Under the pieces are notes generated by a model. That model did no database searches and was not told where the DNA came from. It was given only the letters and a program-made list of their open reading frames with translations. Made by a program: the position numbers and the translations under genes. A stretch of DNA of 64,000 bases from a phage: NCBI GenBank assembly GCA_011911785.1, contig GCA_011911785.1_4084.1, one strand, 5' to 3'. How positions within the stretch are numbered: position 1 is the first letter of the stretch; the number at the start of each line of letters is the position of its first letter. Shown piece after piece: positions 1 to 64,000 of the stretch.

Positions 1-202
1 AATAACAGTACAGAAACGTTGTAAGCCAGTACAACATAGGGGTTTGTTTTGGGTGGAGTTGAGTGCATTAGCATTGAATTCAGAGTTGAGTACTGACTTC
101 TTCTATTCAGATGCGAAGCCAGAAAACTTTGGATATTTGAATGGTAAGTTAGTTAAGCTTGATTATGGAGATTAATATGTACGCATTGTATAATAAAGAA
201 AA

Positions 203-235
203 GGGTTGACTTCAGTCAGCCCTTTTTGCTATAAT
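203..235 (+). promoter_or_regulatory. Type-A terminator/promoter cassette: hairpin GGGTTGACTTCAGTCAGCCC + T-run, -35 TTGACT inside the stem, -10 TATAAT
   Basis: Read directly; near-identical cassette recurs at 931, 2356, 33296, 36728, 40039, 43119 and degenerate at 27554. Confidence 0.6.
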
Positions 236-263
236 TATTTCATCGAAACGAGAGGATGAATAC

Positions 264-701
264 ATGACACGCATTAACTTAGTACACGTTAAAGAACTTG
301 CTGACCAACATCTGATGGCTGAATATCGTGAACTTCCACGTGTGTTTGGTGCTGTACAAAAACATGTTCAAGCACGTAAGCGTGTACGTGATTTCAAAAT
401 TAACAGTACTTATCTGTTAGGTTCAGGTCATGTAACATTCTTCTACGACAAGTTACTGTACTTACAGAAGCGTCATATTGATATTGTTAACGAATGTTTG
501 CGTCGTGGTATGAAGATTCAAAACACTGAAGTAAACGACATTAGCGGCTTCCCTGCTGAGTTTTGTAATGACTACGTACCATCGGAGTCCGAGATTAAAA
601 CATCACGCGAGCGTTTGATTGAGAAGCTTCAGATGAAGCCTAAGTGGTATAAGTTTACTGATGTTGAGCTACCTGTATATTATGTTGATATGATACAATG
701 A
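264..701 (+). CDS. denV: Endonuclease V (pyrimidine dimer DNA glycosylase), phage T4 DenV homolog
   Basis: 145-aa product matches T4 endonuclease V along its length ([37 protein letters not shown]); T4 sequence recalled from memory. Confidence 0.9.
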
Positions 702-925
702 ATGATGAAGAATTCAAAAAATATGCGATTGAGAAGCTTGATTCATACAAGCCACGCGAAACGTATAAATTTAATCCTGATAAAACAAAAGCATCTATAA
801 GATGGTTGATTAATTCACCCAAATATACATTTGATGAAAAATATTCATGGATAGTGCAATGTAGTGATTATGAGGATTTGGTATATAATATTAAACTGTG
901 TTGGTATGAATACAACAATAAATGA
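698..925 (+). CDS. Hypothetical protein (75 aa)
   Basis: ATGA start/stop overlap with denV suggests translational coupling. Confidence 0.45.
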
Positions 926-930
926 TATAA

Positions 931-964
931 GGGGTTGACTTCGGTCAGCCCTTTTTGCTATAAT
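931..964 (+). promoter_or_regulatory. Type-A terminator/promoter cassette (GGGGTTGACTTCGGTCAGCCC + T-run; -10 TATAAT)
   Basis: Hairpin with TTCG loop followed by TTTTT, then TATAAT; read directly. Confidence 0.6.
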
Positions 965-990
965 CATTTCATCAACTCAAGAGGTAACAC

Positions 991-1227
991 ATGAAACTAT
1001 CTTTTATACGTTTAGCAGAATTCTTCGGTACTGATGTAATTACTCTACAACAAATCGCAGATAATACATCATTAACTACGCAAGAAGTACTTGACTTAGA
1101 TGTAATTAAGAGCGATAATACTTCCATTGATTTCAAAGAAGGTCTTGTCGAAAAAGATAAGATTCAAGCTAAGATTCATGGTGCTGGGCGGGTTCAGTAC
1201 TGGAAAGGAGTTTTAAGTAATGTTTGA
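991..1227 (+). CDS. Hypothetical protein (78 aa)
   Basis: ORF after type-A promoter with RBS GAGG. Confidence 0.45.
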   Translation: MKLSFIRLAEFFGTDVITLQQIADNTSLTTQEVLDLDVIKSDNTSIDFKEGLVEKDKIQAKIHGAGRVQYWKGVLSNV

Positions 1228-2347
1228 ACAGTACTATTTTAATGAAGATGGTGAAAAAGTTTATTTTTATGAAGAGCATGGAATGCTTTTTGAGTGGATG
1301 AAAGCCGAAGATATAAATTTTGTAAAAAAATCCAACATTGCTCAAGATCCTATTAGTATTATGGGTGAAATAAATGATCCAAGAGTTCTTGGATTCTATA
1401 TCAATAGATCACAAGATTATATATCTAAATCAAAAACCAAACTTGTAGTGAATAACGATGGTATGTTAGTTATTGGAGCCACCTGCACGAATTTTATTAG
1501 GCAGGGATTTAATGGGAAGATTTTTTACAATATTATTAATATTCCATATTACAGCCTTAATCATATTAGTGTCATCAACAAAAAATATGGTTATGATAAA
1601 TTTACTTATAGTGGAATAACTTCGTTTAACTCTACACTTCCTAGTAGAACTAAAATTGAAGTAGTATGTAATGATTGTGGTGATATAAAAAAACCCACAA
1701 TTACTGACTTAGCTACTGGTAAAATTGGTTGTCAAGAATGCACGAAACAAACTTTAGGTGAATTTATAAAAAAATCACATCTTATACACGGAAATAAGTA
1801 TGATTATTCTTTATATGACTACATTAACAACCAAGTAACCTCTATTATAATATGCAAAGAACATGGTGAATTTCAACAAACACCAAATTCACATCTGTCT
1901 GGTTCTGGTTGTCCCACGTGTGCAGTAAAAGGATTTAAAACTTCCAAGCCTGGAAGATTTTATATTCACAATGATTATGCAAAAAAATCGGATAAAGCTG
2001 GTATTACAAACAAAACTATTAAAGCAAGATTAAGTCCACAAAACTTATCTTATAAAAAAATATATAAAGTAGATAATTTTTGGAGTAATGAAATTTCCAT
2101 TTTATTTCATAAGAATGTGGGTGGGAAACTTGCTAGAGAATTGGAAATAATAATACATACAATTGCGTTATGTGGTAAACTATATAATAAAGGTTATTAT
2201 GAAAAGGGAGATGGTTGCACAGAAACATTCAATAATATCCATCGTCCTAAAGTTAATGAAGCCATTAAAAAATTCTTAGCTGAACATGAAGGAGAATACA
2301 TCATTGAACGTGATATCAATGGTATTTTTGGTGAAGTGATTGTATAA
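1220..2347 (+). CDS. Hypothetical protein with two zinc-ribbon-like Cys/His clusters (375 aa)
   Basis: CNDCG..GCQEC and CKEHG..GCPTC motifs; start overlaps upstream stop. Confidence 0.5.
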   Translation: MFEQYYFNEDGEKVYFYEEHGMLFEWMKAEDINFVKKSNIAQDPISIMGEINDPRVLGFYINRSQDYISKSKTKLVVNNDGMLVIGATCTNFIRQGFNGKIFYNIINIPYYSLNHISVINKKYGYDKFTYSGITSFNSTLPSRTKIEVVCNDCGDIKKPTITDLATGKIGCQECTKQTLGEFIKKSHLIHGNKYDYSLYDYINNQVTSIIICKEHGEFQQTPNSHLSGSGCPTCAVKGFKTSKPGRFYIHNDYAKKSDKAGITNKTIKARLSPQNLSYKKIYKVDNFWSNEISILFHKNVGGKLARELEIIIHTIALCGKLYNKGYYEKGDGCTETFNNIHRPKVNEAIKKFLAEHEGEYIIERDINGIFGEVIV

Positions 2348-2355
2348 AACAAAAA

Positions 2356-2387
2356 GGTTGACTTCGGTCAGCCCTTTTTGCTATAAT
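2356..2387 (+). promoter_or_regulatory. Type-A terminator/promoter cassette
   Basis: GGTTGACTTCGGTCAGCC hairpin + TTTTT + TATAAT upstream of ATPase gene. Confidence 0.6.
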
Positions 2388-2415
2388 CATATCATCAACT
2401 ACAGAGGGTAACGAA

Positions 2416-3189
2416 ATGAACCGTACAGAGAAAGCAATCCAAATCGAAAAGAACTTCAACTCCATGATGGCAGCACTGGAATGTCTTCTTGATACACAAA
2501 CTAACTCTATCAACTCTCTGATCGTTTCTGGCAAGGGTGGTGTTGGTAAAACTTTCAACGTTGACCAACGGTTGCAGAAAGCTGATGACAACTTTGAAAT
2601 CGACTACAAGAAAATCAGTGGCAAAGTAACTACTGTTGGTCTGTACGAAGCACTGTATCGTTCACGTCACGCTGCTTCAGTACTGTTACTTGATGATGTT
2701 GATATCTTCTCTGATGAGACGAATATTGATTTGCTTAAAGCTGTATTGGATACTTCTGAGAAGCGTGTAGTATCTTACGCTACTTCTGCTAAGTACCTGG
2801 AACAGCAGGGTATCCCTAAGCAGTTTGAATTCCGTGGTAAAGTAATCTTCCTGACTAACAAAAACCTGTCACAGATTGCTAAAGGTAAAAGCAGTTTAGC
2901 ACCACACATTGATGCACTGATCACTCGTAGTATCTTTGTTGACCTGCAACTGTTCACCAACGAAGAAGTGATGATTCACATTGAGAACATCATGAACAAA
3001 ACTAACATCCTTGAAAACAATGGTGTTAACAAAAATGGTTGTAAAGCAATCCTGAACTGGATGCTGAGCAATGAAGACCGTCTGCGTAGTCCTTCACTGC
3101 GTATGCCAGTACTGATCGCTGGTCTTTACAATAAATTCCCATACGACTGGGAATCAATGGCTGAAAATATGTTCCTGGAGAAAAATTAA
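2416..3189 (+). CDS. P-loop NTPase, AAA+-like ATPase (257 aa)
   Basis: Walker A GKGGVGKT, Walker B LLLDDVD, sensor-1-like FLTNKN. Confidence 0.6.
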   Translation: MNRTEKAIQIEKNFNSMMAALECLLDTQTNSINSLIVSGKGGVGKTFNVDQRLQKADDNFEIDYKKISGKVTTVGLYEALYRSRHAASVLLLDDVDIFSDETNIDLLKAVLDTSEKRVVSYATSAKYLEQQGIPKQFEFRGKVIFLTNKNLSQIAKGKSSLAPHIDALITRSIFVDLQLFTNEEVMIHIENIMNKTNILENNGVNKNGCKAILNWMLSNEDRLRSPSLRMPVLIAGLYNKFPYDWESMAENMFLEKN

Positions 3190-3216
3190 TTGATAACATA
3201 TAACATCGATAAGGTC

Positions 3217-3408
3217 ATGTTATTATATGCATGTATTAACATGATTGTCGTTTTAGTTAAAGTTTATAGATGGTTTCATACACTTGATATTGATACTGAA
3301 AAGGAGTATAATCCTCAAGAAGCATCTCTTGGATTAAAAATTATTGTTTTAATTAGCGTAGTATCCGTATACATGGTATTACTATCAACTATGATTAAGT
3401 TCACTTAA
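3217..3408 (+). CDS. Small hydrophobic membrane protein (63 aa; track start 3190 is TTG)
   Basis: Hydrophobic ORF; first ATG with AAGG upstream. Confidence 0.3.
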   Translation: MLLYACINMIVVLVKVYRWFHTLDIDTEKEYNPQEASLGLKIIVLISVVSVYMVLLSTMIKFT

Positions 3409-3418
3409 CGAGGAACAT

Positions 3419-3751
3419 ATGATTAATTTATTTTCAACTGAGGTTATGATTAAAATTACATTAGTATACATGTGTCTATTCGTATACTACCACGCTCTCA
3501 TCGGAATCTTGTGGTTCTTTAAGAAAGGTCGTCTTCTTGAGAAATTGTACCCAGACTATATGATATTGTATACAATCGTCCAGGGTGTAGGAATAGTACT
3601 GGGAATTCTAGTGCACTTGATATATTTGTTTGAACCACACCTTCCGTGTATTACACAATACATTGTATTCGGAACTACTATTATGTGGCTTGTAATGATG
3701 GGTGTGTATGGTCTGTATTTGTACAGGAAACGTATAGTGGGAGATTTCTAA
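3419..3751 (+). CDS. Small membrane protein, WFFKxx paralog group (110 aa)
   Basis: RBS GAGGA; hydrophobic; motif LWFFKKGRL. Confidence 0.5.
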   Translation: MINLFSTEVMIKITLVYMCLFVYYHALIGILWFFKKGRLLEKLYPDYMILYTIVQGVGIVLGILVHLIYLFEPHLPCITQYIVFGTTIMWLVMMGVYGLYLYRKRIVGDF

Positions 3752-4104
3752 TGCAAGAGGTTATTAAATGGTTGACAACCAGTGATATTGCTAGTACACT
3801 GAACTATGTACTCATTATCTTATATCCGTTTTTGATGGTTCTAAACTTCATTGGATGGTATTTCAAACGTCCAATTTACTACAAGATTAATAATTCAGAG
3901 TACTATGAAAGTGTTGTAATTGCAACCTCAATCACGTATACTATGGGTGCAGTTCTTACAGTCATAGGATTAGGTCAAGGTGATAATCTTAACTTTATGC
4001 TATGTACCTTTGTTATGATATGTATTCCAACACTAATTGTAATTCTATCGAATATTGTGTGGAAAAAAATGTTATTTGCACGCAACAAAATACCGGAGGC
4101 ATAA
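3751..4104 (+). CDS. Small membrane protein, paralog (117 aa)
   Basis: TAATG overlap with upstream stop; motif GWYFKRPIYY; track start 3646 rejected. Confidence 0.5.
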   Translation: MQEVIKWLTTSDIASTLNYVLIILYPFLMVLNFIGWYFKRPIYYKINNSEYYESVVIATSITYTMGAVLTVIGLGQGDNLNFMLCTFVMICIPTLIVILSNIVWKKMLFARNKIPEA

Positions 4105-4439
4105 TGGAGTACTTTATCAGTTTACTACCGTGGTACTTGAAAGTAAGTACAATTTACTACATCATTTCCGCTGGGTTTTATTTCTTGATGTGGTTCTTTA
4201 AACGTCCAATCAGTGAATTCATCGATAATCATCTGATGAGTTTTAAACTTCACTGCTGGTTTTGGTCATCGTCAGTGATGCCATTCATCCATTACGGAAT
4301 TATCAGTACTGGTAAACGTTCTAATGGTGAAATAATTTCCTTGGGTTTTTACTGGATATCGACTATTGTTTACATTGGTGTGCTTTTGTATCCATTTGTA
4401 GTTAAACTACGAAACTCTATCCCAGATCACAGGAAATAA
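4104..4439 (+). CDS. Small membrane protein, paralog (111 aa)
   Basis: RBS GGAGG; TAATG overlap; motif MWFFKRPISEF. Confidence 0.5.
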   Translation: MEYFISLLPWYLKVSTIYYIISAGFYFLMWFFKRPISEFIDNHLMSFKLHCWFWSSSVMPFIHYGIISTGKRSNGEIISLGFYWISTIVYIGVLLYPFVVKLRNSIPDHRK

Positions 4440-4440
4440 T

Positions 4441-4761
4441 ATGAAGATTGAATTGATTCTTTTCACAGTAAGTGCATTCTACTTTTGGGTTTGCTGGATT
4501 GGTTTTCTCTTTGCACTAAAACCATTTGACTTCTATGCAAAGCAGTGTAAAAATGCTGCTGTTGGTAATGTAGCTTTTACATTGCTTAGTACATTATGGG
4601 TAATACTGCTTATATTCAATCCACCTGATAATGATTTGGAAATGTCATTGTGTACATTATTTGCAGTCCTGTGTGTATTCGCAGCATTCTGTAGTTATAT
4701 TGGAAAGTTATGTTCTTTGGTATCAAATTTCCATCGTAAACAAAAAGATAAGAGGGTATAA
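4441..4761 (+). CDS. Small membrane protein (106 aa)
   Basis: Hydrophobic ORF, coupled in operon. Confidence 0.5.
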   Translation: MKIELILFTVSAFYFWVCWIGFLFALKPFDFYAKQCKNAAVGNVAFTLLSTLWVILLIFNPPDNDLEMSLCTLFAVLCVFAAFCSYIGKLCSLVSNFHRKQKDKRV

Positions 4762-5144
4762 TGTACACAACAATATATGTTATTCTTAATATCCTAAGTG
4801 CATGTCTAACAATAGGTGCATTAATATACATTGGAAAGTTCTTTTGTGTAAAGTTCGTCGAAGATGTGTATGAGGATATTGAATACGACTACGAATCTAA
4901 GTGCTTCTTCCATGTTGGATATATCATTTGCTTAGTAACTACTATCTTCACATGGATTGTATACGTATTCGGGATTGGAATCACTTCAATTGGTGAACCA
5001 GTACTGTGCATTATTGGATTAGTGTTTTCTTCAATATTCGGGTTATTGTTCATGATTATTCTTATGTATAATTTAATCTGTACTGCTATTGTTCCTTTCT
5101 TTTATGAAATTCACAATAACATTAAACGTAAGAAACGAGGTTAA
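4761..5144 (+). CDS. Small membrane protein (127 aa)
   Basis: TAATG overlap; multiple hydrophobic segments. Confidence 0.5.
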   Translation: MYTTIYVILNILSACLTIGALIYIGKFFCVKFVEDVYEDIEYDYESKCFFHVGYIICLVTTIFTWIVYVFGIGITSIGEPVLCIIGLVFSSIFGLLFMIILMYNLICTAIVPFFYEIHNNIKRKKRG

Positions 5145-5146
5145 TT

Positions 5147-5500
5147 ATGTTTTCTCCTGCTGGTCAAGTTATATTCATGTTATGTACACTGGTATTCTTT
5201 ATGTTATCTGTACTACTTGTGATGAAATTCTTTCACATGAAACCATTCAGTACTTGGTATGATAATATTGTGTACTATATTGGTAATGCTATAACACTCT
5301 TTTCAGTTGCATACTATTTCGGTTATTTTGCAATGCTATTTGGGTTATTACTTGAAGCTCGTGCATTGCTTGTAGCTGGTATGGTGGCAGATTTAATGTG
5401 TCTAACACTAGCCTGTATTGGATTTACTGTATGTATGTCGTTAACCATTTTTGACAAATTATGTAAACTACACAAACGTTTAGGTGAGAGGATGAAATAA
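5147..5500 (+). CDS. Small membrane protein (117 aa)
   Basis: Hydrophobic ORF with RBS. Confidence 0.5.
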   Translation: MFSPAGQVIFMLCTLVFFMLSVLLVMKFFHMKPFSTWYDNIVYYIGNAITLFSVAYYFGYFAMLFGLLLEARALLVAGMVADLMCLTLACIGFTVCMSLTIFDKLCKLHKRLGERMK

Positions 5501-5883
5501 TGACTTACCGTGATTACTTTTGTATTTTTGAAATTGCAGTATTCGCTTTAGGTTCAGTCTGGTTACTTCTATACTACTTCTGTATTAATCCAGTATTCAA
5601 TTGGGTTCGTCGTGCTGAACAAAGTAGTGCTGGACAAATAGCAGTTGTTATGGGTATGACATATTATATGTTCGCCGTAGCTTCTGTTGTTATTGAAGTA
5701 ATATTTGGTGGCATGAATGGTGATGATGGGGCAACGTTCTATGGATTCGTAACATTCTTTAGTGTGCTGATTCCGTGTGGTGCTCTTATTATTACTGCGT
5801 TCTATTGGCTATATCGTGGTGTTAAGAAGCTGGAATCAATTCACGTAGATATGCGTTCAAAACGAATGGGGATTGACAAATAA
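5500..5883 (+). CDS. Small membrane protein (127 aa)
   Basis: Start overlaps upstream stop; hydrophobic. Confidence 0.5.
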   Translation: MTYRDYFCIFEIAVFALGSVWLLLYYFCINPVFNWVRRAEQSSAGQIAVVMGMTYYMFAVASVVIEVIFGGMNGDDGATFYGFVTFFSVLIPCGALIITAFYWLYRGVKKLESIHVDMRSKRMGIDK

Positions 5884-6434
5884 TGAAACGAAGTTCTAAT
5901 GTCATTCGTGAACGATTTCGTAAAGTAAAAACTATTAAGTACGGGACTATTGCTCTTGTACTTAGTAGTACTTTTATTATGACAGGATGTGAACGCTCTG
6001 AAGATATTTCTGTATATCAGAATGTGGACCAATGTAAAAGAAGTGGTAGCAATCCGGTACAATGTGAAGATGATTATAAAAAAGCCCTAACTGAATCGGA
6101 AAAGGTAGCACCAAAATATAGTTCACAGAGTGATTGCTCAAGCGATTTTGGTAATCAATGTCAACAACATAGTTCGGGATTCTTTTGGATTCCAATCATG
6201 AGCGGGTTCCATAGTAGTGGTAATGGGTTTGCTAGTCAACCACTATACAACTCTAAAGGGAACTACTATGATGCTGGTGGTAACTCCTACGGTAGCAGTA
6301 CTGCAAAAGGTACAACACGTACTGTATCAAGTTCCGCATTAGCTCCAAAACCTCCTACAACGACCACAATCACCCGCAATGGGTTTGGGTCTTCAATAGC
6401 CAGAAGTGCCGCTCACACGAGTTCTGGTGGATAA
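5883..6434 (+). CDS. Putative lipoprotein (183 aa), possibly YgiB/DUF1190-like
   Basis: Signal peptide + lipobox FIMTGC; Ser/Gly/Thr-rich C-terminus; YgiB resemblance is from memory, unverified. Confidence 0.5.
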   Translation: MKRSSNVIRERFRKVKTIKYGTIALVLSSTFIMTGCERSEDISVYQNVDQCKRSGSNPVQCEDDYKKALTESEKVAPKYSSQSDCSSDFGNQCQQHSSGFFWIPIMSGFHSSGNGFASQPLYNSKGNYYDAGGNSYGSSTAKGTTRTVSSSALAPKPPTTTTITRNGFGSSIARSAAHTSSGG

Positions 6435-6435
6435 T

Positions 6436-6465
6436 AAAAAAGCCCACTTAATGTGGGCTTTTTGT
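6436..6465. terminator. Bidirectional intrinsic terminator between convergent genes
   Basis: AAAAAGCCCAC-ttaat-GTGGGCTTTTT; A-run and T-run flank the hairpin. Confidence 0.75.
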
Positions 6466-9398
6466 TATTTGTGTTTTATGTGTAAAGTATCTAATATTGT
6501 ATTGAACAATGATTTAGCAGAAATCATGATTACTTGATCAAAATCTTTAGTATAAGAAATATTAGCAGTACTGGAAGAATCTTTCACCTCATCCGGTAAT
6601 GCATCAAACTCTTCTTTTTCCATAATCTTTTCAAGTTCTTCACGAGAAATGGCTTTTACGTTTTCAATAGTCCTTAGTTGTATATTATAATCTTTATAAT
6701 ACGAAACTAAGTTCGTTGCGTATGAACCATCTTTAGATGCTGTTCCAGTAAAATCATAACATCCTGTATCAGTACTAACCCAATCGATTTTCCCTGAGCT
6801 ACCACTATATACACCTTTGTTAAATTTAATATTAACAACATCGCCAATAGTTTTCAATATACCACCTTTACATTCATTAAATGCGTTTAATTGATAACTT
6901 GTAGTCATATAGAATTTCGGTTCTAATGTAACAGTATCACCTACAGTTGCTTTCATGTCAGAAACACTTAAGAACAATTCATTAAATCCTTTTGAATAAG
7001 TCTTGGTAATTGTTGTTCCATCCCTGTTAGTTACTGTGTATTCTAAGTCCAATTCACAAATACTATTCAATGATAAGTAAGGGATATCAAATTTATCAGT
7101 ACTAGCATCATAAGGACATCTTGATGATGGTAGTATACCAGTAGGGTTTGGTACGTATTGAACTTTTGTTAACTCATACCCGCTTGCATTCGCTGGTGTA
7201 ACTGTAATAGACGGTGTAGATATTCCTTTCATTCCACAGAAGTATATGTTATCTGGAAAATCATTTATTACGAAGTCAGTGACAGGAATATCATAAGTAT
7301 CTTTATCAGTCCAATTGAGAACAACATTAGAACTGGTTGGATCAACAATATGTTCACTAGAACCACAGAAATATACTGATTTGGTATTAGTAATCATTAG
7401 TAATGTTTTGGATGATGAGTTCAATTCAAGAACATCTTTCACTTCAAGACCAGATGGTAATGTCAATGGTAACTTCGTGAATGATGTTAAATCTTGTTCA
7501 TCTTTAACACCACTAGTCCCCGCCGGAAACTTACCTGAACCATAGAAAACACCTTTATTCGTCATGAAATACATGAACGGGGTTGATGTTCCTTTGTCAA
7601 ATAGTTTAATGTCATCACATGTTAAACCATCAGGTAAACTTACTTTAGATGGAGTTCTATAAACACCAGGCTTAATACCACCTTCACCATTACTTACATC
7701 ACCTAGTACATATAAATCTTTACCTAGTTTCAAGAACATTGATTTATTTTTAGCACACAAGAATGTATCATATGATTTATCATCAATTGGTAGCTTGGTA
7801 TATTCGGTGTATGTAGGTATTGAATCATCAATCCACGAACTATCACCACTAATGTAAATGTGATTGTTTCTGTCAATATAATATGAATACACATCAGTAC
7901 TGTTCATATATAAAGCATTTAGTGCATTTGTTTTCACTAAGTGATTGAACTTAAGAACTTGTTTTCCATCGTACTTATGGGAGTTGACACCAATATCACC
8001 ATTCAGGCTACTACCAAATGAATATATGTGACCACGTGGTAATAGAACTTGAACACCACTTTTGGTTAAATTATATTTGGAGTGCAAGAGATCGTTATAT
8101 ACAACTCTAACTTTCTTAAAGATATCAGTACATTCAATCCACGATTTAGATGGTGTACCATCCATTCCTATTATTGCTGGATCACCATAATAATAAGCTT
8201 TATTTTCATATGATATTTTAAAAGATGATTTACCATCTTTTGTATTAGCACTGAAATACACATCTTTACTATCTTTAATTGGATAAGTACTATTCTCTAC
8301 AAAAGTATTATATGAGATATCGTTGTTAGAACTATTAAGAACAAAAGAAGTAGATGTACTATTGGACTTATAGACTGCTACGGAAGATGTATCACTGAAA
8401 TCAATTTTAGTGAACGTATCTTTGTATGTTTCGTTTAATAATCCTACATAAAAAACATCAGTGCCATCAGTAACGAATATAGCATTTCTATTATTACATA
8501 AAGAAGTAATATTTTTTACTACTTTATTTGAATTATAGTTCGGTAACTTCTTTAATCCACGAACAAAATTATCACAAATAATACCAGTACCATAGAAGTT
8601 ATAATCTTTATCACAGTATATAAATGCTGTATCATATGGTGAAGTACTTAAATTCTTATAGAATGGGAATGGAGTGAATGTGAATTGTAGAACATTACGC
8701 AATTCCCCTACTGTCTCTGTTGGGAATTGTCTGTTTTTATTATTTCCAAGAAAAACAACTCTATCTGTTAGGTATGTGTACATAATTCCATATGGTTTTA
8801 CGTACAAGTCATTATATCCTAATGATAATTTAGTTGGTGATGTTAGTGGACCGGAATTTATTTTATTTTGGTTAAAAGAAAATTCATTTGAATTATAACC
8901 AGCCCCATATGTATTACCATCAGTACTTAAATAATATACAGTAGCTTCCCCTGCTCCAAGAAAAGTCTTTACATCAGTTGCTAACGTTTTTTTGAAAGTT
9001 GGATAAAATTTATTATATGTTCCCGTTCCCATCATCAGTTCACCATTGCGGTTATGACCACGAGCATATAGAATACCTTTGTCTGTATCTAAGAAGAACA
9101 TACCATTATATGTTTTGTAAATCTTACCTTTTGTAATATCGAAATTGGAAAAATCATCACTAATATCAATGAATATCGTCTCAAGGTTATTTTCAAGGGA
9201 GTTTAGAGATTTACCACAATACCATACTGAGTTATCTTTTTTAACAGCAACACAACCACACGGACTGGCATCAAAATATGTTACATCGGAAAGAACCAGA
9301 GATAAGTTCTTTGTACTGCAATAATTATCCATTGCATATAAATCGGAATCTTTAAGTATATATACGGAATTCCCTACCGCTTTAATCGAATTTATCAT
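6465..9398 (-). CDS. Large beta-propeller-like repeat protein, RCC1-like (977 aa), lacks the conserved N-terminus of the downstream paralogs
   Basis: Start moved to ATG with RBS GAGGAT (track start is TTG at 9488); Gly-rich repeats e.g. GHNRNGELMMGTG. Confidence 0.55.
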   Translation of the reverse strand: MINSIKAVGNSVYILKDSDLYAMDNYCSTKNLSLVLSDVTYFDASPCGCVAVKKDNSVWYCGKSLNSLENNLETIFIDISDDFSNFDITKGKIYKTYNGMFFLDTDKGILYARGHNRNGELMMGTGTYNKFYPTFKKTLATDVKTFLGAGEATVYYLSTDGNTYGAGYNSNEFSFNQNKINSGPLTSPTKLSLGYNDLYVKPYGIMYTYLTDRVVFLGNNKNRQFPTETVGELRNVLQFTFTPFPFYKNLSTSPYDTAFIYCDKDYNFYGTGIICDNFVRGLKKLPNYNSNKVVKNITSLCNNRNAIFVTDGTDVFYVGLLNETYKDTFTKIDFSDTSSVAVYKSNSTSTSFVLNSSNNDISYNTFVENSTYPIKDSKDVYFSANTKDGKSSFKISYENKAYYYGDPAIIGMDGTPSKSWIECTDIFKKVRVVYNDLLHSKYNLTKSGVQVLLPRGHIYSFGSSLNGDIGVNSHKYDGKQVLKFNHLVKTNALNALYMNSTDVYSYYIDRNNHIYISGDSSWIDDSIPTYTEYTKLPIDDKSYDTFLCAKNKSMFLKLGKDLYVLGDVSNGEGGIKPGVYRTPSKVSLPDGLTCDDIKLFDKGTSTPFMYFMTNKGVFYGSGKFPAGTSGVKDEQDLTSFTKLPLTLPSGLEVKDVLELNSSSKTLLMITNTKSVYFCGSSEHIVDPTSSNVVLNWTDKDTYDIPVTDFVINDFPDNIYFCGMKGISTPSITVTPANASGYELTKVQYVPNPTGILPSSRCPYDASTDKFDIPYLSLNSICELDLEYTVTNRDGTTITKTYSKGFNELFLSVSDMKATVGDTVTLEPKFYMTTSYQLNAFNECKGGILKTIGDVVNIKFNKGVYSGSSGKIDWVSTDTGCYDFTGTASKDGSYATNLVSYYKDYNIQLRTIENVKAISREELEKIMEKEEFDALPDEVKDSSSTANISYTKDFDQVIMISAKSLFNTILDTLHIKHK

Positions 9399-9618
9399 GT
9401 TTATATCCTCATAAATTGATACCAATTCTAATGTATTTACCCACTTAAAGTACAAAAAATGATCAATTAAATGGGGAATCTTTAACAAATGAATTCATGA
9501 TGTACTTGATGAATTGCCCATACCAACGGATTCCCCAGTCCCAGCATACCACATGGTATTATCGAACTTTTTTATCATTGTAGTATCATAACCACACCAA
9601 ACATCATCAACATTAGTA

Positions 9619-10971
9619 TTACAACAATTGTATTTCTGTGAGTGTTTGATATGTTGTACCGTTGTACACACCTCTCCAATATACCCTACCTTCAGTACTA
9701 ACCACTAATAGTCCATATGTTGTAAACCCAAGAGTACCACCAACATACATAGCATCTTTAATTCGAATACCAATGTCTTCATATGTAAATGAAGCGACTG
9801 CTCCCGCTTGCCACGAAGGACTAGCGTAGTAATCACTATAAACACCATGTGCTTTATATATTGATGTTGTTCCTGGTTCAAAAATTACAGTTCCACAGTA
9901 GTTCATTCGTATTTTAGTACTGGATGAAGTCGGTACATTTATACCTATGCCATCTTTTATCCCTGTAGTTAGGACGTTAAAACCACCCGCCACACGGTTG
10001 ACGTCATTCTCACCGATTAAAAACATACCAACGTTGTAGCCCATATAATATACACTGCTACTGCCATTCCAGAAAGAAAAACCACCACCATTACCACAGC
10101 GATATAGTTGTGAATTTGAGCAGTACATCATACCTTCGTTTGTCGCATCAAATTCATCTGCTGTTCCTATTGTAGCTACAGTAGTCCACGTTTTAATCAC
10201 TTGGTTTGTACTAGCTGGTGTTTGTATACCATATCGTATATTATATCCCTTACCAACGATTGTACCATCTTCTAATTTAGCATAAAGTACAGGTCTATTA
10301 CCAACAAAATACATATTATTGTGTGACATGTCTATTGTGCATCTTAATGAAACTACTTTTTGTGTCAATTGATTATCTTTAGTAAAAGAAGTAAAGTAGT
10401 AATCCGATGTTGAGTTGTTTATTAAACCTTGTATTGACAATCCCATATACCAGATTTCACCATTGCTGTTTAATGCTGCCAAAATACAACTATATTTTGA
10501 AGTGTATGCTGGTGATGTTGTTGAAGTTGCTGGTCCTTTATCATATCCACCACAGAATACCATCTCCACAACTTCACCTACGTTCGCAAAATAAGAAGAT
10601 ACATTGATAAAACCATTTGTTATAAAAGGTGCTGTATTCATACTTGAATGTGTGAATATCCCATTTGCATATACACCACAAAAATGATATGAACCATCAT
10701 TATCTTGGACTATTATTCCATTTGATAGTAACCAAAAATTGTTTACATTTTTTCTTACTAATTCAACTCCTGCACCATTGGTTGGTGTTATACCAAAAGA
10801 AACATATTTTGTTTGACCAATACCATATAAATTTCCATTAGTTGCTAGTATTGCACCAAACCAGTTCCCACCACCATTCCTATCATGACCCATACCAATG
10901 GAGTCGAATTTCTTTACAGTAGGAACTTCAACTTTATTCCCATACTCTAGCATTCTAACAAAAGGTAACAT
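9619..10971 (-). CDS. Beta-propeller-like repeat protein, paralog with N-terminus MLPFVRMLEYGN (450 aa)
   Basis: RBS AAGGAGG 5 nt upstream of ATG; track N-terminal extension rejected. Confidence 0.65.
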   Translation of the reverse strand: MLPFVRMLEYGNKVEVPTVKKFDSIGMGHDRNGGGNWFGAILATNGNLYGIGQTKYVSFGITPTNGAGVELVRKNVNNFWLLSNGIIVQDNDGSYHFCGVYANGIFTHSSMNTAPFITNGFINVSSYFANVGEVVEMVFCGGYDKGPATSTTSPAYTSKYSCILAALNSNGEIWYMGLSIQGLINNSTSDYYFTSFTKDNQLTQKVVSLRCTIDMSHNNMYFVGNRPVLYAKLEDGTIVGKGYNIRYGIQTPASTNQVIKTWTTVATIGTADEFDATNEGMMYCSNSQLYRCGNGGGFSFWNGSSSVYYMGYNVGMFLIGENDVNRVAGGFNVLTTGIKDGIGINVPTSSSTKIRMNYCGTVIFEPGTTSIYKAHGVYSDYYASPSWQAGAVASFTYEDIGIRIKDAMYVGGTLGFTTYGLLVVSTEGRVYWRGVYNGTTYQTLTEIQLL

Positions 10972-11002
10972 ATATCCTCCTTTATTCATTATATTATATT
11001 TA
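10972..11002 (-). promoter_or_regulatory. Conserved leader ATTAAATATAATATAATGAATAAAGGAGG (AT-rich box + RBS)
   Basis: Near-identical leader precedes all nine MLPFVRM paralogs; promoter identity not resolved. Confidence 0.5.
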
Positions 11003-11035
11003 ATCAAAAAAGAAAAGCCAGTACAGAGTACTGGC
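11003..11035 (-). terminator. Intrinsic terminator GCCAGTAC-tct-GTACTGGC + T-run
   Basis: 8-bp stem followed by TTTTCTTTTTT on minus strand. Confidence 0.7.
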
Positions 11036-11046
11036 ATTTAAAATAA

Positions 11047-12222
11047 TCAAAATGTAGGAAGTTTGAATTCTCTCATAACAGATGAACTGCTTGCAGATAC
11101 ATTATCTGGTGATTTCCCTGCGTAGTATAATTTATTATCAATGAACATATACAATGTTGCATCATTTCCTGCTACAAGCGATTCACTTTTCTTAAATTTA
11201 ACACCACTAGGTAAAATTGCTTCAACAAATGAACCTGATTCTCGTGTAGTATTATTTGCCAATTGACCATTGTTATTATAACCAGTACTATAAATTTTAC
11301 CTGAACTATAATATACGAGTCCACGAGTACTAGTGTTTTCTATTCGAATGAATTCACTATCATCTGGAACTGTCGTTGATAGTACTGGGTTTAACTTATA
11401 AGCAGATGATACATTATTATTACCCAATTGACCATAACCTTGAAAGCCTAGTGTATACATAGGACATGATTCTGGTGTACCTTTTGTTATAATACCAATA
11501 TAATTCGTACTACAAAAAATGTCTATTACTTCTGTAATAGGTGTACCCTTATATTGAACCCAAGGGAATACATACGATTGTTGCTTACCATTTCCCAAAG
11601 TACCGGAAGTTGTTGTCCCAGTACGCCACATTGTATCATCAAGTTTAATAATCCAGTTAGCTGTCGTTATCGATGAACAGAATTTTTTAACATTATCCAC
11701 TAAAAATGTAAATTGATTATAATATGATGCAGTGTTTATACCAAACTTAGCACCAGTATTATCACCTAACAAATATAAACTATTATCTGTACCTAAAATC
11801 AAAGCATAATCATAACCCACGTATATATCTTTAATTCTTGAAATTCCAAATTGTGTAAAATAGCTTGTACATTCTGTGAATGTTGTTATATTATTGGTTG
11901 TATTATTACCCAGCCATTTATCTAAACCACTATAAAAGAATCTATCATCATTTGTGCGTATTAGACAAAAAGCGTTCATTGTACTGCACCAAAAATCTTT
12001 AACATTGCTATATATTTTTGTCCATTCAGTTAGTGGATTAGTATGACCTAAACCAAAAATTCCACCATTCTGAAGACCAATAGCCCATATTGAACCATTT
12101 TTATCAAGCATCATTGTACATGTATGTGAATAACCACCCGATGGTGTAACTAATTTAACAAAATTGGGAATATATGGTAAAACTTTATTTCCATAATCCA
12201 ACATTCTAACAAAAGGTAACAT
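11047..12222 (-). CDS. RCC1-like repeat protein, MLPFVRMLDYGN paralog (391 aa)
   Basis: YGQLGNN RCC1-type motif; RBS AAGGAGG. Confidence 0.65.
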   Translation of the reverse strand: MLPFVRMLDYGNKVLPYIPNFVKLVTPSGGYSHTCTMMLDKNGSIWAIGLQNGGIFGLGHTNPLTEWTKIYSNVKDFWCSTMNAFCLIRTNDDRFFYSGLDKWLGNNTTNNITTFTECTSYFTQFGISRIKDIYVGYDYALILGTDNSLYLLGDNTGAKFGINTASYYNQFTFLVDNVKKFCSSITTANWIIKLDDTMWRTGTTTSGTLGNGKQQSYVFPWVQYKGTPITEVIDIFCSTNYIGIITKGTPESCPMYTLGFQGYGQLGNNNVSSAYKLNPVLSTTVPDDSEFIRIENTSTRGLVYYSSGKIYSTGYNNNGQLANNTTRESGSFVEAILPSGVKFKKSESLVAGNDATLYMFIDNKLYYAGKSPDNVSASSSSVMREFKLPTF

Positions 12223-12292
12223 ATTCCCTCCTTTATTCATTATACTATATTTAATCAAAAAGAAATGCCAGCATCAAGTACTGGCGAAATTA

Positions 12293-13483
12293 TTACAATT
12301 GTCTAGGTGTATCCAGAACATATCTATTTGTACTAGGACCACCATCATCATACGTTCCGGTTGAATATATATTTTTCATATCAGCAGTTAAAAATGTACG
12401 ATACGAACCTCTATATATTTTTATTTTATCATACATAGAATATGTTATTTGTGCTGGCAGTGGACATGCAGTAAATCTACCAATAGTAACATTAGAACCA
12501 ACACCCAATGTACCAGCATAACTACTCTCATTTAAACCAGTTGCATATACACCAGTACTCGTAACTAGTATACTAGATTGTGTTGGATATCCAGTATGGA
12601 TTGAATACAACGTGCCAGTTGGTAGAGTAGTACTATTATTTCCTAATACTGCTAGTGCTGTACTAGTCGTAGTGTTATTACCCCATGCACCATTCCTAGC
12701 TAAACCACCCACAAGGAACTGGCGTGCTCCTGTACTTGGATTTTCAACTAAAGCACTGACCGCACCACTTGAACAACCAGTGTATTGTAACGTTTTTGTA
12801 TATGTTGTACTTGGCTGATATAAAGTATATTCATTATAGGGAGTCCATGTGGTACTGGTACTTATACCTGACGTACCACCACCAATATATAAATTATTTT
12901 GTGTATCAAAAAACATTACACAGTTATTTGTTGACTGTATTTGTGCAATATCAACATTAGGCGTGACAGCTTTTACAAATGATCCATCTGTTATTTGTTG
13001 AGTACTACCAGTACCATCAGCGAATTGTCTAGCCCCACTCCAACCAGTACTCCATATTGTATTATTATCCATTAATACCGTAAACCACGTAGTACCTCCA
13101 TACATCTGTTTAATTGAAGTACTTGAACTTTGCGTGTACAAATTTTCAATATATTGGTTATAACTTAAAAACGTAGTAGTACTAGTTGGTAAACCAATAT
13201 GATCACCATATCCACAATAAAAATAATTTGAGTCATTATCTTTTACTAATAAAGTTCCTTGTGTAACCCAGCAATCATTAACGTTTTCTCTAATTAATGT
13301 CCATGATTTTAATGCAGTGTTGTTTCCCCTCCCAAATTTCCCAAAACTATTATCCCCACGTGCATATAGTTGACCATCCGTATACAGAACAACAACATCT
13401 AAATCAGTTGGGATTATTTTCTTAATTTGAAGTGGTACTGGGGTAATATTCCCATAATCAAATAATCTAACAAAAGGTAACAT
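12293..13483 (-). CDS. RCC1-like repeat protein, MLPFVRLFDYGN paralog (396 aa)
   Basis: GDNSFGKFGRGNN motif; conserved leader. Confidence 0.65.
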   Translation of the reverse strand: MLPFVRLFDYGNITPVPLQIKKIIPTDLDVVVLYTDGQLYARGDNSFGKFGRGNNTALKSWTLIRENVNDCWVTQGTLLVKDNDSNYFYCGYGDHIGLPTSTTTFLSYNQYIENLYTQSSSTSIKQMYGGTTWFTVLMDNNTIWSTGWSGARQFADGTGSTQQITDGSFVKAVTPNVDIAQIQSTNNCVMFFDTQNNLYIGGGTSGISTSTTWTPYNEYTLYQPSTTYTKTLQYTGCSSGAVSALVENPSTGARQFLVGGLARNGAWGNNTTTSTALAVLGNNSTTLPTGTLYSIHTGYPTQSSILVTSTGVYATGLNESSYAGTLGVGSNVTIGRFTACPLPAQITYSMYDKIKIYRGSYRTFLTADMKNIYSTGTYDDGGPSTNRYVLDTPRQL

Positions 13484-13516
13484 ATATTCCTCCTTTATTC
13501 ATTATACTATATTTAC

Positions 13517-13548
13517 CCCAAAAAGAAATGCCAGTATCAAGTACTGGC
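13517..13548 (-). terminator. Intrinsic terminator GCCAGTA-cttga-TACTGGC + U-rich tract
   Basis: Read directly on minus strand. Confidence 0.6.
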
Positions 13549-13554
13549 CTATAT

Positions 13555-14724
13555 TTAAACTGGTGAATCTAATACAAATTCTAAACTACTAATGCCACCA
13601 TATGTGACATTTGTCCCTGTGCTATATACAAAATTACCATCAGTTATATAAGTTCGGTTATACCCACCTGCCATCTGCGACTTACTATAATCAAACCCAT
13701 CAGGAACGATTGCTTTGGTATATACTAATGCATTATTAGATGTACCAATACCTAACATACCAGCTTCTGAAGATTTATTGTAGCCGCAACAATATATACC
13801 ATCTGTTGTAGCAATAACTTGGTTATAATATGAAGTAATGTTAGCAATGCTTACTACATCACCGGGTGGCATTAGTGAAGCAGTTTGAACCTCAAATGCT
13901 CTATAATCACTGAGAGAACCATTTATCCCATCTGCTTGTGCACCAAATATTCTCGAACCGCCATTTGCGATGATGGTTTTACCAGTGGGATCAGTACCAA
14001 TTGCCATTGCCATTGAAGTACTATTCTCCATATAGTACTTGATATTAATTGTATTTCTTAAGCTGGTAGGAGCACCATAATATATAGTATATAACTTACC
14101 TCCTGAACTTGTAACTGCATTTACTCTTCCTGTATAAAATAGCCATCCTTGGTTTGTAACATAACCGTGCATTAAATTACTTGCAAACAATTTAACAGGT
14201 AATTGATCTGCTGCGGTCGGAACAGTACTTTTGACGAATTTTCTAGCAACATTGTTAGTTGTTGTCCCATCACCCAACTGACCATCACCCCCTGCTCCAG
14301 TACTCCATATTGTTTGGTCTGTTAGTAATACACTTGTAGTCTGATAACTAACTGCTATATCTAATATTGGTAATGTTAACGTATCGAATGTTGGCATAGC
14401 AGAAGTCCATATTGATACTGCTGCCCCTGGCATACCAACAGTTGTTGAACTTCCACTGTACCATATTTCATCATTGCTTTTCTTAATAACTATCGACGTG
14501 GCTCCCATCCAAAAATCTTGAACATCAGAAGTGCTAAAAGTCCATGTAGTAACAATATTTTTGTGACCTAAACCCAAAAGACCATTTGCATTCTCACCAC
14601 GCACATATAAATCACCACTGTTTGTTAAAACAGCAACATTATAGTTGTTAGCTAGTATTTTTTTAATATTTGGTTTAGCAGGTGCAATATTCCCATACTC
14701 TAACATTCTTACAAAAGGTAACAT
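13555..14724 (-). CDS. RCC1-like repeat protein, MLPFVRMLEYGN paralog (389 aa)
   Basis: GDGQLGDG and GLLGLGH motifs; track start 14856 rejected. Confidence 0.65.
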   Translation of the reverse strand: MLPFVRMLEYGNIAPAKPNIKKILANNYNVAVLTNSGDLYVRGENANGLLGLGHKNIVTTWTFSTSDVQDFWMGATSIVIKKSNDEIWYSGSSTTVGMPGAAVSIWTSAMPTFDTLTLPILDIAVSYQTTSVLLTDQTIWSTGAGGDGQLGDGTTTNNVARKFVKSTVPTAADQLPVKLFASNLMHGYVTNQGWLFYTGRVNAVTSSGGKLYTIYYGAPTSLRNTINIKYYMENSTSMAMAIGTDPTGKTIIANGGSRIFGAQADGINGSLSDYRAFEVQTASLMPPGDVVSIANITSYYNQVIATTDGIYCCGYNKSSEAGMLGIGTSNNALVYTKAIVPDGFDYSKSQMAGGYNRTYITDGNFVYSTGTNVTYGGISSLEFVLDSPV

Positions 14725-14757
14725 AATTCCTCCTTTATTCATTATATTATATTTAAT

Positions 14758-14789
14758 CCAAATAAGAAAGCCAGTATCAAGTACTGGCT
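14758..14789 (-). terminator. Intrinsic terminator AGCCAGTA-cttga-TACTGGCT + U-rich tract
   Basis: Read directly on minus strand. Confidence 0.6.
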
Positions 14790-14794
14790 TTAAT

Positions 14795-15943
14795 TCATTG
14801 TATAAATGACATATCAACTTCGGTATATCTTGTAGTGTACTGCCCAGAACTTCCACCCATTACTAGATTGGAAAAACCAGTATAAAATAACTTACCTTCA
14901 TCTGTGAGAATCAAACTACCGATGTTATTCAGTACTAAACTGTAAGAACTATTAAAATTAGCATAGGACTGGGTATAATAGAACTGATTTGTAAGATTAC
15001 CAACACCCAATTGTCCACCAGTGTTAACCCCAGTTGCAAATATCGTAGTACCAAATCTGCGAATATGCGAGGCCATATTGCCGACGCAACAATGTACATT
15101 CTGAACATCCGAATTCAATAAAGTTGGTGTTGTGTATTGCTTAAGTGTTGTGCCTGTACCGAATTCATTACCATATGATACCCCATACTGTGTACCACAA
15201 GCGTACAATTTATTATCATCTTTAATAAAAAATGTACTCTGATAACTTACATCGACATCTATAACATTAGTCTGTATTCTAACAACTCCAGTACTAGCAG
15301 TTTGATTGCCTGTCCCTAACTGATAGTAAGTGTTAATACCACAACCCCATAATGTATTATCTTCTTTTAGGTATATGTTACCAACAGCTTTTTTTACCGA
15401 TGATATGGCTTCAATCTTAACAAAGGCGTTAAATGAATTTGTATTTGTGCCATTACCAAAAGATGATCTGGTTGATGTGCTGTTTGTTCCGCAGCAATAT
15501 AAAGTACCATCAGTTGTTATCAAATTCACTTTAAGATCACTGTAACTACTCATGTATTTTATATCAGAAACATTAATACCACTGGATGTTATCCATGAAG
15601 TACAATCTGTCCACGTGTTATAATATGCACCTGAACCAGAAAACGCACTCGGACTTCCTGTTATAAACACTTTTCCAGTACCGTCTTCTTCATATAATTG
15701 ACAACCACTACTGTTATTTTCCAAAAGAACTCTTTTAACATTAGTTGCACTAAGAATAAATTTACTTGACGATACACCAGTCCCCGTACCCTGACTGACT
15801 GCTGCTGAAGCATACAAATTTTTAGTGTATGTATCATGAAAATACATAGCACTACCACCGGAATATATTTTAAAACGTGTACTAGGATCTGGTGGAATTG
15901 GTGCAATATTCCCATAATCTAACATTCTTACAAAAGGTAACAT
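14795..15943 (-). CDS. RCC1-like repeat protein, MLPFVRMLDYGN paralog (382 aa)
   Basis: YYQLGTGNQ and GGQLGVGN motifs; track start 16105 rejected. Confidence 0.65.
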   Translation of the reverse strand: MLPFVRMLDYGNIAPIPPDPSTRFKIYSGGSAMYFHDTYTKNLYASAAVSQGTGTGVSSSKFILSATNVKRVLLENNSSGCQLYEEDGTGKVFITGSPSAFSGSGAYYNTWTDCTSWITSSGINVSDIKYMSSYSDLKVNLITTDGTLYCCGTNSTSTRSSFGNGTNTNSFNAFVKIEAISSVKKAVGNIYLKEDNTLWGCGINTYYQLGTGNQTASTGVVRIQTNVIDVDVSYQSTFFIKDDNKLYACGTQYGVSYGNEFGTGTTLKQYTTPTLLNSDVQNVHCCVGNMASHIRRFGTTIFATGVNTGGQLGVGNLTNQFYYTQSYANFNSSYSLVLNNIGSLILTDEGKLFYTGFSNLVMGGSSGQYTTRYTEVDMSFIQ

Positions 15944-16013
15944 AATTCCTCCTTTATTCATTATATTATATTTAATCCAAATAAGAAAGCCAGTATCAAG
16001 TACTGGCATTATG

Positions 16014-17123
16014 TTATTTTGGTAAATCAATTTTAGTAAAGACTGCAACATCCTCGCTTGCACCGGGAATGGCGTAATACGTTCCAGTACTATATACATC
16101 TCCATTTTTGGTTAATATTGAAGTCAAACCATCACTAAAAAGAACATCCCTAATCTCACTAACTTCAACGGGTAATTGTAAATTTGTAGCACTATATATA
16201 GCACCAGTTTGAGAATTGTTTAATCCCAAACCACGGTTCGCCCCAACACCCTTCTGATATGTACTGGTAATTACCATTTGTGTAGCAGTATTTAATGCAG
16301 GTGAATTCGTCATAAACAACGGAGAACTATTAGGAAAAGTACTTGCAGGAACTGCACGGAATGTAGTCGTGCCTGAACTAAGAAAGTTTGGAGTTTGACC
16401 ACATACGAAATATGATGTACCATTATAGTAATTAAATGCATTACCACCAATGGCTGCATCGATTACACCAGAACTACGTAATCCCCAAGTGTTAATTTGT
16501 GTTTGGTCCCCTGTACCATGCTGCCCACTGCTATTCCATCCAGAACTATATAGCTTATTATCTAATGTAATATACATACTATCATTTGCATTAGTCATTA
16601 CTTTACGCACGTTAGTAGCACATTGAGTTAATGTGTAAATCGATGATGAGCCAATACCTAAAGAACCACGATATCCATTATCTCCTGCACCATAGAGTAC
16701 TGAACTAGTGCTAAGTACAAATATTAAACCATTTGTACATACAATATTAGCAATTTCACTCACTGGTATAGCATTGGTAAACCAATTAGTCCTTTCAACT
16801 AATATAGTACTGTAAGAAGTAGTTGTAGAAGATGAGAACCAGTACGTTTCACCCGATGTCCATATCGTATTATCATTTTTAATAATAACAAGTGTACGAC
16901 CACCCACGAAAAAATTAGAAACATCTGAACTTACTAATATCCATGAAGATACCGTGTTGTTATTACCATTTCCAGATTCACCACCTTGATTTCTACCTAT
17001 GTAATATAAATCATGTGAATCAGTCAATAAGAATTGACCTTGTGTAGAAGCACCAACTTTAATTATATTTTTAGGACCAGGTACAATATTCCCATACTCT
17101 AACATTCTAACAAAAGGTAACAT
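16014..17123 (-). CDS. RCC1-like repeat protein, MLPFVRMLEYGN paralog (369 aa)
   Basis: SGQHGTGD motif; conserved leader. Confidence 0.65.
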   Translation of the reverse strand: MLPFVRMLEYGNIVPGPKNIIKVGASTQGQFLLTDSHDLYYIGRNQGGESGNGNNNTVSSWILVSSDVSNFFVGGRTLVIIKNDNTIWTSGETYWFSSSTTTSYSTILVERTNWFTNAIPVSEIANIVCTNGLIFVLSTSSVLYGAGDNGYRGSLGIGSSSIYTLTQCATNVRKVMTNANDSMYITLDNKLYSSGWNSSGQHGTGDQTQINTWGLRSSGVIDAAIGGNAFNYYNGTSYFVCGQTPNFLSSGTTTFRAVPASTFPNSSPLFMTNSPALNTATQMVITSTYQKGVGANRGLGLNNSQTGAIYSATNLQLPVEVSEIRDVLFSDGLTSILTKNGDVYSTGTYYAIPGASEDVAVFTKIDLPK

Positions 17124-17195
17124 AATTCCTCCTTTATTCATTATACTATATTTAATACAAATAAGAAAAGCCAGTACAGAGTACTGGCTATTATA

Positions 17196-18338
17196 TTATT
17201 TCCACGGTAGAAGTGAATCAGGAACTCTGGTTGGTACTCTAACGGCTGGAACATTTCCAAGTTCAGGTAAACCACTCATATACAAATTGTTATTTTCATC
17301 AATTATCATTGAATAGAAATTATCAATTACGAAGCCTGAAATTCGTCTTCCTTCTAATGCATCAAGAACCATTTCGGTGAAAGTTAGTATATTTTCGGAT
17401 GTTTGATTAACACCACATGCACCATAGGTATTTCGACCACAAGTATATAACTTATTATTATTTTTAACAACACATCCATTCCCTTCGTTGTTGGATAAAC
17501 CACCCACCAACTCTATTTCACCTTGGAATGATAAATTGGGAATTAATGTACTCATTGGTACTGCTGATACTCTACCTACACCAGCTTGACCATATGCATT
17601 TGGTGAAGCAACCTTCACTGAACCATCATTAAGAAATATATATGAAGTACGGTATGTATTTACAGCTTGTATAGCATTGGTGATCGTATTGTCTTTTGTA
17701 AAACTTAATATATTTGATGTTGTTGTACTACCAGGAGCAACAGTATTTCCTGCATACCAATAGGAGCCATCATCAAGTACTAACCCAGTACTGAGCAAAG
17801 AACAGCCATAACTTTTAACATTTTCTATAGTGCTGTATCTGAACGATGTGACATTAGCTGTTGACGCGTTACCAAATACACCACCTTCGCCAGCACCACA
17901 GTAGAACCATTTTCCATTTTTTAAAAATACACGCAAATTCTGCCCAACAGCAATACCATCAATATCATCAGCACTGACACCAAAATCAGTGAAGTACTGG
18001 GTTACATCAATCCAAACCCCATTTGTATTTGTTCCGATTTGTGGCATTACTATACTAGCACCTGTGAACCAAATAGTTCCATCATTCTTAATGGCAATGG
18101 AACCAAGAACACCACCCCAGTAACGTTCAATATTATTATTCACACGGGTCCATACGGTGGATGATTGTAATGAACCATTACCACCTTGTCCAAATGAAGA
18201 TGAACCATACCAGTACAAGTCACCATTAACATGCAAATAAAAACGAGTATTATAATTTGCTTGTAATCTATTTTTAAATAGAGGTTTTGGTTCTGGTGCT
18301 TCATTTCCATACTCTAACATTCTAGCAAAAGGTAACAT
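17196..18338 (-). CDS. RCC1-like repeat protein, MLPFARMLEYGN paralog (380 aa)
   Basis: YGQAGVGR motif; close paralog of 18412-19554. Confidence 0.65.
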   Translation of the reverse strand: MLPFARMLEYGNEAPEPKPLFKNRLQANYNTRFYLHVNGDLYWYGSSSFGQGGNGSLQSSTVWTRVNNNIERYWGGVLGSIAIKNDGTIWFTGASIVMPQIGTNTNGVWIDVTQYFTDFGVSADDIDGIAVGQNLRVFLKNGKWFYCGAGEGGVFGNASTANVTSFRYSTIENVKSYGCSLLSTGLVLDDGSYWYAGNTVAPGSTTTSNILSFTKDNTITNAIQAVNTYRTSYIFLNDGSVKVASPNAYGQAGVGRVSAVPMSTLIPNLSFQGEIELVGGLSNNEGNGCVVKNNNKLYTCGRNTYGACGVNQTSENILTFTEMVLDALEGRRISGFVIDNFYSMIIDENNNLYMSGLPELGNVPAVRVPTRVPDSLLPWK

Positions 18339-18411
18339 AATTTCCTCCTTTATTCATTATACTATATTTAATACAAATAAGAAAAGCCAGTACAGAGTAC
18401 TGGCTATTATA

Positions 18412-19554
18412 TTATTTCCACGGTAGAAGTGAATCAGGAACCCTTGTCGGTACATTTGTAGTAGACACCCCATCAAGATTTGGTACACCGCATGTATATA
18501 AATTATCAGCATCGTCAACTAACATCGTATAGTTATATCCCCTACAAAAACTACTAACATTACGACCTTCTAATGCAGTAAGAATCATTTCAGTGAATGT
18601 TGTTATATTTGTCGAGGTTGAACCAACACCACATTGTCCATTTGAATTAAGACCACATAAAAATAACTTATTATCATTTTTAATTATACAGGATGGTCCA
18701 GTAAGGTTTGTACCAAGCTCACCCACTAACTCTATTTCACCTTGGAATGCTAAATTTGGAATTAATGTACTCATAGGGGCTGGTGTTGTATTCCCAGTAC
18801 CTGCTTGACCACGTTCGTTGGAAGATGCAACTTTAACTGTTCCATCACTAAGAAATATATAGGAAGTTTCAATTGTATTGACTGCTTTAATTGCAGTGCT
18901 GATAGAAGTTTCTTGTGTAAATCTTAGCACGTTTTGTGCTGACGTTCCCGATATAAACGTATTACCTGCATACCAATATGTACCATCATTGAGTACTAAT
19001 GCAGTACTTCGAATTGCACAACCAGCACTTCGAACATTTTCTATAGTACTGTACGTGAATTGTGAAACGCTTGCCGATGAACCATTTCCGAATACACCAC
19101 CACTCCCAGCACCACAGAAGAACCACTTTCCATTTTTCAAAAATACACGCATACACGCAGATATAACAATACTATCAATATCATCAGCACTGACACCGAA
19201 ATCAGCAAAGTGCGATGTCACATCAACCCAAACACCGTTAGTGTTTGATGCAATTACTGGAATAACAGAACTTGTACCAGTGTACCAAATAGTACCATCT
19301 TTCTTTATCGCTATTGTTCCTTGAACACCACCCCAATATCGTACAACATTTGTATTGACGAGAGTCCATGCGGTTGAAGAGTTCAATGAACCATTACCAC
19401 CTTGACCATATGATGAAGAACCAAACCAATATAGATTACCATTGGTGTGTAAATAAAATTTGGCATCTGCCGAGCATTGTAACCTATTTTTTAATCGTGG
19501 TGCGGGTTCCGGTGCAATATTCCCGTACTCTAACATTCTTGCAAAAGGTAACAT
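18412..19554 (-). CDS. RCC1-like repeat protein, MLPFARMLEYGN paralog (380 aa)
   Basis: RGQAGTGN motif; RBS directly follows upstream stop, no terminator. Confidence 0.65.
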   Translation of the reverse strand: MLPFARMLEYGNIAPEPAPRLKNRLQCSADAKFYLHTNGNLYWFGSSSYGQGGNGSLNSSTAWTLVNTNVVRYWGGVQGTIAIKKDGTIWYTGTSSVIPVIASNTNGVWVDVTSHFADFGVSADDIDSIVISACMRVFLKNGKWFFCGAGSGGVFGNGSSASVSQFTYSTIENVRSAGCAIRSTALVLNDGTYWYAGNTFISGTSAQNVLRFTQETSISTAIKAVNTIETSYIFLSDGTVKVASSNERGQAGTGNTTPAPMSTLIPNLAFQGEIELVGELGTNLTGPSCIIKNDNKLFLCGLNSNGQCGVGSTSTNITTFTEMILTALEGRNVSSFCRGYNYTMLVDDADNLYTCGVPNLDGVSTTNVPTRVPDSLLPWK

Positions 19555-19566
19555 AATTCCTCCATA

Positions 19567-20463
19567 TTATTTAAAAACATACTGCGTATTAACACGAGTG
19601 CCATTGTCAAAACCAAGTACATAAAATATCTCAGCACTATTCTTAGAACCAAATAACGCACCAGTACTACTACTCAAAGTAGTATTAACCGCTAAGGGAA
19701 TCCATATGTCTTCTTCTGCATCGTATCTCAATAAATTTAATGCACCATACGACACTGCATATATATTTTTATCATATGTACTGTAACATATTTTACTAGG
19801 GTTATTACCACCAACTGGTGCTATGTTAGACCACACCGCACTTTGTATATGATATTTTTGTGCAGTACTAGTACCTTGACCAGTAATATATATGTAAGTA
19901 CCATCCGTACACATATCACCACCTCCATTGTTATTTGTTCCATCACTTGTACCTAATGATGACCATGTATTAGTACTTGGAGTATAACTGTATAACGAAT
20001 TATTAGTAGGCGAACCCCACAAATATATCTTATCCCCAGCAGTAATCATCTTACTATACGCCAGTTGACTAGGCTTCCCAATACTGTTAGTGTTCAGAAT
20101 CCATGTATTTGTACTTATATTATATACATAAAAATTATTACTACTATTACCTGAACCACCAAACAAATATATTTTTCCCTGATAAGCACATAACGCACTA
20201 CCAAATGTAGATACAGGTGCATTGGCTAATTGTGACCACGTTCTTGTAGTTAAATTAAAACTCCATAACTGATTATCCGTCTGCACCGCATTCTGTATAC
20301 CACCAAATATATAAGCAATATTACTTTCCGCATCATACGTATAACCAAAGTTATTTCGTGCTGAAGGTACTGGTGTTGTAGTAAATTGTGTTCGTACTCC
20401 ACCATTTGGGCCAGGTAATGGACCTACATTCCCGAACTCAAACATTCTAACAAAAGGTAACAT
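19567..20463 (-). CDS. Kelch/beta-propeller-like repeat protein with N-terminus MLPFVRMFEFGN (298 aa); first gene of the array
   Basis: Repeated YIFGG / IYLFGG / IYLWG motifs; conserved leader. Confidence 0.6.
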   Translation of the reverse strand: MLPFVRMFEFGNVGPLPGPNGGVRTQFTTTPVPSARNNFGYTYDAESNIAYIFGGIQNAVQTDNQLWSFNLTTRTWSQLANAPVSTFGSALCAYQGKIYLFGGSGNSSNNFYVYNISTNTWILNTNSIGKPSQLAYSKMITAGDKIYLWGSPTNNSLYSYTPSTNTWSSLGTSDGTNNNGGGDMCTDGTYIYITGQGTSTAQKYHIQSAVWSNIAPVGGNNPSKICYSTYDKNIYAVSYGALNLLRYDAEEDIWIPLAVNTTLSSSTGALFGSKNSAEIFYVLGFDNGTRVNTQYVFK

Positions 20464-20511
20464 AATTCCTCCTTTATTCATTATACTATATTTAATCAAA
20501 AAAGAAAACCC

Positions 20512-20540
20512 TTGACACCCTTTCAGTACTGATGTACTAT
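20512..20540 (+). promoter_or_regulatory. Sigma70-type promoter TTGACA-17-TACTAT for the F3 array, in a divergent region
   Basis: Read directly; RBS TAAGGAG follows. Confidence 0.55.
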
Positions 20541-20565
20541 ATGAGAAATCTAAGGAGAATCGTAC

Positions 20566-20793
20566 ATGCCATATGCTCTAAAGTACTACATCAATGAACT
20601 AAATGAACTAGAGTACGCAAAGGTTCTCTCTGACCAATCGTGGCTAATTGAACTAAAAAATCATAAGAGCACAGGGTGTAACCTTATGCTTGGTAGTGCA
20701 CTGAATACCCTTACTGTGAGCATTGTACACAATACACTATTAGGGGATACCCGTAAACAATTTTTAAACATCTTAGTACTAGTGGCTATATGA
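20566..20793 (+). CDS. F3 family small protein (75 aa)
   Basis: First gene after promoter. Confidence 0.5.
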   Translation: MPYALKYYINELNELEYAKVLSDQSWLIELKNHKSTGCNLMLGSALNTLTVSIVHNTLLGDTRKQFLNILVLVAI

Positions 20794-20990
20794 ACATTAA
20801 CCCGTACTACATCAATGCATTGCACCCTGGGCTACAAGATGCAATGAAGAACCAAAAAACAGTACTGAAAAATGCTAAACGCATACCAGGACTCCTGAAC
20901 TCAAACAGGAATAACCTCATATGGAATGCAATAGAAGGTAACGAAAGTATGCAGTACTATTTCATCTTAACACTACTATTGGAGTACTAA
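20790..20990 (+). CDS. F3 family small protein (66 aa)
   Basis: N-term PYYINAL, C-term YYFILTLLLEY; start/stop overlap. Confidence 0.5.
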   Translation: MNINPYYINALHPGLQDAMKNQKTVLKNAKRIPGLLNSNRNNLIWNAIEGNESMQYYFILTLLLEY

Positions 20991-20991
20991 T

Positions 20992-21201
20992 ATGAATACT
21001 GAACATAAAGAATTCTACACCAAATACCTCAGCAACGAAGAACAAATGTTTCTAAGGAGTGTACCACCTGTAAGTATAGACACACCCAACACAAGGAATT
21101 GCTTTAATAATTGTATACGTAGTACTCTAGAAGCTATTGAATGCAATAACAAAAATATGCAGTACTCAAGTTTAATCGGACTAATATACTTCTATGAATA
21201 A
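20992..21201 (+). CDS. F3 family small protein (69 aa)
   Basis: N-term HKEFYTKYL, C-term LIYFYE. Confidence 0.5.
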   Translation: MNTEHKEFYTKYLSNEEQMFLRSVPPVSIDTPNTRNCFNNCIRSTLEAIECNNKNMQYSSLIGLIYFYE

Positions 21202-21385
21202 TCATAAAGATTTCTACTGTAGTAAACTACACGAACAATACAGGGACTCATTCCCTCAAGAACCTATGAGAAAGAATAGTCCCTTTTATAATTACGATTT
21301 CAGGTTGGAGACACGTTATGCAATAGAACAACCATTTACTTCAACTAAGTACCGCTCTATCCTGAACCTCATCTTTAAGTTCTAA
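21194..21385 (+). CDS. F3 family small protein (63 aa)
   Basis: N-term HKDFY, C-term LNLIFKF. Confidence 0.5.
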   Translation: MNNHKDFYCSKLHEQYRDSFPQEPMRKNSPFYNYDFRLETRYAIEQPFTSTKYRSILNLIFKF

Positions 21386-21396
21386 AAAGGTACTAT

Positions 21397-21609
21397 ATGA
21401 AAACTACAAACATTCATCAGTACTACATAGATATTCTCCCTAAAGATATACAGTTCATACTTAAACAAGAATTCAGTACTTTTTAAAAACTTAAAAGAAC
21501 CGCACCGAATGTACTCATCCAGCACCAAAAAAATGTCGTGCGTAATATTCTACAAGGTGCAACAGGGACCGAGTACTTTAATATAGTAAGGCTAATTACA
21601 TTACAATGA
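21397..21609 (+). pseudogene. F3 family member interrupted by in-frame TAA at 21484-21486
   Basis: Reading frame continues in the same frame after the stop and ends ..EYFNIVRLITLQ with family-like C-terminus. Confidence 0.45.
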
Positions 21610-21791
21610 ATCATATAAGCTACTATTACCAAAAACTATCCGACAGAGACAAGTACAGCCACAACTCCCATGTGTGGTACTACAAACGCGGCAGTATAAG
21701 AGACAAACAACATTACTTCTGTACTGCTATAAAAGAAACACTAACAACTAAGTACACGTACAGAGCAGTACTTAAACTTATTGAAATGTAG
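21606..21791 (+). CDS. F3 family small protein (61 aa)
   Basis: ATGA overlap; C-term LKLIEM. Confidence 0.5.
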   Translation: MNHISYYYQKLSDRDKYSHNSHVWYYKRGSIRDKQHYFCTAIKETLTTKYTYRAVLKLIEM

Positions 21792-21799
21792 AGAATACA

Positions 21800-21979
21800 A
21801 TGCTAGAATACTACCTAAGCGTAATTTACCCAGAAGATAGATACGGCTTCAATTACTTCTCAATGAGCTATCATTGTAGTTCGCAAAGAAAACAAAGAAA
21901 ATTACTCCTGAATTGTACTAAATTGGCACAGGACGAAATGTTCACATATAATGAAGTACTGAAACTAATCTCTATATAA
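21800..21979 (+). CDS. F3 family small protein (59 aa), not in ORF track
   Basis: Hand-translated MLEYYLSVIY..LKLISI. Confidence 0.4.
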   Translation: MLEYYLSVIYPEDRYGFNYFSMSYHCSSQRKQRKLLLNCTKLAQDEMFTYNEVLKLISI

Positions 21980-21989
21980 GGAATAAACT

Positions 21990-22169
21990 ATGCTAGAGTA
22001 CTACACCGATAATCTCAGTACTAAGGATCGTTTCATGTACGACACCTTCGTGAAGTACTACAACATAGGAACAAAAAGTACTAAAACTATTAATCTCAAT
22101 AGCTGCATTCATCACGTCCTGACAAAAAATAACCCATACAGAGAAATAATCTCGCTTGTAACAGTATAA
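21990..22169 (+). CDS. F3 family small protein (59 aa), not in ORF track
   Basis: Hand-translated MLEYYTDNL..ISLVTV. Confidence 0.4.
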   Translation: MLEYYTDNLSTKDRFMYDTFVKYYNIGTKSTKTINLNSCIHHVLTKNNPYREIISLVTV

Positions 22170-22197
22170 GCAGTATAAGCAATTTAAGGAGACTAAA

Positions 22198-22869
22198 ATG
22201 AAACTCAATCCACAAAGCAAACGATACCTACAGCACTTTAAGTACCTACAATCAATCCAGGCTGAATCTACCACTAATGCATATACTTATCATCCTAATG
22301 TACTAAAGAACCTAAAGAAAAGTAAAAAAACCAGTACAAATGGAGTTAACGTATCAAAGAACCTTGAATTGTACATGAAGAAAAATAATATAGCTGTTCA
22401 TTATATGAATATCTATAATACTGATTTAAAAGTATTGAGTACTAATACGAGCATGAAGGTACTAAAGAACGCATCCTTCATCATCCATATGCAGTTGGAT
22501 AATACCCCGTGCACTTTAATGCTATACTTCGGGAATACATACTTCTTCGGGAATTGTAACACCTCCCACGATGTCAATACAGCACAATTCCAAATGGGTG
22601 GCATATACAGTATGGGTTCAGAAGAAATACACGATAACATGCATTTCTTCCAACAGCAACGTACAGAAGAAACTAAATCAATTGTAGAATTCCTCAAAGA
22701 ACTACAAGGCAAAGAATTATCAGAAGAAGAACTATTCATGTACAGTACTGTAATCGATAATCCTGTACTGTACAAAAACGCGTACAATCTTACAAAACAT
22801 GTACAGGAACTTATCAGTACTAATAAGAAAATTCATCACCTCATTACATATATTACAAACTATGCATAA
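22198..22869 (+). CDS. F2-like protein (223 aa) sitting inside the F3 array
   Basis: Motif SEEELFMYSTVID matches F2 signature; RBS AAGGAG. Confidence 0.5.
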   Translation: MKLNPQSKRYLQHFKYLQSIQAESTTNAYTYHPNVLKNLKKSKKTSTNGVNVSKNLELYMKKNNIAVHYMNIYNTDLKVLSTNTSMKVLKNASFIIHMQLDNTPCTLMLYFGNTYFFGNCNTSHDVNTAQFQMGGIYSMGSEEIHDNMHFFQQQRTEETKSIVEFLKELQGKELSEEELFMYSTVIDNPVLYKNAYNLTKHVQELISTNKKIHHLITYITNYA

Positions 22870-23044
22870 AGAATACTACGTAAGTAAACTTACAATAGAT
22901 CTCCAAAAACTTATTCCCCAAAAACCTGTAGATTTCAAAGATAAAAGCCAAACTATATTCTACCGATATCAAACAGAATCTGCAATAAATGAAGATGATA
23001 TCTATAACCTGTACAATGTACTAACACTTATATACAGGTACTAA
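22862..23044 (+). CDS. F3 family small protein (60 aa)
   Basis: MHKEYYVSKL; track start 22799 rejected. Confidence 0.5.
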   Translation: MHKEYYVSKLTIDLQKLIPQKPVDFKDKSQTIFYRYQTESAINEDDIYNLYNVLTLIYRY

Positions 23045-23045
23045 T

Positions 23046-23234
23046 ATGCACAAAGAATACTACACAAAATATTTCCCAATGTACCTCAGAACTAATCTAT
23101 TAGATAAACCTCGCGGTATCAATGCACAAAACGATAAAAAGTACTTTACTATGTGCACTAAAGCATGTATACAAGATTATGATAGCTATCATCGAGTACT
23201 GTACCACACCCTGTACCTCGCATTCGTGTACTAA
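23046..23234 (+). CDS. F3 family small protein (62 aa)
   Basis: MHKEYYTKYF..LYLAFVY. Confidence 0.5.
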   Translation: MHKEYYTKYFPMYLRTNLLDKPRGINAQNDKKYFTMCTKACIQDYDSYHRVLYHTLYLAFVY

Positions 23235-23243
23235 GGAAATCAT

Positions 23244-23444
23244 ATGCATAAAGAACACTACATAAAAGAACTACCAAAGTTTCTACAAGGCAATCTATTA
23301 GATGATGAACCTCGCGACATTAACTGTATATACGAAGCTGATTACTTCCGTACATGTACTGAACAAGTACTTAATGAAGAAGTTAATGAAAACAATTCTC
23401 AAGTGCAACTGTACCACACTCTGTATCTCGCGTTCCAGTACTAA
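23244..23444 (+). CDS. F3 family small protein (66 aa)
   Basis: MHKEHYIKEL..LYLAFQY. Confidence 0.5.
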   Translation: MHKEHYIKELPKFLQGNLLDDEPRDINCIYEADYFRTCTEQVLNEEVNENNSQVQLYHTLYLAFQY

Positions 23445-23452
23445 GGACTAAT

Positions 23453-23635
23453 ATGTATAAAGAATTTTATAAAGATCATCTCCCAATGCATCTCCAACAC
23501 CATGTGCCAACAAAACCATTGGGCATAAAAGATCATGCAAAAATAATGTTCCAACAATGTACTAAGTACACCCTAATATACGATGACAATCCATATATGC
23601 TGTACTACATAACAATGCTAATATTCAGGTACTAA
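23453..23635 (+). CDS. F3 family small protein (60 aa)
   Basis: MYKEFYKDHL..MLIFRY. Confidence 0.5.
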   Translation: MYKEFYKDHLPMHLQHHVPTKPLGIKDHAKIMFQQCTKYTLIYDDNPYMLYYITMLIFRY

Positions 23636-23637
23636 TC

Positions 23638-23838
23638 ATGTATAAAGAATACTATATGAGTAAACTATCAAGCACCGAAAGAATCTGGTGCGGAGCCGCC
23701 GCCCCCGTTAATCCAAAAAGTGCATACGCAAAAATGTGCTTTAGGAAAGCTACAACGAACTCAATTGAAGCTCTAGAACAAGATGACACTAAAGCACTAT
23801 ACTCTAACCTAATGTTGCTAGTATATATCTATGGATAA
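23638..23838 (+). CDS. F3 family small protein (66 aa)
   Basis: MYKEYYMSKL..LLVYIYG. Confidence 0.5.
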   Translation: MYKEYYMSKLSSTERIWCGAAAPVNPKSAYAKMCFRKATTNSIEALEQDDTKALYSNLMLLVYIYG

Positions 23839-24022
23839 TTATAAAGAATACTATAAACAATTTGTTAAAGAGAACTACAAAGATGCCGTCCCCGTAATCC
23901 CTTTAAATTCCCATGACCCAAGTTCTATATTCTTGTTTAAGGACGCAATACGTACAGTACTCAATACTAAAGATGAACAGGTGCAGTACGTATTCTTACT
24001 ATTACTTATATACAGACACTAA
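23831..24022 (+). CDS. F3 family small protein (63 aa)
   Basis: MDNYKEYYKQF..LLLIYRH. Confidence 0.5.
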   Translation: MDNYKEYYKQFVKENYKDAVPVIPLNSHDPSSIFLFKDAIRTVLNTKDEQVQYVFLLLLIYRH

Positions 24023-24023
24023 T

Positions 24024-24221
24024 ATGAATGACCATAAAGAATTCTATATAAGTAAACTCAAAGAGAATGAACAAGTATGGATTAACGCTCTAATCCCTCT
24101 ACCAATGACTCGATATGAATTTAATAAATGTACTAATATAGCAATAGACCCTTCTCCTGTTCTAGAGAATGTACAGTACAATCAGTACTACTATATCTTA
24201 ATGCTTATATATAGGAAGTAA
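24024..24221 (+). CDS. F3 family small protein (65 aa)
   Basis: MNDHKEFYISKL..MLIYRK; track start 23913 rejected. Confidence 0.5.
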   Translation: MNDHKEFYISKLKENEQVWINALIPLPMTRYEFNKCTNIAIDPSPVLENVQYNQYYYILMLIYRK

Positions 24222-24339
24222 TTAAACACATATAGCTAGGGGAAGCTCCGTAGTGCAAGCATTATACAGGCTTTAACATATGTTGCATATGTTAAAATTC
24301 AGCCTGGACAAATGCGATCACTAGGATTCTCCCCAGGCT

Positions 24340-24400
24340 AAACCCCGTAATCATAGGTAGTCATAAGTAATCATATATAAACATTTAAGTAATCATTTAT
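24340..24400. repeat. Cluster of direct 8-mer repeats GTAATCAT (4-5 copies)
   Basis: Read directly in non-coding region. Confidence 0.6.
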
Positions 24401-24613
24401 AATCATTGCAGTGAAGAGTATTGAGTACTGTTTCCCCTATATGATTCAGTACTGATATCCCACTAAGTAGGCAAATGAAGTCGCCCAAAATTTACATAAT
24501 TTTACAGTACTGAACAATTGCAAAACAAATCATTTCCAATCAAAAGTAATCACGGAATGACCAGTACTGAAAACTCCCAATCACCTATTCAAAAAAGTTC
24601 AATTTACCCTTTG

Positions 24614-24656
24614 TCAAAAATCCCGAATACCCATTGGGGAAAATTCCGAATACCCC
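24614..24656. repeat. Direct repeat AAAAT(C/T)CCGAATACCC, 2 copies
   Basis: Read directly. Confidence 0.6.
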
Positions 24657-24851
24657 TTGAGGCTCCAGCAAAAAGTTGGTTAGTACTCCATTGTAAATCT
24701 GGATCGTAAAAATTTTGGAGTACCTATGAAATAAAAGTTGGATCTTCGAAAGTTGAAATTTACATTGGGACATATAGGATTAGTGGGATATAATGAGTTT
24801 TGAAGAGATACAGAAGATATGTTTTCAGTACTGAATAATGAAAGAAATCTA

Positions 24852-24879
24852 TTGACATTATGATTCAGTACTGTATAAT
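24852..24879 (+). promoter_or_regulatory. Orphan sigma70 promoter TTGACA-16-TGTATAAT (extended -10)
   Basis: No CDS within 1.2 kb downstream. Confidence 0.5.
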
Positions 24880-25280
24880 GTTCTACATAGAGTGATGGAT
24901 TGCCGCAAACAATTCAGAGCCTTAACCCTCCTGTCGTGAGACAGTACAGAAGAGATTGAATCCTCCTATGCAGTGGTTCATCTTTGACAACCTCTTTTTT
25001 CGTAATATAAACAGTACTGTTATTAACAGAATGGTAGCAGTACTGATATTAATCTAATATAATGTTACCATGCAATGTGGTGAATTTCCCTTAACAGTAT
25101 TCAGTACTACATGATAGTCTTCATCCTCCTAGGGTAACATAGTGAGGGCTATTGTGGCAGTACTGAATACTCCTTTCACAAGATAGATCTATGGTATAGT
25201 ACTGACGGATTTTGGGCGTAGTAACCCTGGGTGGATTTTGGACGTAGAGATGCCTAGCCCTCCAGAAGTCTGGAAGTAAA

Positions 25281-25409
25281 GATGGCTATCCCTCTAGACG
25301 GCTGGATGGCTAGATTTCTAGATGGCTGTACTGCTAGACGTTTGGACGGCTAAACGGCTAAACGGCTAAACGGCTAGATGGTTAAACGTCTGGATGTATA
25401 GACGGCTAA
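25281..25409. repeat. Iteron-like array of 8-bp direct repeats (AAACGGCT x3 tandem plus about 8 degenerate copies), followed by an AT-rich tract
   Basis: GGCTAAACGGCTAAACGGCTAAACGGCTAGATGG and flanking variants read directly. Confidence 0.7.
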
Positions 25410-25566
25410 ATCAAAATTTTTATTTTGTTTTTTCCAATAGTTCCCCTACCGCGTGGGGATGGTTTCCCCGCAGTATCTGGAGTTAGATTTTTCTGAATCT
25501 GGAATCATTATCTAATAAACTGGGGGCAATGTCAACCGCCTGGATGAATATTTTTAAAAATAATCT

Positions 25567-25646
25567 AGTACTGAATTTTGGGCGTAACTATGCACCCGGT
25601 GGGCTAGAGTCTTTCTCGACTTGATGAAATAATTATAGCAGTACTG
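25567..25646. repeat. ~80-bp repeat element (copy 1) containing GCACCCGGTGGGC and TAATTATA, flanked by AGTACTG
   Basis: Related copies at 25786-25868 and 29147-29230. Confidence 0.55.
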
Positions 25647-25785
25647 AATGATAAAAGCAATAGCCTAAGTGTAAAAAGTTTTAATTAATTTGCTTGCCAT
25701 CCTGGGGCGTACTATGGTACTATGATTCAGTACTGAGAAAGTGCTTTTACCTGCTAGGGTGCGGGAGTGTATCCTTTTTAAATTT

Positions 25786-25868
25786 ACTGAATTTTGGGCG
25801 TAGTTCCGCACCCCCTGGGGTATCCGCTTTCTCGCGTCTATGTAGTAATTATACGCTTTTTTAGTACT
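25786..25868. repeat. ~80-bp repeat element (copy 2)
   Basis: Aligns with 25567-25646. Confidence 0.5.
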
Positions 25869-26077
25869 GAGTCAATAGCTAAAAACAAAATAATTGAAAA
25901 TAATTTAACGCGTTTAAATGGCCCGTAAAGCCCTGGATTGTTGGGAGTGGTGCAAATGTATAGCTTAGGTGTATTAATGCGTTAGAATGCGTATGAGGCC
26001 GTTTTAAGGGTATAGTACTGAATAATAGTACTCCTATATAGAAAGAAAACTATTTTAAAAAGTATTTGTAGAAAGTA

Positions 26078-26106
26078 CTTGCAAAGTATTGGGAAAGGTG
26101 TAGAAT
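26078..26106 (+). promoter_or_regulatory. Type-B early promoter CTTGCA-17-TAGAAT; 5' stem-loop at 26120-26138
   Basis: A-rich upstream tract; hairpin AGCGGGAA-cac-TTCCCGCT in the leader. Confidence 0.55.
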
Positions 26107-26161
26107 GTTTTACATCGAGAGCGGGAACACTTCCCGCTACACTTTAAGAGAGATTAAAACG

Positions 26162-26524
26162 ATGGCTACTCAAATCAATAAAATTATTGCTAACCTGGTT
26201 AACTTCCGCGAAGAGATGAAAGGTCTTCCGGCTGAAACTGTAAAGATTCACATTTCAGCTTATCGGGAATTGATTGCGATGTTACCGCTTAAGCGTGAAC
26301 AATACGCCGCTACCGTGATGCTTGATGCGATGATCCACAAGATGATTGCCAGTGATTTAACGATGGCTTATCAGTACATGGGCGAAATGTTTGCGGTGTA
26401 TAGTAAACCAGTACCAGGGATGGAAAGTACCGAAGTATTGCACGGTTTAAACTTAAAACAAGATGCATGGGATAATATGCCTCGTTTCCTGGTATGGGCT
26501 GACAGTGGCAAGATTTACGAATAA
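26162..26524 (+). CDS. Hypothetical small early protein (120 aa)
   Basis: Start moved downstream of leader hairpin; RBS AAGAGAG. Confidence 0.5.
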   Translation: MATQINKIIANLVNFREEMKGLPAETVKIHISAYRELIAMLPLKREQYAATVMLDAMIHKMIASDLTMAYQYMGEMFAVYSKPVPGMESTEVLHGLNLKQDAWDNMPRFLVWADSGKIYE

Positions 26525-26537
26525 GTTTTAAAAAGTA

Positions 26538-26566
26538 CTTGCAAACTAAGTTTAAAAGCGTATAAT
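26538..26566 (+). promoter_or_regulatory. Type-B early promoter AAAAAGTACTTGCA-17-TATAAT; 5' stem-loop at 26579-26597
   Basis: Read directly; hairpin GTGGGGA-atagt-TCCCCAC. Confidence 0.6.
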
Positions 26567-26618
26567 ACTTTCTATCAGGTGGGGAATAGTTCCCCACTAC
26601 AAATAAGAGAATTTAAAA

Positions 26619-26858
26619 ATGGCTACTACTAAAACTTTCAACGGTCACAAAAACAAAACTCAATGGAATGTAAGCCTTTGGATTAATAACGATGAGTCAT
26701 TGTATCGTCTGGCGAAAGAATTTATCGACGCTAATACTAATCGTAATGATGCGGCCCGTCATATGATGCTATTTTTAGAACAAATTGGACAAGATAAAAC
26801 ACCGGACGGATTCAAGTATAGCACTACTGCGATCCGTGCTGCAATGGTTGGCATGTAA
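26619..26858 (+). CDS. Hypothetical small early protein (79 aa)
   Basis: Own promoter cassette; start ATGGCT. Confidence 0.55.
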   Translation: MATTKTFNGHKNKTQWNVSLWINNDESLYRLAKEFIDANTNRNDAARHMMLFLEQIGQDKTPDGFKYSTTAIRAAMVGM

Positions 26859-26939
26859 GAGAATAGATTAAAAGTACTATTGCACGGTGATAGTACTTTA
26901 TAATAGATTTCTTTTATACATCAACGATGGGGTAACAGC

Positions 26940-27206
26940 ATGAATATTATATACTTTGCAACGCGTGAACTAGCTCGGATTGCAGCACGCCAGGACGGGG
27001 CGACGTTTAAAGATATGGGTGTACAATCGGAACGTGGTAAACGTTGGGCCGTAGTAAAGCAAAGTACAGCCCGATCAATTCAGTACTGGTTAGCGGCGTT
27101 AAAAAGTCCTGATAGTGTATCGCGTCGAGTAGTAGAAATAAAGCACGACCGCAAGGGCAACCGTGTTACTGTGTACAGTACTAAAAAGATTGCAGTACTT
27201 GAATAA
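26940..27206 (+). CDS. Hypothetical small early protein (88 aa); paralog of 38093-38488
   Basis: Shared FYATRE..FKDMG..HDRKGNRVTVYS. Confidence 0.55.
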   Translation: MNIIYFATRELARIAARQDGATFKDMGVQSERGKRWAVVKQSTARSIQYWLAALKSPDSVSRRVVEIKHDRKGNRVTVYSTKKIAVLE

Positions 27207-27211
27207 AAGTA

Positions 27212-27240
27212 CTTGCATACTAAGTTTAAAAGCGTATAAT
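27212..27240 (+). promoter_or_regulatory. Type-B early promoter CTTGCA-17-TATAAT; 5' stem-loop at 27253-27271
   Basis: Read directly. Confidence 0.6.
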
Positions 27241-27292
27241 ACTTTATATCAGGTGGGGAATACTTCCCCACTACAATGAAGAGGATTTTAAA

Positions 27293-27523
27293 ATGGCTAT
27301 CATGTATATGACCGAAGTTAAAACCGTAAAAGATACTACCACTAATAAAACTACTTACTTACAGCGGGTATGCGGTGTATGGCAACGTATTAGTAAAGCA
27401 AAGTACTTTAAATTAACATCATATGCTAATCGTTCGGATTCATTCAGTACTGAAATAAAAGGTAATAAATTACACCAATACGGCACTTATTATTATTATA
27501 GCCTGGACGCGATTGCAGTCTAA
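27293..27523 (+). CDS. Hypothetical small early protein (76 aa)
   Basis: RBS GAGGA; promoter cassette. Confidence 0.55.
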   Translation: MAIMYMTEVKTVKDTTTNKTTYLQRVCGVWQRISKAKYFKLTSYANRSDSFSTEIKGNKLHQYGTYYYYSLDAIAV

Positions 27524-27807
27524 GCAGTTTACAAATCTTTACAATTGCCGGTATTGACTTATTTTGTCAGTACTGGCATAATGTATCTATTGAAACGAAC
27601 AATTTGGCCCACGGGGTGCGGGAGTGTATCTATAGAAAAAGTAGTTTAGTACAGTTACAATTGTGCACCCGGTGGGTTAGCTGTTGTCATGGGGTATATT
27701 ATACCAGTACTTGATAATGCTGTCAATACTTTTTTTTACTATTCAGTACTGAAAACTATTTTTAAAAAGTACTTGCAAACTATGTTTAAAGGCGTATAAT
27801 GTTTTAC

Positions 27808-27883
27808 ATCAGGACGGGGAACGAAATAAGTAACTCCCCGTTAAGTAGCCCAGGAGTAAGGCATACGAAAAACTCCCCTGATA
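27808..27883 (+). other. Conserved ~76-nt structured leader element between tandem promoters (candidate small RNA or 5' leader)
   Basis: Second copy at 36895-36970; internal hairpin ACGGGGA..TCCCCGT; outer ATCAGG/CCTGAT; no start codon inside. Confidence 0.35.
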
Positions 27884-27889
27884 AAATAG

Positions 27890-27917
27890 TTTGACAATTG
27901 TTTTTAAAAGCGTATAA
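27890..27917 (+). promoter_or_regulatory. Early promoter TTGACA-16-TATAAT; 5' stem-loop at 27930-27953
   Basis: Read directly. Confidence 0.6.
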
Positions 27918-27973
27918 TACTTTACATCGAGGCGGGGGAATGATTCTCCCGCCTATAACCAGGAGTAAGCATC

Positions 27974-28207
27974 ATGATCGAACAAATCAAAACTACTACA
28001 AGCCGGACTGGAACGAAAGTACATTGCATCGCTGATAACGAAAAAGGCGTACCCTATTGTGCTGTACACGTAAACACAGATGGCGACTATTGGTTAACTG
28101 TATATGGGAGTTATTCGTTTGCTCGACCTGCTCATAGTAAGATCCTGGACGTAGTGAAGCCTACCGGAAAGGATATCACGGTAGAAAAATATTTTACTAA
28201 GCACTAA
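27974..28207 (+). CDS. Hypothetical small early protein (77 aa)
   Basis: RBS AGGAG. Confidence 0.55.
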   Translation: MIEQIKTTTSRTGTKVHCIADNEKGVPYCAVHVNTDGDYWLTVYGSYSFARPAHSKILDVVKPTGKDITVEKYFTKH

Positions 28208-28295
28208 AAAGTACTTGCATACTAAGTTTAAACGAGTATAATACTTTATATCGAGGCGGGGGAATGGTTCCCCTGCATTTACAGAGGATTATCTA

Positions 28296-28583
28296 ATGAG
28301 CAAAGTAATTGACTATAAAGTGTTAACCAAATCATTTTCTATCAGCCAGTGCACCGATGGTTATTGGCTTTATGATGAAACACGCGGCATGAATTTAGCT
28401 ATGCGGGAGAAAACTGCTGAGGCGGCGTATGTGCAAGCCCTGGAATACTACCAGAAACGTTTAAAGGAAGTAGAAGAGGATTATAAAAGCCTCAAAGAGA
28501 AAGTAGATAATTTCGTCGGTCAATTCGTTGACGATGACGAGGAAGACGGGTACTACTGCAACCGCTGCGGATCTTACAATTAA
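28296..28583 (+). CDS. Hypothetical small early protein (95 aa)
   Basis: RBS GAGGA; C-terminal CNRCG. Confidence 0.55.
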   Translation: MSKVIDYKVLTKSFSISQCTDGYWLYDETRGMNLAMREKTAEAAYVQALEYYQKRLKEVEEDYKSLKEKVDNFVGQFVDDDEEDGYYCNRCGSYN

Positions 28584-28600
28584 GTACTGAGGATTATCTA

Positions 28601-28804
28601 ATGAGTGATTTAATCGACCGTATCAAAGAGCTTGAAGAAAAAGAATTGCAGTTAATCGGCTTACAAAATAAAATCTTTCATGATTTGGGGAGTTTTATCA
28701 ATGCCTGGGATAGTGGCGATCCTGCTGCGTTACCTGCTAACCGCGAGGCGATGATCAATGATGTGCGTGGTGTCTTTGAGTATGTTTTAAAGCAATTAAA
28801 TTAA
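28601..28804 (+). CDS. Hypothetical small early protein (67 aa)
   Basis: Same RBS context GAGGATTATCTAATGAG as upstream gene. Confidence 0.55.
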   Translation: MSDLIDRIKELEEKELQLIGLQNKIFHDLGSFINAWDSGDPAALPANREAMINDVRGVFEYVLKQLN

Positions 28805-28811
28805 AAAAGTA

Positions 28812-28840
28812 CTTGCAATTAGTTTTCAGTACTGTATAAT
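28812..28840 (+). promoter_or_regulatory. Type-B early promoter CTTGCA-17-TGTATAAT; 5' stem-loop at 28854-28871
   Basis: Read directly. Confidence 0.6.
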
Positions 28841-28890
28841 AGTTTACATCAAGGGGAGAAATGGTTCTCCCTGGTAATGAGGAAAATAAA

Positions 28891-29112
28891 ATGGCTAATA
28901 TCACTACTCTTTCCCAACTTGAAGCACTGGTTAAATCTATGCGGGAACATGCCGACAATATCGGCGTAAAAGATCCAGCCGTTTGCTTCTGCGACGAATT
29001 GAATGATGATACATTGGTAATAGCAGAAGTCCAGGACGTTTCTAACTATTCATCGCGTTACACTGGCGGCGTAGCAAATAAAGGTGACTTCTGTTTATAC
29101 CTTACAAAATAA
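28891..29112 (+). CDS. Hypothetical small early protein (73 aa)
   Basis: Track start 28861 lies inside the leader hairpin; RBS GAGGA. Confidence 0.55.
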   Translation: MANITTLSQLEALVKSMREHADNIGVKDPAVCFCDELNDDTLVIAEVQDVSNYSSRYTGGVANKGDFCLYLTK

Positions 29113-29116
29113 CAAC

Positions 29117-29146
29117 GAGGGGATCAATTGATCCCCTTTCTTTTTT
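29117..29146 (+). terminator. Intrinsic terminator GGGGATC-aatt-GATCCCC + T-run
   Basis: Read directly. Confidence 0.75.
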
Positions 29147-29230
29147 CAGTACTGAATCATTTAATAGACGGATCTATGCACCCGGTGGGTTAGAGACTGT
29201 TTCGTCTTTATGTAGTAATTATACAGTACT
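29147..29230. repeat. ~80-bp repeat element (copy 3)
   Basis: Aligns with 25567-25646 and 25786-25868. Confidence 0.5.
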
Positions 29231-29357
29231 GGATGCAGTTGTCAAGAACTATTTTTCAAATACTTTTATATTAATGTACTATACAATAGTTTTTAAACGC
29301 GTATAATGTTTTACATCTAGTCGGGAATACTCCCTAGTACTAACAAAGGATATACAA

Positions 29358-29657
29358 ATGAAAACTGCAATCATCGCCCTGGCTTTATCTGTTTCCTCTT
29401 TCGCTGTTAATGCGTCGTTAGATGTACCTGGTGATAAATTCATTCAGTGCACCGTAGCAATGACCGATGAAAGTACTGGCGAGATTGTTTTAAAGGATCT
29501 GGAATTACAGCCAGAAGCATTTAAAAACGGGCCGTTCCATGAAGAAGACGAAAACGGTAGCACAACAATTTATTATGATGCAAAGAAAAAACGCGGTTCG
29601 GTCACTGTTATGGATACTGAGAAAGTAACGCATACAGGCGTTATTAACTGCCTATAA
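29358..29657 (+). CDS. Small secreted protein with signal peptide (99 aa)
   Basis: N-terminus MKTAIIALALSVSSFAVNA. Confidence 0.55.
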   Translation: MKTAIIALALSVSSFAVNASLDVPGDKFIQCTVAMTDESTGEIVLKDLELQPEAFKNGPFHEEDENGSTTIYYDAKKKRGSVTVMDTEKVTHTGVINCL

Positions 29658-29677
29658 TACATCAGTACTGAATCACT

Positions 29678-29705
29678 AGCCCACTATAAGCAGTGGGCTT
29701 TTTTG
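29678..29705 (+). terminator. Intrinsic terminator AGCCCACT-ataagc-AGTGGGCT + T-run
   Basis: Read directly; same module at 30408. Confidence 0.75.
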
Positions 29706-29752
29706 TAGTATCGTAGTACTGGAATACTTTGAAAATAGTTTTAAAAAAGTAG

Positions 29753-29780
29753 TTGACATTACCGCAAAAAGGCGTAGAAT
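29753..29780 (+). promoter_or_regulatory. Early promoter TTGACA-16-TAGAAT with ~120-nt leader
   Basis: Leader is a diverged copy of the 27808-type element. Confidence 0.5.
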
Positions 29781-29903
29781 GTATTACATCAAGACGGGGA
29801 ACACTAAGTAGACCGCCAGTAAGTCGAACGAAAAACTGGACACGTCGAGAAAACTTTGATACACTAACTAACGTAAACTAAACTTTAATTGAGGAATTAC
29901 ATA

Positions 29904-30386
29904 ATGGCTAACGTAAAATCATTCATCAAAGCACTGGTAGCAAATGAAACTAACGTAGCGGCAGAGATCCTGGCCGAACTGGATAGCGATACCATGAAAG
30001 CAGTACGCAACAATTTTAACATTGCGTACAGCGAAGCGAAAGAACTGCAAGCTAATAAAGCGGCAGCACTTGAAGCTGAGAAGGCAGCACGCGAAGCTGA
30101 ATTGCAGAAAACGATTGAAGATATTAACGCCGCCGTCGCTGGGCTTGATCTGGAAGTAGTTACCGAAATGGCACGTAAAGCCCTGGCAGCGAAATACGGG
30201 GAAGACAAGCCAGAAGTAAAAGCTAAAAAATGGATTCAGGAACGCGTGACGGTAGTACTGGATAACGGCGAGGAATACACTGTACCAGTACGCGGTAACT
30301 GCATTGCGGTAGTACTGGATGCTATCAAAGAAAGCGGATTGACTCGCGAGGAATGGATCGAAGCTCATCGCAAAGTTGAAGCATAA
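29904..30386 (+). CDS. Hypothetical Ala/Lys/Glu-rich protein (160 aa)
   Basis: RBS GAGGA; track start 29889 rejected. Confidence 0.55.
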   Translation: MANVKSFIKALVANETNVAAEILAELDSDTMKAVRNNFNIAYSEAKELQANKAAALEAEKAAREAELQKTIEDINAAVAGLDLEVVTEMARKALAAKYGEDKPEVKAKKWIQERVTVVLDNGEEYTVPVRGNCIAVVLDAIKESGLTREEWIEAHRKVEA

Positions 30387-30407
30387 CAATTAAAGTACTG
30401 AATCACT

Positions 30408-30435
30408 AGCCCACCTTAAACAGTGGGCTTTTTTG
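30408..30435 (+). terminator. Intrinsic terminator AGCCCAC..GTGGGCT + T-run
   Basis: Read directly. Confidence 0.7.
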
Positions 30436-30661
30436 TGTCTATCGTTTACCAGGCCAGCAGCACCGCCTAGAATCGATTCTAACGCATTAAACTGATTATC
30501 TGATGCATCGCCCTAGCTGGTGGCGTTAAGGTCGTTAGAATGCGATTGAGGACGTTTAAAGTATTTTGCAAAAAGTAATAAAAAGTACTTGCACGATTAA
30601 GAGATTAGCGTATAATTAATTTCATCAAGGCGAGACACCTTAACTAACTGAGGATATAAAG

Positions 30662-30814
30662 ATGAATACTTATGAACTGGATTGTTTCACTTTACAAGTA
30701 ATGTCAGTATGCAGCAAGAAAGATTGGTCATCAAAGGAATTTAAAGCAGTTATCGCGTGTGCAAAACACGGCAAGACTATCAATGAAACGGCATCAATCA
30801 TTGATAAACTTTAA
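30662..30814 (+). CDS. Hypothetical small protein (50 aa), not in ORF track
   Basis: Promoter CTTGCA-17-TATAAT upstream; RBS GAGGA; hand-translated. Confidence 0.4.
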   Translation: MNTYELDCFTLQVMSVCSKKDWSSKEFKAVIACAKHGKTINETASIIDKL

Positions 30815-30885
30815 AAAATAGTTTGACAATAGTTTTAAGTACTGACATAATACATACATCAACTACTGAATAGGAATTAAAAAAA

Positions 30886-31113
30886 ATGGCTATCGTAATC
30901 ACTCGCGTAACTGGTACTACTGGCAATTCTTCTACTGTTGCTGTAATTACTAACAAGAAAGGTGCGGAACTACATTTTGCAATGTATAACTGGTCAGTTG
31001 ATGAGTTTGGTCAGTACGCTAGTGTAGAATACATTGAAACCTATCAAGTGCCGTCGATTAGTTTAACTGATTTGGGCGTTGAGCGTATCCTTTGCCTGGA
31101 TGAATTAAATTAA
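30886..31113 (+). CDS. Hypothetical small early protein (75 aa)
   Basis: Promoter TTGACA-17-CATAAT upstream. Confidence 0.55.
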   Translation: MAIVITRVTGTTGNSSTVAVITNKKGAELHFAMYNWSVDEFGQYASVEYIETYQVPSISLTDLGVERILCLDELN

Positions 31114-31198
31114 AAAAGTACTTGCAAAGTAAAACGAATAAAGTATAATACATTACATCAAGGGGAGAAATGGTTCTCCCCACTAAGAGGAAACGAAA

Positions 31199-31342
31199 AT
31201 GAAAACTTGTCAATGTGGTAAAAAATCTATTACTGGTTTAAAGCGGGGCGTTGCTCTTTGTCAGTATCACTATAATGCTCAAGTATGGGGTAAAGAGTGG
31301 GCCGACCAGGTTGAAGCAGTAAAGAAAGCAAAAAGTAAGTAA
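31199..31342 (+). CDS. Small Cys-rich protein (47 aa), not in ORF track
   Basis: Promoter + GGGGAGAA hairpin + RBS GAGGAAA; CQCG..CQYH. Confidence 0.4.
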   Translation: MKTCQCGKKSITGLKRGVALCQYHYNAQVWGKEWADQVEAVKKAKSK

Positions 31343-31433
31343 AATTATTATCACAGTACTATTGACATAGATTGATAGTACTGGCATAATAGATTTTATC
31401 AAGACAACACATATTAATTTAAGGAATACTAAA

Positions 31434-31646
31434 ATGGCTATCATTATTAAAAACAAAGTTAACAAGACTATCGTTAAACTGGCAGAAGTGAAAGAAGGTT
31501 ATAAAGTATCTTGGGAGGGTTTTTATAGGATGTTCACAGATATAGACGATGCAATCAAGTACTACACTGATACGGTTGCTGACTTTGTTCGTTCTGATGT
31601 AGTAATGGCAGTTGCACAACATAAAGCATCGAAAGAAAGTAAGTAA
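31434..31646 (+). CDS. Hypothetical small early protein (70 aa)
   Basis: Upstream cassette 31345-31433 duplicated at 31647-31737. Confidence 0.55.
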   Translation: MAIIIKNKVNKTIVKLAEVKEGYKVSWEGFYRMFTDIDDAIKYYTDTVADFVRSDVVMAVAQHKASKESK

Positions 31647-31737
31647 AAATATTATCACAGTACTATTGACATAGTTTGATAGTACTGGCATAATAGATTT
31701 TATCAAGACAACACATATTAATTTAAGGAATACTAAA

Positions 31738-32061
31738 ATGGCTAAAACTATCATTAACACCGTATCCCTGGCTGCAATCCGTGCAATCAATGTTGACGGT
31801 AAACGTTGGACTGATTCATATGGCAATACTTATCATTCTTGTCATGTAAGCGTTGAACTGGATAACGGTGTGAATGATCTGGCGGTTGAATCATTTACTT
31901 ATGGCTATGAAGATGCATATCAACAAACGGCGTTATCTCTCTTAAAGGAATCAGTAGATGGGCTTGATACTGTTGAAACCTCCCTTAATCGTTTGTGCAA
32001 TGATTTGTCTATCCCGTTGCATTGTACTGTACAGAATGTTAAACGCAAAAAAGATCTTTAA
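31738..32061 (+). CDS. Hypothetical small early protein (107 aa); paralog of 37670-37993
   Basis: Shared RWTDSxGNTYHSC..FTYGY. Confidence 0.55.
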   Translation: MAKTIINTVSLAAIRAINVDGKRWTDSYGNTYHSCHVSVELDNGVNDLAVESFTYGYEDAYQQTALSLLKESVDGLDTVETSLNRLCNDLSIPLHCTVQNVKRKKDL

Positions 32062-32141
32062 TTAGCTTTACTTTATGCAGATACTTTGATATAGTGTCTG
32101 CATAGGGGAAAGAAATTAAATTAACTTAAGAGGATAGTATA

Positions 32142-32411
32142 ATGAAAAATATCAGTACTTTAATCGATGCAGGTACGCATGTTCGTCGGTCTATGGTTGC
32201 AACCAGTACTACAAAACAAGTACCAAGCGGTTATCTTGTATTTGTACACGATGGAAAACTCCTGGAACGTTCAATCAATTTTGATGTTAAGAACAATTGT
32301 CGTTTTATTATCTTTAAGCGTGAACAATATAAAATTGATTTGCCAGCGAAGCCCATTAGCGGGGCGTACAACGTGCAATCATTGTTTGAGCGTCAACCAT
32401 ACACCTATTAA
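32142..32411 (+). CDS. Hypothetical small early protein (89 aa)
   Basis: RBS AAGAGGA; inverted repeat TGCAGATACT/AGTGTCTGCA upstream. Confidence 0.5.
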   Translation: MKNISTLIDAGTHVRRSMVATSTTKQVPSGYLVFVHDGKLLERSINFDVKNNCRFIIFKREQYKIDLPAKPISGAYNVQSLFERQPYTY

Positions 32412-32462
32412 TCAAAACATCGTTAGCGGTCGATTTAGGCCGCTAATATTGAGGATAATACC

Positions 32463-32633
32463 ATGAACGTTAATCAAGTACTGAATGAAGTTGAAAGCAT
32501 CATTAAACCTATGCAGCGTAGCGATGCTATTCCTACACCGGAAGAATGCAGACTATACGAACAATACAGCGTAGAACAAGCCCAGGCGATGGCCCGTATT
32601 CGTCCGGTTGCTAGTACTGATAAGGCGGTGTAA
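32463..32633 (+). CDS. Hypothetical small protein (56 aa), not in ORF track
   Basis: RBS GAGGA; coupled to next gene (TAATATG). Confidence 0.4.
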   Translation: MNVNQVLNEVESIIKPMQRSDAIPTPEECRLYEQYSVEQAQAMARIRPVASTDKAV

Positions 32634-32634
32634 T

Positions 32635-32844
32635 ATGCTTACTGTACAGGATAAGATCGACATCTTAAAGGTTAATATGTATGTGATTGATGCCGTACCT
32701 GGTAAAGTATTTGCATACGATGATTCTAATCGTAGTCCTTTCTATTGTAGTCATGTAGTTGGATACGTGCCGTTGGCGTATGTTATCGAAAGAGTGGTTG
32801 ATGCAGCATACAATCATTTTTTAGAAAATAATACTTGCAATTAG
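32635..32844 (+). CDS. Hypothetical small early protein (69 aa)
   Basis: Track start 32608 rejected. Confidence 0.5.
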   Translation: MLTVQDKIDILKVNMYVIDAVPGKVFAYDDSNRSPFYCSHVVGYVPLAYVIERVVDAAYNHFLENNTCN

Positions 32845-32913
32845 TTTTCAGTACTGTATAATTGTTTACATAGAGGGGGGAAATGGTTCTCCCCTGATAC
32901 TAGGAGAATCAAA

Positions 32914-33066
32914 ATGAAACAATACAACGCTCGGTTTGATGTTACTATCGGCAACGGCAAAGGTCAATTTTCTTTCAGTACTCGTCGCAGTTATACAGAA
33001 AACTTCCTGCGTAATTGTGCATTGACCGCCGCACAAATTAAACATTACTTCCAGGCTAAAAAATGA
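32914..33066 (+). CDS. Hypothetical small protein (50 aa), not in ORF track
   Basis: Promoter + hairpin + RBS AGGAG. Confidence 0.4.
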   Translation: MKQYNARFDVTIGNGKGQFSFSTRRSYTENFLRNCALTAAQIKHYFQAKK

Positions 33067-33152
33067 AATCATTGGCTTATTACAGTTCGGCGGTGATCGG
33101 TGCATTGATCGCGGCATTGTTAGTAACCTATCTATTCTTTGTGGTGATTTAA
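33063..33152 (+). CDS. Tiny hydrophobic peptide (29 aa)
   Basis: ATGA overlap with upstream stop; single TM-like segment. Confidence 0.25.
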   Translation: MKSLAYYSSAVIGALIAALLVTYLFFVVI

Positions 33153-33290
33153 ATGAATCCTAACGGTTTAATTTACAGTGCTCCTAAAACGAAAGCAGAT
33201 AAAGCGAAAGCACGTAAAGCGAAAGTAAAGGAGTACATCAAGCAAGGCATGACGCGAAAAGCAGCAGTACTAAAAGCTAAAAATAAATGA
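33153..33290 (+). CDS. Small Lys-rich basic protein (45 aa)
   Basis: TAAATG overlap; hand-translated. Confidence 0.3.
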   Translation: MNPNGLIYSAPKTKADKAKARKAKVKEYIKQGMTRKAAVLKAKNK

Positions 33291-33295
33291 AAAAA

Positions 33296-33329
33296 GTGGT
33301 TGACTTCGGTCAGCCATTTTGCTATTATA
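33296..33329 (+). promoter_or_regulatory. Type-A terminator/promoter cassette
   Basis: GTGGTTGACTTCGGTCAGCCA hairpin; -10 TATTAT; 13-nt motif follows at 33353. Confidence 0.55.
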
Positions 33330-33409
33330 TATTCATTGAGAGATAGCTCACTAGCCCACCGGGTGCGGAAGTGTAAATAAAATATATCAATCTAATAAGG
33401 AGTACTACA

Positions 33410-33592
33410 ATGTTTAAACCAATCGAACTAGCGGCATCACATATCATCGGTAAACCTGCCGTTATCATACGCCAGGAAGACGTAAACCTATGGATCATCT
33501 ATGTAGACATGAAAGAGATTGAGCGTCACGATGATTTCAAATCAGCGTCAATTGCGTATGATATGGCGTTATGTGAGTATCAAAGAGATTAA
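33410..33592 (+). CDS. Hypothetical small early protein (60 aa)
   Basis: RBS AAGGAG. Confidence 0.5.
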   Translation: MFKPIELAASHIIGKPAVIIRQEDVNLWIIYVDMKEIERHDDFKSASIAYDMALCEYQRD

Positions 33593-33691
33593 AAGTATTT
33601 TGCAAAAAGTACTTGCATTGTACTTAGAATCAAGTATAATGTTTTACATAGCAAGGGGAAACGGTTTCCCCTGGTAATAAGGAAACGAATC

Positions 33692-34033
33692 ATGACTATC
33701 TCAATTGCTCAATCTAACTTTGAAAACGAAATCATCGCCCAGGCACTGCGTTTAAATGATGGTCGGGCCGAAATTAATTACGGTTTCAATTCAGGCGGTT
33801 GTGAAAACTATCAGTACTTTGTAACGGCTGATGGCGGTGTCCTGGGAATCAATACAGTTATTGTAAACATTCAGAAAATTAATTTCAATGATCCAGACGA
33901 TAGCCAGTTTTACATTGTCGGCGTAGACGTGAACTATGAGGATGACTCACTAACTGATGATTGCACTGGTGAGAAGTTAGAAAGTGCATACGGTGAAGAT
34001 GATTATCAGTCCGGTCCAGAAGATTTCGAATAA
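33692..34033 (+). CDS. Hypothetical acidic protein (113 aa)
   Basis: Promoter cassette; RBS AAGGAAA. Confidence 0.55.
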   Translation: MTISIAQSNFENEIIAQALRLNDGRAEINYGFNSGGCENYQYFVTADGGVLGINTVIVNIQKINFNDPDDSQFYIVGVDVNYEDDSLTDDCTGEKLESAYGEDDYQSGPEDFE

Positions 34034-34128
34034 TATTAAAAAATAGTTTGACAATAGATTATAGTACTGTATAATAGTTTACATCAAGGGGAGAATAGTT
34101 CTCCCCACTAACAGAGAGAGAAAACAAA

Positions 34129-34341
34129 ATGGCTAATATCCGGTCGAAATTGAAAAATGCAAAACAAGTTTTATTTTCAGACCATGAATACTTTAATAAA
34201 GATATTACAGGAGTTACAAGTATCAAGGAAGTAAAAGAAAAAACTGGCGTTTTGTGTGATGTGCGATTGGTTGGAACATTTGGGAATAACGTGCTATATC
34301 GATGCGGTGATTATAACTTTACATTAACCATTATCGATTAA
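34129..34341 (+). CDS. Hypothetical small early protein (70 aa)
   Basis: Promoter TTGACA..TGTATAAT + hairpin upstream. Confidence 0.55.
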   Translation: MANIRSKLKNAKQVLFSDHEYFNKDITGVTSIKEVKEKTGVLCDVRLVGTFGNNVLYRCGDYNFTLTIID

Positions 34342-34423
34342 AAATATTATCACAGTACTATTGACAAAGATTGATAGTACTGGCATAATAGATTTTATCA
34401 ACTACACTACTAAGGAATTAAAA

Positions 34424-34603
34424 ATGGCTATCATCGCAAAAACTGAAATCGTTGGTCTGGATTCTATCATCATGACGTTTGAAGATCAAAAAGGGATGTA
34501 TGTAGTTTCCTATGGTGATTATGTTCGGGAGTATGAAACGGTAGACGAAGCCTTTGAAAGTTACATTCGCCAGGTGAATAAAGCATACGACGACTACCGC
34601 TAA
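34424..34603 (+). CDS. Hypothetical small early protein (59 aa)
   Basis: Upstream cassette shared with 31434 and 31738; track start 34361 rejected. Confidence 0.5.
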   Translation: MAIIAKTEIVGLDSIIMTFEDQKGMYVVSYGDYVREYETVDEAFESYIRQVNKAYDDYR

Positions 34604-34702
34604 AATATATTACCAGTACTATTAAAGATATTGACATAGTTTGATAGTACTGTATAATAAGTTTTATCAACAGTAGTTAACTTAACCTAAGAGAGAAAGA
34701 AA

Positions 34703-34846
34703 ATGATCGCACTGGATTCATTCATCGAAGCAGTACTGGCAAAAACTGGCGAAGATCTGACCGCAGAACAATACGCAATGATCGAACAATGCCAGCAAGA
34801 CGGTAAATCGGTGAAAGATACTGTTAAGATTATCCGCAAGATGTAA
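34703..34846 (+). CDS. Hypothetical small protein (47 aa), not in ORF track
   Basis: Promoter + RBS AGAGAGAAAG; terminator follows. Confidence 0.4.
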   Translation: MIALDSFIEAVLAKTGEDLTAEQYAMIEQCQQDGKSVKDTVKIIRKM

Positions 34847-34852
34847 GATTAT

Positions 34853-34882
34853 AGCCCACTGGTTAACGCTGGTGGGCTTTTT
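34853..34882 (+). terminator. Intrinsic terminator AGCCCAC..GTGGGCT + TTTT
   Basis: Read directly. Confidence 0.65.
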
Positions 34883-35024
34883 AGTATATACCTATCCGAT
34901 AGTACTACAAAATAGATTAGCTCGTTAGAATGCGTTTGAGAGCGTTTAAATAAGTACTAAAAAGTAATTGACAGTACTGAAAGATAGTATATAATATTTT
35001 ATATCTTAACTGAGGATAGAAATC

Positions 35025-35381
35025 ATGGGAATACAACACATCACGCGTACTACTGACAATGGTGAGATCACTGGTTATCAAGTACAGGGAAAAGCGTCAC
35101 AATTGCAGTACTGGTTTGAAAAACGTGGATTGATTGCACCGGATCTTGATTATGACCGTGTAGCGTTTATTGATTCTCTTTATGTTGATTCTGCTAGTCG
35201 GGGTAATGGTGAAGGCACGGAATTGATGAACGCCTTTATTGATGCCGCCGATGATTCAGATTGTATCATTTTAGAATGCGATACGGGAGAAGATAACGCC
35301 TTTAATCTTAAAGAATGGTACGAAGGTTTCGGATTCGAAGTACTGATCGATAGTGAATATCCTATCATGATTTTATCGTAG
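35025..35381 (+). CDS. Putative GNAT-family N-acetyltransferase (118 aa)
   Basis: Motif A-like VDSASRGNGEGTELM and motif B-like NAFNLKEWYEGFGF. Confidence 0.5.
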   Translation: MGIQHITRTTDNGEITGYQVQGKASQLQYWFEKRGLIAPDLDYDRVAFIDSLYVDSASRGNGEGTELMNAFIDAADDSDCIILECDTGEDNAFNLKEWYEGFGFEVLIDSEYPIMILS

Positions 35382-35469
35382 TACTAAAAAGTAATTGACA
35401 GTACTGATAGATAGTGTATAATGTTTTACATGAAGGGGAAACATCTTCCCCTACTAAGAGGAAATGAAA

Positions 35470-35658
35470 ATGGAAAACTTATCAAGTATTTTAGTACAAG
35501 ATGAATACGGCAATCCAGGAAGTGCTATCATTGTTCGGGGTAATAAGGCAACGTTTGTTATTGCTGGTGGACCTGTACAGCGTAGCATTAAAAACAATGC
35601 CGTTACTATTAATAATGTACGCTATCGCTTAGATAAAGAATTGATTCACAAACTGTAA
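35470..35658 (+). CDS. Hypothetical small early protein (62 aa)
   Basis: RBS AAGAGGA 7 nt upstream; promoter + hairpin. Confidence 0.5.
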   Translation: MENLSSILVQDEYGNPGSAIIVRGNKATFVIAGGPVQRSIKNNAVTINNVRYRLDKELIHKL

Positions 35659-35685
35659 TATTAATTTAATAGAGGATAACAATAA

Positions 35686-36009
35686 ATGTACATTCATACT
35701 ACTATCACAAAGGAAGTCCGTTGCCAGTTCGAAAGTATTCCGGGCGTATGTTTCATCACTGGTACGTTTTCCCCTGGTGATCGTGATAATCCAGTACTGT
35801 TACAATTACGCCATCCATCATGGGATAAAGCATTTGATCTACCGTTGAATGAATTCGCAACTACTGCTGAAAAGTACATTAAAAATATTCGCGAGAATGA
35901 TCGACTATTCATTAATGCTTTTAGTGATTCCGCGTTAAGCGAGATCCACGGCGTATTGGTTGCAATCATGGAATCTATGCAGAAAACTAAATTCAAACAA
36001 GGTGAATAA
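35686..36009 (+). CDS. Hypothetical small early protein (107 aa)
   Basis: RBS AGAGGA. Confidence 0.55.
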   Translation: MYIHTTITKEVRCQFESIPGVCFITGTFSPGDRDNPVLLQLRHPSWDKAFDLPLNEFATTAEKYIKNIRENDRLFINAFSDSALSEIHGVLVAIMESMQKTKFKQGE

Positions 36010-36093
36010 AAACTATTGACAATGCAATCCAGTACTGTATAATAAGTTACATGAAGGGGAGAAATGATTCTCCCCAGTACTGAGGAAAGAAAA

Positions 36094-36306
36094 ATGCAAG
36101 GTCAACTAATCGTTCGTAAATGGTCTGATACTAACGAAAAACCGTGGGATGTACAATACATCGCCCCCAATGGTGAATCCAGATATCAACCAGGTGTAAC
36201 GCATAGTACTGAGCAATTCGCCGCCGCACACCGTGAACGCCTGTTACAATCCATGCAGCAAGGCTTCGGTGAAAAATTCATCCAAGATCATTGGCTGAAA
36301 GATTAA
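36094..36306 (+). CDS. Hypothetical small early protein (70 aa)
   Basis: Track start 36064 lies in the leader hairpin; RBS GAGGAAAG. Confidence 0.55.
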   Translation: MQGQLIVRKWSDTNEKPWDVQYIAPNGESRYQPGVTHSTEQFAAAHRERLLQSMQQGFGEKFIQDHWLKD

Positions 36307-36393
36307 AAAAGTACTTGTGAAGTACTTAGAATCAAGTATAATGTTTTACATAGAGAGGGGAATAGTTCCCCTCCTAACAAAAAGGAAAGTAAC

Positions 36394-36567
36394 ATGATCC
36401 AAGTAGAATTGACAGTACTGAAAGATCTGTTTTATCGGATGGGTACTACTGGCGAATATCCGAAAGGTGATACCGCAAAACTTTACGTATCGCTGGATGT
36501 ATGGCAACGCGAACAATTAGCAACGGCCTGGCGTAAAGGCAAAGCAGATCGCGAGGTGCAAGCATGA
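36394..36567 (+). CDS. Hypothetical small protein (57 aa), not in ORF track
   Basis: Promoter + hairpin + RBS AAAGGAAAG. Confidence 0.4.
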   Translation: MIQVELTVLKDLFYRMGTTGEYPKGDTAKLYVSLDVWQREQLATAWRKGKADREVQA

Positions 36568-36713
36568 AAGAATACTTATTCGAAGTTACATTTTTGGGGC
36601 AAGGTATGCACCAACTAGTAAGATCCAGCGGTTATAGTCTTAACCAGGCATGGAATAACTTAAAGAAAATGTACCCTAACGCTATCACATATCGCAACCC
36701 AAAAGAAGTTTAA
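36564..36713 (+). CDS. Hypothetical small protein (49 aa), not in ORF track
   Basis: ATGA overlap with upstream gene. Confidence 0.35.
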   Translation: MKEYLFEVTFLGQGMHQLVRSSGYSLNQAWNNLKKMYPNAITYRNPKEV

Positions 36714-36727
36714 AAATAATTGAAAAA

Positions 36728-36760
36728 GGGATTGACTCCGGTCAGTCCCTTTGCTATTAT
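36728..36760 (+). promoter_or_regulatory. Type-A terminator/promoter cassette
   Basis: GGGATTGACTCCGGTCAGTCCC hairpin; -10 TATTAT; motif GCCCACAGGGTGC at 36781. Confidence 0.6.
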
Positions 36761-36894
36761 ATACGCATAGAAACAAATCAGCCCACAGGGTGCATAAATG
36801 TATCTATTATATGCTGGTGGACGTATTATCTAGTACTGAAAACTATTATAAAAAAGTACTTGCATTGTACTTAGAATCAAGTATAATGTTTTAC

Positions 36895-36970
36895 ATCAGG
36901 ACGGGGAATGAAACAAGTAACCCCGTTAAGTAGTCCAGGAGTAAGACATAAGAAAACCTCCCCTGATAAA
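36895..36970 (+). other. Conserved ~76-nt structured leader element (copy 2)
   Basis: About 85% identical to 27808-27883; lies between promoter at 36858-36887 and promoter at 36976. Confidence 0.35.
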
Positions 36971-36975
36971 ATAGT

Positions 36976-37003
36976 TTGACAATAGAAAGTAAACGAGTAT
37001 AAT
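36976..37003 (+). promoter_or_regulatory. Early promoter TTGACA-16-TATAAT
   Basis: Read directly. Confidence 0.6.
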
Positions 37004-37035
37004 ACTTACATCAACCACTGATAAGGAAACATAAA

Positions 37036-37311
37036 ATGCGGATTCTACTGACAGCTAACGAAATCGAACAAGTACTGACTACTAACCTGCAAGACTGGAA
37101 ACGTGAAGCAGATATCCAGGCGGTTCAATGGCTTAACGATAAGTTAACGCCGGATGACTTAAGCAAGATTGTAGATCCTCAATTCTATGAAGATATTCAC
37201 GACACCGCGTTAAGCGTCGAGGATGTACTTGATAAGCACTACATTGATATTGATTTGCAGGTTTACGGTCGTAAAAACTTTATCACTATTCACGACATTT
37301 ACAATAATTAA
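37036..37311 (+). CDS. Hypothetical small early protein (91 aa)
   Basis: RBS AAGGAAA. Confidence 0.55.
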   Translation: MRILLTANEIEQVLTTNLQDWKREADIQAVQWLNDKLTPDDLSKIVDPQFYEDIHDTALSVEDVLDKHYIDIDLQVYGRKNFITIHDIYNN

Positions 37312-37314
37312 GTA

Positions 37315-37342
37315 TTGACAAAGTATCTTAGTACTGTATAAT
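37315..37342 (+). promoter_or_regulatory. Early promoter TTGACA-16-TGTATAAT; 5' stem-loop at 37357-37375; cassette duplicated at 37573-37640
   Basis: Read directly. Confidence 0.6.
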
Positions 37343-37398
37343 AGTTTACATCAAGTGAGGGGAATGGTTCCCCTCCTAACTAAAAGAGAGAAATAAAA

Positions 37399-37581
37399 AT
37401 GGCTAAGTGCACTATCTGTAAGAAAGAAATCGTATTAGTTCCAAGTGCCCGTGAACGTGCCGCTCGGTTCGGTGGCAAAGCGTCAGACTATACAAAAATG
37501 TTTACTACCCATGCAGATTGCCAGGTAGCAAAACGTTCACAAGAAAGCGTAGAATTAATGCGTAAACTTTCCAGAAAATAA
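37399..37581 (+). CDS. Small Cys-containing protein (60 aa)
   Basis: CTICKK..HADC; start ATGGCT. Confidence 0.5.
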   Translation: MAKCTICKKEIVLVPSARERAARFGGKASDYTKMFTTHADCQVAKRSQESVELMRKLSRK

Positions 37582-37669
37582 GTATTGACAAAGTATCTTA
37601 GTACTGTATAATAGTTTACATCGAGTGAGGGGAAACGGTTCCCCTCCTAACAAAGAGAGAGAAATAAAA

Positions 37670-37993
37670 ATGGCTATGATCCTCACCCAGAAAGTAGAAC
37701 TGAAAATTGTAACCTCCTTTGACATTAAAGTTAATCGGTGGACTGATTCACACGGCAATACTTACCACTCTTGCTACGTGTCTGCTTTGATTGGTGATCG
37801 CTGGGAGGATTTAGGACATGAAACCTTTACTTACGGTTACGGCACACAAGGCGAATACACAGGCTTGGAGATCATTAAAGAAACCGTTATAGGTTTCAAC
37901 CCGAAAGAAAAAGTTATTCATCAAATAGAAAAAGAGATCAACAAAGAAATAACAGTTCGATACTACGATGTAAAACGTAAGAAAGACATGTAA
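37670..37993 (+). CDS. Hypothetical small early protein (107 aa); paralog of 31738-32061
   Basis: Track start 37625 rejected. Confidence 0.55.
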   Translation: MAMILTQKVELKIVTSFDIKVNRWTDSHGNTYHSCYVSALIGDRWEDLGHETFTYGYGTQGEYTGLEIIKETVIGFNPKEKVIHQIEKEINKEITVRYYDVKRKKDM

Positions 37994-38015
37994 TAGAATC
38001 CATTTAAAGTACTAT

Positions 38016-38044
38016 TTGACATTGCCCAGATAGTACTTTATAAT
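38016..38044 (+). promoter_or_regulatory. Early promoter TTGACA-17-TATAAT
   Basis: Degenerate copy precedes paralog gene at 26940. Confidence 0.55.
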
Positions 38045-38092
38045 AGACTCTAGCTTGTAGTACTAATTAACTTAACTAATAGGATGTATACC

Positions 38093-38488
38093 ATGATTAC
38101 TAAATTCTACGCTACCCGTGAAGCTGCCCGTATTGTTGCACGCGAGGAAGGAGCAGCATTTAAAGACATGGGCACGACCGCACCGAAAGGCCAACGCTGG
38201 GCCGTACAGTTCAAAGAAATCTCTGATATTGTGCATTCACCTGAGCCAGTACTAACAGCAGCAGAACTAAAACGAGCGGATATGCTGGCGGCAGTACTTA
38301 ACGCACAAGATGAGTTTATCGCTGGTTCTGATATCAAAGTACAGGTAAATGCTAATGCATGGACTCACGCGGATCACCTGGCTAACCTGAAGCGTCCAAG
38401 TGAACTGGTTCGCAACCAAAAAGAGATCCGTCATGATCGTAAGGGTAATCGTGTAACAGTATACAGTAAACGCCGCCAGGTTATCTAA
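38093..38488 (+). CDS. Hypothetical early protein (131 aa); paralog of 26940-27206
   Basis: RBS AGGA 8 nt upstream. Confidence 0.55.
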   Translation: MITKFYATREAARIVAREEGAAFKDMGTTAPKGQRWAVQFKEISDIVHSPEPVLTAAELKRADMLAAVLNAQDEFIAGSDIKVQVNANAWTHADHLANLKRPSELVRNQKEIRHDRKGNRVTVYSKRRQVI

Positions 38489-38510
38489 TAACTTGCAGTA
38501 CTAACAACAC

Positions 38511-38535
38511 GGCGGGATCAGTTCCCGCCTTTTTT
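38511..38535 (+). terminator. Intrinsic terminator GGCGGGA-tcagt-TCCCGCC + TTTTTT
   Basis: Read directly. Confidence 0.8.
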
Positions 38536-38550
38536 ATAGGATAAACTAAA

Positions 38551-38805
38551 ATGATTAAGGTTCAACTATCAAAAGATAATATCTTGCGGGTACACTATAA
38601 AGCACCACAGAGAATCATCACAAAGGCCGTACAGCTTGCTAATGAGTTTATTAATGGTAATCTATTGCCCAGGAAGTTAAGCAACGGCAAACTGCGTGTA
38701 ATCGATGTAGACACTAACAACAGAATAGTAATCGAGAATACAGGAAAGATAAACCTATATGAACACCAACAATATAATAAGAAAATAAAACTAATATCAC
38801 GTTGA
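38551..38805 (+). CDS. Hypothetical small early protein (84 aa)
   Basis: RBS AGGA. Confidence 0.5.
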   Translation: MIKVQLSKDNILRVHYKAPQRIITKAVQLANEFINGNLLPRKLSNGKLRVIDVDTNNRIVIENTGKINLYEHQQYNKKIKLISR

Positions 38806-38858
38806 CAGTACTCAATTGTTTTAGTACTATGTATCTATACCAACACGGGAGAAACAAA

Positions 38859-39077
38859 ATGAAATTATCTAAAATCGAAAAGAAAACTATTGATGAAGCA
38901 GTTAAGCACGGTTATACCTTTCGTAATGATTCACATTTTACCAATTTTCAACAAGGGTATCGTACTATTAAAAAACTTATTGACAAAGGTTTATTAGTTG
39001 AAGTCAATAACGGTAACGGTATCGAGTATCAACCAACACAAGACGCATTATCTTTAAAGAAATATGCAATTATCTAA
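38859..39077 (+). CDS. Hypothetical small early protein (72 aa)
   Basis: Promoter TTGACA-17-TACTAT duplicated at 39080; track start 38802 rejected. Confidence 0.5.
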   Translation: MKLSKIEKKTIDEAVKHGYTFRNDSHFTNFQQGYRTIKKLIDKGLLVEVNNGNGIEYQPTQDALSLKKYAII

Positions 39078-39142
39078 TTGACAGTACTCAATTGTTTTAG
39101 TACTATATGTACATACCAACACGGAATAACTGGAGAAACAAA

Positions 39143-39370
39143 ATGATTAATATCTTAGAACGCATCAAAGAAACTACTACGCTGGTGGATCTACTCAATG
39201 TACTGACTTTTAAAGTAACTCGGTTTAGTACTCCTGAATTTATCAACCTCATTGATAGTAAAGGTGAATACCGCATCACTATTGAAAATGGTCGTGCTAA
39301 TGTATTCAGTACTAAATCAGGTAAAACCGCAATTCATTCAGTAATTGCAAATAAAACTGTTGCAATCTAA
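39143..39370 (+). CDS. Hypothetical small early protein (75 aa)
   Basis: RBS GGAG; track start 39107 rejected. Confidence 0.5.
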   Translation: MINILERIKETTTLVDLLNVLTFKVTRFSTPEFINLIDSKGEYRITIENGRANVFSTKSGKTAIHSVIANKTVAI

Positions 39371-39439
39371 TTAGTACTAACATATAATAGTCACATCAAG
39401 GCAGGGAATACCTCCCTGCTATCTTAAAGAGTAAATGCA

Positions 39440-40024
39440 ATGCGTAATTATACTAAATTCATCCGTACACTGGCAGAAATGGAAACTAATAAAGAGATCC
39501 TTACAGCTTGTCGGTTGGCTGGTCTGGAGATCATCGGGGCCGGATCATCCCGTATCGTATTCGCTTTAAATGATCGGTTAGTGATTAAGGTCGCTAATTG
39601 TGACGCTGGCGTAGAACAAAATGAAACAGAATGTAAGGTATGGAATTTTTTAGATTATGACCGCCCTCACCTTAAACAGTACTTTGCTAAGGTGCATATG
39701 CATTTAAGCGATCCTGATAATATGTTTATTGTTATGGATCGTTTGAGTACTGCAAGCAAAGGCAGTGTAAAGCACGTTAACGCTTGCAATGAATTAAAGT
39801 ACAATGTCAAACGTAACACTATTGAACGCCAACACCATTTCGCTGATGCACTACAACACGTTGATGATACCTTATCAACACTAACGATAAGAGATATCAG
39901 AAAGCAGAACATAGGCCAAGATCGCAATGGCCTGATTAAAGTACTTGATTACGGTTTAACCCGCAATATCTGGAATCAGTACTATAAACAACGCGACGTA
40001 AAAGCCGTAACTATAACACGATAA
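39440..40024 (+). CDS. Putative protein kinase-like protein (194 aa)
   Basis: Gly-loop IGAGSSRIV, Lys in VIKV, catalytic-loop-like RDIRKQN, DYG in place of DFG. Confidence 0.5.
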   Translation: MRNYTKFIRTLAEMETNKEILTACRLAGLEIIGAGSSRIVFALNDRLVIKVANCDAGVEQNETECKVWNFLDYDRPHLKQYFAKVHMHLSDPDNMFIVMDRLSTASKGSVKHVNACNELKYNVKRNTIERQHHFADALQHVDDTLSTLTIRDIRKQNIGQDRNGLIKVLDYGLTRNIWNQYYKQRDVKAVTITR

Positions 40025-40038
40025 AAAAGATTAAAAAA

Positions 40039-40071
40039 GGGATTGACTCCAGTCAGTCCCTTTGCTATTAT
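40039..40071 (+). promoter_or_regulatory. Type-A terminator/promoter cassette
   Basis: GGGATTGACTCCAGTCAGTCCC hairpin; -10 TATTAT; motif variant at 40097. Confidence 0.6.
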
Positions 40072-40248
40072 ATAGTCATTGAGAGATAACTCACTGACCC
40101 ATAGGGTGCATAAGTGTATCTATAATATAAGTATTGTCAGTACTGAAAACTATTTTTAAAAAGTACTTGCATTGTACTTAGATTCAAGTATAATGTTTTA
40201 CATAGAGAGGGGGAAATAGTTCTCCCTCAAAGAATAAGGAATAAAATC

Positions 40249-40470
40249 ATGACTACAATGACTTGCATTTACGCTTCCAATCTTCTGAATGATGCGGCCT
40301 TTAATGTTGATTCAGAATATCAATGTTATCGGGATGAAAATAAAAAAGTTTTTGTAGTTGATAATAATGGTTTCCATATTGAATTACAATCCGGCTTCAC
40401 TGGTGTTGATGGTAAATCAGTATGGGGCGTTCAGGATGATAAAGGCACATATCATTTTAAACGTAATTAA
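40249..40470 (+). CDS. Hypothetical small early protein (73 aa)
   Basis: Promoter + hairpin + RBS AAGGAAT. Confidence 0.55.
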   Translation: MTTMTCIYASNLLNDAAFNVDSEYQCYRDENKKVFVVDNNGFHIELQSGFTGVDGKSVWGVQDDKGTYHFKRN

Positions 40471-40553
40471 GTATTGACAAAGTATATCAGTACTGTATAA
40501 TAGTTTACATCAAGGGGAGAATAGTTCTCCCCGATACTAAAAGGAATAAAATC

Positions 40554-40961
40554 ATGACTACTACTAATCAAGCTCGGTCCATCACCAACGATAAAAATCA
40601 TGCTGCAATGGTCGCTGGTTACATTGAAGCTATGCAATTCAGTACTGTACACAATGAGAACGGCGACTACCTGGAAGATTATGAATTATCAGAGCAAGCC
40701 CATCAAGCGGCAGTGATTGCATGTTCTCGTTTCCTTGAGAAGTTTAGTAATGAAATGGAAGCAGTACAAAAACACCATAATCCTGATTATACTTATAGTC
40801 ATGCAGGTCATGATCTCTTTCTTACCCGCGAAGGTCACGGTACTGGCTTTTGGGATCGTGATATCGGTCACTATGACGATGTATTCACTAAGTACTGCGA
40901 AGAAATCAACGTTTGCGATCCCTATGTAGGCGATGATAATCTAATCTATATGGGCGAATAA
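40554..40961 (+). CDS. Hypothetical His-rich early protein (135 aa)
   Basis: HAGHDLFLTREGHGTGFWDRDIGH; promoter cassette. Confidence 0.55.
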   Translation: MTTTNQARSITNDKNHAAMVAGYIEAMQFSTVHNENGDYLEDYELSEQAHQAAVIACSRFLEKFSNEMEAVQKHHNPDYTYSHAGHDLFLTREGHGTGFWDRDIGHYDDVFTKYCEEINVCDPYVGDDNLIYMGE

Positions 40962-41048
40962 AAGTATTTGACAAAGCATATCAGTACTGTATAATAGTTT
41001 ACATCAAGGGGAGAATAGTTCTCCCCACTACTAAAAGGAAACAAAATT

Positions 41049-41321
41049 ATGTCTAGCTACTCCGCTACTATGATCATCAAAGATATGAACGGTAATCCTA
41101 CTTCCGCTGGTGGATCATTTGGAAACATTAACTTAGATGGTCGGTTATCAATGGAATCAGCCATCAATGCAGCGAAAGAAGTTTTTAAGAATGAATGTAC
41201 TGTAAGCAAGCTGGATTATATGGGCTTCGCTATCGAGAAAACTAAACGTTTTGTGGACTACAAAAATCCACTGATGATTGATACTAACCTGAAAGCTAAC
41301 GAAGTGGAATACTTATTATGA
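41049..41321 (+). CDS. Hypothetical small early protein (90 aa)
   Basis: Promoter cassette; RBS AAGGAAA. Confidence 0.55.
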   Translation: MSSYSATMIIKDMNGNPTSAGGSFGNINLDGRLSMESAINAAKEVFKNECTVSKLDYMGFAIEKTKRFVDYKNPLMIDTNLKANEVEYLL

Positions 41322-41509
41322 CAGTTGATGAAGTTAAAAAAGTACTGGCAGTACTACGCTATCATAATCATTGTAAGGTTAAGAATGATCCTGATTATGT
41401 TGATTCATCCCTGGAGGAAGACACCTTAAACGCGATAAGCCATATGCAAACATTAGCAAAGCGTATGACCGAAAAGAATAGGCCGGACTATATCGGAAAT
41501 AAAATTTAA
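41318..41509 (+). CDS. Hypothetical small early protein (63 aa)
   Basis: ATGA overlap. Confidence 0.5.
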   Translation: MTVDEVKKVLAVLRYHNHCKVKNDPDYVDSSLEEDTLNAISHMQTLAKRMTEKNRPDYIGNKI

Positions 41510-41596
41510 AAAGTACTTGCATTGTAGTTAGATTAACGTATAATGTTTTATATCGAGAGGGGGAAATGGTTTCCCCTCAAGTCCAGGAGATACACC

Positions 41597-41863
41597 ATGA
41601 ACACTATCGAAATCACTATCAATGCTCACGTATACGACAACGTAGTACTGCAAACTACTATGACCGCTAACGATACCAGTACTTTGCGGAATACTGTTAT
41701 AAGTGCTGTATGTGCCGCTATCGGTGATGTATCCCTGGAAAACGCAGAACACATCAATAACGGTTTCACTATGTGCAAACGTGATAACGCAAAACATATC
41801 ATCGTAGAAGGTTACGGCGGTGTAGAATATAATCTTTATATGAAAAAAGTACTTGCATCGTAA
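41597..41863 (+). CDS. Hypothetical small early protein (88 aa)
   Basis: Track start 41543 lies in promoter/leader; RBS AGGAG. Confidence 0.55.
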   Translation: MNTIEITINAHVYDNVVLQTTMTANDTSTLRNTVISAVCAAIGDVSLENAEHINNGFTMCKRDNAKHIIVEGYGGVEYNLYMKKVLAS

Positions 41864-41928
41864 GTAAAACAAAGTATAATGTTTTGCATAGGGGGAGATA
41901 TCCTCCCCCACTAATAAGGAGTACTACG

Positions 41929-42153
41929 ATGGCTAATCATGATGAACTGATTCGGGAAGTAGCTAACCTGGCGGCAGAAAAGAAATCATTTGATTCTATC
42001 TATAACACCGCTCACCGTGATTCAGTACTGGCATGTAATCAGGATCAAAAAGATGAACTGATCGCAACCTATCATGAAGCGTGGAAGTATTACCGTCAAT
42101 GGGAGAAAGAAGAAAAAGCATCAACCATAAGAGGATTAAATAATCTAGTATAA
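41929..42153 (+). CDS. Hypothetical small early protein (74 aa)
   Basis: Track start 41884 rejected; RBS AAGGAG. Confidence 0.55.
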   Translation: MANHDELIREVANLAAEKKSFDSIYNTAHRDSVLACNQDQKDELIATYHEAWKYYRQWEKEEKASTIRGLNNLV

Positions 42154-42205
42154 CAATAAAAGGGGATGATAATATCCCCTTAATAATTTCTATAATAGGT
42201 TAACA

Positions 42206-42472
42206 ATGAAAAAGAAAACAACATATCGCTATAATAAAAATTATCAATCCGTTGTATTAGATCACTCTATGCTCCCGCTCGTTGTCCCTGCCGTTGGTGT
42301 AGTCTATCAATCCATATACTGGTCAAGGAAACAACAAAAGTACTTAAAAGGCCCAATAGCACGCTATGAGGGTAATGGTGTATGGTCCGATCCGTTACAT
42401 CCAATCACTACGCGTTATATTGAATATTTTCCTTATTGTGACTACATTGAAATACATCCTAAATTTAATTGA
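42206..42472 (+). CDS. Hypothetical small protein (88 aa); paralog of 42553-42810
   Basis: Shared ..GNG(V/E)W(S/F)DP.. Confidence 0.5.
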   Translation: MKKKTTYRYNKNYQSVVLDHSMLPLVVPAVGVVYQSIYWSRKQQKYLKGPIARYEGNGVWSDPLHPITTRYIEYFPYCDYIEIHPKFN

Positions 42473-42552
42473 TAGTATTGACAGTACTAACTGATAGTGT
42501 ATAATGTTTTGCATAGGGGGAATACTCCCCCAATATTAAAAGGGGAAACATC

Positions 42553-42810
42553 ATGGAACAATTCACACAATATCGGGTAAATCCTCAAGCTATGGCCTAC
42601 GTAGAAGACCATAAAACGTTACCAGTACTGCAACCAGTTAAAGGCCGTATCTATCGTGGCCTTGCATGGAATACGGCCCAGGATGGATATAAAACCGTTG
42701 CCGTGGGGATGTATTGCGGTAATGGTGAATGGTTTGATCCAAATAATCCGGTAGCTATTGACAGTACTGAAAAAATGAAATGGGCCGACTATATCGAGGA
42801 TATCTCATAA
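42553..42810 (+). CDS. Hypothetical small protein (85 aa); paralog of 42206-42472
   Basis: Promoter + hairpin; RBS AAGGGGAAA. Confidence 0.55.
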   Translation: MEQFTQYRVNPQAMAYVEDHKTLPVLQPVKGRIYRGLAWNTAQDGYKTVAVGMYCGNGEWFDPNNPVAIDSTEKMKWADYIEDIS

Positions 42811-42899
42811 AACTATTTGACAGTACTATCATATAGTGTATAATGTTTTACATAGAGCGGGGGAATAGTTCTCCCGCCAATAGTTTGGAGTAAAACATT

Positions 42900-43100
42900 A
42901 TGTCAATCGCTAACGAAATGATCGCAGTACTGAAAGAAGCTAAAGCCAACCTGATCGACGTAAAGATCCAGGAACTACAATCCGGCTTAATCGGCTGTAC
43001 TTGTACCGCTGGTGGGGCGACAGATTATCGTGAATTCGAATCACTCGAATCGATGGTTCGGTATCTTACAATGATCGTGGAAGATTGGAAGATCATCTAA
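42900..43100 (+). CDS. Hypothetical small early protein (66 aa)
   Basis: Promoter + hairpin. Confidence 0.5.
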   Translation: MSIANEMIAVLKEAKANLIDVKIQELQSGLIGCTCTAGGATDYREFESLESMVRYLTMIVEDWKII

Positions 43101-43118
43101 CAAAAAAGAATAAAAAAA

Positions 43119-43151
43119 GGGATTGACTCCGGTCAGTCCCTTTGCTATTAT
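43119..43151 (+). promoter_or_regulatory. Type-A terminator/promoter cassette
   Basis: GGGATTGACTCCGGTCAGTCCC; -10 TATTAT; motif GCCCACAGGGTGC at 43172. Confidence 0.6.
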
Positions 43152-43347
43152 ATACGCATAGACAAAAACTAGCCCACAGGGTGCATAAGTGTATCCAAAA
43201 TATATAGTTAATAACGGTGAGTAACTATCTGCTGGTGGAGTGAAAACTATTAATAAAAAAAGTATTGACAAAGTATATCAGTACTGCAATAATGTATCTC
43301 GTAGGGCGGCAATGGTGCGACGGCCCACAAAGTTAGGAGATTCACAA

Positions 43348-43680
43348 ATGAGTACTTCAATCGCCATCGTTAATGCTTTCATCCGTACCAATGTTTCTTC
43401 TGTATTCATCGACGGACTGGATCGGGAAGTAGAATACTCAATCATTATCGCACAGACTGCAAACGGTGCTCGGTATATCCTCAATGATAGCGAAGCAAAT
43501 CACTACTACTACACTAAAGCTACTGGCTTTAAACGCATCGATGCGGACGTAGTATACGCTAAGATGAATAAGCTGGTAGACAAGATTAACGCTAAAGGTA
43601 CTATCGATTTACAGTACTGGACCGAAACCGATCCAGAATATGGATCTCACCGCTACCTGAATCCAGGTATTAAAATGTAA
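43348..43680 (+). CDS. Hypothetical early protein (110 aa)
   Basis: RBS AGGAGA; track start 43240 rejected. Confidence 0.55.
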   Translation: MSTSIAIVNAFIRTNVSSVFIDGLDREVEYSIIIAQTANGARYILNDSEANHYYYTKATGFKRIDADVVYAKMNKLVDKINAKGTIDLQYWTETDPEYGSHRYLNPGIKM

Positions 43681-43769
43681 AAAGTACTTGCATAGTACTT
43701 AGTAAAGTGTATAATGTTTTACATAGAGAGGGGGAAATGGTTCTCCCTCCTAAATTAAGGAGTACTACC

Positions 43770-44171
43770 ATGACTTTCTCAATCACTTCCTACGCTGACG
43801 TTTTAGTACTGGCTCGGACTTTTGGTAAAGCTGGCATGGAGTATGCTGTAAACAATGGTCACATGCACCCTGAATATTGCCGCATCATTGGAAGCTGTAA
43901 ACGTTGGGCAACTAACAATACGATTGAACTGGAAAACTTCAATGATGGTAACAATGAATATACTGTTGATGCAGTATTTGAAGCCGTTGATCTCGGCGGT
44001 ATCTATAACACTAACCTGAATGATGTGCGTATCGTTCGCACGGGGTTCGGTGCTTATGATGTATCCATCCGTGAAGCTATGGACACGGGATACATTAGTA
44101 AGGACTTGCTCGCTTACATCATGCAGCAGACTAAGGAGCGTAACGAAGCACGCACTATCTTAGGACTGTAA
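43770..44171 (+). CDS. Hypothetical early protein (133 aa)
   Basis: Track start 43707 rejected; RBS AAGGAG. Confidence 0.55.
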   Translation: MTFSITSYADVLVLARTFGKAGMEYAVNNGHMHPEYCRIIGSCKRWATNNTIELENFNDGNNEYTVDAVFEAVDLGGIYNTNLNDVRIVRTGFGAYDVSIREAMDTGYISKDLLAYIMQQTKERNEARTILGL

Positions 44172-44239
44172 GCATTACACATCACCAAACATCATAGGCC
44201 GCTCTCTAGCGGCCTTAACTATATCAGGAGTACACACAC

Positions 44240-44449
44240 ATGATCTATACAGTATACAGCGTTCTAGGTACTATTGCAGGCGTACATGATAACGTCGATG
44301 ATGCTATGCGTACAGTACTGCAACAGGTTCCACTAAAGCCTAAGACTATTAAGCAGATGACAGCACGACTAACCAGGGCAAAGGCTGGCGGTGAAGTCTG
44401 GCAGGACTACGCGGATACGCAGATTATCATTGCAGTAAGTAATGATTAA
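44240..44449 (+). CDS. Hypothetical small protein (69 aa)
   Basis: RBS CAGGAG. Confidence 0.5.
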   Translation: MIYTVYSVLGTIAGVHDNVDDAMRTVLQQVPLKPKTIKQMTARLTRAKAGGEVWQDYADTQIIIAVSND

Positions 44450-44493
44450 TGAATTAAATGATTCAGTACTAAAACTATTAGTCAGAAAATAAT

Positions 44494-44527
44494 CGGTGCA
44501 TTTTAAAAATGCATCGTTTTTTATTTT
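44494..44527 (+). terminator. Intrinsic terminator TGCATTTT-a-AAAATGCA + T-run
   Basis: Read directly; closes the early small-gene region. Confidence 0.65.
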
Positions 44528-44684
44528 AACCAGTACACTATAACGTATGAAATAGTTTCGACCTGTGATTATATTCTTAGGCAACTAGGGGCAGGTAATG
44601 CTTAGCTGCGTGTATAGGGGTTCATAGGTGGGACAAAATTGTTTCGTATGCTACAATCATAACAAATAACATAAGGAGAAACCA

Positions 44685-45107
44685 ATGATTAAATTTAAAG
44701 TTGATTATAATTCTAATATACAAATGGATGCAAATGTTCAATTTCCAAAAAACTTACTAAAAATGTCATTCAGTTATCATATACCATCGAATTCTATGTT
44801 GATTGATTGTGTTAATAAGAATGAAGATGTTATGCGTTCAAGTGTTTATTTCATAAGTGATGATTCTGAAATATTTAACATTGAATATTCAGATTATAAA
44901 GGTCAATTTGTTTTAGATACACCCAGTAACCAATATAAATTCAACATTCTTGATGTATCAAATACAGTAATTAGTTCGTTTGATGTGGGTAATTTATCTG
45001 TTCCACATGACAACGGTGTATCTGGGGATTTATATGAAAACACCATGCCATATACTAAACAAGAAAATATGAGTATTAACGATATATGTAATTATTTGAA
45101 AAAATAA
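44685..45107 (+). CDS. Hypothetical protein (140 aa)
   Basis: RBS AAGGAGA. Confidence 0.55.
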   Translation: MIKFKVDYNSNIQMDANVQFPKNLLKMSFSYHIPSNSMLIDCVNKNEDVMRSSVYFISDDSEIFNIEYSDYKGQFVLDTPSNQYKFNILDVSNTVISSFDVGNLSVPHDNGVSGDLYENTMPYTKQENMSINDICNYLKK

Positions 45108-45114
45108 GTTCTAC

Positions 45115-45143
45115 TTGACATCATGCCTCGTATGGGGTATGAT
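45115..45143 (+). promoter_or_regulatory. Sigma70-type promoter TTGACA-17-TATGAT at head of F1 array
   Basis: Read directly. Confidence 0.55.
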
Positions 45144-45177
45144 GTTTTTTCATATATGAACCTATGGAATTTGCCCT

Positions 45178-45375
45178 ATGCGTATTTTAACCCAAGAAGA
45201 GCATCACGAAAGACTTATCAATAACATGGCTATGATAATGTATAAGTCACATAAACGTGGTAATGCCTATAAACGTGAATTAGTTATGGAACTATTCTTA
45301 GGAACTAACTTACAAAATGAATATGTTAAACTATATGTAAAAGAGTTATGTTTAGAGATAAATGGTAAACTATGA
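45178..45375 (+). CDS. F1 family small protein (65 aa)
   Basis: Motif FLGTNLQNEY. Confidence 0.5.
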   Translation: MRILTQEEHHERLINNMAMIMYKSHKRGNAYKRELVMELFLGTNLQNEYVKLYVKELCLEINGKL

Positions 45376-45572
45376 AAATGCGTACATTAACTCAAGATGA
45401 ATATCATCATATACTACGTAAAAACACGGCAAGGATTTACCAAAGCAATGTGCACTTAGAAAGAGTTGAGTTGTACCTTTTGATTACGATGGGAACAAAC
45501 TATCAGGAAGTGTGGATAACTCACTATTTGGAATCTTTGAAAGCTGACATACGAGCGAGGTGCAAACATTGA
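45372..45572 (+). CDS. F1 family small protein (66 aa)
   Basis: Motif MGTNYQEVW; ATGA overlap. Confidence 0.5.
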   Translation: MKMRTLTQDEYHHILRKNTARIYQSNVHLERVELYLLITMGTNYQEVWITHYLESLKADIRARCKH

Positions 45573-45778
45573 AAATCATAACACAGACACAAGCATTTGG
45601 TCGTATATTGAAATACCTTGATGACATGATAGATATACATAGTGACCTCCCTAAAACTGTAATCGACGCCAAAAGAGCAGAATATCGCATGATGGCTGTA
45701 CTGGACACAAACTTTCAGGAAGAGTATGTCAATGATTGGATTGGATTTTTAATTGAAGATATAAAGAGTAAACTATGA
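45560..45778 (+). CDS. F1 family small protein (72 aa; non-ATG start, alternative TTG at 45569)
   Basis: Motif LDTNFQEEY. Confidence 0.45.
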   Translation: MQTLKIITQTQAFGRILKYLDDMIDIHSDLPKTVIDAKRAEYRMMAVLDTNFQEEYVNDWIGFLIEDIKSKL

Positions 45779-45987
45779 TTATATTAACACCAGAGCAATA
45801 TAGGAAACGTTACAATTCTAAGCAGATTGAAATCTTGCTGATATATGCAGACAGGGATGATGTATACTTATCAAAAGTTATGGAAAAAGAATTACTTATG
45901 GGTGTCTTCTTAGGAACTGACCACCAGAAATCTTATGTCCAAGAGTATCTAATAGCTCTTGAGAAATACATCAGGAGTAAACTATGA
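45775..45987 (+). CDS. F1 family small protein (70 aa)
   Basis: Motif FLGTDHQKSY; ATGA overlap. Confidence 0.5.
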   Translation: MIILTPEQYRKRYNSKQIEILLIYADRDDVYLSKVMEKELLMGVFLGTDHQKSYVQEYLIALEKYIRSKL

Positions 45988-46208
45988 ACTGCATTAATAA
46001 CTTTGAATACGAGGCTCGCTCAAGGTGTGCATCTCAAAAAGAGAACCACATTTACTTCACTATGATGTACTTATCTTGGAATGAAATTGAAGAAATGGTT
46101 GCTGAAGTATGGCTGTTTGAATTCATGGGGACGCAGTATCAGAATAGGTTTGTGGGTGAGTATCTTAATGTTCTTATGAAACATATAGAAAGAAAGGGAA
46201 TGAACTAA
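45984..46208 (+). CDS. F1 family small protein (74 aa)
   Basis: Motif FMGTQYQNRF. Confidence 0.5.
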   Translation: MNCINNFEYEARSRCASQKENHIYFTMMYLSWNEIEEMVAEVWLFEFMGTQYQNRFVGEYLNVLMKHIERKGMN

Positions 46209-46459
46209 TGAAAGTATTATCAAGCACTGAGTATCAATCTGCCCTATTCTCTCTTATCAATACCCTTCGCAAGAACAATGAACTTTATCCTTCCCCTGAG
46301 AATGATGTAGTTAATGGTGACGTGTTTCTACTTAAATTCGTTGGGACTAATAAACAAGTTATCTTCACTGATCGTTATATCAATGCACTAAGAAACCTTG
46401 TAGCGTATAAAACCCGCCAGGCCAAAAGAGAATGGAAGAGACAATGCGATCCAGAATAA
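46208..46459 (+). CDS. F1 family small protein (83 aa)
   Basis: Motif FVGTNKQVIF. Confidence 0.5.
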   Translation: MKVLSSTEYQSALFSLINTLRKNNELYPSPENDVVNGDVFLLKFVGTNKQVIFTDRYINALRNLVAYKTRQAKREWKRQCDPE

Positions 46460-46692
46460 ATCACATCATGTACGTTAAACTATTTCAGAAACTAATCCAC
46501 AAACACTATGATACAGTATCTGATAAACTCACTAATGATATCAGCAGACTTATTCACTGTGAAGCAGAGATGCTTGTACTGATGACGGGAGACGATACAC
46601 AAACAATCGCTAAGGCAATAGAGAACTATCTGGAAGCATATCAACAACATATAAGAACGGAAGTCTGGAGACGAGAGAATGAAAATCCTTAG
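46432..46692 (+). CDS. F1-like small protein, degenerate motif (86 aa; start uncertain)
   Basis: LMTGDDTQTIAKAIENYLEAY in the motif position. Confidence 0.4.
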   Translation: MEETMRSRINHIMYVKLFQKLIHKHYDTVSDKLTNDISRLIHCEAEMLVLMTGDDTQTIAKAIENYLEAYQQHIRTEVWRRENENP

Positions 46693-46894
46693 TGGGTATG
46701 AATATTACAGGCTGTTGCGAACTATACAAGCAAAAGTTTCTAGTATTTCTTTAAACAAATCTATTGCACAAGTGGACAAATGTGTTATAATAACTGAAAT
46801 GAAGCTATCTATCTTCATTGGGACAAACTATCAAAGCATCTACACTGACGCATGGTTAGCAAGTCTACGTAACAAGGTGATATCCAGAGAATGA
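46679..46894 (+). CDS. F1 family small protein (71 aa)
   Basis: Motif FIGTNYQSIY. Confidence 0.5.
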   Translation: MKILSGYEYYRLLRTIQAKVSSISLNKSIAQVDKCVIITEMKLSIFIGTNYQSIYTDAWLASLRNKVISRE

Positions 46895-47109
46895 AAAATT
46901 TACAAGGTTTTGAATATATTAAGCTTCTGCAAACCTGTGAAATCCAAAGAAGAAAGATTCAAAAGGCTAAAAGAATTACCGCAGAACGAAAGTTTACACT
47001 GATAACTGAAGTCTATGTAGAGGCACTCTTAGGCACAAACTATCAACAAACGTATATAGACCTATGGATCGATGCACTCCAGAAAGAGGTTAAAAGTAAA
47101 TGCAAATGA
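46891..47109 (+). CDS. F1 family small protein (72 aa)
   Basis: Motif LLGTNYQQTY. Confidence 0.5.
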   Translation: MKNLQGFEYIKLLQTCEIQRRKIQKAKRITAERKFTLITEVYVEALLGTNYQQTYIDLWIDALQKEVKSKCK

Positions 47110-47324
47110 TTAATTTAAGTAAAGATGAATATTATGTACGTCTTGCAAAAACTTATTCATTACGCAAGGCCATTTATGAAAGTCACATTATTGAACAATC
47201 AAATAAGTGGATTGTAGTAAATGAGATCAAGATGCTTTCAGTCTTAGGAACAAACTATCAAGCGAGTGCTGTACTGAAGGTCATTAATGCACTTCAAAAT
47301 GAGGTCCAAAGTAAATGCAAATGA
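47100..47324 (+). CDS. F1 family small protein (74 aa)
   Basis: Motif VLGTNYQASA. Confidence 0.5.
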   Translation: MQMINLSKDEYYVRLAKTYSLRKAIYESHIIEQSNKWIVVNEIKMLSVLGTNYQASAVLKVINALQNEVQSKCK

Positions 47325-47578
47325 TTAATTTAAGTCAAGATGAATATAACGAGCGACTTGCAAAAATCTCACCTAAACGTAATGCAATCTATCACAGCCA
47401 AGAAATTCAACACAGTAAGAAGATGATTATGTTTCGTGAGTTAAAGATGGGTGTCTTCTTAGGAACAAACTATCAAGAGACAGAAGTAAATCGCGTCATA
47501 ACCGAGTTACTCATGGAAATCAGAGGTAAGCTGTACTTTCATCAAATGACCCAACCACTGAGGTGTAATGAGAAATGA
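47315..47578 (+). CDS. F1 family small protein (87 aa)
   Basis: Motif FLGTNYQETE. Confidence 0.5.
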   Translation: MQMINLSQDEYNERLAKISPKRNAIYHSQEIQHSKKMIMFRELKMGVFLGTNYQETEVNRVITELLMEIRGKLYFHQMTQPLRCNEK

Positions 47579-47811
47579 ATAAAATTAATAACATCAACTT
47601 AGCAGAAAGATTTGATAGAATTGGGGAAGCTCTGAGAAGATACGATAAAGCATATGGTCATTTAAGCTTTACCATAGAAACGAGATATGCCCTTGAAGAA
47701 GAGTTTAAAATGCATAGTCTCTTAGGCACACAGTATCAAAATCAATATGTTCAAAATTGGATTGAACTTTTAATCCAAACAATTCATGTGAGGAACATAA
47801 AATGCAAATGA
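47575..47811 (+). CDS. F1 family small protein (78 aa)
   Basis: Motif LLGTQYQNQY. Confidence 0.5.
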   Translation: MNKINNINLAERFDRIGEALRRYDKAYGHLSFTIETRYALEEEFKMHSLLGTQYQNQYVQNWIELLIQTIHVRNIKCK

Positions 47812-48056
47812 TATACTTAACAGACGATGAAATAAAAGAAAGAATAATTAAATCCAGAAAACATACAAATCAACTTCCAAAAGACCCAAATCAAACCCCT
47901 GCTGAAAGGAGTGCAGAAGTATTATATCAACAACTCCTGTACTTTCTTGGGACTGATAGACAGGATTATTATGTTCGATCGATTCTTAGATATCTTAAAA
48001 TGACTATTCAGGAAAAGATACATGACCAAATATATAAAAATCTTAACAGTCAATGA
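47802..48056 (+). CDS. F1 family small protein (84 aa)
   Basis: Motif FLGTDRQDYY. Confidence 0.5.
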   Translation: MQMIYLTDDEIKERIIKSRKHTNQLPKDPNQTPAERSAEVLYQQLLYFLGTDRQDYYVRSILRYLKMTIQEKIHDQIYKNLNSQ

Positions 48057-48279
48057 ATATCATAAGATTATCATGAAGACTAATATTGAGAATTCTAAAA
48101 AATCAAATACCAAGTACATTCTGGAACACACATTTGAAGAACGACAATTAGCTTTAGTTGAAGCAAAACTTCTTGCACTATTAGGGACTAACTATCAAGA
48201 CGAGTACGTAAGAAAACTAATATACCTTTTAACTAAACATATAAGAAAAAGAAAAGCACATGAAACACTTGACAGATGA
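48022..48279 (+). CDS. F1 family small protein (85 aa)
   Basis: Motif LLGTNYQDEY; overlaps upstream gene by 35 nt. Confidence 0.45.
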   Translation: MTKYIKILTVNEYHKIIMKTNIENSKKSNTKYILEHTFEERQLALVEAKLLALLGTNYQDEYVRKLIYLLTKHIRKRKAHETLDR

Positions 48280-48490
48280 CGAATACGGTGTTATCATCCT
48301 TGATGTTATCAATAAAGAATACCATAGGAAACAACGATACGCTTGTTATGAAGATAAACAGCTTTCTATAGCTGAACAACAATTAGTTCATTTATTAGGA
48401 ACAAACTATCAAGAACAATGCACTGAACGTTACCTGTATCTACTGTCGAGGAAAGCAAAAAGAGATTATGAAAATTTTAAACGAAGGTGA
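48260..48490 (+). CDS. F1 family small protein (76 aa)
   Basis: Motif LLGTNYQEQC. Confidence 0.5.
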   Translation: MKHLTDDEYGVIILDVINKEYHRKQRYACYEDKQLSIAEQQLVHLLGTNYQEQCTERYLYLLSRKAKRDYENFKRR

Positions 48491-48683
48491 TGAAGTAATA
48501 TTACTTATAGAGAATTCAAGTAAATTCTTAAACATATCACTGTCTGATATAGATGAAGATGACAAAGAAGTACTGAGAGCAGATTTAAGAGTACTGTTAC
48601 ATCTCGGAACAAACCTACAAGAGCAATTCGTTGAGGACTACATCGATGAACTTAAAGAATCAGTACTGAGAAGATGCAAATGA
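48468..48683 (+). CDS. F1 family small protein (71 aa)
   Basis: Motif HLGTNLQEQF. Confidence 0.5.
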   Translation: MKILNEGDEVILLIENSSKFLNISLSDIDEDDKEVLRADLRVLLHLGTNLQEQFVEDYIDELKESVLRRCK

Positions 48684-48925
48684 AAATCCTTTCACCAAGT
48701 GAATACCACGAACTATTAAGTAGTTTAATTCCAAAGTTACATCGTAGCTGGTCAGCAGAATTATCACAGGATGAAAAAAATATTCTAATAAGTGAAATCT
48801 ATGTTCTAGCTACTATAGGAACTAACTATCAAGAACACATCATCGTGGATTATATTAATACACTTCAAAGGTCTATCCAATGCAAATGCGAATCATTACC
48901 GGAGAAGAATACCGAACAATCATAA
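48674..48925 (+). CDS. F1 family small protein (83 aa)
   Basis: Motif TIGTNYQEHI. Confidence 0.5.
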   Translation: MQMKILSPSEYHELLSSLIPKLHRSWSAELSQDEKNILISEIYVLATIGTNYQEHIIVDYINTLQRSIQCKCESLPEKNTEQS

Positions 48926-49122
48926 ATGGACTGTTTTTGAAGTTATTTGCCATTAACACATCAAAACTACCAGACACGGATAAAATTATTAAGTTAAATG
49001 AAATCTACGTTCAAGCAACTCTAGGAACTAACTATCAAGAAGCCAATGTTTATAATTACATTAATACACTTAAAAGGGTAATACAATTAAAATGCACAGA
49101 CAGCACATACACAAACCCCTAG
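48880..49122 (+). CDS. F1 family small protein (80 aa)
   Basis: Motif TLGTNYQEAN. Confidence 0.5.
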   Translation: MQMRIITGEEYRTIINGLFLKLFAINTSKLPDTDKIIKLNEIYVQATLGTNYQEANVYNYINTLKRVIQLKCTDSTYTNP

Positions 49123-49322
49123 GAACAGCAGAATACCTTGAACTAATGGCAGCAAACTTCTCATCCTTTCAGAAACTGATGCAAGAATCAAATAATGATT
49201 TAGAATATCATATCAAAAGTTCAGATTTAAGATTGTTACTCACTCTAGGAACAGACAGTCAGTACCAATTCGTACAGGAGCATATTAGAGCACTTTTAAA
49301 TGGCATCAGGAATAAACTATGA
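49092..49322 (+). CDS. F1 family small protein (76 aa)
   Basis: Motif TLGTDSQYQF. Confidence 0.5.
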   Translation: MHRQHIHKPLGTAEYLELMAANFSSFQKLMQESNNDLEYHIKSSDLRLLLTLGTDSQYQFVQEHIRALLNGIRNKL

Positions 49323-49534
49323 AGACAATATCTAATCAAGAGTACTTAGAACTATTCAGAAAGAATAATCACAAATTTTTAGTACTTGATACAAGAACTG
49401 ATATAGGGGAACTTGAAAAAAATCTTTTGCGTTCAGAGATGATAGTACTGACACTCTTAGGAACACAGCACCAAGAGAGAACTGTTAATTCACACATAGG
49501 GATTCTTATACAGATAGTACAGGAAAAGATATGA
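49319..49534 (+). CDS. F1 family small protein (71 aa)
   Basis: Motif LLGTQHQERT. Confidence 0.5.
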   Translation: MKTISNQEYLELFRKNNHKFLVLDTRTDIGELEKNLLRSEMIVLTLLGTQHQERTVNSHIGILIQIVQEKI

Positions 49535-49752
49535 GAATCATAACACAACAAGATATTCTTAAGTTCACAAGGGTTCATGCATCTGAATTTGATGCTATAT
49601 TATCAAAAAGTTACAACAACCCTTATACAGAAGATGTACACTACAGTGAATTATGGGTGTATATACTTTTAGATACAAATTATCAAGAGCAAGCAGTACA
49701 GAAGTATTTGACAGCTTTAAGTACTGCTATTGCTAATGGAATAGGTGTTTAA
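49531..49752 (+). CDS. F1 family small protein (73 aa)
   Basis: Motif LLDTNYQEQA. Confidence 0.5.
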   Translation: MRIITQQDILKFTRVHASEFDAILSKSYNNPYTEDVHYSELWVYILLDTNYQEQAVQKYLTALSTAIANGIGV

Positions 49753-49754
49753 AA

Positions 49755-50096
49755 ATGAAAACTAATATTCAACTTAAGGTTTATAAATCATTTGCAAGTA
49801 CATATATCAAATGCAGTCTATGTAAAGATGTAATGGACTACAAAGGTAAGCCATTCACGATTACTTACGATTCTACAAGAGGTTTTTATATATCTTTTGC
49901 TGATTACAAATATAACATGTACGAACACATTGACATTAAAGATTTAAGTACTTTATCTGAAGAAGAATACTTTCAAGAATCATTAGTATGGGATTTAGAG
50001 TTTCCTATGCCATTGGTACATAAGATGATAGTACTAATAAAAGAAACTAAACAGGAGCCTAATAGTGCTTATGAAGAACACATTATTGAGTACTGA
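49755..50096 (+). CDS. F2 family protein (113 aa)
   Basis: Motif SEEEYFQESLVWD. Confidence 0.5.
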   Translation: MKTNIQLKVYKSFASTYIKCSLCKDVMDYKGKPFTITYDSTRGFYISFADYKYNMYEHIDIKDLSTLSEEEYFQESLVWDLEFPMPLVHKMIVLIKETKQEPNSAYEEHIIEY

Positions 50097-50099
50097 ACC

Positions 50100-50330
50100 A
50101 TGAAAAGATTATCATTCGAAGAGTACTGCAAGCTTATTAATACTTTACAACCACAAATAAAACAAATAAATTCTCTTCCTATATCCCAAGAAGAACGTGC
50201 AGTACTGAAAGATGAGTTAATTTTAAAATGCACAGTAGGTACTAACTATCAAGCTGATAGTGTTCGTTATCTAATTTGGGGTTTAATGTGCATAATAGAG
50301 AACAAAGCAGTTGACAGTACTCTAATGTAG
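50100..50330 (+). CDS. F1 family small protein (76 aa)
   Basis: Motif TVGTNYQADS. Confidence 0.5.
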   Translation: MKRLSFEEYCKLINTLQPQIKQINSLPISQEERAVLKDELILKCTVGTNYQADSVRYLIWGLMCIIENKAVDSTLM

Positions 50331-50378
50331 TGCTATAGTACTTGTACTTTTCGAGCGTTCTAATAGAGGGTACAGATT

Positions 50379-50624
50379 ATGTTAAAATTTTTAAATTTTC
50401 TTATCGTCTTGTGTATTGTTCTTGGGATTGCACCGTTTGTATTAGCGTATCTGGATTCAGATGAAATGCACAAGATGAATTGCACAAAGACAGGACAGAG
50501 TAGAAAAGAGACGGTTATGATGCCCGTAACGGTTATTGTGAATAACATGCCGATTACAAACATGGTCCCTACCCTAACGACAACGTACCAGTACTCTTGC
50601 GATGACGGAGAGAGATGGAGATGA
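50379..50624 (+). CDS. Small protein with N-terminal hydrophobic segment (81 aa)
   Basis: MLKFLNFLIVLCIVLGIAPFVLA. Confidence 0.45.
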   Translation: MLKFLNFLIVLCIVLGIAPFVLAYLDSDEMHKMNCTKTGQSRKETVMMPVTVIVNNMPITNMVPTLTTTYQYSCDDGERWR

Positions 50625-50958
50625 TGCGATAATGCGTAAGATCAATTGTATAAAAAGAGCGAATACATGTTTCATTGCGTTGACCAATGTACCGGGTGGG
50701 TCTGGTGTTAAGATATTTGAGTACAATAAAGTTGATAATTGTTTCTATTGGGTAGAAGGTATCAAATCATATGAAAATACGATAGCAGTACCGAATCTAG
50801 TTGATATCTCTGAAGAAGAAGAGTTTCAGTACATGTTAGTACACGATGATTCTTTTGGGTTGACATACAAAGAGATGAAGGAAGTACAAAGGCAGATGAT
50901 ATCATGTATGAATATTTCTAAGCATTTCCTTCAAAATATTCATCCAATTTACGTATAA
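50602..50958 (+). CDS. F2 family protein (118 aa; start may be 50632)
   Basis: Motif SEEEEFQYMLVHD. Confidence 0.45.
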   Translation: MTERDGDDAIMRKINCIKRANTCFIALTNVPGGSGVKIFEYNKVDNCFYWVEGIKSYENTIAVPNLVDISEEEEFQYMLVHDDSFGLTYKEMKEVQRQMISCMNISKHFLQNIHPIYV

Positions 50959-50967
50959 GAGATTAAT

Positions 50968-51303
50968 ATGAAATTCAACATTCATAGAATTAATTCCGGT
51001 TGTATATTTGCTTATACGCATGAGAATTACAAGAAGTACATGAATCATGAAGTACATTATGTTTTTGAGGACGGTAAAGAATATTTTGCTTATTTGAGTC
51101 CCAGGAGTTTAGGTAAGTACGAGTTGCTTCAGGATCTTTCTCTTATGCAGGAAGATGAATTATTTCAGTACAGTCTAATTCATGACCCTTATATGTTTGA
51201 TATAGATATTATGTGCAGTTTACAGAAGAGGATGAAAGAAGTTTGGGATTCGATTAAAAGAGGTGATTGTATAGAATATGATAGTATACAAGAAGATGCC
51301 TAA
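50968..51303 (+). CDS. F2 family protein (111 aa)
   Basis: Motif QEDELFQYSLIHD. Confidence 0.5.
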   Translation: MKFNIHRINSGCIFAYTHENYKKYMNHEVHYVFEDGKEYFAYLSPRSLGKYELLQDLSLMQEDELFQYSLIHDPYMFDIDIMCSLQKRMKEVWDSIKRGDCIEYDSIQEDA

Positions 51304-51496
51304 CGGATATGAATTGAAGTACAGACAGTTTATTCGAAATGTAGATTCAGATCCTTTTAATGTTAAAATGGCAGAGTTTGATTTATTATTTTATCTAGGA
51401 ACGAGAGCACAGCCACAATTCGTTGATGCATACATAAGGGCTTTACGAACAGAGATAGTATGCACACCAAAGGAGTCTAAATGTACAAAAATGTAA
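51278..51496 (+). CDS. F1 family small protein (72 aa)
   Basis: Motif YLGTRAQPQF. Confidence 0.5.
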   Translation: MIVYKKMPNGYELKYRQFIRNVDSDPFNVKMAEFDLLFYLGTRAQPQFVDAYIRALRTEIVCTPKESKCTKM

Positions 51497-51738
51497 ACCA
51501 TCATTTGTACGCATCGAAGTACAGGGATTTTTGTTTACAAGGGGGCGATGAAGATTTTGCTCTGCGATTATCGGAATTTAATATGTTATTTTATCTTGGT
51601 ACATCAGTACAAGAAGAAATGGTACAGAAATTTATCAAGCACCTTGAGCGAAAAATTCATACGCAAATTTTGGTTGTTAAGTTACAGAATGAGATAAATG
51701 AATACAATGCAGAATCTAACAATAGTACAGGATCTTAG
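51481..51738 (+). CDS. F1 family small protein (85 aa)
   Basis: Motif YLGTSVQEEM. Confidence 0.5.
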   Translation: MYKNVNHHLYASKYRDFCLQGGDEDFALRLSEFNMLFYLGTSVQEEMVQKFIKHLERKIHTQILVVKLQNEINEYNAESNNSTGS

Positions 51739-52099
51739 ACCAGTAATAATGATGTTAAATGCAAGACGAGATTTATGGCACGAAATGCATAACAAGAAGG
51801 ATTCATTTGCACAAATCAATTTAGTCTTTCAGGAGTTAATCCAGAGTGCATTGGGTGTTATCGAACCAAAATACAAAGATGGTATATTCTGTGTAAAGAA
51901 TGCAGTTCGTCCTCATGCAATTCCAAGGAAAATTAAGTTAGCCAGATTAACATTTGACGAGAGGGATTTCTTCAGTTATAATCCCAGTACAGCTTTATAT
52001 TTTATTCCTGATTCAGACAAATATCATCCTATCCATTACGGATGGATTATGTCTTATATAGTAAATGAAACGGAATACCCTATTAAATGGGAAAGATGA
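51698..52099 (+). CDS. Hypothetical protein (133 aa)
   Basis: ORF track; overlaps neighbours. Confidence 0.4.
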   Translation: MNTMQNLTIVQDLRPVIMMLNARRDLWHEMHNKKDSFAQINLVFQELIQSALGVIEPKYKDGIFCVKNAVRPHAIPRKIKLARLTFDERDFFSYNPSTALYFIPDSDKYHPIHYGWIMSYIVNETEYPIKWER

Positions 52100-52275
52100 T
52101 GATAGATACAAAGACATTAAATGCATTACAGGATTCATTATTAGATAGTATTAAGCTGTATTACAATATGCATTTGAGGGGTGGTATCAATGATTACAAT
52201 TATTATTTGAGTGTAATTATATTTGAGCATCTTTCAGTACAGGATAGAATTTTACACAAGTACAAACATTATTGA
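52087..52275 (+). CDS. Hypothetical small protein (62 aa)
   Basis: ORF track; ATG start. Confidence 0.35.
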   Translation: MGKMMIDTKTLNALQDSLLDSIKLYYNMHLRGGINDYNYYLSVIIFEHLSVQDRILHKYKHY

Positions 52276-52286
52276 GGAAACAAAAT

Positions 52287-52646
52287 ATGTTCAATAAAAT
52301 CATGTTCATTTTAACATTTGTGTTTTTATCATTCACAAACACCGCTCATGCAGCACAGGCAGTACAGGCATCATCGGATGTACCGTTATATGAAACATAC
52401 AAATTTGATTGCAGATTACAGAATAATGAAATAATCAATATCTTTTTACACAATACAGAAGTACCTTATTTGCAGATTGAAGCAACGAAGTACATGTATT
52501 ATGGTACGAATTCGGTACAGGAATTTTTATTTAAACACACAGAACAGGATGTAATTATATCATTGCAGTACGTTGATAGTTCATTGTCTTTAATGCATTT
52601 CAAGAATGCAGAGGGATTAGTTACAGTGCTCAAATGCTATAGGTAA
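52287..52646 (+). CDS. Small secreted protein with signal peptide (119 aa)
   Basis: MFNKIMFILTFVFLSFTNTAHA; RBS GAGGA; track TTG start 52272 rejected. Confidence 0.5.
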   Translation: MFNKIMFILTFVFLSFTNTAHAAQAVQASSDVPLYETYKFDCRLQNNEIINIFLHNTEVPYLQIEATKYMYYGTNSVQEFLFKHTEQDVIISLQYVDSSLSLMHFKNAEGLVTVLKCYR

Positions 52647-52652
52647 TAATAT

Positions 52653-53168
52653 ATGAATGAAATTGAATTATTAACGCACAAGATTAGTACAATAATGCTT
52701 ATGCTCAAAAATAATCATCCTATACATAAGTACATTGATATAGATGAATTACGCATAGAAGATAGGCATGGTAAATTATCGTTTATGTTTCACAATGCAA
52801 ATAATGCAGGGAATGTTAACGTTTGTTTTGCAGCATTTACCCAAGCCAATCCAGTACAAACATCTCCTGTTGTATACGAAAATAAAGAAGGGTATTTGTG
52901 GGTAAACACAAACGATTATTTCTTTTATGATTTGAAACAAGATGATGAAGTAGAAGAACGAATTGATTTAATTGATATTAGTACAGATTGTAGTGCTGAA
53001 TTATTTCAGAAATCGTTATTATATAGTCCTCGTCAAATGCATTATCTAAAGTTATTCAGTTCATTGTACGCGAATCCTTTAATTAAGGGTTTTAAATTTT
53101 ATATAAAAGTTCCTGACATTCAAGCAGTTTATGATATTTTGATGCAAGGATATAGTTATGAAGTATAG
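52653..53168 (+). CDS. F2 family protein (171 aa)
   Basis: Motif SAELFQKSLLYS. Confidence 0.5.
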   Translation: MNEIELLTHKISTIMLMLKNNHPIHKYIDIDELRIEDRHGKLSFMFHNANNAGNVNVCFAAFTQANPVQTSPVVYENKEGYLWVNTNDYFFYDLKQDDEVEERIDLIDISTDCSAELFQKSLLYSPRQMHYLKLFSSLYANPLIKGFKFYIKVPDIQAVYDILMQGYSYEV

Positions 53169-53466
53169 AATGCTCTATACCAAAGATATGATTTATGTTG
53201 AATTAGAAGGCGATGAAGACGGTTGGAATTTGATTTATTCATGTAGTTCAGGTTGGTACATGGCACATTTAAATGATAACGAAGTCACAGATTATTTTGT
53301 AGATTTCAATACATTATCCGACGAAGAATTGTTTCAACAGCAATTAGTGATTGACACAGGTGGATATGATGTGTTATTATTAAAAAAGATACAGAAAGCT
53401 GTTATGAATTTTAATGCACATGTATCCGAATGGGAAAGGAAATATTATGACCTCGAAGTACAATAA
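53158..53466 (+). CDS. F2 family protein (102 aa)
   Basis: Motif SDEELFQQQLVID. Confidence 0.5.
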   Translation: MKYRMLYTKDMIYVELEGDEDGWNLIYSCSSGWYMAHLNDNEVTDYFVDFNTLSDEELFQQQLVIDTGGYDVLLLKKIQKAVMNFNAHVSEWERKYYDLEVQ

Positions 53467-53815
53467 TACATTTGATATTAATAAGTTAACAGAATGGTTT
53501 TATAATATTGAAATTGAAGCTATTCCGTATCACAAGTACGAACAACGTGATTTACGTAGTATAGATATTCGTGAGTTGTACGAGTATTATCAGAGTGCAT
53601 TAGAGATGCATAAGATATTTTTGAGTACAGAATACATGACACGTTGTAAGGATGCGTTTGATGAATTCAAGAAGAATGATAATTTAGTACAGAAATATGT
53701 AATAGCAAAGTACATGTACCTTCAGGGAATTACAAGTACAGTGCAATTCAATACAGTTCTTGCTTTAGTTGAGATTATTTTATTATGCAAAAATGTAAAG
53801 TGGAATTTAGTTTAG
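53447..53815 (+). CDS. Hypothetical protein (122 aa)
   Basis: No family motif; track start 53414 rejected. Confidence 0.4.
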   Translation: MTSKYNNTFDINKLTEWFYNIEIEAIPYHKYEQRDLRSIDIRELYEYYQSALEMHKIFLSTEYMTRCKDAFDEFKKNDNLVQKYVIAKYMYLQGITSTVQFNTVLALVEIILLCKNVKWNLV

Positions 53816-54282
53816 AGAGTGCTGTGCAGTACGTTAAGTACATTGAAGGTGTATACAATATAATGAAAGCATATGAAGGAAAAGGATATGCTTCAATAAA
53901 TCACAAATATGATTATATTAACAATCAGTTAGAAGAATCAAATTCAGGTAAAGTGCTTTTTAGTTTTTTATATTTTGCTCCTGACAATGTATATCCTGAT
54001 GAAAATGATCTTCGTCTGGAAAGAGATGACCTTTGGTATATGTATCCAGGACGTGATAAGCCAATGGATGATGCTTTGTTGGAAATCAAATACAGTCCAG
54101 AACCCTTGACACCGGAGTTGTGGTTCCAGTACAGTACAATACATGAAGAAATTGATATCTTTTTCTACGCAATATACAAGATGCTTTATGAGAATGGTGT
54201 GCTTAAGAATCATGTATATTTTTATTTCCAGCAAATGAAAAATGTATATGAGTCCTTTTACCCAACCGAGCCTGTATCGTAA
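53785..54282 (+). CDS. F2 family protein (165 aa)
   Basis: Motif TPELWFQYSTIHEE. Confidence 0.5.
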   Translation: MQKCKVEFSLESAVQYVKYIEGVYNIMKAYEGKGYASINHKYDYINNQLEESNSGKVLFSFLYFAPDNVYPDENDLRLERDDLWYMYPGRDKPMDDALLEIKYSPEPLTPELWFQYSTIHEEIDIFFYAIYKMLYENGVLKNHVYFYFQQMKNVYESFYPTEPVS

Positions 54283-54308
54283 GATATGGGCTTTTTTTCG
54301 TTTTGGTA

Positions 54309-54337
54309 TTGACACAGTACAGAATCGGTGCTAATAT
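54309..54337 (+). promoter_or_regulatory. Sigma70-type promoter TTGACA-17-TAATAT inside the F2 array
   Basis: Preceded by a weak hairpin + T7 run. Confidence 0.5.
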
Positions 54338-54363
54338 ACCTGAACATTTTTAAGGAGAACCCC

Positions 54364-54897
54364 ATGCAAACATCGCAAAAATCGCAAGTACAGAAAGCAA
54401 TGTCATTCAATGAAATTGGTGCATTTAAAGATAAGATTATTGATTGTATTGAATACGCGATTTGTAGTAATATCAAAAGTATAGAGGTATTTAACAAGTC
54501 AAATCGCTCTTACCATATGATGTACATTGCAAACAATAATGGTATCATTCCATTTGTTTCGGATAGTACAATATGGTTCGCTTGCGATGTGAAAAAATAC
54601 ACAATAGGTTCATATGTCTTCGGTAAACATGGTGATCTAATTATTCCTGAGCATTGTATGCAAGAAGAAGAATATTTTCAAAAGCAATGTGTACATGAAC
54701 CATTAGAGATGGTTGCTTTATATATGATACCTTATATCTCTAAATGTGTTCATGAGAATAAAGCTCCGTGGAATCATGAATTTGTATCGTTGAAGTTATT
54801 GTATAATGTTTTAGTACAATATTATGATTACAGACACGAGGGTACAATCAGCGATGTATGGGATTTCGAAAATTTAAGGGTAAAAACATATGAATAA
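54364..54897 (+). CDS. F2 family protein (177 aa)
   Basis: Motif QEEEYFQKQCVHE; RBS AAGGAG; track start 54328 rejected. Confidence 0.5.
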   Translation: MQTSQKSQVQKAMSFNEIGAFKDKIIDCIEYAICSNIKSIEVFNKSNRSYHMMYIANNNGIIPFVSDSTIWFACDVKKYTIGSYVFGKHGDLIIPEHCMQEEEYFQKQCVHEPLEMVALYMIPYISKCVHENKAPWNHEFVSLKLLYNVLVQYYDYRHEGTISDVWDFENLRVKTYE

Positions 54898-55528
54898 TTT
54901 TCCAAGAAATGCTTCACCGTATGAGGTGATGAAGTTCATGGAGCCTCATGTTCCTTATATGTTTGAAATGCTAAAGAAGTTCAATGCTATTTTCCCTGAG
55001 AATTCAAAATTGGAGATTCCATTTGATTCCGCATCCAGATACAGTGCATCCTGTGGTAAATTAGTTTTAGTTATCGGTAGTGACAGAATAGGTTTCAGGG
55101 AAGTATTTGACACGTCATTAGCATTTGGTATATTCGATAACAACAATAACATCACATACATTGACAAGTACATTTGCGACATAGCAGGTTCCTCTAAGCC
55201 GGATTCCTTTGTGGATTCAGTTGCAGATTATGGTGTTTCAAAAGATGGTAATGTAATAAGTACAAAGACGTTCATATCATTATCGTTAGAAGATGACATA
55301 TGTTACATTGCAGGGCAAGAGTACGAGGGTGTAGAGGAAGTGCTTTTTCAAATGTCCTTAGTACAGAAGGATATGGTGGACCCTACCGAAATCCTGAAGT
55401 TGTGCAAATATGCGAATGAGTACAAGAAATTGATTGAACCTGGGTTTAGTTTCAGTGCACAGAGTCCGCATTTTCAGATAAAAGTATATGAAGATTTCAT
55501 TTTGAAGTTAAAAGAGATTGTGTTATAA
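54890..55528 (+). CDS. F2 family protein (212 aa)
   Basis: Motif VEEVLFQMSLVQKD. Confidence 0.5.
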   Translation: MNNFPRNASPYEVMKFMEPHVPYMFEMLKKFNAIFPENSKLEIPFDSASRYSASCGKLVLVIGSDRIGFREVFDTSLAFGIFDNNNNITYIDKYICDIAGSSKPDSFVDSVADYGVSKDGNVISTKTFISLSLEDDICYIAGQEYEGVEEVLFQMSLVQKDMVDPTEILKLCKYANEYKKLIEPGFSFSAQSPHFQIKVYEDFILKLKEIVL

Positions 55529-55580
55529 TACGCAATAACATGCAATAACACACAATACAACAAAGACGGGAGTGATTTAG

Positions 55581-56117
55581 ATGATCCAGCACAAACATTT
55601 TGAGTACGAGTTCGCTGACAATTTAGTAAAAATCGTACAGGCGTTTGAGGCTGGGGATTTTGACCACATCTATCCTAAGCACAAGGAAGGATGGCTTGAG
55701 CCTAAGAGCGATATTGAAAAGTATCCATCTATTGTGTATTACAGGAGAGATACGGTAATGCACGCTGTAGGTGAGAAGATGCAGTTAGAGTATTGTCTTT
55801 TGTTCAATGCTATTACATCGGCTACATCAGCATCTGAAGAGTTCGCTCCAGTGAATTGGATTCGTTATTTGGATATGAGCAAGAGAGAGGAAGAAACCTT
55901 TTTTGGTTTAACAAAGCACGTTGATATTGCAACCTTGAATCCTAACATCCTGAGTCCTGAAGAATATTTTCAGGAGTCCTTAGTACAAGATCCTTATATT
56001 TTACAGGTGCAGCAAGTATATAATGTATTACGTGCTAATGTGAAAACGAATTTCTTTTTAGCTTTAACGTGGTACGATAGGTTAGTAAAAGATCTCAAAG
56101 AGATTAAGGGGGAGTAA
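55581..56117 (+). CDS. F2 family protein (178 aa)
   Basis: Motif SPEEYFQESLVQD. Confidence 0.5.
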   Translation: MIQHKHFEYEFADNLVKIVQAFEAGDFDHIYPKHKEGWLEPKSDIEKYPSIVYYRRDTVMHAVGEKMQLEYCLLFNAITSATSASEEFAPVNWIRYLDMSKREEETFFGLTKHVDIATLNPNILSPEEYFQESLVQDPYILQVQQVYNVLRANVKTNFFLALTWYDRLVKDLKEIKGE

Positions 56118-56683
56118 TGCTGGACCTTCAGGACATAGAAAGTACATGCAAAGCGATAGAAGATGATTTAGAATACATCAAGGGGTTGTATTTAATTGTA
56201 GATAGGATTTACAAAAATCCGAATGCGTTTCAGGAAACGTACCAGCATGATAAATTTCGACACGAACCAATCATTACGCTTATGTCGGATTTATCGATTT
56301 ACGAAAGAAAATCCAACAAATCACATAGTGTATTATTTGTGAGTACAGATAGATTTTACAGTACAACATCAATTTGTTCAGATGTATCATGTGCATGGTT
56401 CAGTTCAAATGAATATATAACAGTTAAAAATAATGGCGAAAATGAGAAATTAAAAGTAAGTGAGCTTATTGATTTGATGCCATATAGTCCTGATGTAGTG
56501 TTTCAGTACAGTACATTGCACGATTATAATTCAATACGATATCGTTATTTTGTTAAGCATTATTATGATACCTTCGGGGAGTTAACGGAGAAGTTAACGT
56601 TGAGATTTGACCGTGATATTGATCTCGTTGCAATGCTTCAGTACATACAGTACGTGTTTGATAAGGACGCGGAAAAGGGGTAA
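56117..56683 (+). CDS. F2 family protein (188 aa)
   Basis: Motif SPDVVFQYSTLHD. Confidence 0.5.
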   Translation: MLDLQDIESTCKAIEDDLEYIKGLYLIVDRIYKNPNAFQETYQHDKFRHEPIITLMSDLSIYERKSNKSHSVLFVSTDRFYSTTSICSDVSCAWFSSNEYITVKNNGENEKLKVSELIDLMPYSPDVVFQYSTLHDYNSIRYRYFVKHYYDTFGELTEKLTLRFDRDIDLVAMLQYIQYVFDKDAEKG

Positions 56684-56895
56684 TTTTAAAATGATAAATA
56701 TAGGCTTGTTTTTGGGGGCGTTTTGGGGGGTCAAAAAAATTTTCGCTGAAAAACATGTTAAGGTATATGTTTAATATAAAATTTTATATTGTGTTTTTCA
56801 GAGTACAGTTCATGTTTCCTTAAACAAAAAATACCCCGCCGCCGAACGTGCTCCTTATATTGTAGTTTACCTTATTAATTATAGTAGAGGTTATT

Positions 56896-57252
56896 ATGAG
56901 CAATGATTTTGCTATTCACAGTTTTTTCTACAAAAAGGTTGAGTTCTATTGTAATCTCGTTAAGGGTGATACCAATCATTCGTTGGACCAATATATTAAG
57001 TACACCTCAAATGGATTTTCTTTTATTGATTACGGTCGAGTGGGTGGTGGTGTTAATGAACCTATGCTGGACTATACAGAAATGGATGAGGCTACACTAT
57101 TTCAGGAATCATTAGTGTTCGATAAGAAATATATTTGTACACTAGATGAAGTTATTGGTATTCAGAATATCATGAAAGAACACTCTGCGAAGTGCATGAT
57201 AGAATTAACTCAAGATAAGCACAAGACTGTTCAGTACCATTTCAATCTTTAG
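56896..57252 (+). CDS. F2 family protein (118 aa)
   Basis: Motif DEATLFQESLVFD. Confidence 0.5.
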   Translation: MSNDFAIHSFFYKKVEFYCNLVKGDTNHSLDQYIKYTSNGFSFIDYGRVGGGVNEPMLDYTEMDEATLFQESLVFDKKYICTLDEVIGIQNIMKEHSAKCMIELTQDKHKTVQYHFNL

Positions 57253-57263
57253 GGGTCTTAACT

Positions 57264-57608
57264 ATGACATACAATGAATACCGTGAAATAGATCTTCTCC
57301 AGAATACATTATATGAAATTGAAGATTTAATGCACGGATGGACAAGTCTTTCTTTCTTTAATGAAATGTTCGAAGAAATAAAAGTAGTACTACAGAAAAA
57401 ACATAATGGTACTAAAATTAAAATAAAGACTTTCACTGGAGAAGTCTGGTGCGGAGAAATTGTGAAATACATTATAACTCGCAATAACGCATCATTCTGT
57501 TTGAATACTGGTCATTACAGAAATCATTTCAACAATAGCAGTACTCAAGTTATTTCCGAGGAAGAATACAATGAGCACTGTAATAAACTTCTTAAGAGTA
57601 GATTCTAA
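57264..57608 (+). CDS. F2-like protein, degenerate motif (114 aa)
   Basis: ISEEEYNEHCNKL in the motif position. Confidence 0.4.
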   Translation: MTYNEYREIDLLQNTLYEIEDLMHGWTSLSFFNEMFEEIKVVLQKKHNGTKIKIKTFTGEVWCGEIVKYIITRNNASFCLNTGHYRNHFNNSSTQVISEEEYNEHCNKLLKSRF

Positions 57609-57934
57609 TGAATACTAAAATATATGTTTCTTCAAGTACAATGGGAAGTGGTTTTACTTATACGTGCTTTTTTACTACATTGAATAAAACACCTATATTG
57701 ATTATTCGTGATTTCAATGAATGTAATATAGAGTACGTATCCAAAACAGATAAGCTTCCTAATTACATCGAATGCGAATACATGGAGAACTATGAAAGTT
57801 TTATATTTCAGGAATCATTAGTATGGGATAAAGAAATCGATTTCTTTATGTACCTTGCATTACAAAAGTACTACAGAGATAACAAGGACCAAATAGTTCG
57901 TTCTTGCATTTATTCTATTAATCTGGAGTACTGA
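57608..57934 (+). CDS. F2 family protein (108 aa)
   Basis: Motif ESFIFQESLVWD. Confidence 0.5.
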   Translation: MNTKIYVSSSTMGSGFTYTCFFTTLNKTPILIIRDFNECNIEYVSKTDKLPNYIECEYMENYESFIFQESLVWDKEIDFFMYLALQKYYRDNKDQIVRSCIYSINLEY

Positions 57935-58104
57935 TGCTTAAAAAAGAACAAATGGAATCATTAATGAATGCAGTTATTCGTCGTTTTGTTAAAGACATTA
58001 GTCATAAAAACTGTATTACAAATGACAGGTACGGTATAGAATTGTATATAGCTAATATTCACATGGCGTACAGAGAATATATTAAGACACGTCACAGGGG
58101 TTGA
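57934..58104 (+). CDS. Small ORF (56 aa), likely 3' remnant of an F2 copy
   Basis: Ends ..KTRHRG + GGTTGAAATGAG junction identical to the end of 58106-58588. Confidence 0.3.
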   Translation: MLKKEQMESLMNAVIRRFVKDISHKNCITNDRYGIELYIANIHMAYREYIKTRHRG

Positions 58105-58105
58105 A

Positions 58106-58588
58106 ATGAGTTTAGAAAGTGCATTGAAAGAAGCAAAGAAGATTCATGAGTACATGAATATGGCAAAAGAAGGTTCAGTTTACGGTATTTTCAAAGACAC
58201 AAGTACTCAATATTATGTCTCTGATAACCTCATTGATAATGACTTCCCAGATACAGAAACGTGCGTACTAGATACCGACCCTAATGATTATGAATGTTTC
58301 ATTGATATGCATAATGAGTACATGGTCTATGTTAATGATGGAGATATTACCATCTACAGTACTGTCCACGATACCGATGACATTATAATTCCGTGTGCAG
58401 TACTGGAAGGTCCGTGGGATAGTGAAGAGTATTACTTCCAACAAAGTACTGTATACAATGAAGAAGAACTTGATTGTATTGTAATTATGTGGTACTTTAA
58501 AAGTATTGGTTCTGAGAACTTCTATTTCGATTACAGATACGTAAAGAAAACTGTAGATAACGGTATTAATAAACTTCACAGGGGTTGA
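58106..58588 (+). CDS. F2 family protein (160 aa), one of a recently duplicated triplet
   Basis: Motif SEEYYFQQSTVYN; N-term MSLESALKEAKKIHEYM. Confidence 0.55.
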   Translation: MSLESALKEAKKIHEYMNMAKEGSVYGIFKDTSTQYYVSDNLIDNDFPDTETCVLDTDPNDYECFIDMHNEYMVYVNDGDITIYSTVHDTDDIIIPCAVLEGPWDSEEYYFQQSTVYNEEELDCIVIMWYFKSIGSENFYFDYRYVKKTVDNGINKLHRG

Positions 58589-58589
58589 A

Positions 58590-59033
58590 ATGAGTTTAGA
58601 AAGAGCACTAGAACTAGCCAACAAAATACATCACTTCCACGATAACATAAAAAGTGGGTTCTATGGTGATAAAGTAAGTGCATTTGGTAATGAGTATTAT
58701 CTATCAGGTATAAAGACATACTCTGCTGATATTTTACTTATGGGTCATGATAAAGACAATACTATACAGTACTCTTCATGTAGTCAATATACTAGTTTTA
58801 TGGTATATATTCCAGGTACTAAGATTACTTTTGACACATCAAATTCACCTGTTGACTTCGGGGTACTTGATGGCCCGTGGGGTACTGAAGAGTATTACTT
58901 CCAACAGAGTCTCATTTTTAACCAAGAAATGCTTGATTCCTTGGTTGTGTTGTGGTACTTTAAGGAATTGAATTTTGAACCATTCTTTCTTGACTGGGGA
59001 GCATGTGAATATTTAAGTACAGGGGATTTGTAA
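58590..59033 (+). CDS. F2 family protein (147 aa), triplet member
   Basis: Motif TEEYYFQQSLIFN. Confidence 0.55.
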   Translation: MSLERALELANKIHHFHDNIKSGFYGDKVSAFGNEYYLSGIKTYSADILLMGHDKDNTIQYSSCSQYTSFMVYIPGTKITFDTSNSPVDFGVLDGPWGTEEYYFQQSLIFNQEMLDSLVVLWYFKELNFEPFFLDWGACEYLSTGDL

Positions 59034-59488
59034 TGTCGTTACAAAGTGCATTGAAAGAAGCAAAGAAGATTCATGAGTACATGATTAAGGTCAAAGGTGG
59101 AGAAATTCCAGGTATCTTCAAAATGTCAGAGACTGAATATTGCACGAAGAATATTGAGGATTTTGATGGTTCTGATACATTAGTACTGCAATGTGATGAT
59201 TATGATCATGATAATTGTGGTTATAACCCTTTGTACTACTTTATCAATTACTACCCAGGGTCAGATATAACCGTATACAACCCTGATTATTATGCTAAAG
59301 ATTTGACAATTCCGTTTTCAGTACTGGATGGTCCGTGGGATAGTGAAGAGTATTACTTTCAGCAAAGTACTGTATATACTGAACATGAACTCGATACTCT
59401 GGTCATTATGTGGTACTTTAAAAGTATAGATTCAACATGTTTCTATATGGATTATGAATACATAGAGACACAGAAATATAAGAGGTAA
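59033..59488 (+). CDS. F2 family protein (151 aa), triplet member
   Basis: Motif SEEYYFQQSTVYT; 5' ~40 nt identical to 58106 gene. Confidence 0.55.
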   Translation: MSLQSALKEAKKIHEYMIKVKGGEIPGIFKMSETEYCTKNIEDFDGSDTLVLQCDDYDHDNCGYNPLYYFINYYPGSDITVYNPDYYAKDLTIPFSVLDGPWDSEEYYFQQSTVYTEHELDTLVIMWYFKSIDSTCFYMDYEYIETQKYKR

Positions 59489-59493
59489 TTGTA

Positions 59494-59940
59494 ATGTTTT
59501 TTTATTATTATGAAGTAAATGATAAGTTGGTTCAGGATATTGTACAAATAATCAAGTACTTCAATGATAATCCTAAAGTATTGGGTAGTGAACTTGAATA
59601 CGAGAAAGGTGGGTGTGTATATTTTACTTTCTGCGGTGGGTGCTCTGATGAGCAATCATTTTTCAATTCTTATTCAAATTACATCTCCTATAATGCACTT
59701 GCAGACGAGTTGATTGTGGTACGTGACAGTAGTGATGACCGTACAGTGTATACCAGAGAGACAATACAAAGTGTAGGTAATGAAGAAGGATACTTTCAAT
59801 TGAGTACAGTACTTAATCATGAAGAACTACATGTATTACGTTTGTTTTATCTTATTAGTACTATGAACTTGAAGCACGATCAGGTATACATTGATTTAGA
59901 TTACTTTGAGTACTTACGTAAGATTAGTTCTAAAAAATAA
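59494..59940 (+). CDS. F2 family protein (148 aa)
   Basis: Motif NEEGYFQLSTVLN. Confidence 0.5.
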   Translation: MFFYYYEVNDKLVQDIVQIIKYFNDNPKVLGSELEYEKGGCVYFTFCGGCSDEQSFFNSYSNYISYNALADELIVVRDSSDDRTVYTRETIQSVGNEEGYFQLSTVLNHEELHVLRLFYLISTMNLKHDQVYIDLDYFEYLRKISSKK

Positions 59941-59950
59941 GTTCATGCTA

Positions 59951-59978
59951 TTGACAAGAGCCTGTACTGTGTTACAAT
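59951..59978 (+). promoter_or_regulatory. Sigma70-type promoter TTGACA-16-TACAAT
   Basis: Read directly. Confidence 0.5.
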
Positions 59979-60012
59979 GCACAGTAATATTAATTCAAAA
60001 GGTGCACATTAA

Positions 60013-60546
60013 ATGATTATTGATGCTTACAATGCTGAGGAAATGCAGGAATTATCTCGTAAAATCAACATTATAGTTCCTTTGCTTAAGGATTGCAGTA
60101 CTGGTTTGATTCCATCACGAGACATTATTAAAGAAGGATACTACCTACAGGCAGTCTATAAGGGTGGTACATTTCATCGTTGTCGTGTATTACGTGATGG
60201 CCTTCCTGCACTTACACTTATTGGTATTGGTATTGCCGTATGCGGCACGAACCGTTTGTACTTGAATGAAAAAAATCAAATCATGAATTTGTTTTATACA
60301 GGAAAAAGTACTGAATTATATTTTGGTATTCAGAACTGGTGGGATACAGTAAAGAGTAGTACTATTGAAATCCCAAAATACAATTACAACACATTTGAAG
60401 AGCAGATGTTTCAATTGTCATGTACAGATGACATGTACATGATTCTACGTCTCTATATGGAGATGCAAATGAACTTCAGAAGTAATTTATACATTGATAC
60501 TTCAACATTTGAATTCGAAGATGTATTCGTTGATGGTATATTATGA
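60013..60546 (+). CDS. F2 family protein (177 aa)
   Basis: Motif FEEQMFQLSCTDD. Confidence 0.5.
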   Translation: MIIDAYNAEEMQELSRKINIIVPLLKDCSTGLIPSRDIIKEGYYLQAVYKGGTFHRCRVLRDGLPALTLIGIGIAVCGTNRLYLNEKNQIMNLFYTGKSTELYFGIQNWWDTVKSSTIEIPKYNYNTFEEQMFQLSCTDDMYMILRLYMEMQMNFRSNLYIDTSTFEFEDVFVDGIL

Positions 60547-60770
60547 AGTATATTCCAAAACACCAGTACTACAGGATGTGTTCTGACATTTACACAAAAT
60601 GGAATACATTTCATCCCCTTTTGAAGAAGAGGCGTCCATATCATGATTACAAGTTGAATCATTTTCTTGGAACTAATTATCAAGAGGTTGTGATGAAAGA
60701 TTACATTTTTAACCTTCAGAAATTAATTCAGAATAAAGTTCAAGGAAAGGGGGAGTCACCGTGGGTATAA
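60543..60770 (+). CDS. F1 family small protein (75 aa)
   Basis: Motif FLGTNYQEVV. Confidence 0.5.
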   Translation: MKYIPKHQYYRMCSDIYTKWNTFHPLLKKRRPYHDYKLNHFLGTNYQEVVMKDYIFNLQKLIQNKVQGKGESPWV

Positions 60771-60967
60771 GACACAGAGACATGCAAGATATTCTTAACC
60801 AATACAGTGCTCAAATGTTCACTGCAATCAGGTCTTCCAATCAAAATGACGTGTCGGAATTACAGTTACTGATGTACATAGGGACACAATACCAGGAGGC
60901 TTCAGTTGAGACGTATATTAAGTACCTATTGGGTATTATAAGGATGAAAAATGGACAATACTTTTGA
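60761..60967 (+). CDS. F1 family small protein (68 aa)
   Basis: Motif YIGTQYQEAS. Confidence 0.5.
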   Translation: MGIRHRDMQDILNQYSAQMFTAIRSSNQNDVSELQLLMYIGTQYQEASVETYIKYLLGIIRMKNGQYF

Positions 60968-61187
60968 ACAAGCACCAGCATCGGATTTTAGTTATGGGTT
61001 TATTATAGATATATTTTCTGGTACTGAAGAATCGGATATACCTCTTTATATCTTTGCTAATATGCGTTATATTTTTCGTATTGCAGAGGACAGTGACAAA
61101 TCTGATATGTCTTTTATGATTAAAAAAATCATATACTTATCGTGCTATGAATATATGAATGAAATGAGCGAACACTATGACCTATGA
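60951..61187 (+). CDS. Hypothetical small protein (78 aa)
   Basis: No family motif. Confidence 0.4.
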   Translation: MDNTFEQAPASDFSYGFIIDIFSGTEESDIPLYIFANMRYIFRIAEDSDKSDMSFMIKKIIYLSCYEYMNEMSEHYDL

Positions 61188-61725
61188 TGAGATAATTTCT
61201 TTTGCAAATAAGTTAAGTACACTAACCAAATTGACGGAAGTAGTACTGCAAGATGAGCGTATACTTTCTAGGAGTGAGCTAATTGTTTCACAACACGATT
61301 ACATGACGTATATGTCTTTCAGATCGTCAGGCCGAACAATTATTAAGTTCGGTTCTGTTCCTGAAACAAATGGAAAATTATCTATGTGCACCCATAACAA
61401 TGGGGAATTGTATGGATTAGTGTACAGAAAAGATTCGACAGTACTGAATACTTTTAATGCAGGTGCGAGTGCAGTTGATGTTACATCATTAAGCGATGTT
61501 GACAAACACATAGATTTACCACACATTGAAATTAATGAAGAAAGTGTTTTTCAGTTAAGTACTTTGTACAATGATATTGAAGTGTTTGGTATTTCTTTAT
61601 GGAATATCCTTCGTTTAAGGGATGATGCTCCTGTATTTGTATATGCAAATTATGAAGACATTGATACTTGTATTGATGAAATGGAGAAATACATTGATCA
61701 ATTTAAACAAAACTTCCACATTTGA
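61177..61725 (+). CDS. F2 family protein (182 aa)
   Basis: Motif NEESVFQLSTLYND. Confidence 0.5.
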   Translation: MTYDEIISFANKLSTLTKLTEVVLQDERILSRSELIVSQHDYMTYMSFRSSGRTIIKFGSVPETNGKLSMCTHNNGELYGLVYRKDSTVLNTFNAGASAVDVTSLSDVDKHIDLPHIEINEESVFQLSTLYNDIEVFGISLWNILRLRDDAPVFVYANYEDIDTCIDEMEKYIDQFKQNFHI

Positions 61726-62284
61726 TATTCACGAGAAAGCTAAGCTACTCATCAGTACTGCTGAATATTATTACGATACAGTACTGAGTCAATCACCTTC
61801 TACATTTCGTGATTTAGTTAAATCATTTAATAAAACACAAAAAGACTGTGAGCTTTCATATAATGGTGTGAACTTTATGTATATTAAACCATATATGTCA
61901 AAGCGTGATTTGATTAAATGCAATGATGATTTCAAGATTGATCGTGATTTAAATCGTTTCTTCTACGATGTAAGAAGCAATCTGTATCAACTTACATTAA
62001 ATTCCAGTACTTCTTTCATTATTGGATTGGGTAAGAATTTAGGCACAGGTACTTCATTTTATAATAAAGGTGCAGTACAAGATGTGGATCTCAATCCAAG
62101 TACTGATGTTGCATTCCAACAGGATTTGATTATGAATGTGGATTCAGCATCAGTATACAGTTCTAATGTTCTGTGTAAGGAATTTCAGAATTCCAAAATT
62201 CTTGAGTTATTGTACATTGCGGATTGCAATATACTGTACAAATTTTGTACTCATCTGAAGGAGATTTATGAAAAAAGAAATTAG
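61676..62284 (+). CDS. F2-like protein (~202 aa; start uncertain, overlaps upstream gene)
   Basis: VAFQQDLIMN in the motif position; first in-frame ATG after track start region. Confidence 0.35.
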   Translation: MKWRNTLINLNKTSTFDIHEKAKLLISTAEYYYDTVLSQSPSTFRDLVKSFNKTQKDCELSYNGVNFMYIKPYMSKRDLIKCNDDFKIDRDLNRFFYDVRSNLYQLTLNSSTSFIIGLGKNLGTGTSFYNKGAVQDVDLNPSTDVAFQQDLIMNVDSASVYSSNVLCKEFQNSKILELLYIADCNILYKFCTHLKEIYEKRN

Positions 62285-62636
62285 AATCCAATTCGGTATG
62301 AGGAAAAAAGAGGTCATTTGTACACTGAATCATGCGGTCGTGGAAAGGTTTGATGCATTACAAAAATTCTCCCATTTTGTTCTTGTACTATATGAAAATG
62401 GGTCTTTTAAAATCTTCACATATGATGATTCAAAAAATTATCGTAATGATTTTGTAAATCTTACAGTACTGTCAGAAGAGGAATTCTTTCAGGAAAGTAC
62501 AGTCTGGGATTTACCAGGAGCACCAATTGAATACGTCCGTGCTACACAGGCAGAAATGATCAAAGCAATGCAGAACTATCCAGAAGATCATATGACTAAG
62601 TTTCCTGAATCTATTCATGTAGAGGTTGAGTACTGA
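62268..62636 (+). CDS. F2 family protein (122 aa)
   Basis: Motif SEEEFFQESTVWD. Confidence 0.5.
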   Translation: MKKEIRIQFGMRKKEVICTLNHAVVERFDALQKFSHFVLVLYENGSFKIFTYDDSKNYRNDFVNLTVLSEEEFFQESTVWDLPGAPIEYVRATQAEMIKAMQNYPEDHMTKFPESIHVEVEY

Positions 62637-62974
62637 TGGATTTAGTAAAAGTTACTATAGCCAAACATCAGTACTATGTAATGATTGAGTTAGGTTATAA
62701 CCACAAGAAAGAACATTTTTATTATCTTACATATGAAAAGAATATGTTCAAGATAATCACTAATAATTTAGCACGAGATGTATTTCATATTTTTGATTAC
62801 AGTGATTATAGTGAAGAAGAGTTATTTCAGGAATCATTAGTATGGGAGTACAATAGAATTGTAGATATTGAAAAGTTATTTAAGTATCAACAACTAATGA
62901 AAGATATAATGAATAACTATCCATGTGAACTACAAAGAGAACTGGAATTTATTGTCCAATACAAAGAGGTTTAA
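62636..62974 (+). CDS. F2 family protein (112 aa)
   Basis: Motif SEEELFQESLVWE. Confidence 0.5.
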   Translation: MDLVKVTIAKHQYYVMIELGYNHKKEHFYYLTYEKNMFKIITNNLARDVFHIFDYSDYSEEELFQESLVWEYNRIVDIEKLFKYQQLMKDIMNNYPCELQRELEFIVQYKEV

Positions 62975-62976
62975 TT

Positions 62977-63513
62977 ATGTTAGATTATGACAGAATAGAG
63001 AAAGATGATTGGGACGGTACTCACCATTTAAAGGTTGACACTTTTGAACACGCTCGCAGTACTGCTCAAGATCTTATGCAAATCCATGAGTTCATTTGTA
63101 ATAACAGAGAGACTTCTATTTGGACAAAATCTGACAGATTTATTGATTCAAGTTATGATTACTTCAGTATTCGTTCAAATCATCTAGATGATGACGGGTA
63201 CAGTGTTGATATGTTCAATATCAACAAATTTAATGACCCTGAATATGATCCAAAATACAGCGGTGGATTTTTAAGTTATTCCCCTAACTATGACAGAATA
63301 AAGTTCTTTTACGTAGATACTGACATTGTTCTTCCATTTATCGAAGAAGAACTTACCGAAGAACTGTTCTTTCAGATGAGTACTGTTGACGACCCGTACA
63401 TAGTTGGTGTACAATTCATGTTCTCTTGGCTTAAACAGAATAACTTCCCTCCTTTTTATGTTGACCTTACTTTTTACGATTTGATTTGGAATTTTGTTCG
63501 TAATCCATCTTGA
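62977..63513 (+). CDS. F2 family protein (178 aa)
   Basis: Motif TEELFFQMSTVDD. Confidence 0.5.
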   Translation: MLDYDRIEKDDWDGTHHLKVDTFEHARSTAQDLMQIHEFICNNRETSIWTKSDRFIDSSYDYFSIRSNHLDDDGYSVDMFNINKFNDPEYDPKYSGGFLSYSPNYDRIKFFYVDTDIVLPFIEEELTEELFFQMSTVDDPYIVGVQFMFSWLKQNNFPPFYVDLTFYDLIWNFVRNPS

Positions 63514-63538
63514 CACCTCCTTCTGTGCATGATATAAT
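63510..63538 (+). promoter_or_regulatory. Sigma70-type promoter TTGACA-17-TATAAT
   Basis: Read directly. Confidence 0.55.
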
Positions 63539-63569
63539 CTTTTTCATCTAATACGAAAAGGATCATATC

Positions 63570-64000
63570 ATGCAATTCAATCCTGAACTCTCATACAGTA
63601 ATGCTATAACTTTTGCAGACAATTTAATTCGCATTCATAACTTTTTAAGAGATGTTGAAACTAATTTTGACGTTACATATGTGGACCCCAAAAGTGGAGA
63701 GATGTTTACCGATACAGTACAGGTATCCAGTATTCTGTCATTTCGTATGCATATGTTATACAGCAAAGTTGAAGCACATAATAATGTAAGAATTCTTGGT
63801 TCGTCATTCTTTGGATTCAATGCGAAAGCGAAAGGTACTCTTCGTTTTTATAAAGAATTTTTGGAGTACGAAGATATAGAATATATAGATCTCATTGATA
63901 TCAATGATGAGTGTGAATACTTTCAGTACTGCACAATCTATTCAGAAGATGTGGTTTTTGCATTAACTGCAATATCTGAATTGCATAAAAAATTACCACC
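63570..64000 (+). CDS. F2 family protein, 3'-truncated by window end
   Basis: Not in ORF track (no stop); hand-translated MQFNPELSY..; motif ECEYFQYCTIYSED; RBS AAAAGGA. Confidence 0.45.
   Translation, partial: MQFNPELSYSNAITFADNLIRIHNFLRDVETNFDVTYVDPKSGEMFTDTVQVSSILSFRMHMLYSKVEAHNNVRILGSSFFGFNAKAKGTLRFYKEFLEYEDIEYIDLIDINDECEYFQYCTIYSEDVVFALTAISELHKKLP

What the first reader, a model, noticed from the sequence alone, without database searches (positions are those of the whole stretch)
20566..24221. Third tandem family (F3): about 15 genes of 59-75 aa with M-(H/Y)-K-E-(Y/F)-Y N-termini and hydrophobic aromatic C-termini
Consecutive plus-strand genes share N-terminal HKEYY/HKEFY and C-terminal L-Y-x-x-L-(Y/M)-L-(A/I)-(F/Y)-(Q/R)-(Y/H), mostly with overlapping or abutting start/stop codons. 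They are transcribed divergently from the propeller array off a promoter at 20512. Two members (21800, 21990) fall below the ORF-track size cutoff.
Basis: seen in the sequence. Interest (0 to 1): 0.6.

Follow-up and report, generated by a model that had tools for sequence, protein, structure and literature searches.

The report
Tandem small-protein family in jumbo phage
A jumbo E. coli phage carries one operon of about fifteen related genes for tiny helical proteins of unknown function, and this operon gains and loses whole genes between close relatives; the family is real but found only in this phage genus, and it probably acts on the host early in infection.

Summary
Window 20566-24221 (+) is one 16-cistron operon of an Asteriusvirus (121Q/PBECO4-like) jumbo coliphage, 96% identical to phage A4. 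It holds 14 intact ORFs of 59-75 aa, one pseudogene (21397-21609) and one unrelated 223-aa gene (22198-22869).

Thirteen intact ORFs and the pseudogene form one family with three subfamilies. Nine core members carry the HKE(Y/F)Y motif and match phrog_11711 (unknown function). The first gene (20566) is not demonstrably a member.

The family occurs only in Asteriusvirus-like genomes: 28 representatives among 1.84 billion proteins. It has no Pfam, PDB or fold match. AlphaFold gives a confident soluble four-helix model (pLDDT 88) with no transmembrane segment, so membrane association is not supported. Ortholog dN/dS is about 0.3, so the proteins are under purifying selection.

The promoter is invariant in nine genomes and resembles about 20 promoters in the adjacent terminal repeat. 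The operon ends 245 bp before the inferred repeat boundary.

Compared with phage A4, the window lacks two whole genes. The breakpoints lie inside the conserved motif-coding DNA, which shows in-register unequal crossing-over.

Function is unknown. My best guess is a variable set of early cytoplasmic host-binding proteins. This is a new member of a known kind, of moderate interest.

The parts
20512..20540 (+). Sigma-70-type promoter of the operon. The -35 TTGACA is at 20512-17. The 17-nt spacer contains the palindrome CAGTACTG (20524-31). The -10 TACTAT is at 20535-40. An A-rich tract lies upstream, and the SD TAAGGAG is at 20551-57.
   Evidence: Consensus scan scores 10/12. The block AAAACCCTTGACAnCCTTTCAGTACTGnTGTACTATA is invariant in 9 Asteriusvirus-like genomes. 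About 20 promoters in the terminal repeat have the same TTGACA...AGTACTG...-10 layout.
20566..20793 (+). g01, 75 aa. First cistron, single copy in all 34 related phage records. Family membership is not demonstrated.
   Evidence: Leave-one-out score 8.7 bits, rank 4. hhalign P is 0.075 to core and 0.0015 to subfamily C. tblastn finds it only in Asteriusvirus-like records.
20790..20990 (+). g02, 66 aa, subfamily C.
   Evidence: A core HMM built without it scores E 1.2e-4. Leave-one-out gives 19-22 bits. hhalign of C against core gives 95%, P 2e-8.
20992..21201 (+). g03, 69 aa, core subfamily.
   Evidence: phrog_11711 E 1.2e-13. Leave-one-out 52.9 bits.
21194..21385 (+). g04, 63 aa, core subfamily.
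   Evidence: phrog_11711 E 6.3e-17. Leave-one-out 38.1 bits.
21397..21609 (+). g05, subfamily C pseudogene with an in-frame TAA at 21484-86. It is an intact 69-aa gene in A4, slurp01, BF17, phAPEC6 and fEgEco12.
   Evidence: Translation. Intact orthologs.
21606..21791 (+). g06, 61 aa, subfamily B. It is the best conserved member, 87-97% identical in all 34 records.
   Evidence: Leave-one-out 20.8 bits. hhalign of B against core gives 80.6%, P 1.3e-5. tblastn.
21800..21979 (+). g07, 59 aa, subfamily B. Its 3' end holds the breakpoint of a 188-nt unit-length deletion relative to A4.
   Evidence: Leave-one-out 11.2 bits, rank 1. B alignment. Indel at window 21953.
21990..22169 (+). g08, 59 aa, subfamily B.
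   Evidence: Leave-one-out 19.7 bits. B alignment.
22198..22869 (+). g09, 223 aa. An unrelated gene embedded in the operon, with its own SD. Its stop overlaps the start of g10 by 8 nt. Function unknown.
   Evidence: phrog_29152 E 2.8e-136. hhalign to every F3 subfamily gives P >= 0.002 over short stretches. Only Asteriusvirus-like homologs. AlphaFold model unusable, pLDDT 41.
22862..23044 (+). g10, 60 aa, core subfamily.
   Evidence: phrog_11711 E 9e-13. Leave-one-out 50.0 bits.
23046..23234 (+). g11, 62 aa, core subfamily.
   Evidence: Leave-one-out 35.3 bits.
23244..23444 (+). g12, 66 aa, core subfamily. This is the member used for structure prediction.
   Evidence: phrog_11711 E 4.3e-25. 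AlphaFold pLDDT 87.7, pTM 0.73, four helices.
23453..23635 (+). g13, 60 aa, core subfamily.
   Evidence: Leave-one-out 42.9 bits.
23638..23838 (+). g14, 66 aa, core subfamily.
   Evidence: Leave-one-out 47.3 bits.
23831..24022 (+). g15, 63 aa, core subfamily. It is a chimera: the first six codons (MDNYKE) come from a gene that A4 still has, and the rest comes from the next gene.
   Evidence: 184-nt unit-length indel at window 23840, with breakpoints in the repeated TATAAAGAAT (Y-K-E codons). Leave-one-out 40.9 bits.
24024..24221 (+). g16, 65 aa, core subfamily and last cistron. It is a divergent allele relative to A4.
   Evidence: phrog_11711 E 2.4e-20. dS to A4 is 0.14, against 0-0.19 (pooled 0.058) for the other members.
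24233..24340 (+). Conserved long imperfect hairpin directly after the last stop codon. It may be a 3' end or stabiliser of the operon transcript, or a DNA element near the genome end.
   Evidence: RNA fold -47.3 kcal/mol, z -6.6. The sequence is conserved in 9 genomes but shows almost no covariation.
24466..24480 (.). Inferred left boundary of the direct terminal repeat, that is, the physical genome end. It lies 245 bp after the operon.
   Evidence: Base 1 of the fEgEco12 record (AGTAGGCA...) aligns here, and its right repeat starts 302 bp after its own array. The fEgEco12 termini were determined by PhageTerm and restriction digests (PMC13070987).

Best explanation
What it is (high confidence). 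The interval is one 3.66-kb, 16-cistron operon of an Asteriusvirus jumbo coliphage. It is the last transcription unit of the unique genome region and ends 245 bp before the roughly 20-kb direct terminal repeat. Thirteen intact cistrons and one pseudogene belong to a genus-restricted family of about 60-aa proteins. The family has three subfamilies.

Predicted protein. The fold is a small soluble bundle of four helices. The buried i, i+3/4 positions of helices 3 and 4 are conserved. So are an invariant Tyr and the neighbouring K-E-(Y/F) at the N-terminus. The loops and exposed faces, and the net charge (pI 4.6-9.6), vary freely.

How it is expressed (inferred from sequence). Host sigma-70 RNA polymerase starts at the invariant promoter at 20512. 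That promoter has the same TTGACA...AGTACTG...-10 layout as the promoters of the small genes in the terminal repeat, so the operon probably belongs to the early class. Cistrons are translationally coupled. Stops and starts overlap or lie within 28 nt, and Shine-Dalgarno-like purines sit in the last codons of the preceding gene.

How it evolves (shown). The motif-coding DNA at gene starts (TATAAAGAAT = Y-K-E) and at gene ends acts as in-register homology for unequal crossing-over. This adds or removes exactly one gene and creates chimeras. Repertoires therefore differ even between genomes about 96-98% identical.

What the proteins do (inferred, least certain). They are cytoplasmic binding proteins built on one scaffold. 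Together they form a variable set of early host-directed modulators (host takeover or counter-defence). Each paralog recognises a different or variant partner through its variable surface.
For: Family reality:
- Leave-one-out HMMs recover the members.
- phrog_11711 matches them independently.
- Profile-profile links join the subfamilies, with reversed-sequence controls.

Protein-level selection:
- Pooled ortholog dN/dS is 0.30-0.39 against six genomes.

Fold and solubility:
- AlphaFold gives pLDDT 87.7 and pTM 0.73, with helices at 3-7, 12-18, 29-43 and 49-65.
- The best 19-residue hydropathy window is 1.2 or less, and pI ranges 4.6-9.6.
- In 145 core sequences, Y6 is 100% conserved, L62 94%, K3 84%, L10 81%, E4 77%, P23 73% and F35 73%. 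The loops are high-entropy.
- The K-E-Y-Y motif keeps its place in the protein when the start codon is 2-4 codons further upstream (g03, g04, g15, g16). So it is not just a translation-initiation signal.

Operon and promoter:
- Junction distances come from the coordinates.
- No + strand terminator-like site lies inside the array.
- The promoter block is invariant in 9 genomes.
- About 20 promoters in the repeat read TTGACA-N9-AGTACTG-TATAAT.
- In the related phage CBB, sigma-70-like promoters with UP elements cluster before short hypothetical genes and in the terminal repeat. Those genes were interpreted as early (PMC5259590).

Not in the virion:
- The phAPEC6 virion mass-spectrometry list includes the neighbouring RCC1-like gp549 and gp551. 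It includes none of gp540c-548c.

Position in the genome:
-.

Turnover:
- Nine genomes carry 14-22 intact members each, falling into about 38 orthogroups at 65% identity or more. Only about 8 orthogroups are universal.
- Two unit-length indels (188 and 184 nt) separate the window from A4. Their breakpoints lie in repeated motif DNA, and g15 is a chimera.

Restriction to the genus:
- 52 clusters among 5.8 billion proteins.
- 28 representatives among 1.84 billion.
- 34 phage records, all Asteriusvirus-like.
Against: - There is no direct evidence of expression time. No Asteriusvirus transcriptome was found.
- No partner or phenotype is known for any member.
- dN/dS of about 0.3 shows constraint, not an arms race. 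Only a few short genes approach 1.
- The array is not more variable than its neighbourhood. Window 52.6-60 kb is covered only 28-43% by most relatives, against 62-84% for the array.
- Small proteins are easily missed by virion mass spectrometry.
- Part of the terminal conservation could reflect DNA-level constraints. Candidates are the Shine-Dalgarno sequences of the next cistron and the genome-wide selected AGTACT motif.
Confidence: 0.5

Rival explanations
1. The proteins act on the phage's own processes, not on host targets. Examples would be subunits of a hetero-oligomeric assembly, or small regulators or adaptors for phage replication, transcription or packaging. In this reading the paralogs are subfunctionalised components.
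For: Several members are strongly conserved across all 34 genomes. g06 is 87-97% identical, and g03 and g11 are also well kept. dN/dS is about 0.3. The N-terminal K-E-Y-Y and the invariant Tyr suggest one shared interaction. The operon lies beside the genome end.
Against: More than half of the orthogroups are dispensable and differ between close relatives. That is unusual for parts of an essential machine. Charge and surfaces vary widely. No homologs occur in the related Rak2-like genera, which share the core machinery.
Confidence: 0.15
2. They are chaperones or assembly partners for the neighbouring array of RCC1/Kelch-like beta-propeller virion proteins, which is transcribed divergently.
For: The two arrays are adjacent, and that adjacency is conserved in every genome examined, including a metagenomic relative. 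Both are multi-copy. The RCC1-like proteins are in the virion.
Against: The two arrays use different promoter types. F3 has TTGACA-17-TACTAT. The propeller genes are each preceded by a hairpin and by TAAATATAGTATAAT without a -35. The strands are opposite. Copy numbers do not correspond. Fibre chaperones are usually encoded just downstream of their client on the same strand (my own knowledge).
Confidence: 0.1
3. The family is a largely neutral or selfish by-product of recombination-prone repeats. The genes persist and turn over with little functional consequence.
For: The window's copy has lost two genes by unequal crossing-over and one by a stop codon, relative to A4. Array size ranges from 14 to 22. 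A few genes have dN/dS near 1.
Against: Pooled dN/dS is 0.30-0.39. The promoter is invariant. ORFs stay intact with coupled junctions in nine genomes. About 8 orthogroups are universal.
Confidence: 0.1
4. They are small membrane-associated proteins, for example for superinfection exclusion or lysis timing, anchored by the hydrophobic C-terminus.
For: The C-terminal 11-residue window reaches a hydropathy of 1.2-2.4 in several members, and the stretch is rich in aromatic residues.
Against: No 19-residue window exceeds 1.2. For the 13 confirmed members the maximum is 0.78. There is no signal peptide or lipobox. AlphaFold packs the C-terminal helix against helix 3 with pLDDT above 90.
Confidence: 0.07
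5. The DNA itself is the functional unit, for example as a dense carrier of the AGTACT motif next to the genome end, and the ORFs are incidental.
For: The 3.66-kb operon holds 25 AGTACT sites. Across the window there are 267 against 21.7 expected. The motif falls equally in all three frames. It is conserved 76-89% between genomes, against 40-61% for other hexamers.
Against: The motif is enriched over most of the 64-kb window and is not specific to the array. dN/dS is about 0.3. Reading frames are preserved, junctions are coupled, and a foldable conserved protein profile exists. All of this shows selection on the proteins.
Confidence: 0.03

Closest known systems
PHROG phrog_11711 (unknown function) and the 'hypothetical protein' annotations in 121Q (gp250-265), A4, PBECO4, phAPEC6 and others
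   Same: These are the same proteins. All five core members submitted match the 62-position profile end to end (E 1e-13 to 4e-25). Orthologs are annotated in at least 34 GenBank records.
   Different: The PHROG covers only the core subfamily. g01, g02, g06 and g07 do not match it. Nothing about function, fold, operon structure, subfamilies, position beside the terminal repeat or turnover mechanism is recorded there. The papers I could search do not cover these points either.
The other tandem array of the same phage group: the 'LGTNYQ' family at window 45178-51738. [quoted passage not shown] 2017 (PMC5646251)
   Same: It is also a head-to-tail array of 65-87-aa genes with overlapping stops and starts on the same strand. 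It directly flanks the terminal repeat on the other side. Hua et al. interpreted it as tandem duplication that expands jumbo genomes.
   Different: The two families show no detectable sequence relationship (hhalign P >= 0.019). Their conserved motifs differ.
Host-takeover modules of small early genes in or next to long terminal repeats. Examples are SPO1 gp37-60, the Tre genes of Twort-like staphylococcal phages and the T5 pre-early genes (my own knowledge), and the early region proposed for phage CBB (PMC5259590)
   Same: These are many very small genes of unknown function, at a genome end and linked to a direct terminal repeat, driven by host-type promoters.
   Different: Those modules are mostly unrelated genes, each with its own promoter. 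F3 is a single operon of paralogs. Early timing is shown for those phages and only inferred here.
Gene 'accordions' and terminal multigene families of large eukaryotic DNA viruses, such as poxvirus K3L amplification and the ASFV MGF families (my own knowledge)
   Same: These are also tandem paralogs near genome termini. Copy number changes by unequal recombination between close isolates, and repertoires are variable.
   Different: For those families, roles in host range and immune evasion are demonstrated. Here only the recombination mechanism and the repertoire variation are shown. An adaptive benefit is untested, and dN/dS gives no sign of positive selection.
Single-copy small phage inhibitors of host proteins, such as T7 Gp2, T7 Gp0.4, T4 AsiA and lambda Kil (my own knowledge)
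   Same: They share the size class (about 50-90 aa), a cytoplasmic location, a compact fold and presumed early expression.
   Different: No sequence or fold similarity was found. Those inhibitors are single genes aimed at one conserved target, not a family of 14-22 paralogs.

Membership tests
phrog_11711 (phage protein family, unknown function) | Significant full-length match to the family profile | tested here: met
   g03, g04, g10, g12 and g16 match at E 1e-13 to 4e-25 over profile positions 1-62. g11 and g13-15 were not submitted, but they score 35-47 bits against leave-one-out HMMs of the same subfamily. g01, g02, g06 and g07 do not match.
One F3 superfamily uniting the core, B and C subfamilies | Profile-profile similarity over the full length, above reversed-sequence controls | tested here: met
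   Core against C gives 95%, P 2e-8 over 63 columns. Core against B gives 80.6%, P 1.3e-5 over 53 columns. Controls give P >= 0.013.
One F3 superfamily: inclusion of g01 (20566) | Significant similarity to any subfamily profile | tested here: inconclusive
   Leave-one-out score 8.7 bits, rank 4. hhalign P is 0.075 to core and 0.0015 to C.
One F3 superfamily: inclusion of g09 (22198, 223 aa) | A domain matching the family profile | tested here: not met
   hhalign probability is 13% or less and covers only 11-28 columns.
Integral membrane or holin-like small proteins | At least one hydrophobic segment long enough to span a membrane (about 18-20 residues) | tested here: not met
   The maximum 19-residue Kyte-Doolittle mean is 1.2 or less for all members, and 0.78 or less for the 13 confirmed members. 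The model is a soluble helical bundle.
Helix-turn-helix DNA-binding proteins (Cro/Xre-like) | A recognisable HTH domain by profile or by fold | tested here: not met
Four-helix colicin-immunity-type inhibitors (Im7/Im9-like) | Structural similarity to the solved immunity proteins | tested here: not met
Known defence-system components (PADLOC) | Match to a PADLOC model | tested here: not met
   No hits at E <= 0.1 for ten array proteins. No library of anti-defence proteins was available.
Tandem multigene family evolving by unequal crossing-over ('accordion') | Head-to-tail paralogs with copy-number differences between close relatives | tested here: met
   14-22 intact members in nine genomes. 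The window and A4 (about 96-98% identical) differ by two whole genes.
Tandem multigene family evolving by unequal crossing-over ('accordion') | Indels of exactly one repeat unit, with breakpoints in homologous sequence of neighbouring units | tested here: met
   The indels are 188 nt and 184 nt. They are bounded by the repeated GAAGTACTGAAACTAATCTCTAT and TATAAAGAAT. g15 is a chimera.
Tandem multigene family evolving by unequal crossing-over ('accordion') | Copy-number change is adaptive under host pressure | not testable with these tools
   This needs experimental evolution or host-range data.
Early (host RNA polymerase) gene class | Sigma-70-type promoter conserved upstream | tested here: met
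   TTGACA-17-TACTAT with an A-rich upstream tract, invariant in 9 genomes. The layout is shared with about 20 promoters in the terminal repeat.
Early (host RNA polymerase) gene class | Transcripts appear in the first minutes of infection | not testable with these tools
   No transcriptome of an Asteriusvirus was found.
Virion proteins | Detected in purified particles | tested here: not met
   The phAPEC6 virion mass-spectrometry table lists gp549 and gp551 but none of gp540c-548c. Caveat: 7-kDa proteins are easily missed.

The most novel reading that the evidence does not exclude
The two tandem families that flank the terminal repeat are the F3 operon on one side and the LGTNYQ array on the other. 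They could be the phage counterpart of the terminal multigene families of poxviruses and African swine fever virus. In this reading they are recombination-driven, rapidly re-assorted repertoires of small binders that set host range or neutralise strain-specific defences. For F3, a conserved K-E-Y-Y/Tyr6 docking site would be shared by all members, and a variable target-recognition surface would differ between paralogs.
Probability: 0.25. Interest if true: 0.7.

Novelty: new member of a known kind. Interest (0 to 1): 0.4.

Why it matters
Jumbo phage genomes consist mostly of small genes of unknown function, and tandem duplication has been proposed as one way they grew. This operon is a clean, tractable example. 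It combines a confidently foldable 60-aa scaffold with no known relative, a single conserved promoter and a defined place beside the genome end. It also gives direct sequence evidence for how genes are added and removed, namely unequal crossing-over within the motif-coding DNA.

If the proteins prove to be host-directed binders, the roughly 38 natural variants would be a ready-made specificity library. Array content might then help explain host-range differences among Asteriusviruses that are being considered for therapy. If they prove unimportant, the operon still documents the mechanics of genome expansion in a jumbo phage.

Tried and rejected
Function from sequence libraries:
- Pfam, NCBIfam and PADLOC gave nothing above noise.
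- The alignment profile searched against PDB sequences also gave nothing.

Function from fold:
- Foldseek against PDB gave no match with E below 2.6.
- BFVD returned only the family's own members.
- The AFDB50 library was not available.

More distant relatives:
- An exhaustive HMMER search of 1.84 billion representatives found 28 proteins, all the same family.
- tblastn of g01, g06 and g12 found only the same 34 Asteriusvirus-like records.

The embedded g09 gene as a functional clue:
- Its homologs are all Asteriusvirus-like.
- Its AlphaFold model failed, with pLDDT 41.
- The suspected F3-like C-terminal domain was not supported.
- Only a 17-residue motif is shared with three other window ORFs.

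Other checks:
- A link between F3 and the LGTNYQ array was rejected.
- An Rfam scan of 19.5-27 kb gave no credible RNA family, and no tRNAs were found.
- The hairpin after the array is conserved in sequence but shows too little covariation to call it an RNA structure.
- The idea that the array is exceptionally variable was rejected. Neighbouring early-region DNA is less well covered by relatives.
- I briefly considered the AGTACT motif as a SlmA-binding site (GTGAGTACTCAC, from memory). The flanks here are mainly CAGTACTG, and GAGTACTC is absent, so I dropped it.
- The window is not in the collection of complete E. coli genomes.

Full report
**Identity of the window**

The interval lies in a genome of the genus Asteriusvirus, the jumbo coliphages of the 121Q/PBECO4 group at about 350 kb. 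Megablast of 20400-24400 finds 36 phage records, all Escherichia or Salmonella phages of this group. The best is phage A4, at 96.1% identity over 98% of the query. Every gene under the match is annotated 'hypothetical protein'.

**Checking the observation**

The + strand from 20566 to 24221 carries 16 consecutive cistrons:
- 14 intact ORFs of 59-75 aa.
- One ORF (21397-21609) interrupted by an in-frame TAA at 21484. It is intact in A4 and four other genomes.
- One 223-aa gene (22198-22869).

All junctions are 28 nt or less. Five are 4- or 8-nt overlaps and four are 1-2-nt gaps. No + strand terminator-like site lies inside the array.

Leave-one-out HMMs recover each of the nine core members (20992, 21194, 22862, 23046, 23244, 23453, 23638, 23831, 24024) at 35-54 bits. 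No other ORF of the window, and none of 1000 shuffles, exceeds 15 bits. An HMM of the core finds no further member elsewhere in the 64 kb. The independent PHROG profile phrog_11711 (unknown function) matches all five core members submitted, end to end.

So the family is real, and its profile extends over the whole protein, not just the N-terminal tetrapeptide.

**Subfamilies**

I compared profiles built from seven genomes.
- Subfamily C (20790 and the pseudogene) links to the core at 95% probability (P 2e-8).
- Subfamily B (21606, 21800, 21990) links to the core at 80.6% (P 1.3e-5).
- Both links run over the full length. Reversed-sequence controls give P >= 0.013.
- A metagenomic relative has a first gene that combines a core-like N-terminus (HEEFY) with a B-like C-terminus. 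This fits common ancestry.

The first gene (20566) is single-copy in all 34 records but is not demonstrably a member. The 223-aa gene is unrelated (phrog_29152).

**Distribution**

The family is confined to this genus.
- 52 clusters among 5.8 billion proteins.
- 28 representatives among 1.84 billion in an exhaustive HMMER search, all 41-69 aa and visibly the same family.
- tblastn of members of all three subfamilies finds only the same 34 records.
- It is unrelated to the other tandem family of the window, the LGTNYQ motif genes at 45178-51738. [quoted passage not shown] (PMC5646251).

**The proteins**

With a 60-sequence alignment, AlphaFold2 gives a confident model of g12: pLDDT 87.7, pTM 0.73, with helices at 3-7, 12-18, 29-43 and 49-65.

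Across 145 distinct core sequences:
- Tyr6 is invariant.
- L62, K3, L10, E4, P23 and F35 are 73-94% conserved.
- The conserved positions in helices 3 and 4 recur at i, i+3/4, as expected for a buried face.
- The loops and other helix positions are highly variable.

Other properties:
- The proteins are Tyr-rich (10.5%).
- pI ranges from 4.6 to 9.6.
- They have no signal peptide.
- No 19-residue hydropathy window exceeds 1.2.

The 'hydrophobic aromatic C-terminus' is therefore the core helix of a soluble bundle, not a membrane anchor.

Pooled ortholog dN/dS against six genomes is 0.30-0.39. The ORFs are therefore maintained as proteins. There is no overall signal of positive selection.

The proteins are absent from the phAPEC6 virion proteome, which does contain the neighbouring RCC1-like proteins.

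**Expression signals**

A promoter-like site lies 25 nt upstream of the first ATG. It reads TTGACA (20512), a 17-nt spacer, TACTAT (20540), and is preceded by an A-rich tract. The block AAAACCCTTGACAnCCTTTCAGTACTGnTGTACTATA is invariant in nine genomes whose coding DNA differs by 12-20%.

Its spacer contains CAGTACTG. About 20 promoters in the adjacent terminal repeat read TTGACA-N9-AGTACTG-TATAAT. So the operon shares the architecture of what is most likely the early promoter class. In the related phage CBB, sigma-70-like promoters before short genes and in the terminal repeat were read as early (PMC5259590).

The propeller genes on the other strand carry a different upstream element: a hairpin and then TAAATATAGTATAAT, with no -35.

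Timing remains an inference. I found no Asteriusvirus transcriptome.

**Genomic position**

The termini of phage fEgEco12 were determined by PhageTerm and restriction digests, giving a 20,993-bp direct terminal repeat (PMC13070987).
- In fEgEco12, the array ends 302 bp before the right repeat.
- Base 1 of that record aligns to window 24466. The window's array therefore ends 245 bp before the inferred repeat boundary.
- The other repeat boundary maps between 44518 and 45174. The LGTNYQ array starts at 45178.

The two tandem families thus flank the terminal repeat, and the window spans a junction from the end of the unique region, through the repeat, into the start of the unique region. From 20.5 kb onward nearly all genes are on the + strand, so the F3 promoter opens this long block.

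**Turnover and its mechanism**

Nine genomes carry 14-22 intact members each. These fall into about 38 orthogroups at 65% identity or more, and only about 8 are universal. The order is not fixed. For example, a g03-like copy sits in the distal half of the array in fEgEco12 and BF17.

The window and A4 are about 96-98% identical here, yet they differ by two indels of exactly one gene unit:
- 188 nt at 21953, bounded by the repeated GAAGTACTGAAACTAATCTCTAT. This sequence encodes the 3' ends of B genes.
- 184 nt at 23840, bounded by the repeated TATAAAGAAT. These are the Y-K-E codons.

As a result, window g15 (MDNYKE|YYKQ...) is a chimera of two adjacent A4 genes. Both missing genes exist in several other genomes, so the window most likely lost them. 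Together with the stop codon in g05, this copy of the array is contracting.

Within the window, paralog DNA similarity is concentrated at the gene ends. That supplies the in-register homology for these events.

The array is nevertheless not unusually variable for this part of the genome.

**Interpretation**

Shown:
- A real, genus-restricted, protein-coding multigene family in one coupled operon.
- A confident soluble helical model without known relatives.
- A conserved host-type promoter.
- A position at the end of the unique region.
- Unit-length gain and loss by unequal crossing-over.

Inferred:
- Early expression.
- A role as variable cytoplasmic binders of host (or phage) partners, with a conserved core and N-terminal motif and variable surfaces.

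The function itself is unknown, and I rate the host-directed reading as the most likely of several. The rivals are a role in the phage's own processes, chaperones of the propeller proteins, near-neutral repeats, membrane proteins, and a purely DNA-level element. They are scored separately.

**Novelty**

The genes are already deposited as hypothetical proteins, and the core is clustered as phrog_11711. Tandem arrays in 121Q have been mentioned in passing. The family's extent, fold prediction, operon and promoter, location next to the terminal repeat and recombination mechanism do not appear in the literature I could search. It is a new member of a known kind, namely a lineage-specific tandem family of small phage genes. 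Interest is moderate.

The most surprising thing I met is not the family but the AGTACT motif, described under things noticed in passing.

Noticed in passing
whole window; positions listed for 20400-27600: The palindrome AGTACT occurs 267 times in 64 kb, against 21.7 expected from base composition. CAGTACTG occurs 62 times, against an expectation of roughly one by my own estimate. Inside the F3 genes it falls equally in all three reading frames. It is conserved 76-89% between the window and seven relatives, while other hexamers in the same alignments are conserved 40-61%. It is nearly absent from 44-48 kb and 52-56 kb. In the array, Tyr is coded by TAC 70% of the time, against 44% in other window genes. 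This looks like a DNA motif under selection, perhaps a binding or modification site. I found no mention of it in the literature.
   Followed up: partly
window 24852-43300, e.g. 24852, 27554, 30823, 34048, 36016, 37315, 40474, 40968; minus strand 29245, 27726: About 20 near-identical promoters of the form TTGACA-N9-AGTACTG-(0-1 nt)-TATAAT/CATAAT sit before the small genes of the inferred terminal repeat. The AGTACTG element directly abuts the -10 hexamer. It could be an operator or a specificity element of the early promoter class.
   Followed up: partly
window 24222-26104: This 1.9-kb stretch has no credible ORF. It is also unannotated in 121Q and A4, and it spans the inferred terminal-repeat boundary at 24466. 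It holds about 20 AGTACT sites, many followed by -10-like hexamers. It also holds three copies of AGTACTGA(N)TTTTGGGCGTA followed by GC-rich hairpins (about 25198, 25567, 25780) and a tandem array of the 8-mer (CT)AGACGG / ACGGCTAA at 25293-25408. Possible roles are small RNAs, an origin or packaging signals. No Rfam family matches.
   Followed up: partly
window 24233-24340: A long imperfect hairpin lies immediately after the last F3 stop codon (-47.3 kcal/mol, z -6.6). Its 3' half and the following bases (AATTCAGCCTGGACAAATGCGATCACTAGGATTCTCCCCAGGCTAAACCCCGTAATC) are essentially identical wherever they were sampled in nine genomes. That is better conserved than the coding DNA, but there is almost no covariation.
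   Followed up: partly
window 45178-51738: A second tandem family of at least 24 genes of 65-87 aa shares an (L/V)GTNYQ motif. It starts right after the inferred end of the terminal repeat and is unrelated to F3. It is probably the array of more than 30 genes noted for 121Q by Hua et al. 2017.
   Followed up: partly
window 22198-22869 vs 49755-50096, 50602-50958, 50968-51303: The 223-aa gene embedded in the F3 operon shares a short acidic motif, (L/I)SEEE(L/Y/E)F(M/Q)YS(T/L)(V/I), with three roughly 110-aa genes embedded in the LGTNYQ array. Pairwise BLASTP gives E 0.014-0.033, and hhalign gives P 0.0012 over 17 columns. This is suggestive only.
   Followed up: partly
window 9619-20499, minus strand: This is an array of RCC1-like and Kelch-like beta-propeller genes. 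A hairpin that itself contains AGTACT (gccagtactctgtactggc) and the block TAAATATAGTATAATGAATAAAGGAGG were seen upstream of the 18338 and 13483 genes and, partly, others. A roughly 80-95-nt block is repeated before most of the genes. In phAPEC6, two orthologs are virion proteins.
   Followed up: no
window 22198-22869: The g09 protein is 100% identical to a protein recorded as 'hypothetical protein FOI42_RS02945 [Escherichia coli]' on a 358,987-bp contig. So a genome of this phage seems to be deposited as part of an E. coli assembly. The window is not in the collection of complete E. coli genomes.
   Followed up: no
window 24024-24221 vs A4 3939-4139: The last F3 gene differs from its A4 counterpart far more than most of its neighbours (73% aa identity, dS 0.14, dN/dS about 1, against pooled dS 0.058). 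A 19-nt indel lies at its start. This suggests an allele swapped in by recombination.
   Followed up: no

What the first reader, a model, noticed from the sequence alone, without database searches (positions are those of the whole stretch)
21397..21609. F3 member with an in-frame TAA stop codon
The ORF starting at 21397 hits TAA at 21484-21486 after 29 codons, in the run AGTACTTTTTAAAAAC. The same frame then continues for 40 codons and ends with a family-like C-terminus (..EYFNIVRLITLQ) overlapping the next gene start. This is a nonsense pseudogene, a sequencing error in a homopolymer, or a readthrough site.
Basis: seen in the sequence. Interest (0 to 1): 0.4.

Follow-up and report, generated by a model that had tools for sequence, protein, structure and literature searches.

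The report
Nonsense-mutated small gene in jumbo phage
One copy in a row of about fifteen tiny, related genes of an E. coli jumbo phage carries a single-base change that turns a lysine codon into a stop, and because relatives have lost the same gene in other ways it is most likely an ordinary young pseudogene.

Summary
The ORF at 21397 stops at TAA 21484-21486 after 29 codons. The same frame stays open for 40 more codons to TGA 21607-21609, which overlaps the next gene's ATG.

The window comes from an Asteriusvirus-type E. coli jumbo phage, 96% identical to phage A4. The ORF is a divergent member of a tandem array of 59-75 aa paralogs of unknown function (related to phrog_11711) found only in this phage group.

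Intact orthologs read TTT AAA AAA or TTA AAA AAA at this spot. The window reads TTT TAA AAA, so the stop is one A>T substitution (Lys30 to stop), not a change in run length.

- It is the only clean in-frame stop among 133 A4 genes matched in the window.
- TAA is the genome's main terminator (75 of 110 genes).
- No suppressor tRNA was found, the stop is not conserved, and no RNA structure follows it.
- An independent assembly of run SRR9693738 carries the same TAA.
- Relatives lost the same gene independently through frameshifts at the same A-run and a shared 5' deletion.

Verdict: a recent loss-of-function mutation in a dispensable gene. A base-calling error is a minor alternative, and readthrough is unsupported. 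Interest is low.

The parts
21397..21486 (+). Truncated reading frame: ATG, 29 sense codons, premature TAA
   Evidence: It aligns to profile positions 2-22 of the paralog family.
21484..21486 (+). Premature stop codon TAA (codon 30). Orthologs have AAA (Lys) here, so this is one A>T substitution at 21484.
   Evidence: DNA alignments with A4, G17, slurp01, fEgEco12 and others. The locally closest intact allele (SRR2034070 contig) reads ACTTTTAAAAAACTT against the window's ACTTTTTAAAAACTT.
21480..21489 (+). T5A5 tract. The homologous tract varies across the genus: T3A7, T4A6, T3A6CC and T3A5GCC are intact; T3A7CC and T3A5CC are frameshifted.
21487..21609 (+). Untranslated remainder of the gene: 40 still-open codons plus TGA. 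It encodes what would be helices 3-4 and the conserved C-terminal Y..L.LI motif.
21606..21791 (+). Downstream paralog (61 aa). Its ATG overlaps the old stop (ATGA) and it has only a weak, distant SD-like AAGG, so it has probably lost translational coupling.
   Evidence: Sequence context. The loss of coupling is an inference.
20566..24221 (+). Tandem array of 15 small paralogous genes (59-75 aa), interrupted by one unrelated 223-aa gene at 22198-22869. The interrupted ORF is the fifth unit.
   Evidence: phrog_11711 matches five of the nine family members tested.
20512..20540 (+). Sigma-70-like promoter candidate (TTGACA-17-TACTAT) in front of the first array gene
   Evidence: This is a consensus match only, and the number of such matches in the region is not above the shuffle expectation.

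Best explanation
The window belongs to an Asteriusvirus-like E. coli jumbo phage. ORF 21397-21609 is one unit of a tandem array of small (about 60-70 aa), predicted all-helical proteins of unknown function that occur only in this phage group. In this phage's lineage, one A>T transversion at 21484 changed Lys30 (AAA) to TAA. Translation should therefore end after 29 residues, in the middle of predicted helix 2. That removes helices 3-4 and the most conserved C-terminal motif, so the gene is inactivated.

The event is recent, because nothing else in the frame has decayed. It is tolerated because the gene is dispensable: most sequenced relatives lack an intact copy. Ribosomes now stop 120 nt before the next gene's ATG instead of on it, so translation of the downstream paralog may fall.

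Shown: the substitution, its derived state, family membership, and independent losses in relatives. Inferred: loss of function, the polar effect on the next gene, and that the change is biological rather than a base-call error.
For: 1. The stop and the open frame after it are confirmed.
2. Identity of the phage: 96% to phage A4 and 81-86% to 35 other Asteriusvirus records.
3. The ancestral state is AAA. The gene is intact in A4, G17, slurp01, UB, Sharanji, fEgEco12, EC.P1, ph0011, Ecwhy_1, BF17, vB_Ec-M-J, Turkey3 and WPEC5, and in contigs from ERZ14213548, SRR2034070 and ERR3531130. Tract length is unchanged, so the change is a substitution.
4. Family membership: leave-one-out HMM E=3.5e-5 across the stop, and the invariant M1, Y10 and L66 are kept.
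5. Sequence quality: of 133 A4 CDS with a match in the window, 117 are cleanly intact and this is the only clean in-frame stop. The single-base or 2-nt indels I inspected lie in doubtful ORFs or upstream of the real start; the remaining flagged genes have paired indels or only partial matches in diverged stretches, and I did not inspect all of them.
6. A Logan assembly of SRR9693738 is 100% identical over 20473-24869, including the TAA.
7. Dispensability, from independent events: a +1 frameshift at the same A-run in ECO103, EC22.5-2 and TH47; a -1 there in CMSTMSU; a -1 elsewhere in WPEC3; and a 5' deletion with one shared junction in 121Q, PBECO4 and SD-1_S14, whose alignment pattern is shared by 15 of 34 records.
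8. Across seven arrays (about 127 family units), the only disrupted units are orthologs of this gene.
9. The AlphaFold2 model of the intact ortholog has four helices (6-12, 16-35, 37-52, 59-68; pLDDT 78), and residue 30 lies in helix 2.
10. TAA is a normal terminator here: 75 of 110 genes end in TAA, 17 of them in TAAA as at this site.
Against: No reads were available. Other window proteins are found only in SRR9693738, so the matching Logan contig is probably an independent assembly of the same data rather than independent sequencing. The change sits exactly at a T-run/A-run boundary, where some platforms miscall bases. Apart from the stop, the frame shows no further decay, which a sequencing error would also produce. 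No expression data exist for this gene in any relative, so 'non-functional' is an inference. A 29-aa peptide could in principle keep some activity.
Confidence: 0.82

Rival explanations
1. Base-calling or consensus error: the true sequence is T4A6 (TTT AAA AAA) as in A4, and the boundary base between the two runs was miscalled as T.
For: The site is a T5/A5 junction. The closest intact alleles differ only at this base in the local 25 nt. The rest of the frame is undamaged. The only other record with this allele comes from what appears to be the same sample.
Against: Two different assemblies give the same base. The window is otherwise clean relative to A4: 117 of 133 matched CDS are intact and there is no other clean nonsense codon. 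The single-base or 2-nt indels I inspected are in doubtful ORFs or non-coding leaders. Tract length is unchanged, so the usual homopolymer-length error does not apply. Real disruptions of the same gene occur in several independently sequenced relatives, two of them SPAdes assemblies with 580x and 935x coverage in their record titles.
Confidence: 0.1
2. Programmed readthrough or recoding: the TAA is decoded as a sense codon, by a suppressor tRNA or a stimulatory context, to yield the full 70-aa protein.
For: The frame stays open for 40 codons and ends exactly at the family-typical position overlapping the next start.
Against: The stop is absent from every ortholog examined, so nothing is conserved. 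TAA terminates 75 of 110 genes in the window, 17 with the same TAAA context. The window has no tRNA gene. The tRNA sets reported for the relatives fEgEco12 and Sharanji contain no suppressor (PMC13070987; PMC11895373). No other gene carries an in-frame TAA. The RNA downstream folds no better than shuffles (z=-0.97). Slippage by +1 or -1 on the T5 run leads into frames that do not encode the family sequence (frames shown for orthologs; my reading).
Confidence: 0.02
3. Selected loss or on/off switching. This is a special case of the best explanation, not exclusive of it. Inactivation of this particular paralog is advantageous on some hosts, for example as escape from a host defence that senses the protein, or the T/A tract acts as a mutable switch. 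That would explain why the same gene is knocked out repeatedly.
For: There are at least five different inactivating events in this one ortholog: a nonsense change, +1 and -1 frameshifts at the same tract, a -1 elsewhere, and a deletion. About 120 other family units in seven arrays show no disruption. Other array genes also carry A6-A7 runs yet stay intact, and the gene's own second A7 run at 21527 keeps its length in the relatives I compared, so mutability alone does not explain the pattern.
Against: Relaxed constraint on a redundant paralog predicts the same pattern. The genomes in the seven-array comparison were partly chosen with this gene's state already known. Runs of 5-7 bases are short for contingency loci. 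No host or defence data exist. Paralogs lost by clean deletion would leave no trace, which biases the comparison.
Confidence: 0.1

Closest known systems
Tandem multigene families of large viruses that evolve by gene birth and death and include truncated members (for example the ASFV MGF families and poxvirus terminal gene families); stated from general knowledge
   Same: It is an array of short, fast-diverging paralogs. Copy number differs between close relatives: 15 family units in the window, 17 in A4, 19 in slurp01 and 21 in EC.P1. Occasional members are truncated or deleted.
   Different: This is a bacteriophage family of about 60-aa predicted helical proteins with no known function. No experimental link to host range or immune evasion exists.
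phrog_11711 (PHROGs family, unknown function)
   Same: Five of the nine family members from the window that were tested match it at E 1e-13 to 4e-27. Size is the same (62-position profile), and the matching genes lie in the same array.
   Different: The repaired ORF itself does not match at E<=0.01. It joins the family only through a profile built from the window's own paralogs.
Streisinger-type mutation hot spots at short A/T runs in phage genes (T4 rIIB and lysozyme frameshift hot spots); stated from general knowledge
   Same: Relatives carry +1 and -1 changes in the A6/A7 run at exactly this spot.
   Different: The window's lesion is a base substitution at the run boundary, not a slippage indel.
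Programmed stop-codon readthrough (Q-beta A1 protein, retroviral gag-pol) and stop-codon reassignment in phages (TAG or TGA recoding in crAss-like and Lak phages); stated from general knowledge
   Same: An in-frame stop is followed by an open, homologous reading frame.
   Different: The stop is not conserved. It is TAA, the main terminator of this genome. There is no suppressor tRNA, no stimulatory structure, and no other gene is affected.

Membership tests
   A leave-one-out HMM of 10 window paralogs gives E=3.5e-5 (Z=253), aligned over profile positions 2-63 of 66 and across the stop. The N-terminal and C-terminal halves contribute 10.3 and 8.2 bits.
   No PHROG hit at E<=0.01 for the repaired 70-aa sequence, whereas five neighbouring paralogs hit at 1e-13 to 4e-27. 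The ORF is a divergent subfamily member.
   Alignment A2 has invariant M1, Y10 and L66, and the ORF is the fifth unit of the array.
Nonsense pseudogene | Orthologs with a sense codon at the site, and the stop is the derived state | tested here: met
   AAA (Lys) is present at the homologous codon in the intact alleles read at DNA level (listed). In all, 13 phage genomes and 3 contigs encode an intact protein with Lys at this position. TAA occurs only in the window and SRR9693738.
Nonsense pseudogene | The gene is dispensable | tested here: met
   Relatives show independent frameshifts and a clade-wide deletion.
Nonsense pseudogene | No full-length product is made | not testable with these tools
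   This needs proteomics or ribosome profiling of infected cells.
Homopolymer-length sequencing artefact | Run length differs from orthologs and causes a frameshift | tested here: not met
   The tract is 10 nt in the window (T5A5) and in the intact alleles (T4A6, T3A7). The frame is preserved.
Programmed stop-codon readthrough | The stop codon is conserved in orthologs | tested here: not met
   None of the orthologs examined has a stop at this codon.
Programmed stop-codon readthrough | A stimulatory RNA structure or context lies downstream | tested here: not met
   The MFE of 21478-21570 is -14.7 kcal/mol, z=-0.97 against shuffles. The TAAA context is also used by 17 normal gene ends.
Stop-codon reassignment (alternative code) | Many genes are interrupted by the same stop, which is avoided as a terminator, and a suppressor tRNA is present | tested here: not met
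   Only 1 of 133 matched genes has a clean in-frame stop. TAA ends 75 of 110 genes. The window has no tRNA, and no suppressor is reported in relatives.

The most novel reading that the evidence does not exclude
The repeated, mechanistically different knock-outs of this one paralog across the genus are not neutral decay. They would reflect selection for loss, for example escape from a host defence system triggered by this small early protein, or a mutable on/off tract. The knock-outs are the nonsense change here, +1 and -1 frameshifts at the same T/A tract, a -1 elsewhere, and a clade-wide deletion. About 120 sister units in seven arrays stay intact.
Probability: 0.1. Interest if true: 0.5.

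Novelty: new member of a known kind. Interest (0 to 1): 0.12.

Why it matters
The main consequence is for annotation. The locus should be marked as a disrupted gene or pseudogene, not as a 29-aa ORF or a recoding site. It also shows that this paralog is dispensable in Asteriusvirus phages. There is a modest wider point: the array of tiny genus-restricted genes turns over quickly, and this one member is lost again and again. That makes it a cheap candidate for testing whether such small early genes interact with host defences. Nothing here challenges current understanding.

Tried and rejected
- Pfam scan of the repaired ORF and nine neighbours: no hit above noise.
- PHROGs: the family is phrog_11711 with unknown function, and the ORF itself did not hit.
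- Rfam gathering scan of the whole window: nothing.
- tRNA scan: none.
- Foldseek of the AlphaFold2 model against PDB: best E=4. Against BFVD: only its own ortholog. No functional lead.
- Exact-pattern scans of viral contigs and genome contigs for the tract: no match.
- Exact-protein look-up of the downstream 61-aa gene: not on record.
- Literature search for SRR9693738: nothing, so the sequencing platform stays unknown.
- Literature search for AGTACT with jumbo phages: none of the 15 listed papers contained AGTACT.
- Profile searches of 5.8 billion and 1.84 billion proteins: 47 proteins and 31 cluster representatives. Lengths are 51-98 aa in the first search and 41-69 aa in the second. Every hit that carries a source name is from E. 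coli or Salmonella jumbo phages, or in one case an E. coli assembly. No remote homolog with a known function was found.
- Ribosomal slippage on the T5 run as a rescue: rejected, because both the +1 and -1 frames leave the family frame (my reading).
- A mutation hot spot alone as the explanation for the recurrent loss: weakened, because other array genes carry A6-A7 runs and stay intact.

Full report
**What is there**

Reading 21397-21609 on the + strand gives ATG, 29 sense codons, TAA at 21484-21486, 40 more sense codons and TGA at 21607-21609. The TAA is the last T of a T5 run (21480-21484) plus the first two A of an A5 run (21485-21489). It lies directly after an AGTACT hexamer. The final TGA overlaps the ATG of the next gene (21606) as ATGA.

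**Genomic setting**

The window is from an Asteriusvirus-type E. coli jumbo phage. Region 20500-24300 is 96% identical to Escherichia phage A4 (ON286972) and 81-86% identical to 35 other records, including 121Q, PBECO4, slurp01 and G17.

On the + strand, 20566-24221 holds a head-to-tail array of small genes. Most are joined by overlapping or abutting stop/start codons, and a sigma-70-like promoter candidate lies in front at 20512-20540. An iterative profile search inside the window collects 13 units, and a 15-sequence alignment shows the shared pattern M..KEYY..L...P....F..CT...L....Y..L.LI..Y.

- Five of the nine tested units match phrog_11711 (unknown function), and none has a Pfam domain.
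- Profile searches of 5.8 billion and 1.84 billion proteins find only 47 proteins and 31 cluster representatives. Nearly all are 59-77 aa. Every hit that carries a source name is from E. coli or Salmonella jumbo phages, or in one case an E. coli assembly.
- The family is therefore restricted to this phage group, with no known function.

**Is the interrupted ORF a family member?**

Yes, but a divergent one. The published PHROG profile does not reach E<=0.01. The invariant M1, Y10 and L66 are present.

An AlphaFold2 model of the intact A4 ortholog, built with the family alignment, gives four helices (6-12, 16-35, 37-52, 59-68; mean pLDDT 78). Codon 30 is in the middle of helix 2. The 29-residue product would lack half the fold and the best-conserved C-terminal helix. 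Fold searches gave no informative match.

**Nature of the lesion**

DNA alignments with orthologs show the following at the homologous tract:

| Allele | Sequence | Phages or contigs | State |
|---|---|---|---|
| T4A6 | ACT TTT AAA AAA CTA or CTT | A4, ENA contig from ERZ14213548, SRR2034070 contig | intact |
| T3A7 | ACT TTA AAA AAA CTA | G17, slurp01, UB, Sharanji | intact |
| T5A5 | ACT TTT TAA AAA CTT | window | stop |

The tract is 10 nt in all three alleles, so this is one A>T transversion at 21484 that converts Lys30 to a stop. It is not a homopolymer length change. Every other ortholog examined has a sense codon there, so TAA is the derived state.

**Is the sequence trustworthy?**

I compared all 149 annotated A4 CDS from the homologous 69 kb with the window.

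- 133 have a match and 117 are cleanly intact. The ORF under study is the only one with a clean in-frame stop.
- I inspected five of the six flagged frameshift cases. Two lie in a conserved non-coding leader (ATGGTTCYCCC...) that A4's annotation wrongly includes before the real RBS and ATG. One lies in a doubtful 38-codon ORF. Two are paired indels in diverged stretches that leave the protein readable. The remaining flagged genes have paired indels or only partial matches, and I did not inspect them.
- A Logan assembly contig of run SRR9693738 is 100% identical to 20473-24869 and contains the TAA.
- Other window proteins are also found only in that run. It is probably the same sample, which makes this an independent assembly but not independent sequencing.
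- No paper mentions the run, so the platform is unknown. A miscall at the run boundary stays possible, and I put it at about 10%.

**Readthrough and recoding**

- TAA ends 75 of 110 confidently placed genes in the window, 17 of them with the same TAAA context.
- No tRNA gene lies in the window.
- The tRNA sets published for fEgEco12 (Ser x2, Met, Asn, Thr x2) and Sharanji (Thr, Asn, Met, Arg, Gly, Ser x2) contain no suppressor.
- The RNA after the stop folds no better than shuffled sequence (z=-0.97).
- The stop is not conserved in any ortholog.
- Slipping +1 or -1 on the T5 run leads into frames that do not encode the family sequence.

Readthrough is therefore unsupported.

**The gene is dispensable**

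Among the 34 phage records that match this locus:

- The gene is intact in 13 that I checked.
- ECO103 4-12-1, EC22.5-2 and TH47 have one extra A in the same A-run (T3A7CC against the intact T3A6CC), which gives KKP*.
- CMSTMSU has one A fewer, plus a second -1.
- WPEC3 has a -1 in GGGACC.
- 121Q, PBECO4 and Salmonella phage SD-1_S14 share one deletion junction (TTCTAAAAGGTAC|ACCAGGGACC). It removes the 5' three quarters of the gene and sits at an AAGGT(A/G)C microhomology. Twelve further records show the same two-piece alignment pattern.

Scanning seven complete arrays with the family profile, with stops read as X, found about 127 units. The only disrupted ones are orthologs of this gene. Other array genes also contain A6-A7 runs yet are intact. 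So the recurrent loss says more about this gene's low or negative value than about mutability. Array copy number also varies between phages, from 15 to 21 units, which is typical birth-and-death evolution.

**Mechanistic consequences (inferred)**

Translation ends at codon 30, so the 29-aa fragment is most likely inactive. Several array genes lack a Shine-Dalgarno sequence and start on or next to the preceding stop. Gene 21606 has only a weak AAGG 14 nt upstream. Termination 120 nt earlier probably lowers its translation. The 121Q-type deletion shows that gene can sit about 50 nt from the preceding stop, so the effect is not lethal.

**Verdict**

This is an ordinary, young nonsense pseudogene (confidence about 0.8) in a fluid, genus-restricted array of tiny phage genes. 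A base-call error is the main alternative. Programmed readthrough is very unlikely. The only mildly interesting point is that this same paralog is knocked out repeatedly across the genus. That could be neutral loss of a redundant copy or, less likely, selected loss.

Noticed in passing
window 1-64000, densest 24000-44000; for example 21475-21480 next to the stop, and 24866-24873 inside a promoter-like site: The palindrome AGTACT (extended form CAGTACTG) occurs 267 times against about 48 expected under an order-2 Markov model. It is the only over-represented palindromic hexamer (5.6x; the next best is 1.46x). In + strand genes it falls in all three codon frames about equally. Sites are better conserved than background hexamers: 94% against 82% versus A4 (p=2e-6), and 64-77% against 40-49% versus 121Q-like phages. 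It looks like a selected DNA-level motif of unknown function. None of the 15 papers listed by the literature search contained AGTACT.
   Followed up: partly
window about 24222-26160: A roughly 2-kb stretch has no annotated gene in phage A4 (A4 4139-6138). It holds many CAGTACTG copies, a perfect sigma-70 consensus (TTGACA-16-TATAAT at 24852-24879) and short GGCTAAAC/GGCTAGAT tandem repeats near 25270-25410. Rfam finds nothing there.
   Followed up: no
window 26000-44000, for example 28264-28275, 32883-32895 and 43737-43748: Many small genes are preceded by a conserved ATGGTTCYCCC element that the A4 annotation reads as the start codon (MVP/MVLP...). In two cases, 1-2 nt indels between the window and A4 fall just after this element and upstream of a clear RBS and ATG. 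The element is therefore probably non-coding, possibly a regulatory or leader sequence, and the annotated starts are wrong.
   Followed up: partly
L004, L014 and L015 (phages ECO103 4-12-1, EC22.5-2 and TH47), orthologous tract: Three records from two clearly different genomes share a +1 frameshift (ACTTTAAAAAAACCTT) at the same site. The downstream family frame is still open in all three. The A7 run could allow low-level transcriptional or ribosomal slippage.
   Followed up: partly
window 9619-20499, minus strand: There are nine tandem paralogous genes of 310-472 aa: eight RCC1/beta-propeller-like genes plus one kelch-like gene. Their N-termini are similar (MLPFARMLEYGN in the two listed 380-aa copies, MLPFVRMFEFGN within the kelch-like one). 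An approximately 85-nt segment is repeated at eight places. The A4 annotation calls these genes 'putative DNA condensation protein'.
   Followed up: no
window 21800-22169 versus A4 1337-1894, and A4 3546-3734: Copy number differs even between these 96%-identical phages. A4 has three copies of the 59-aa subfamily where the window has two. A4_259 has no counterpart in the window.
   Followed up: partly
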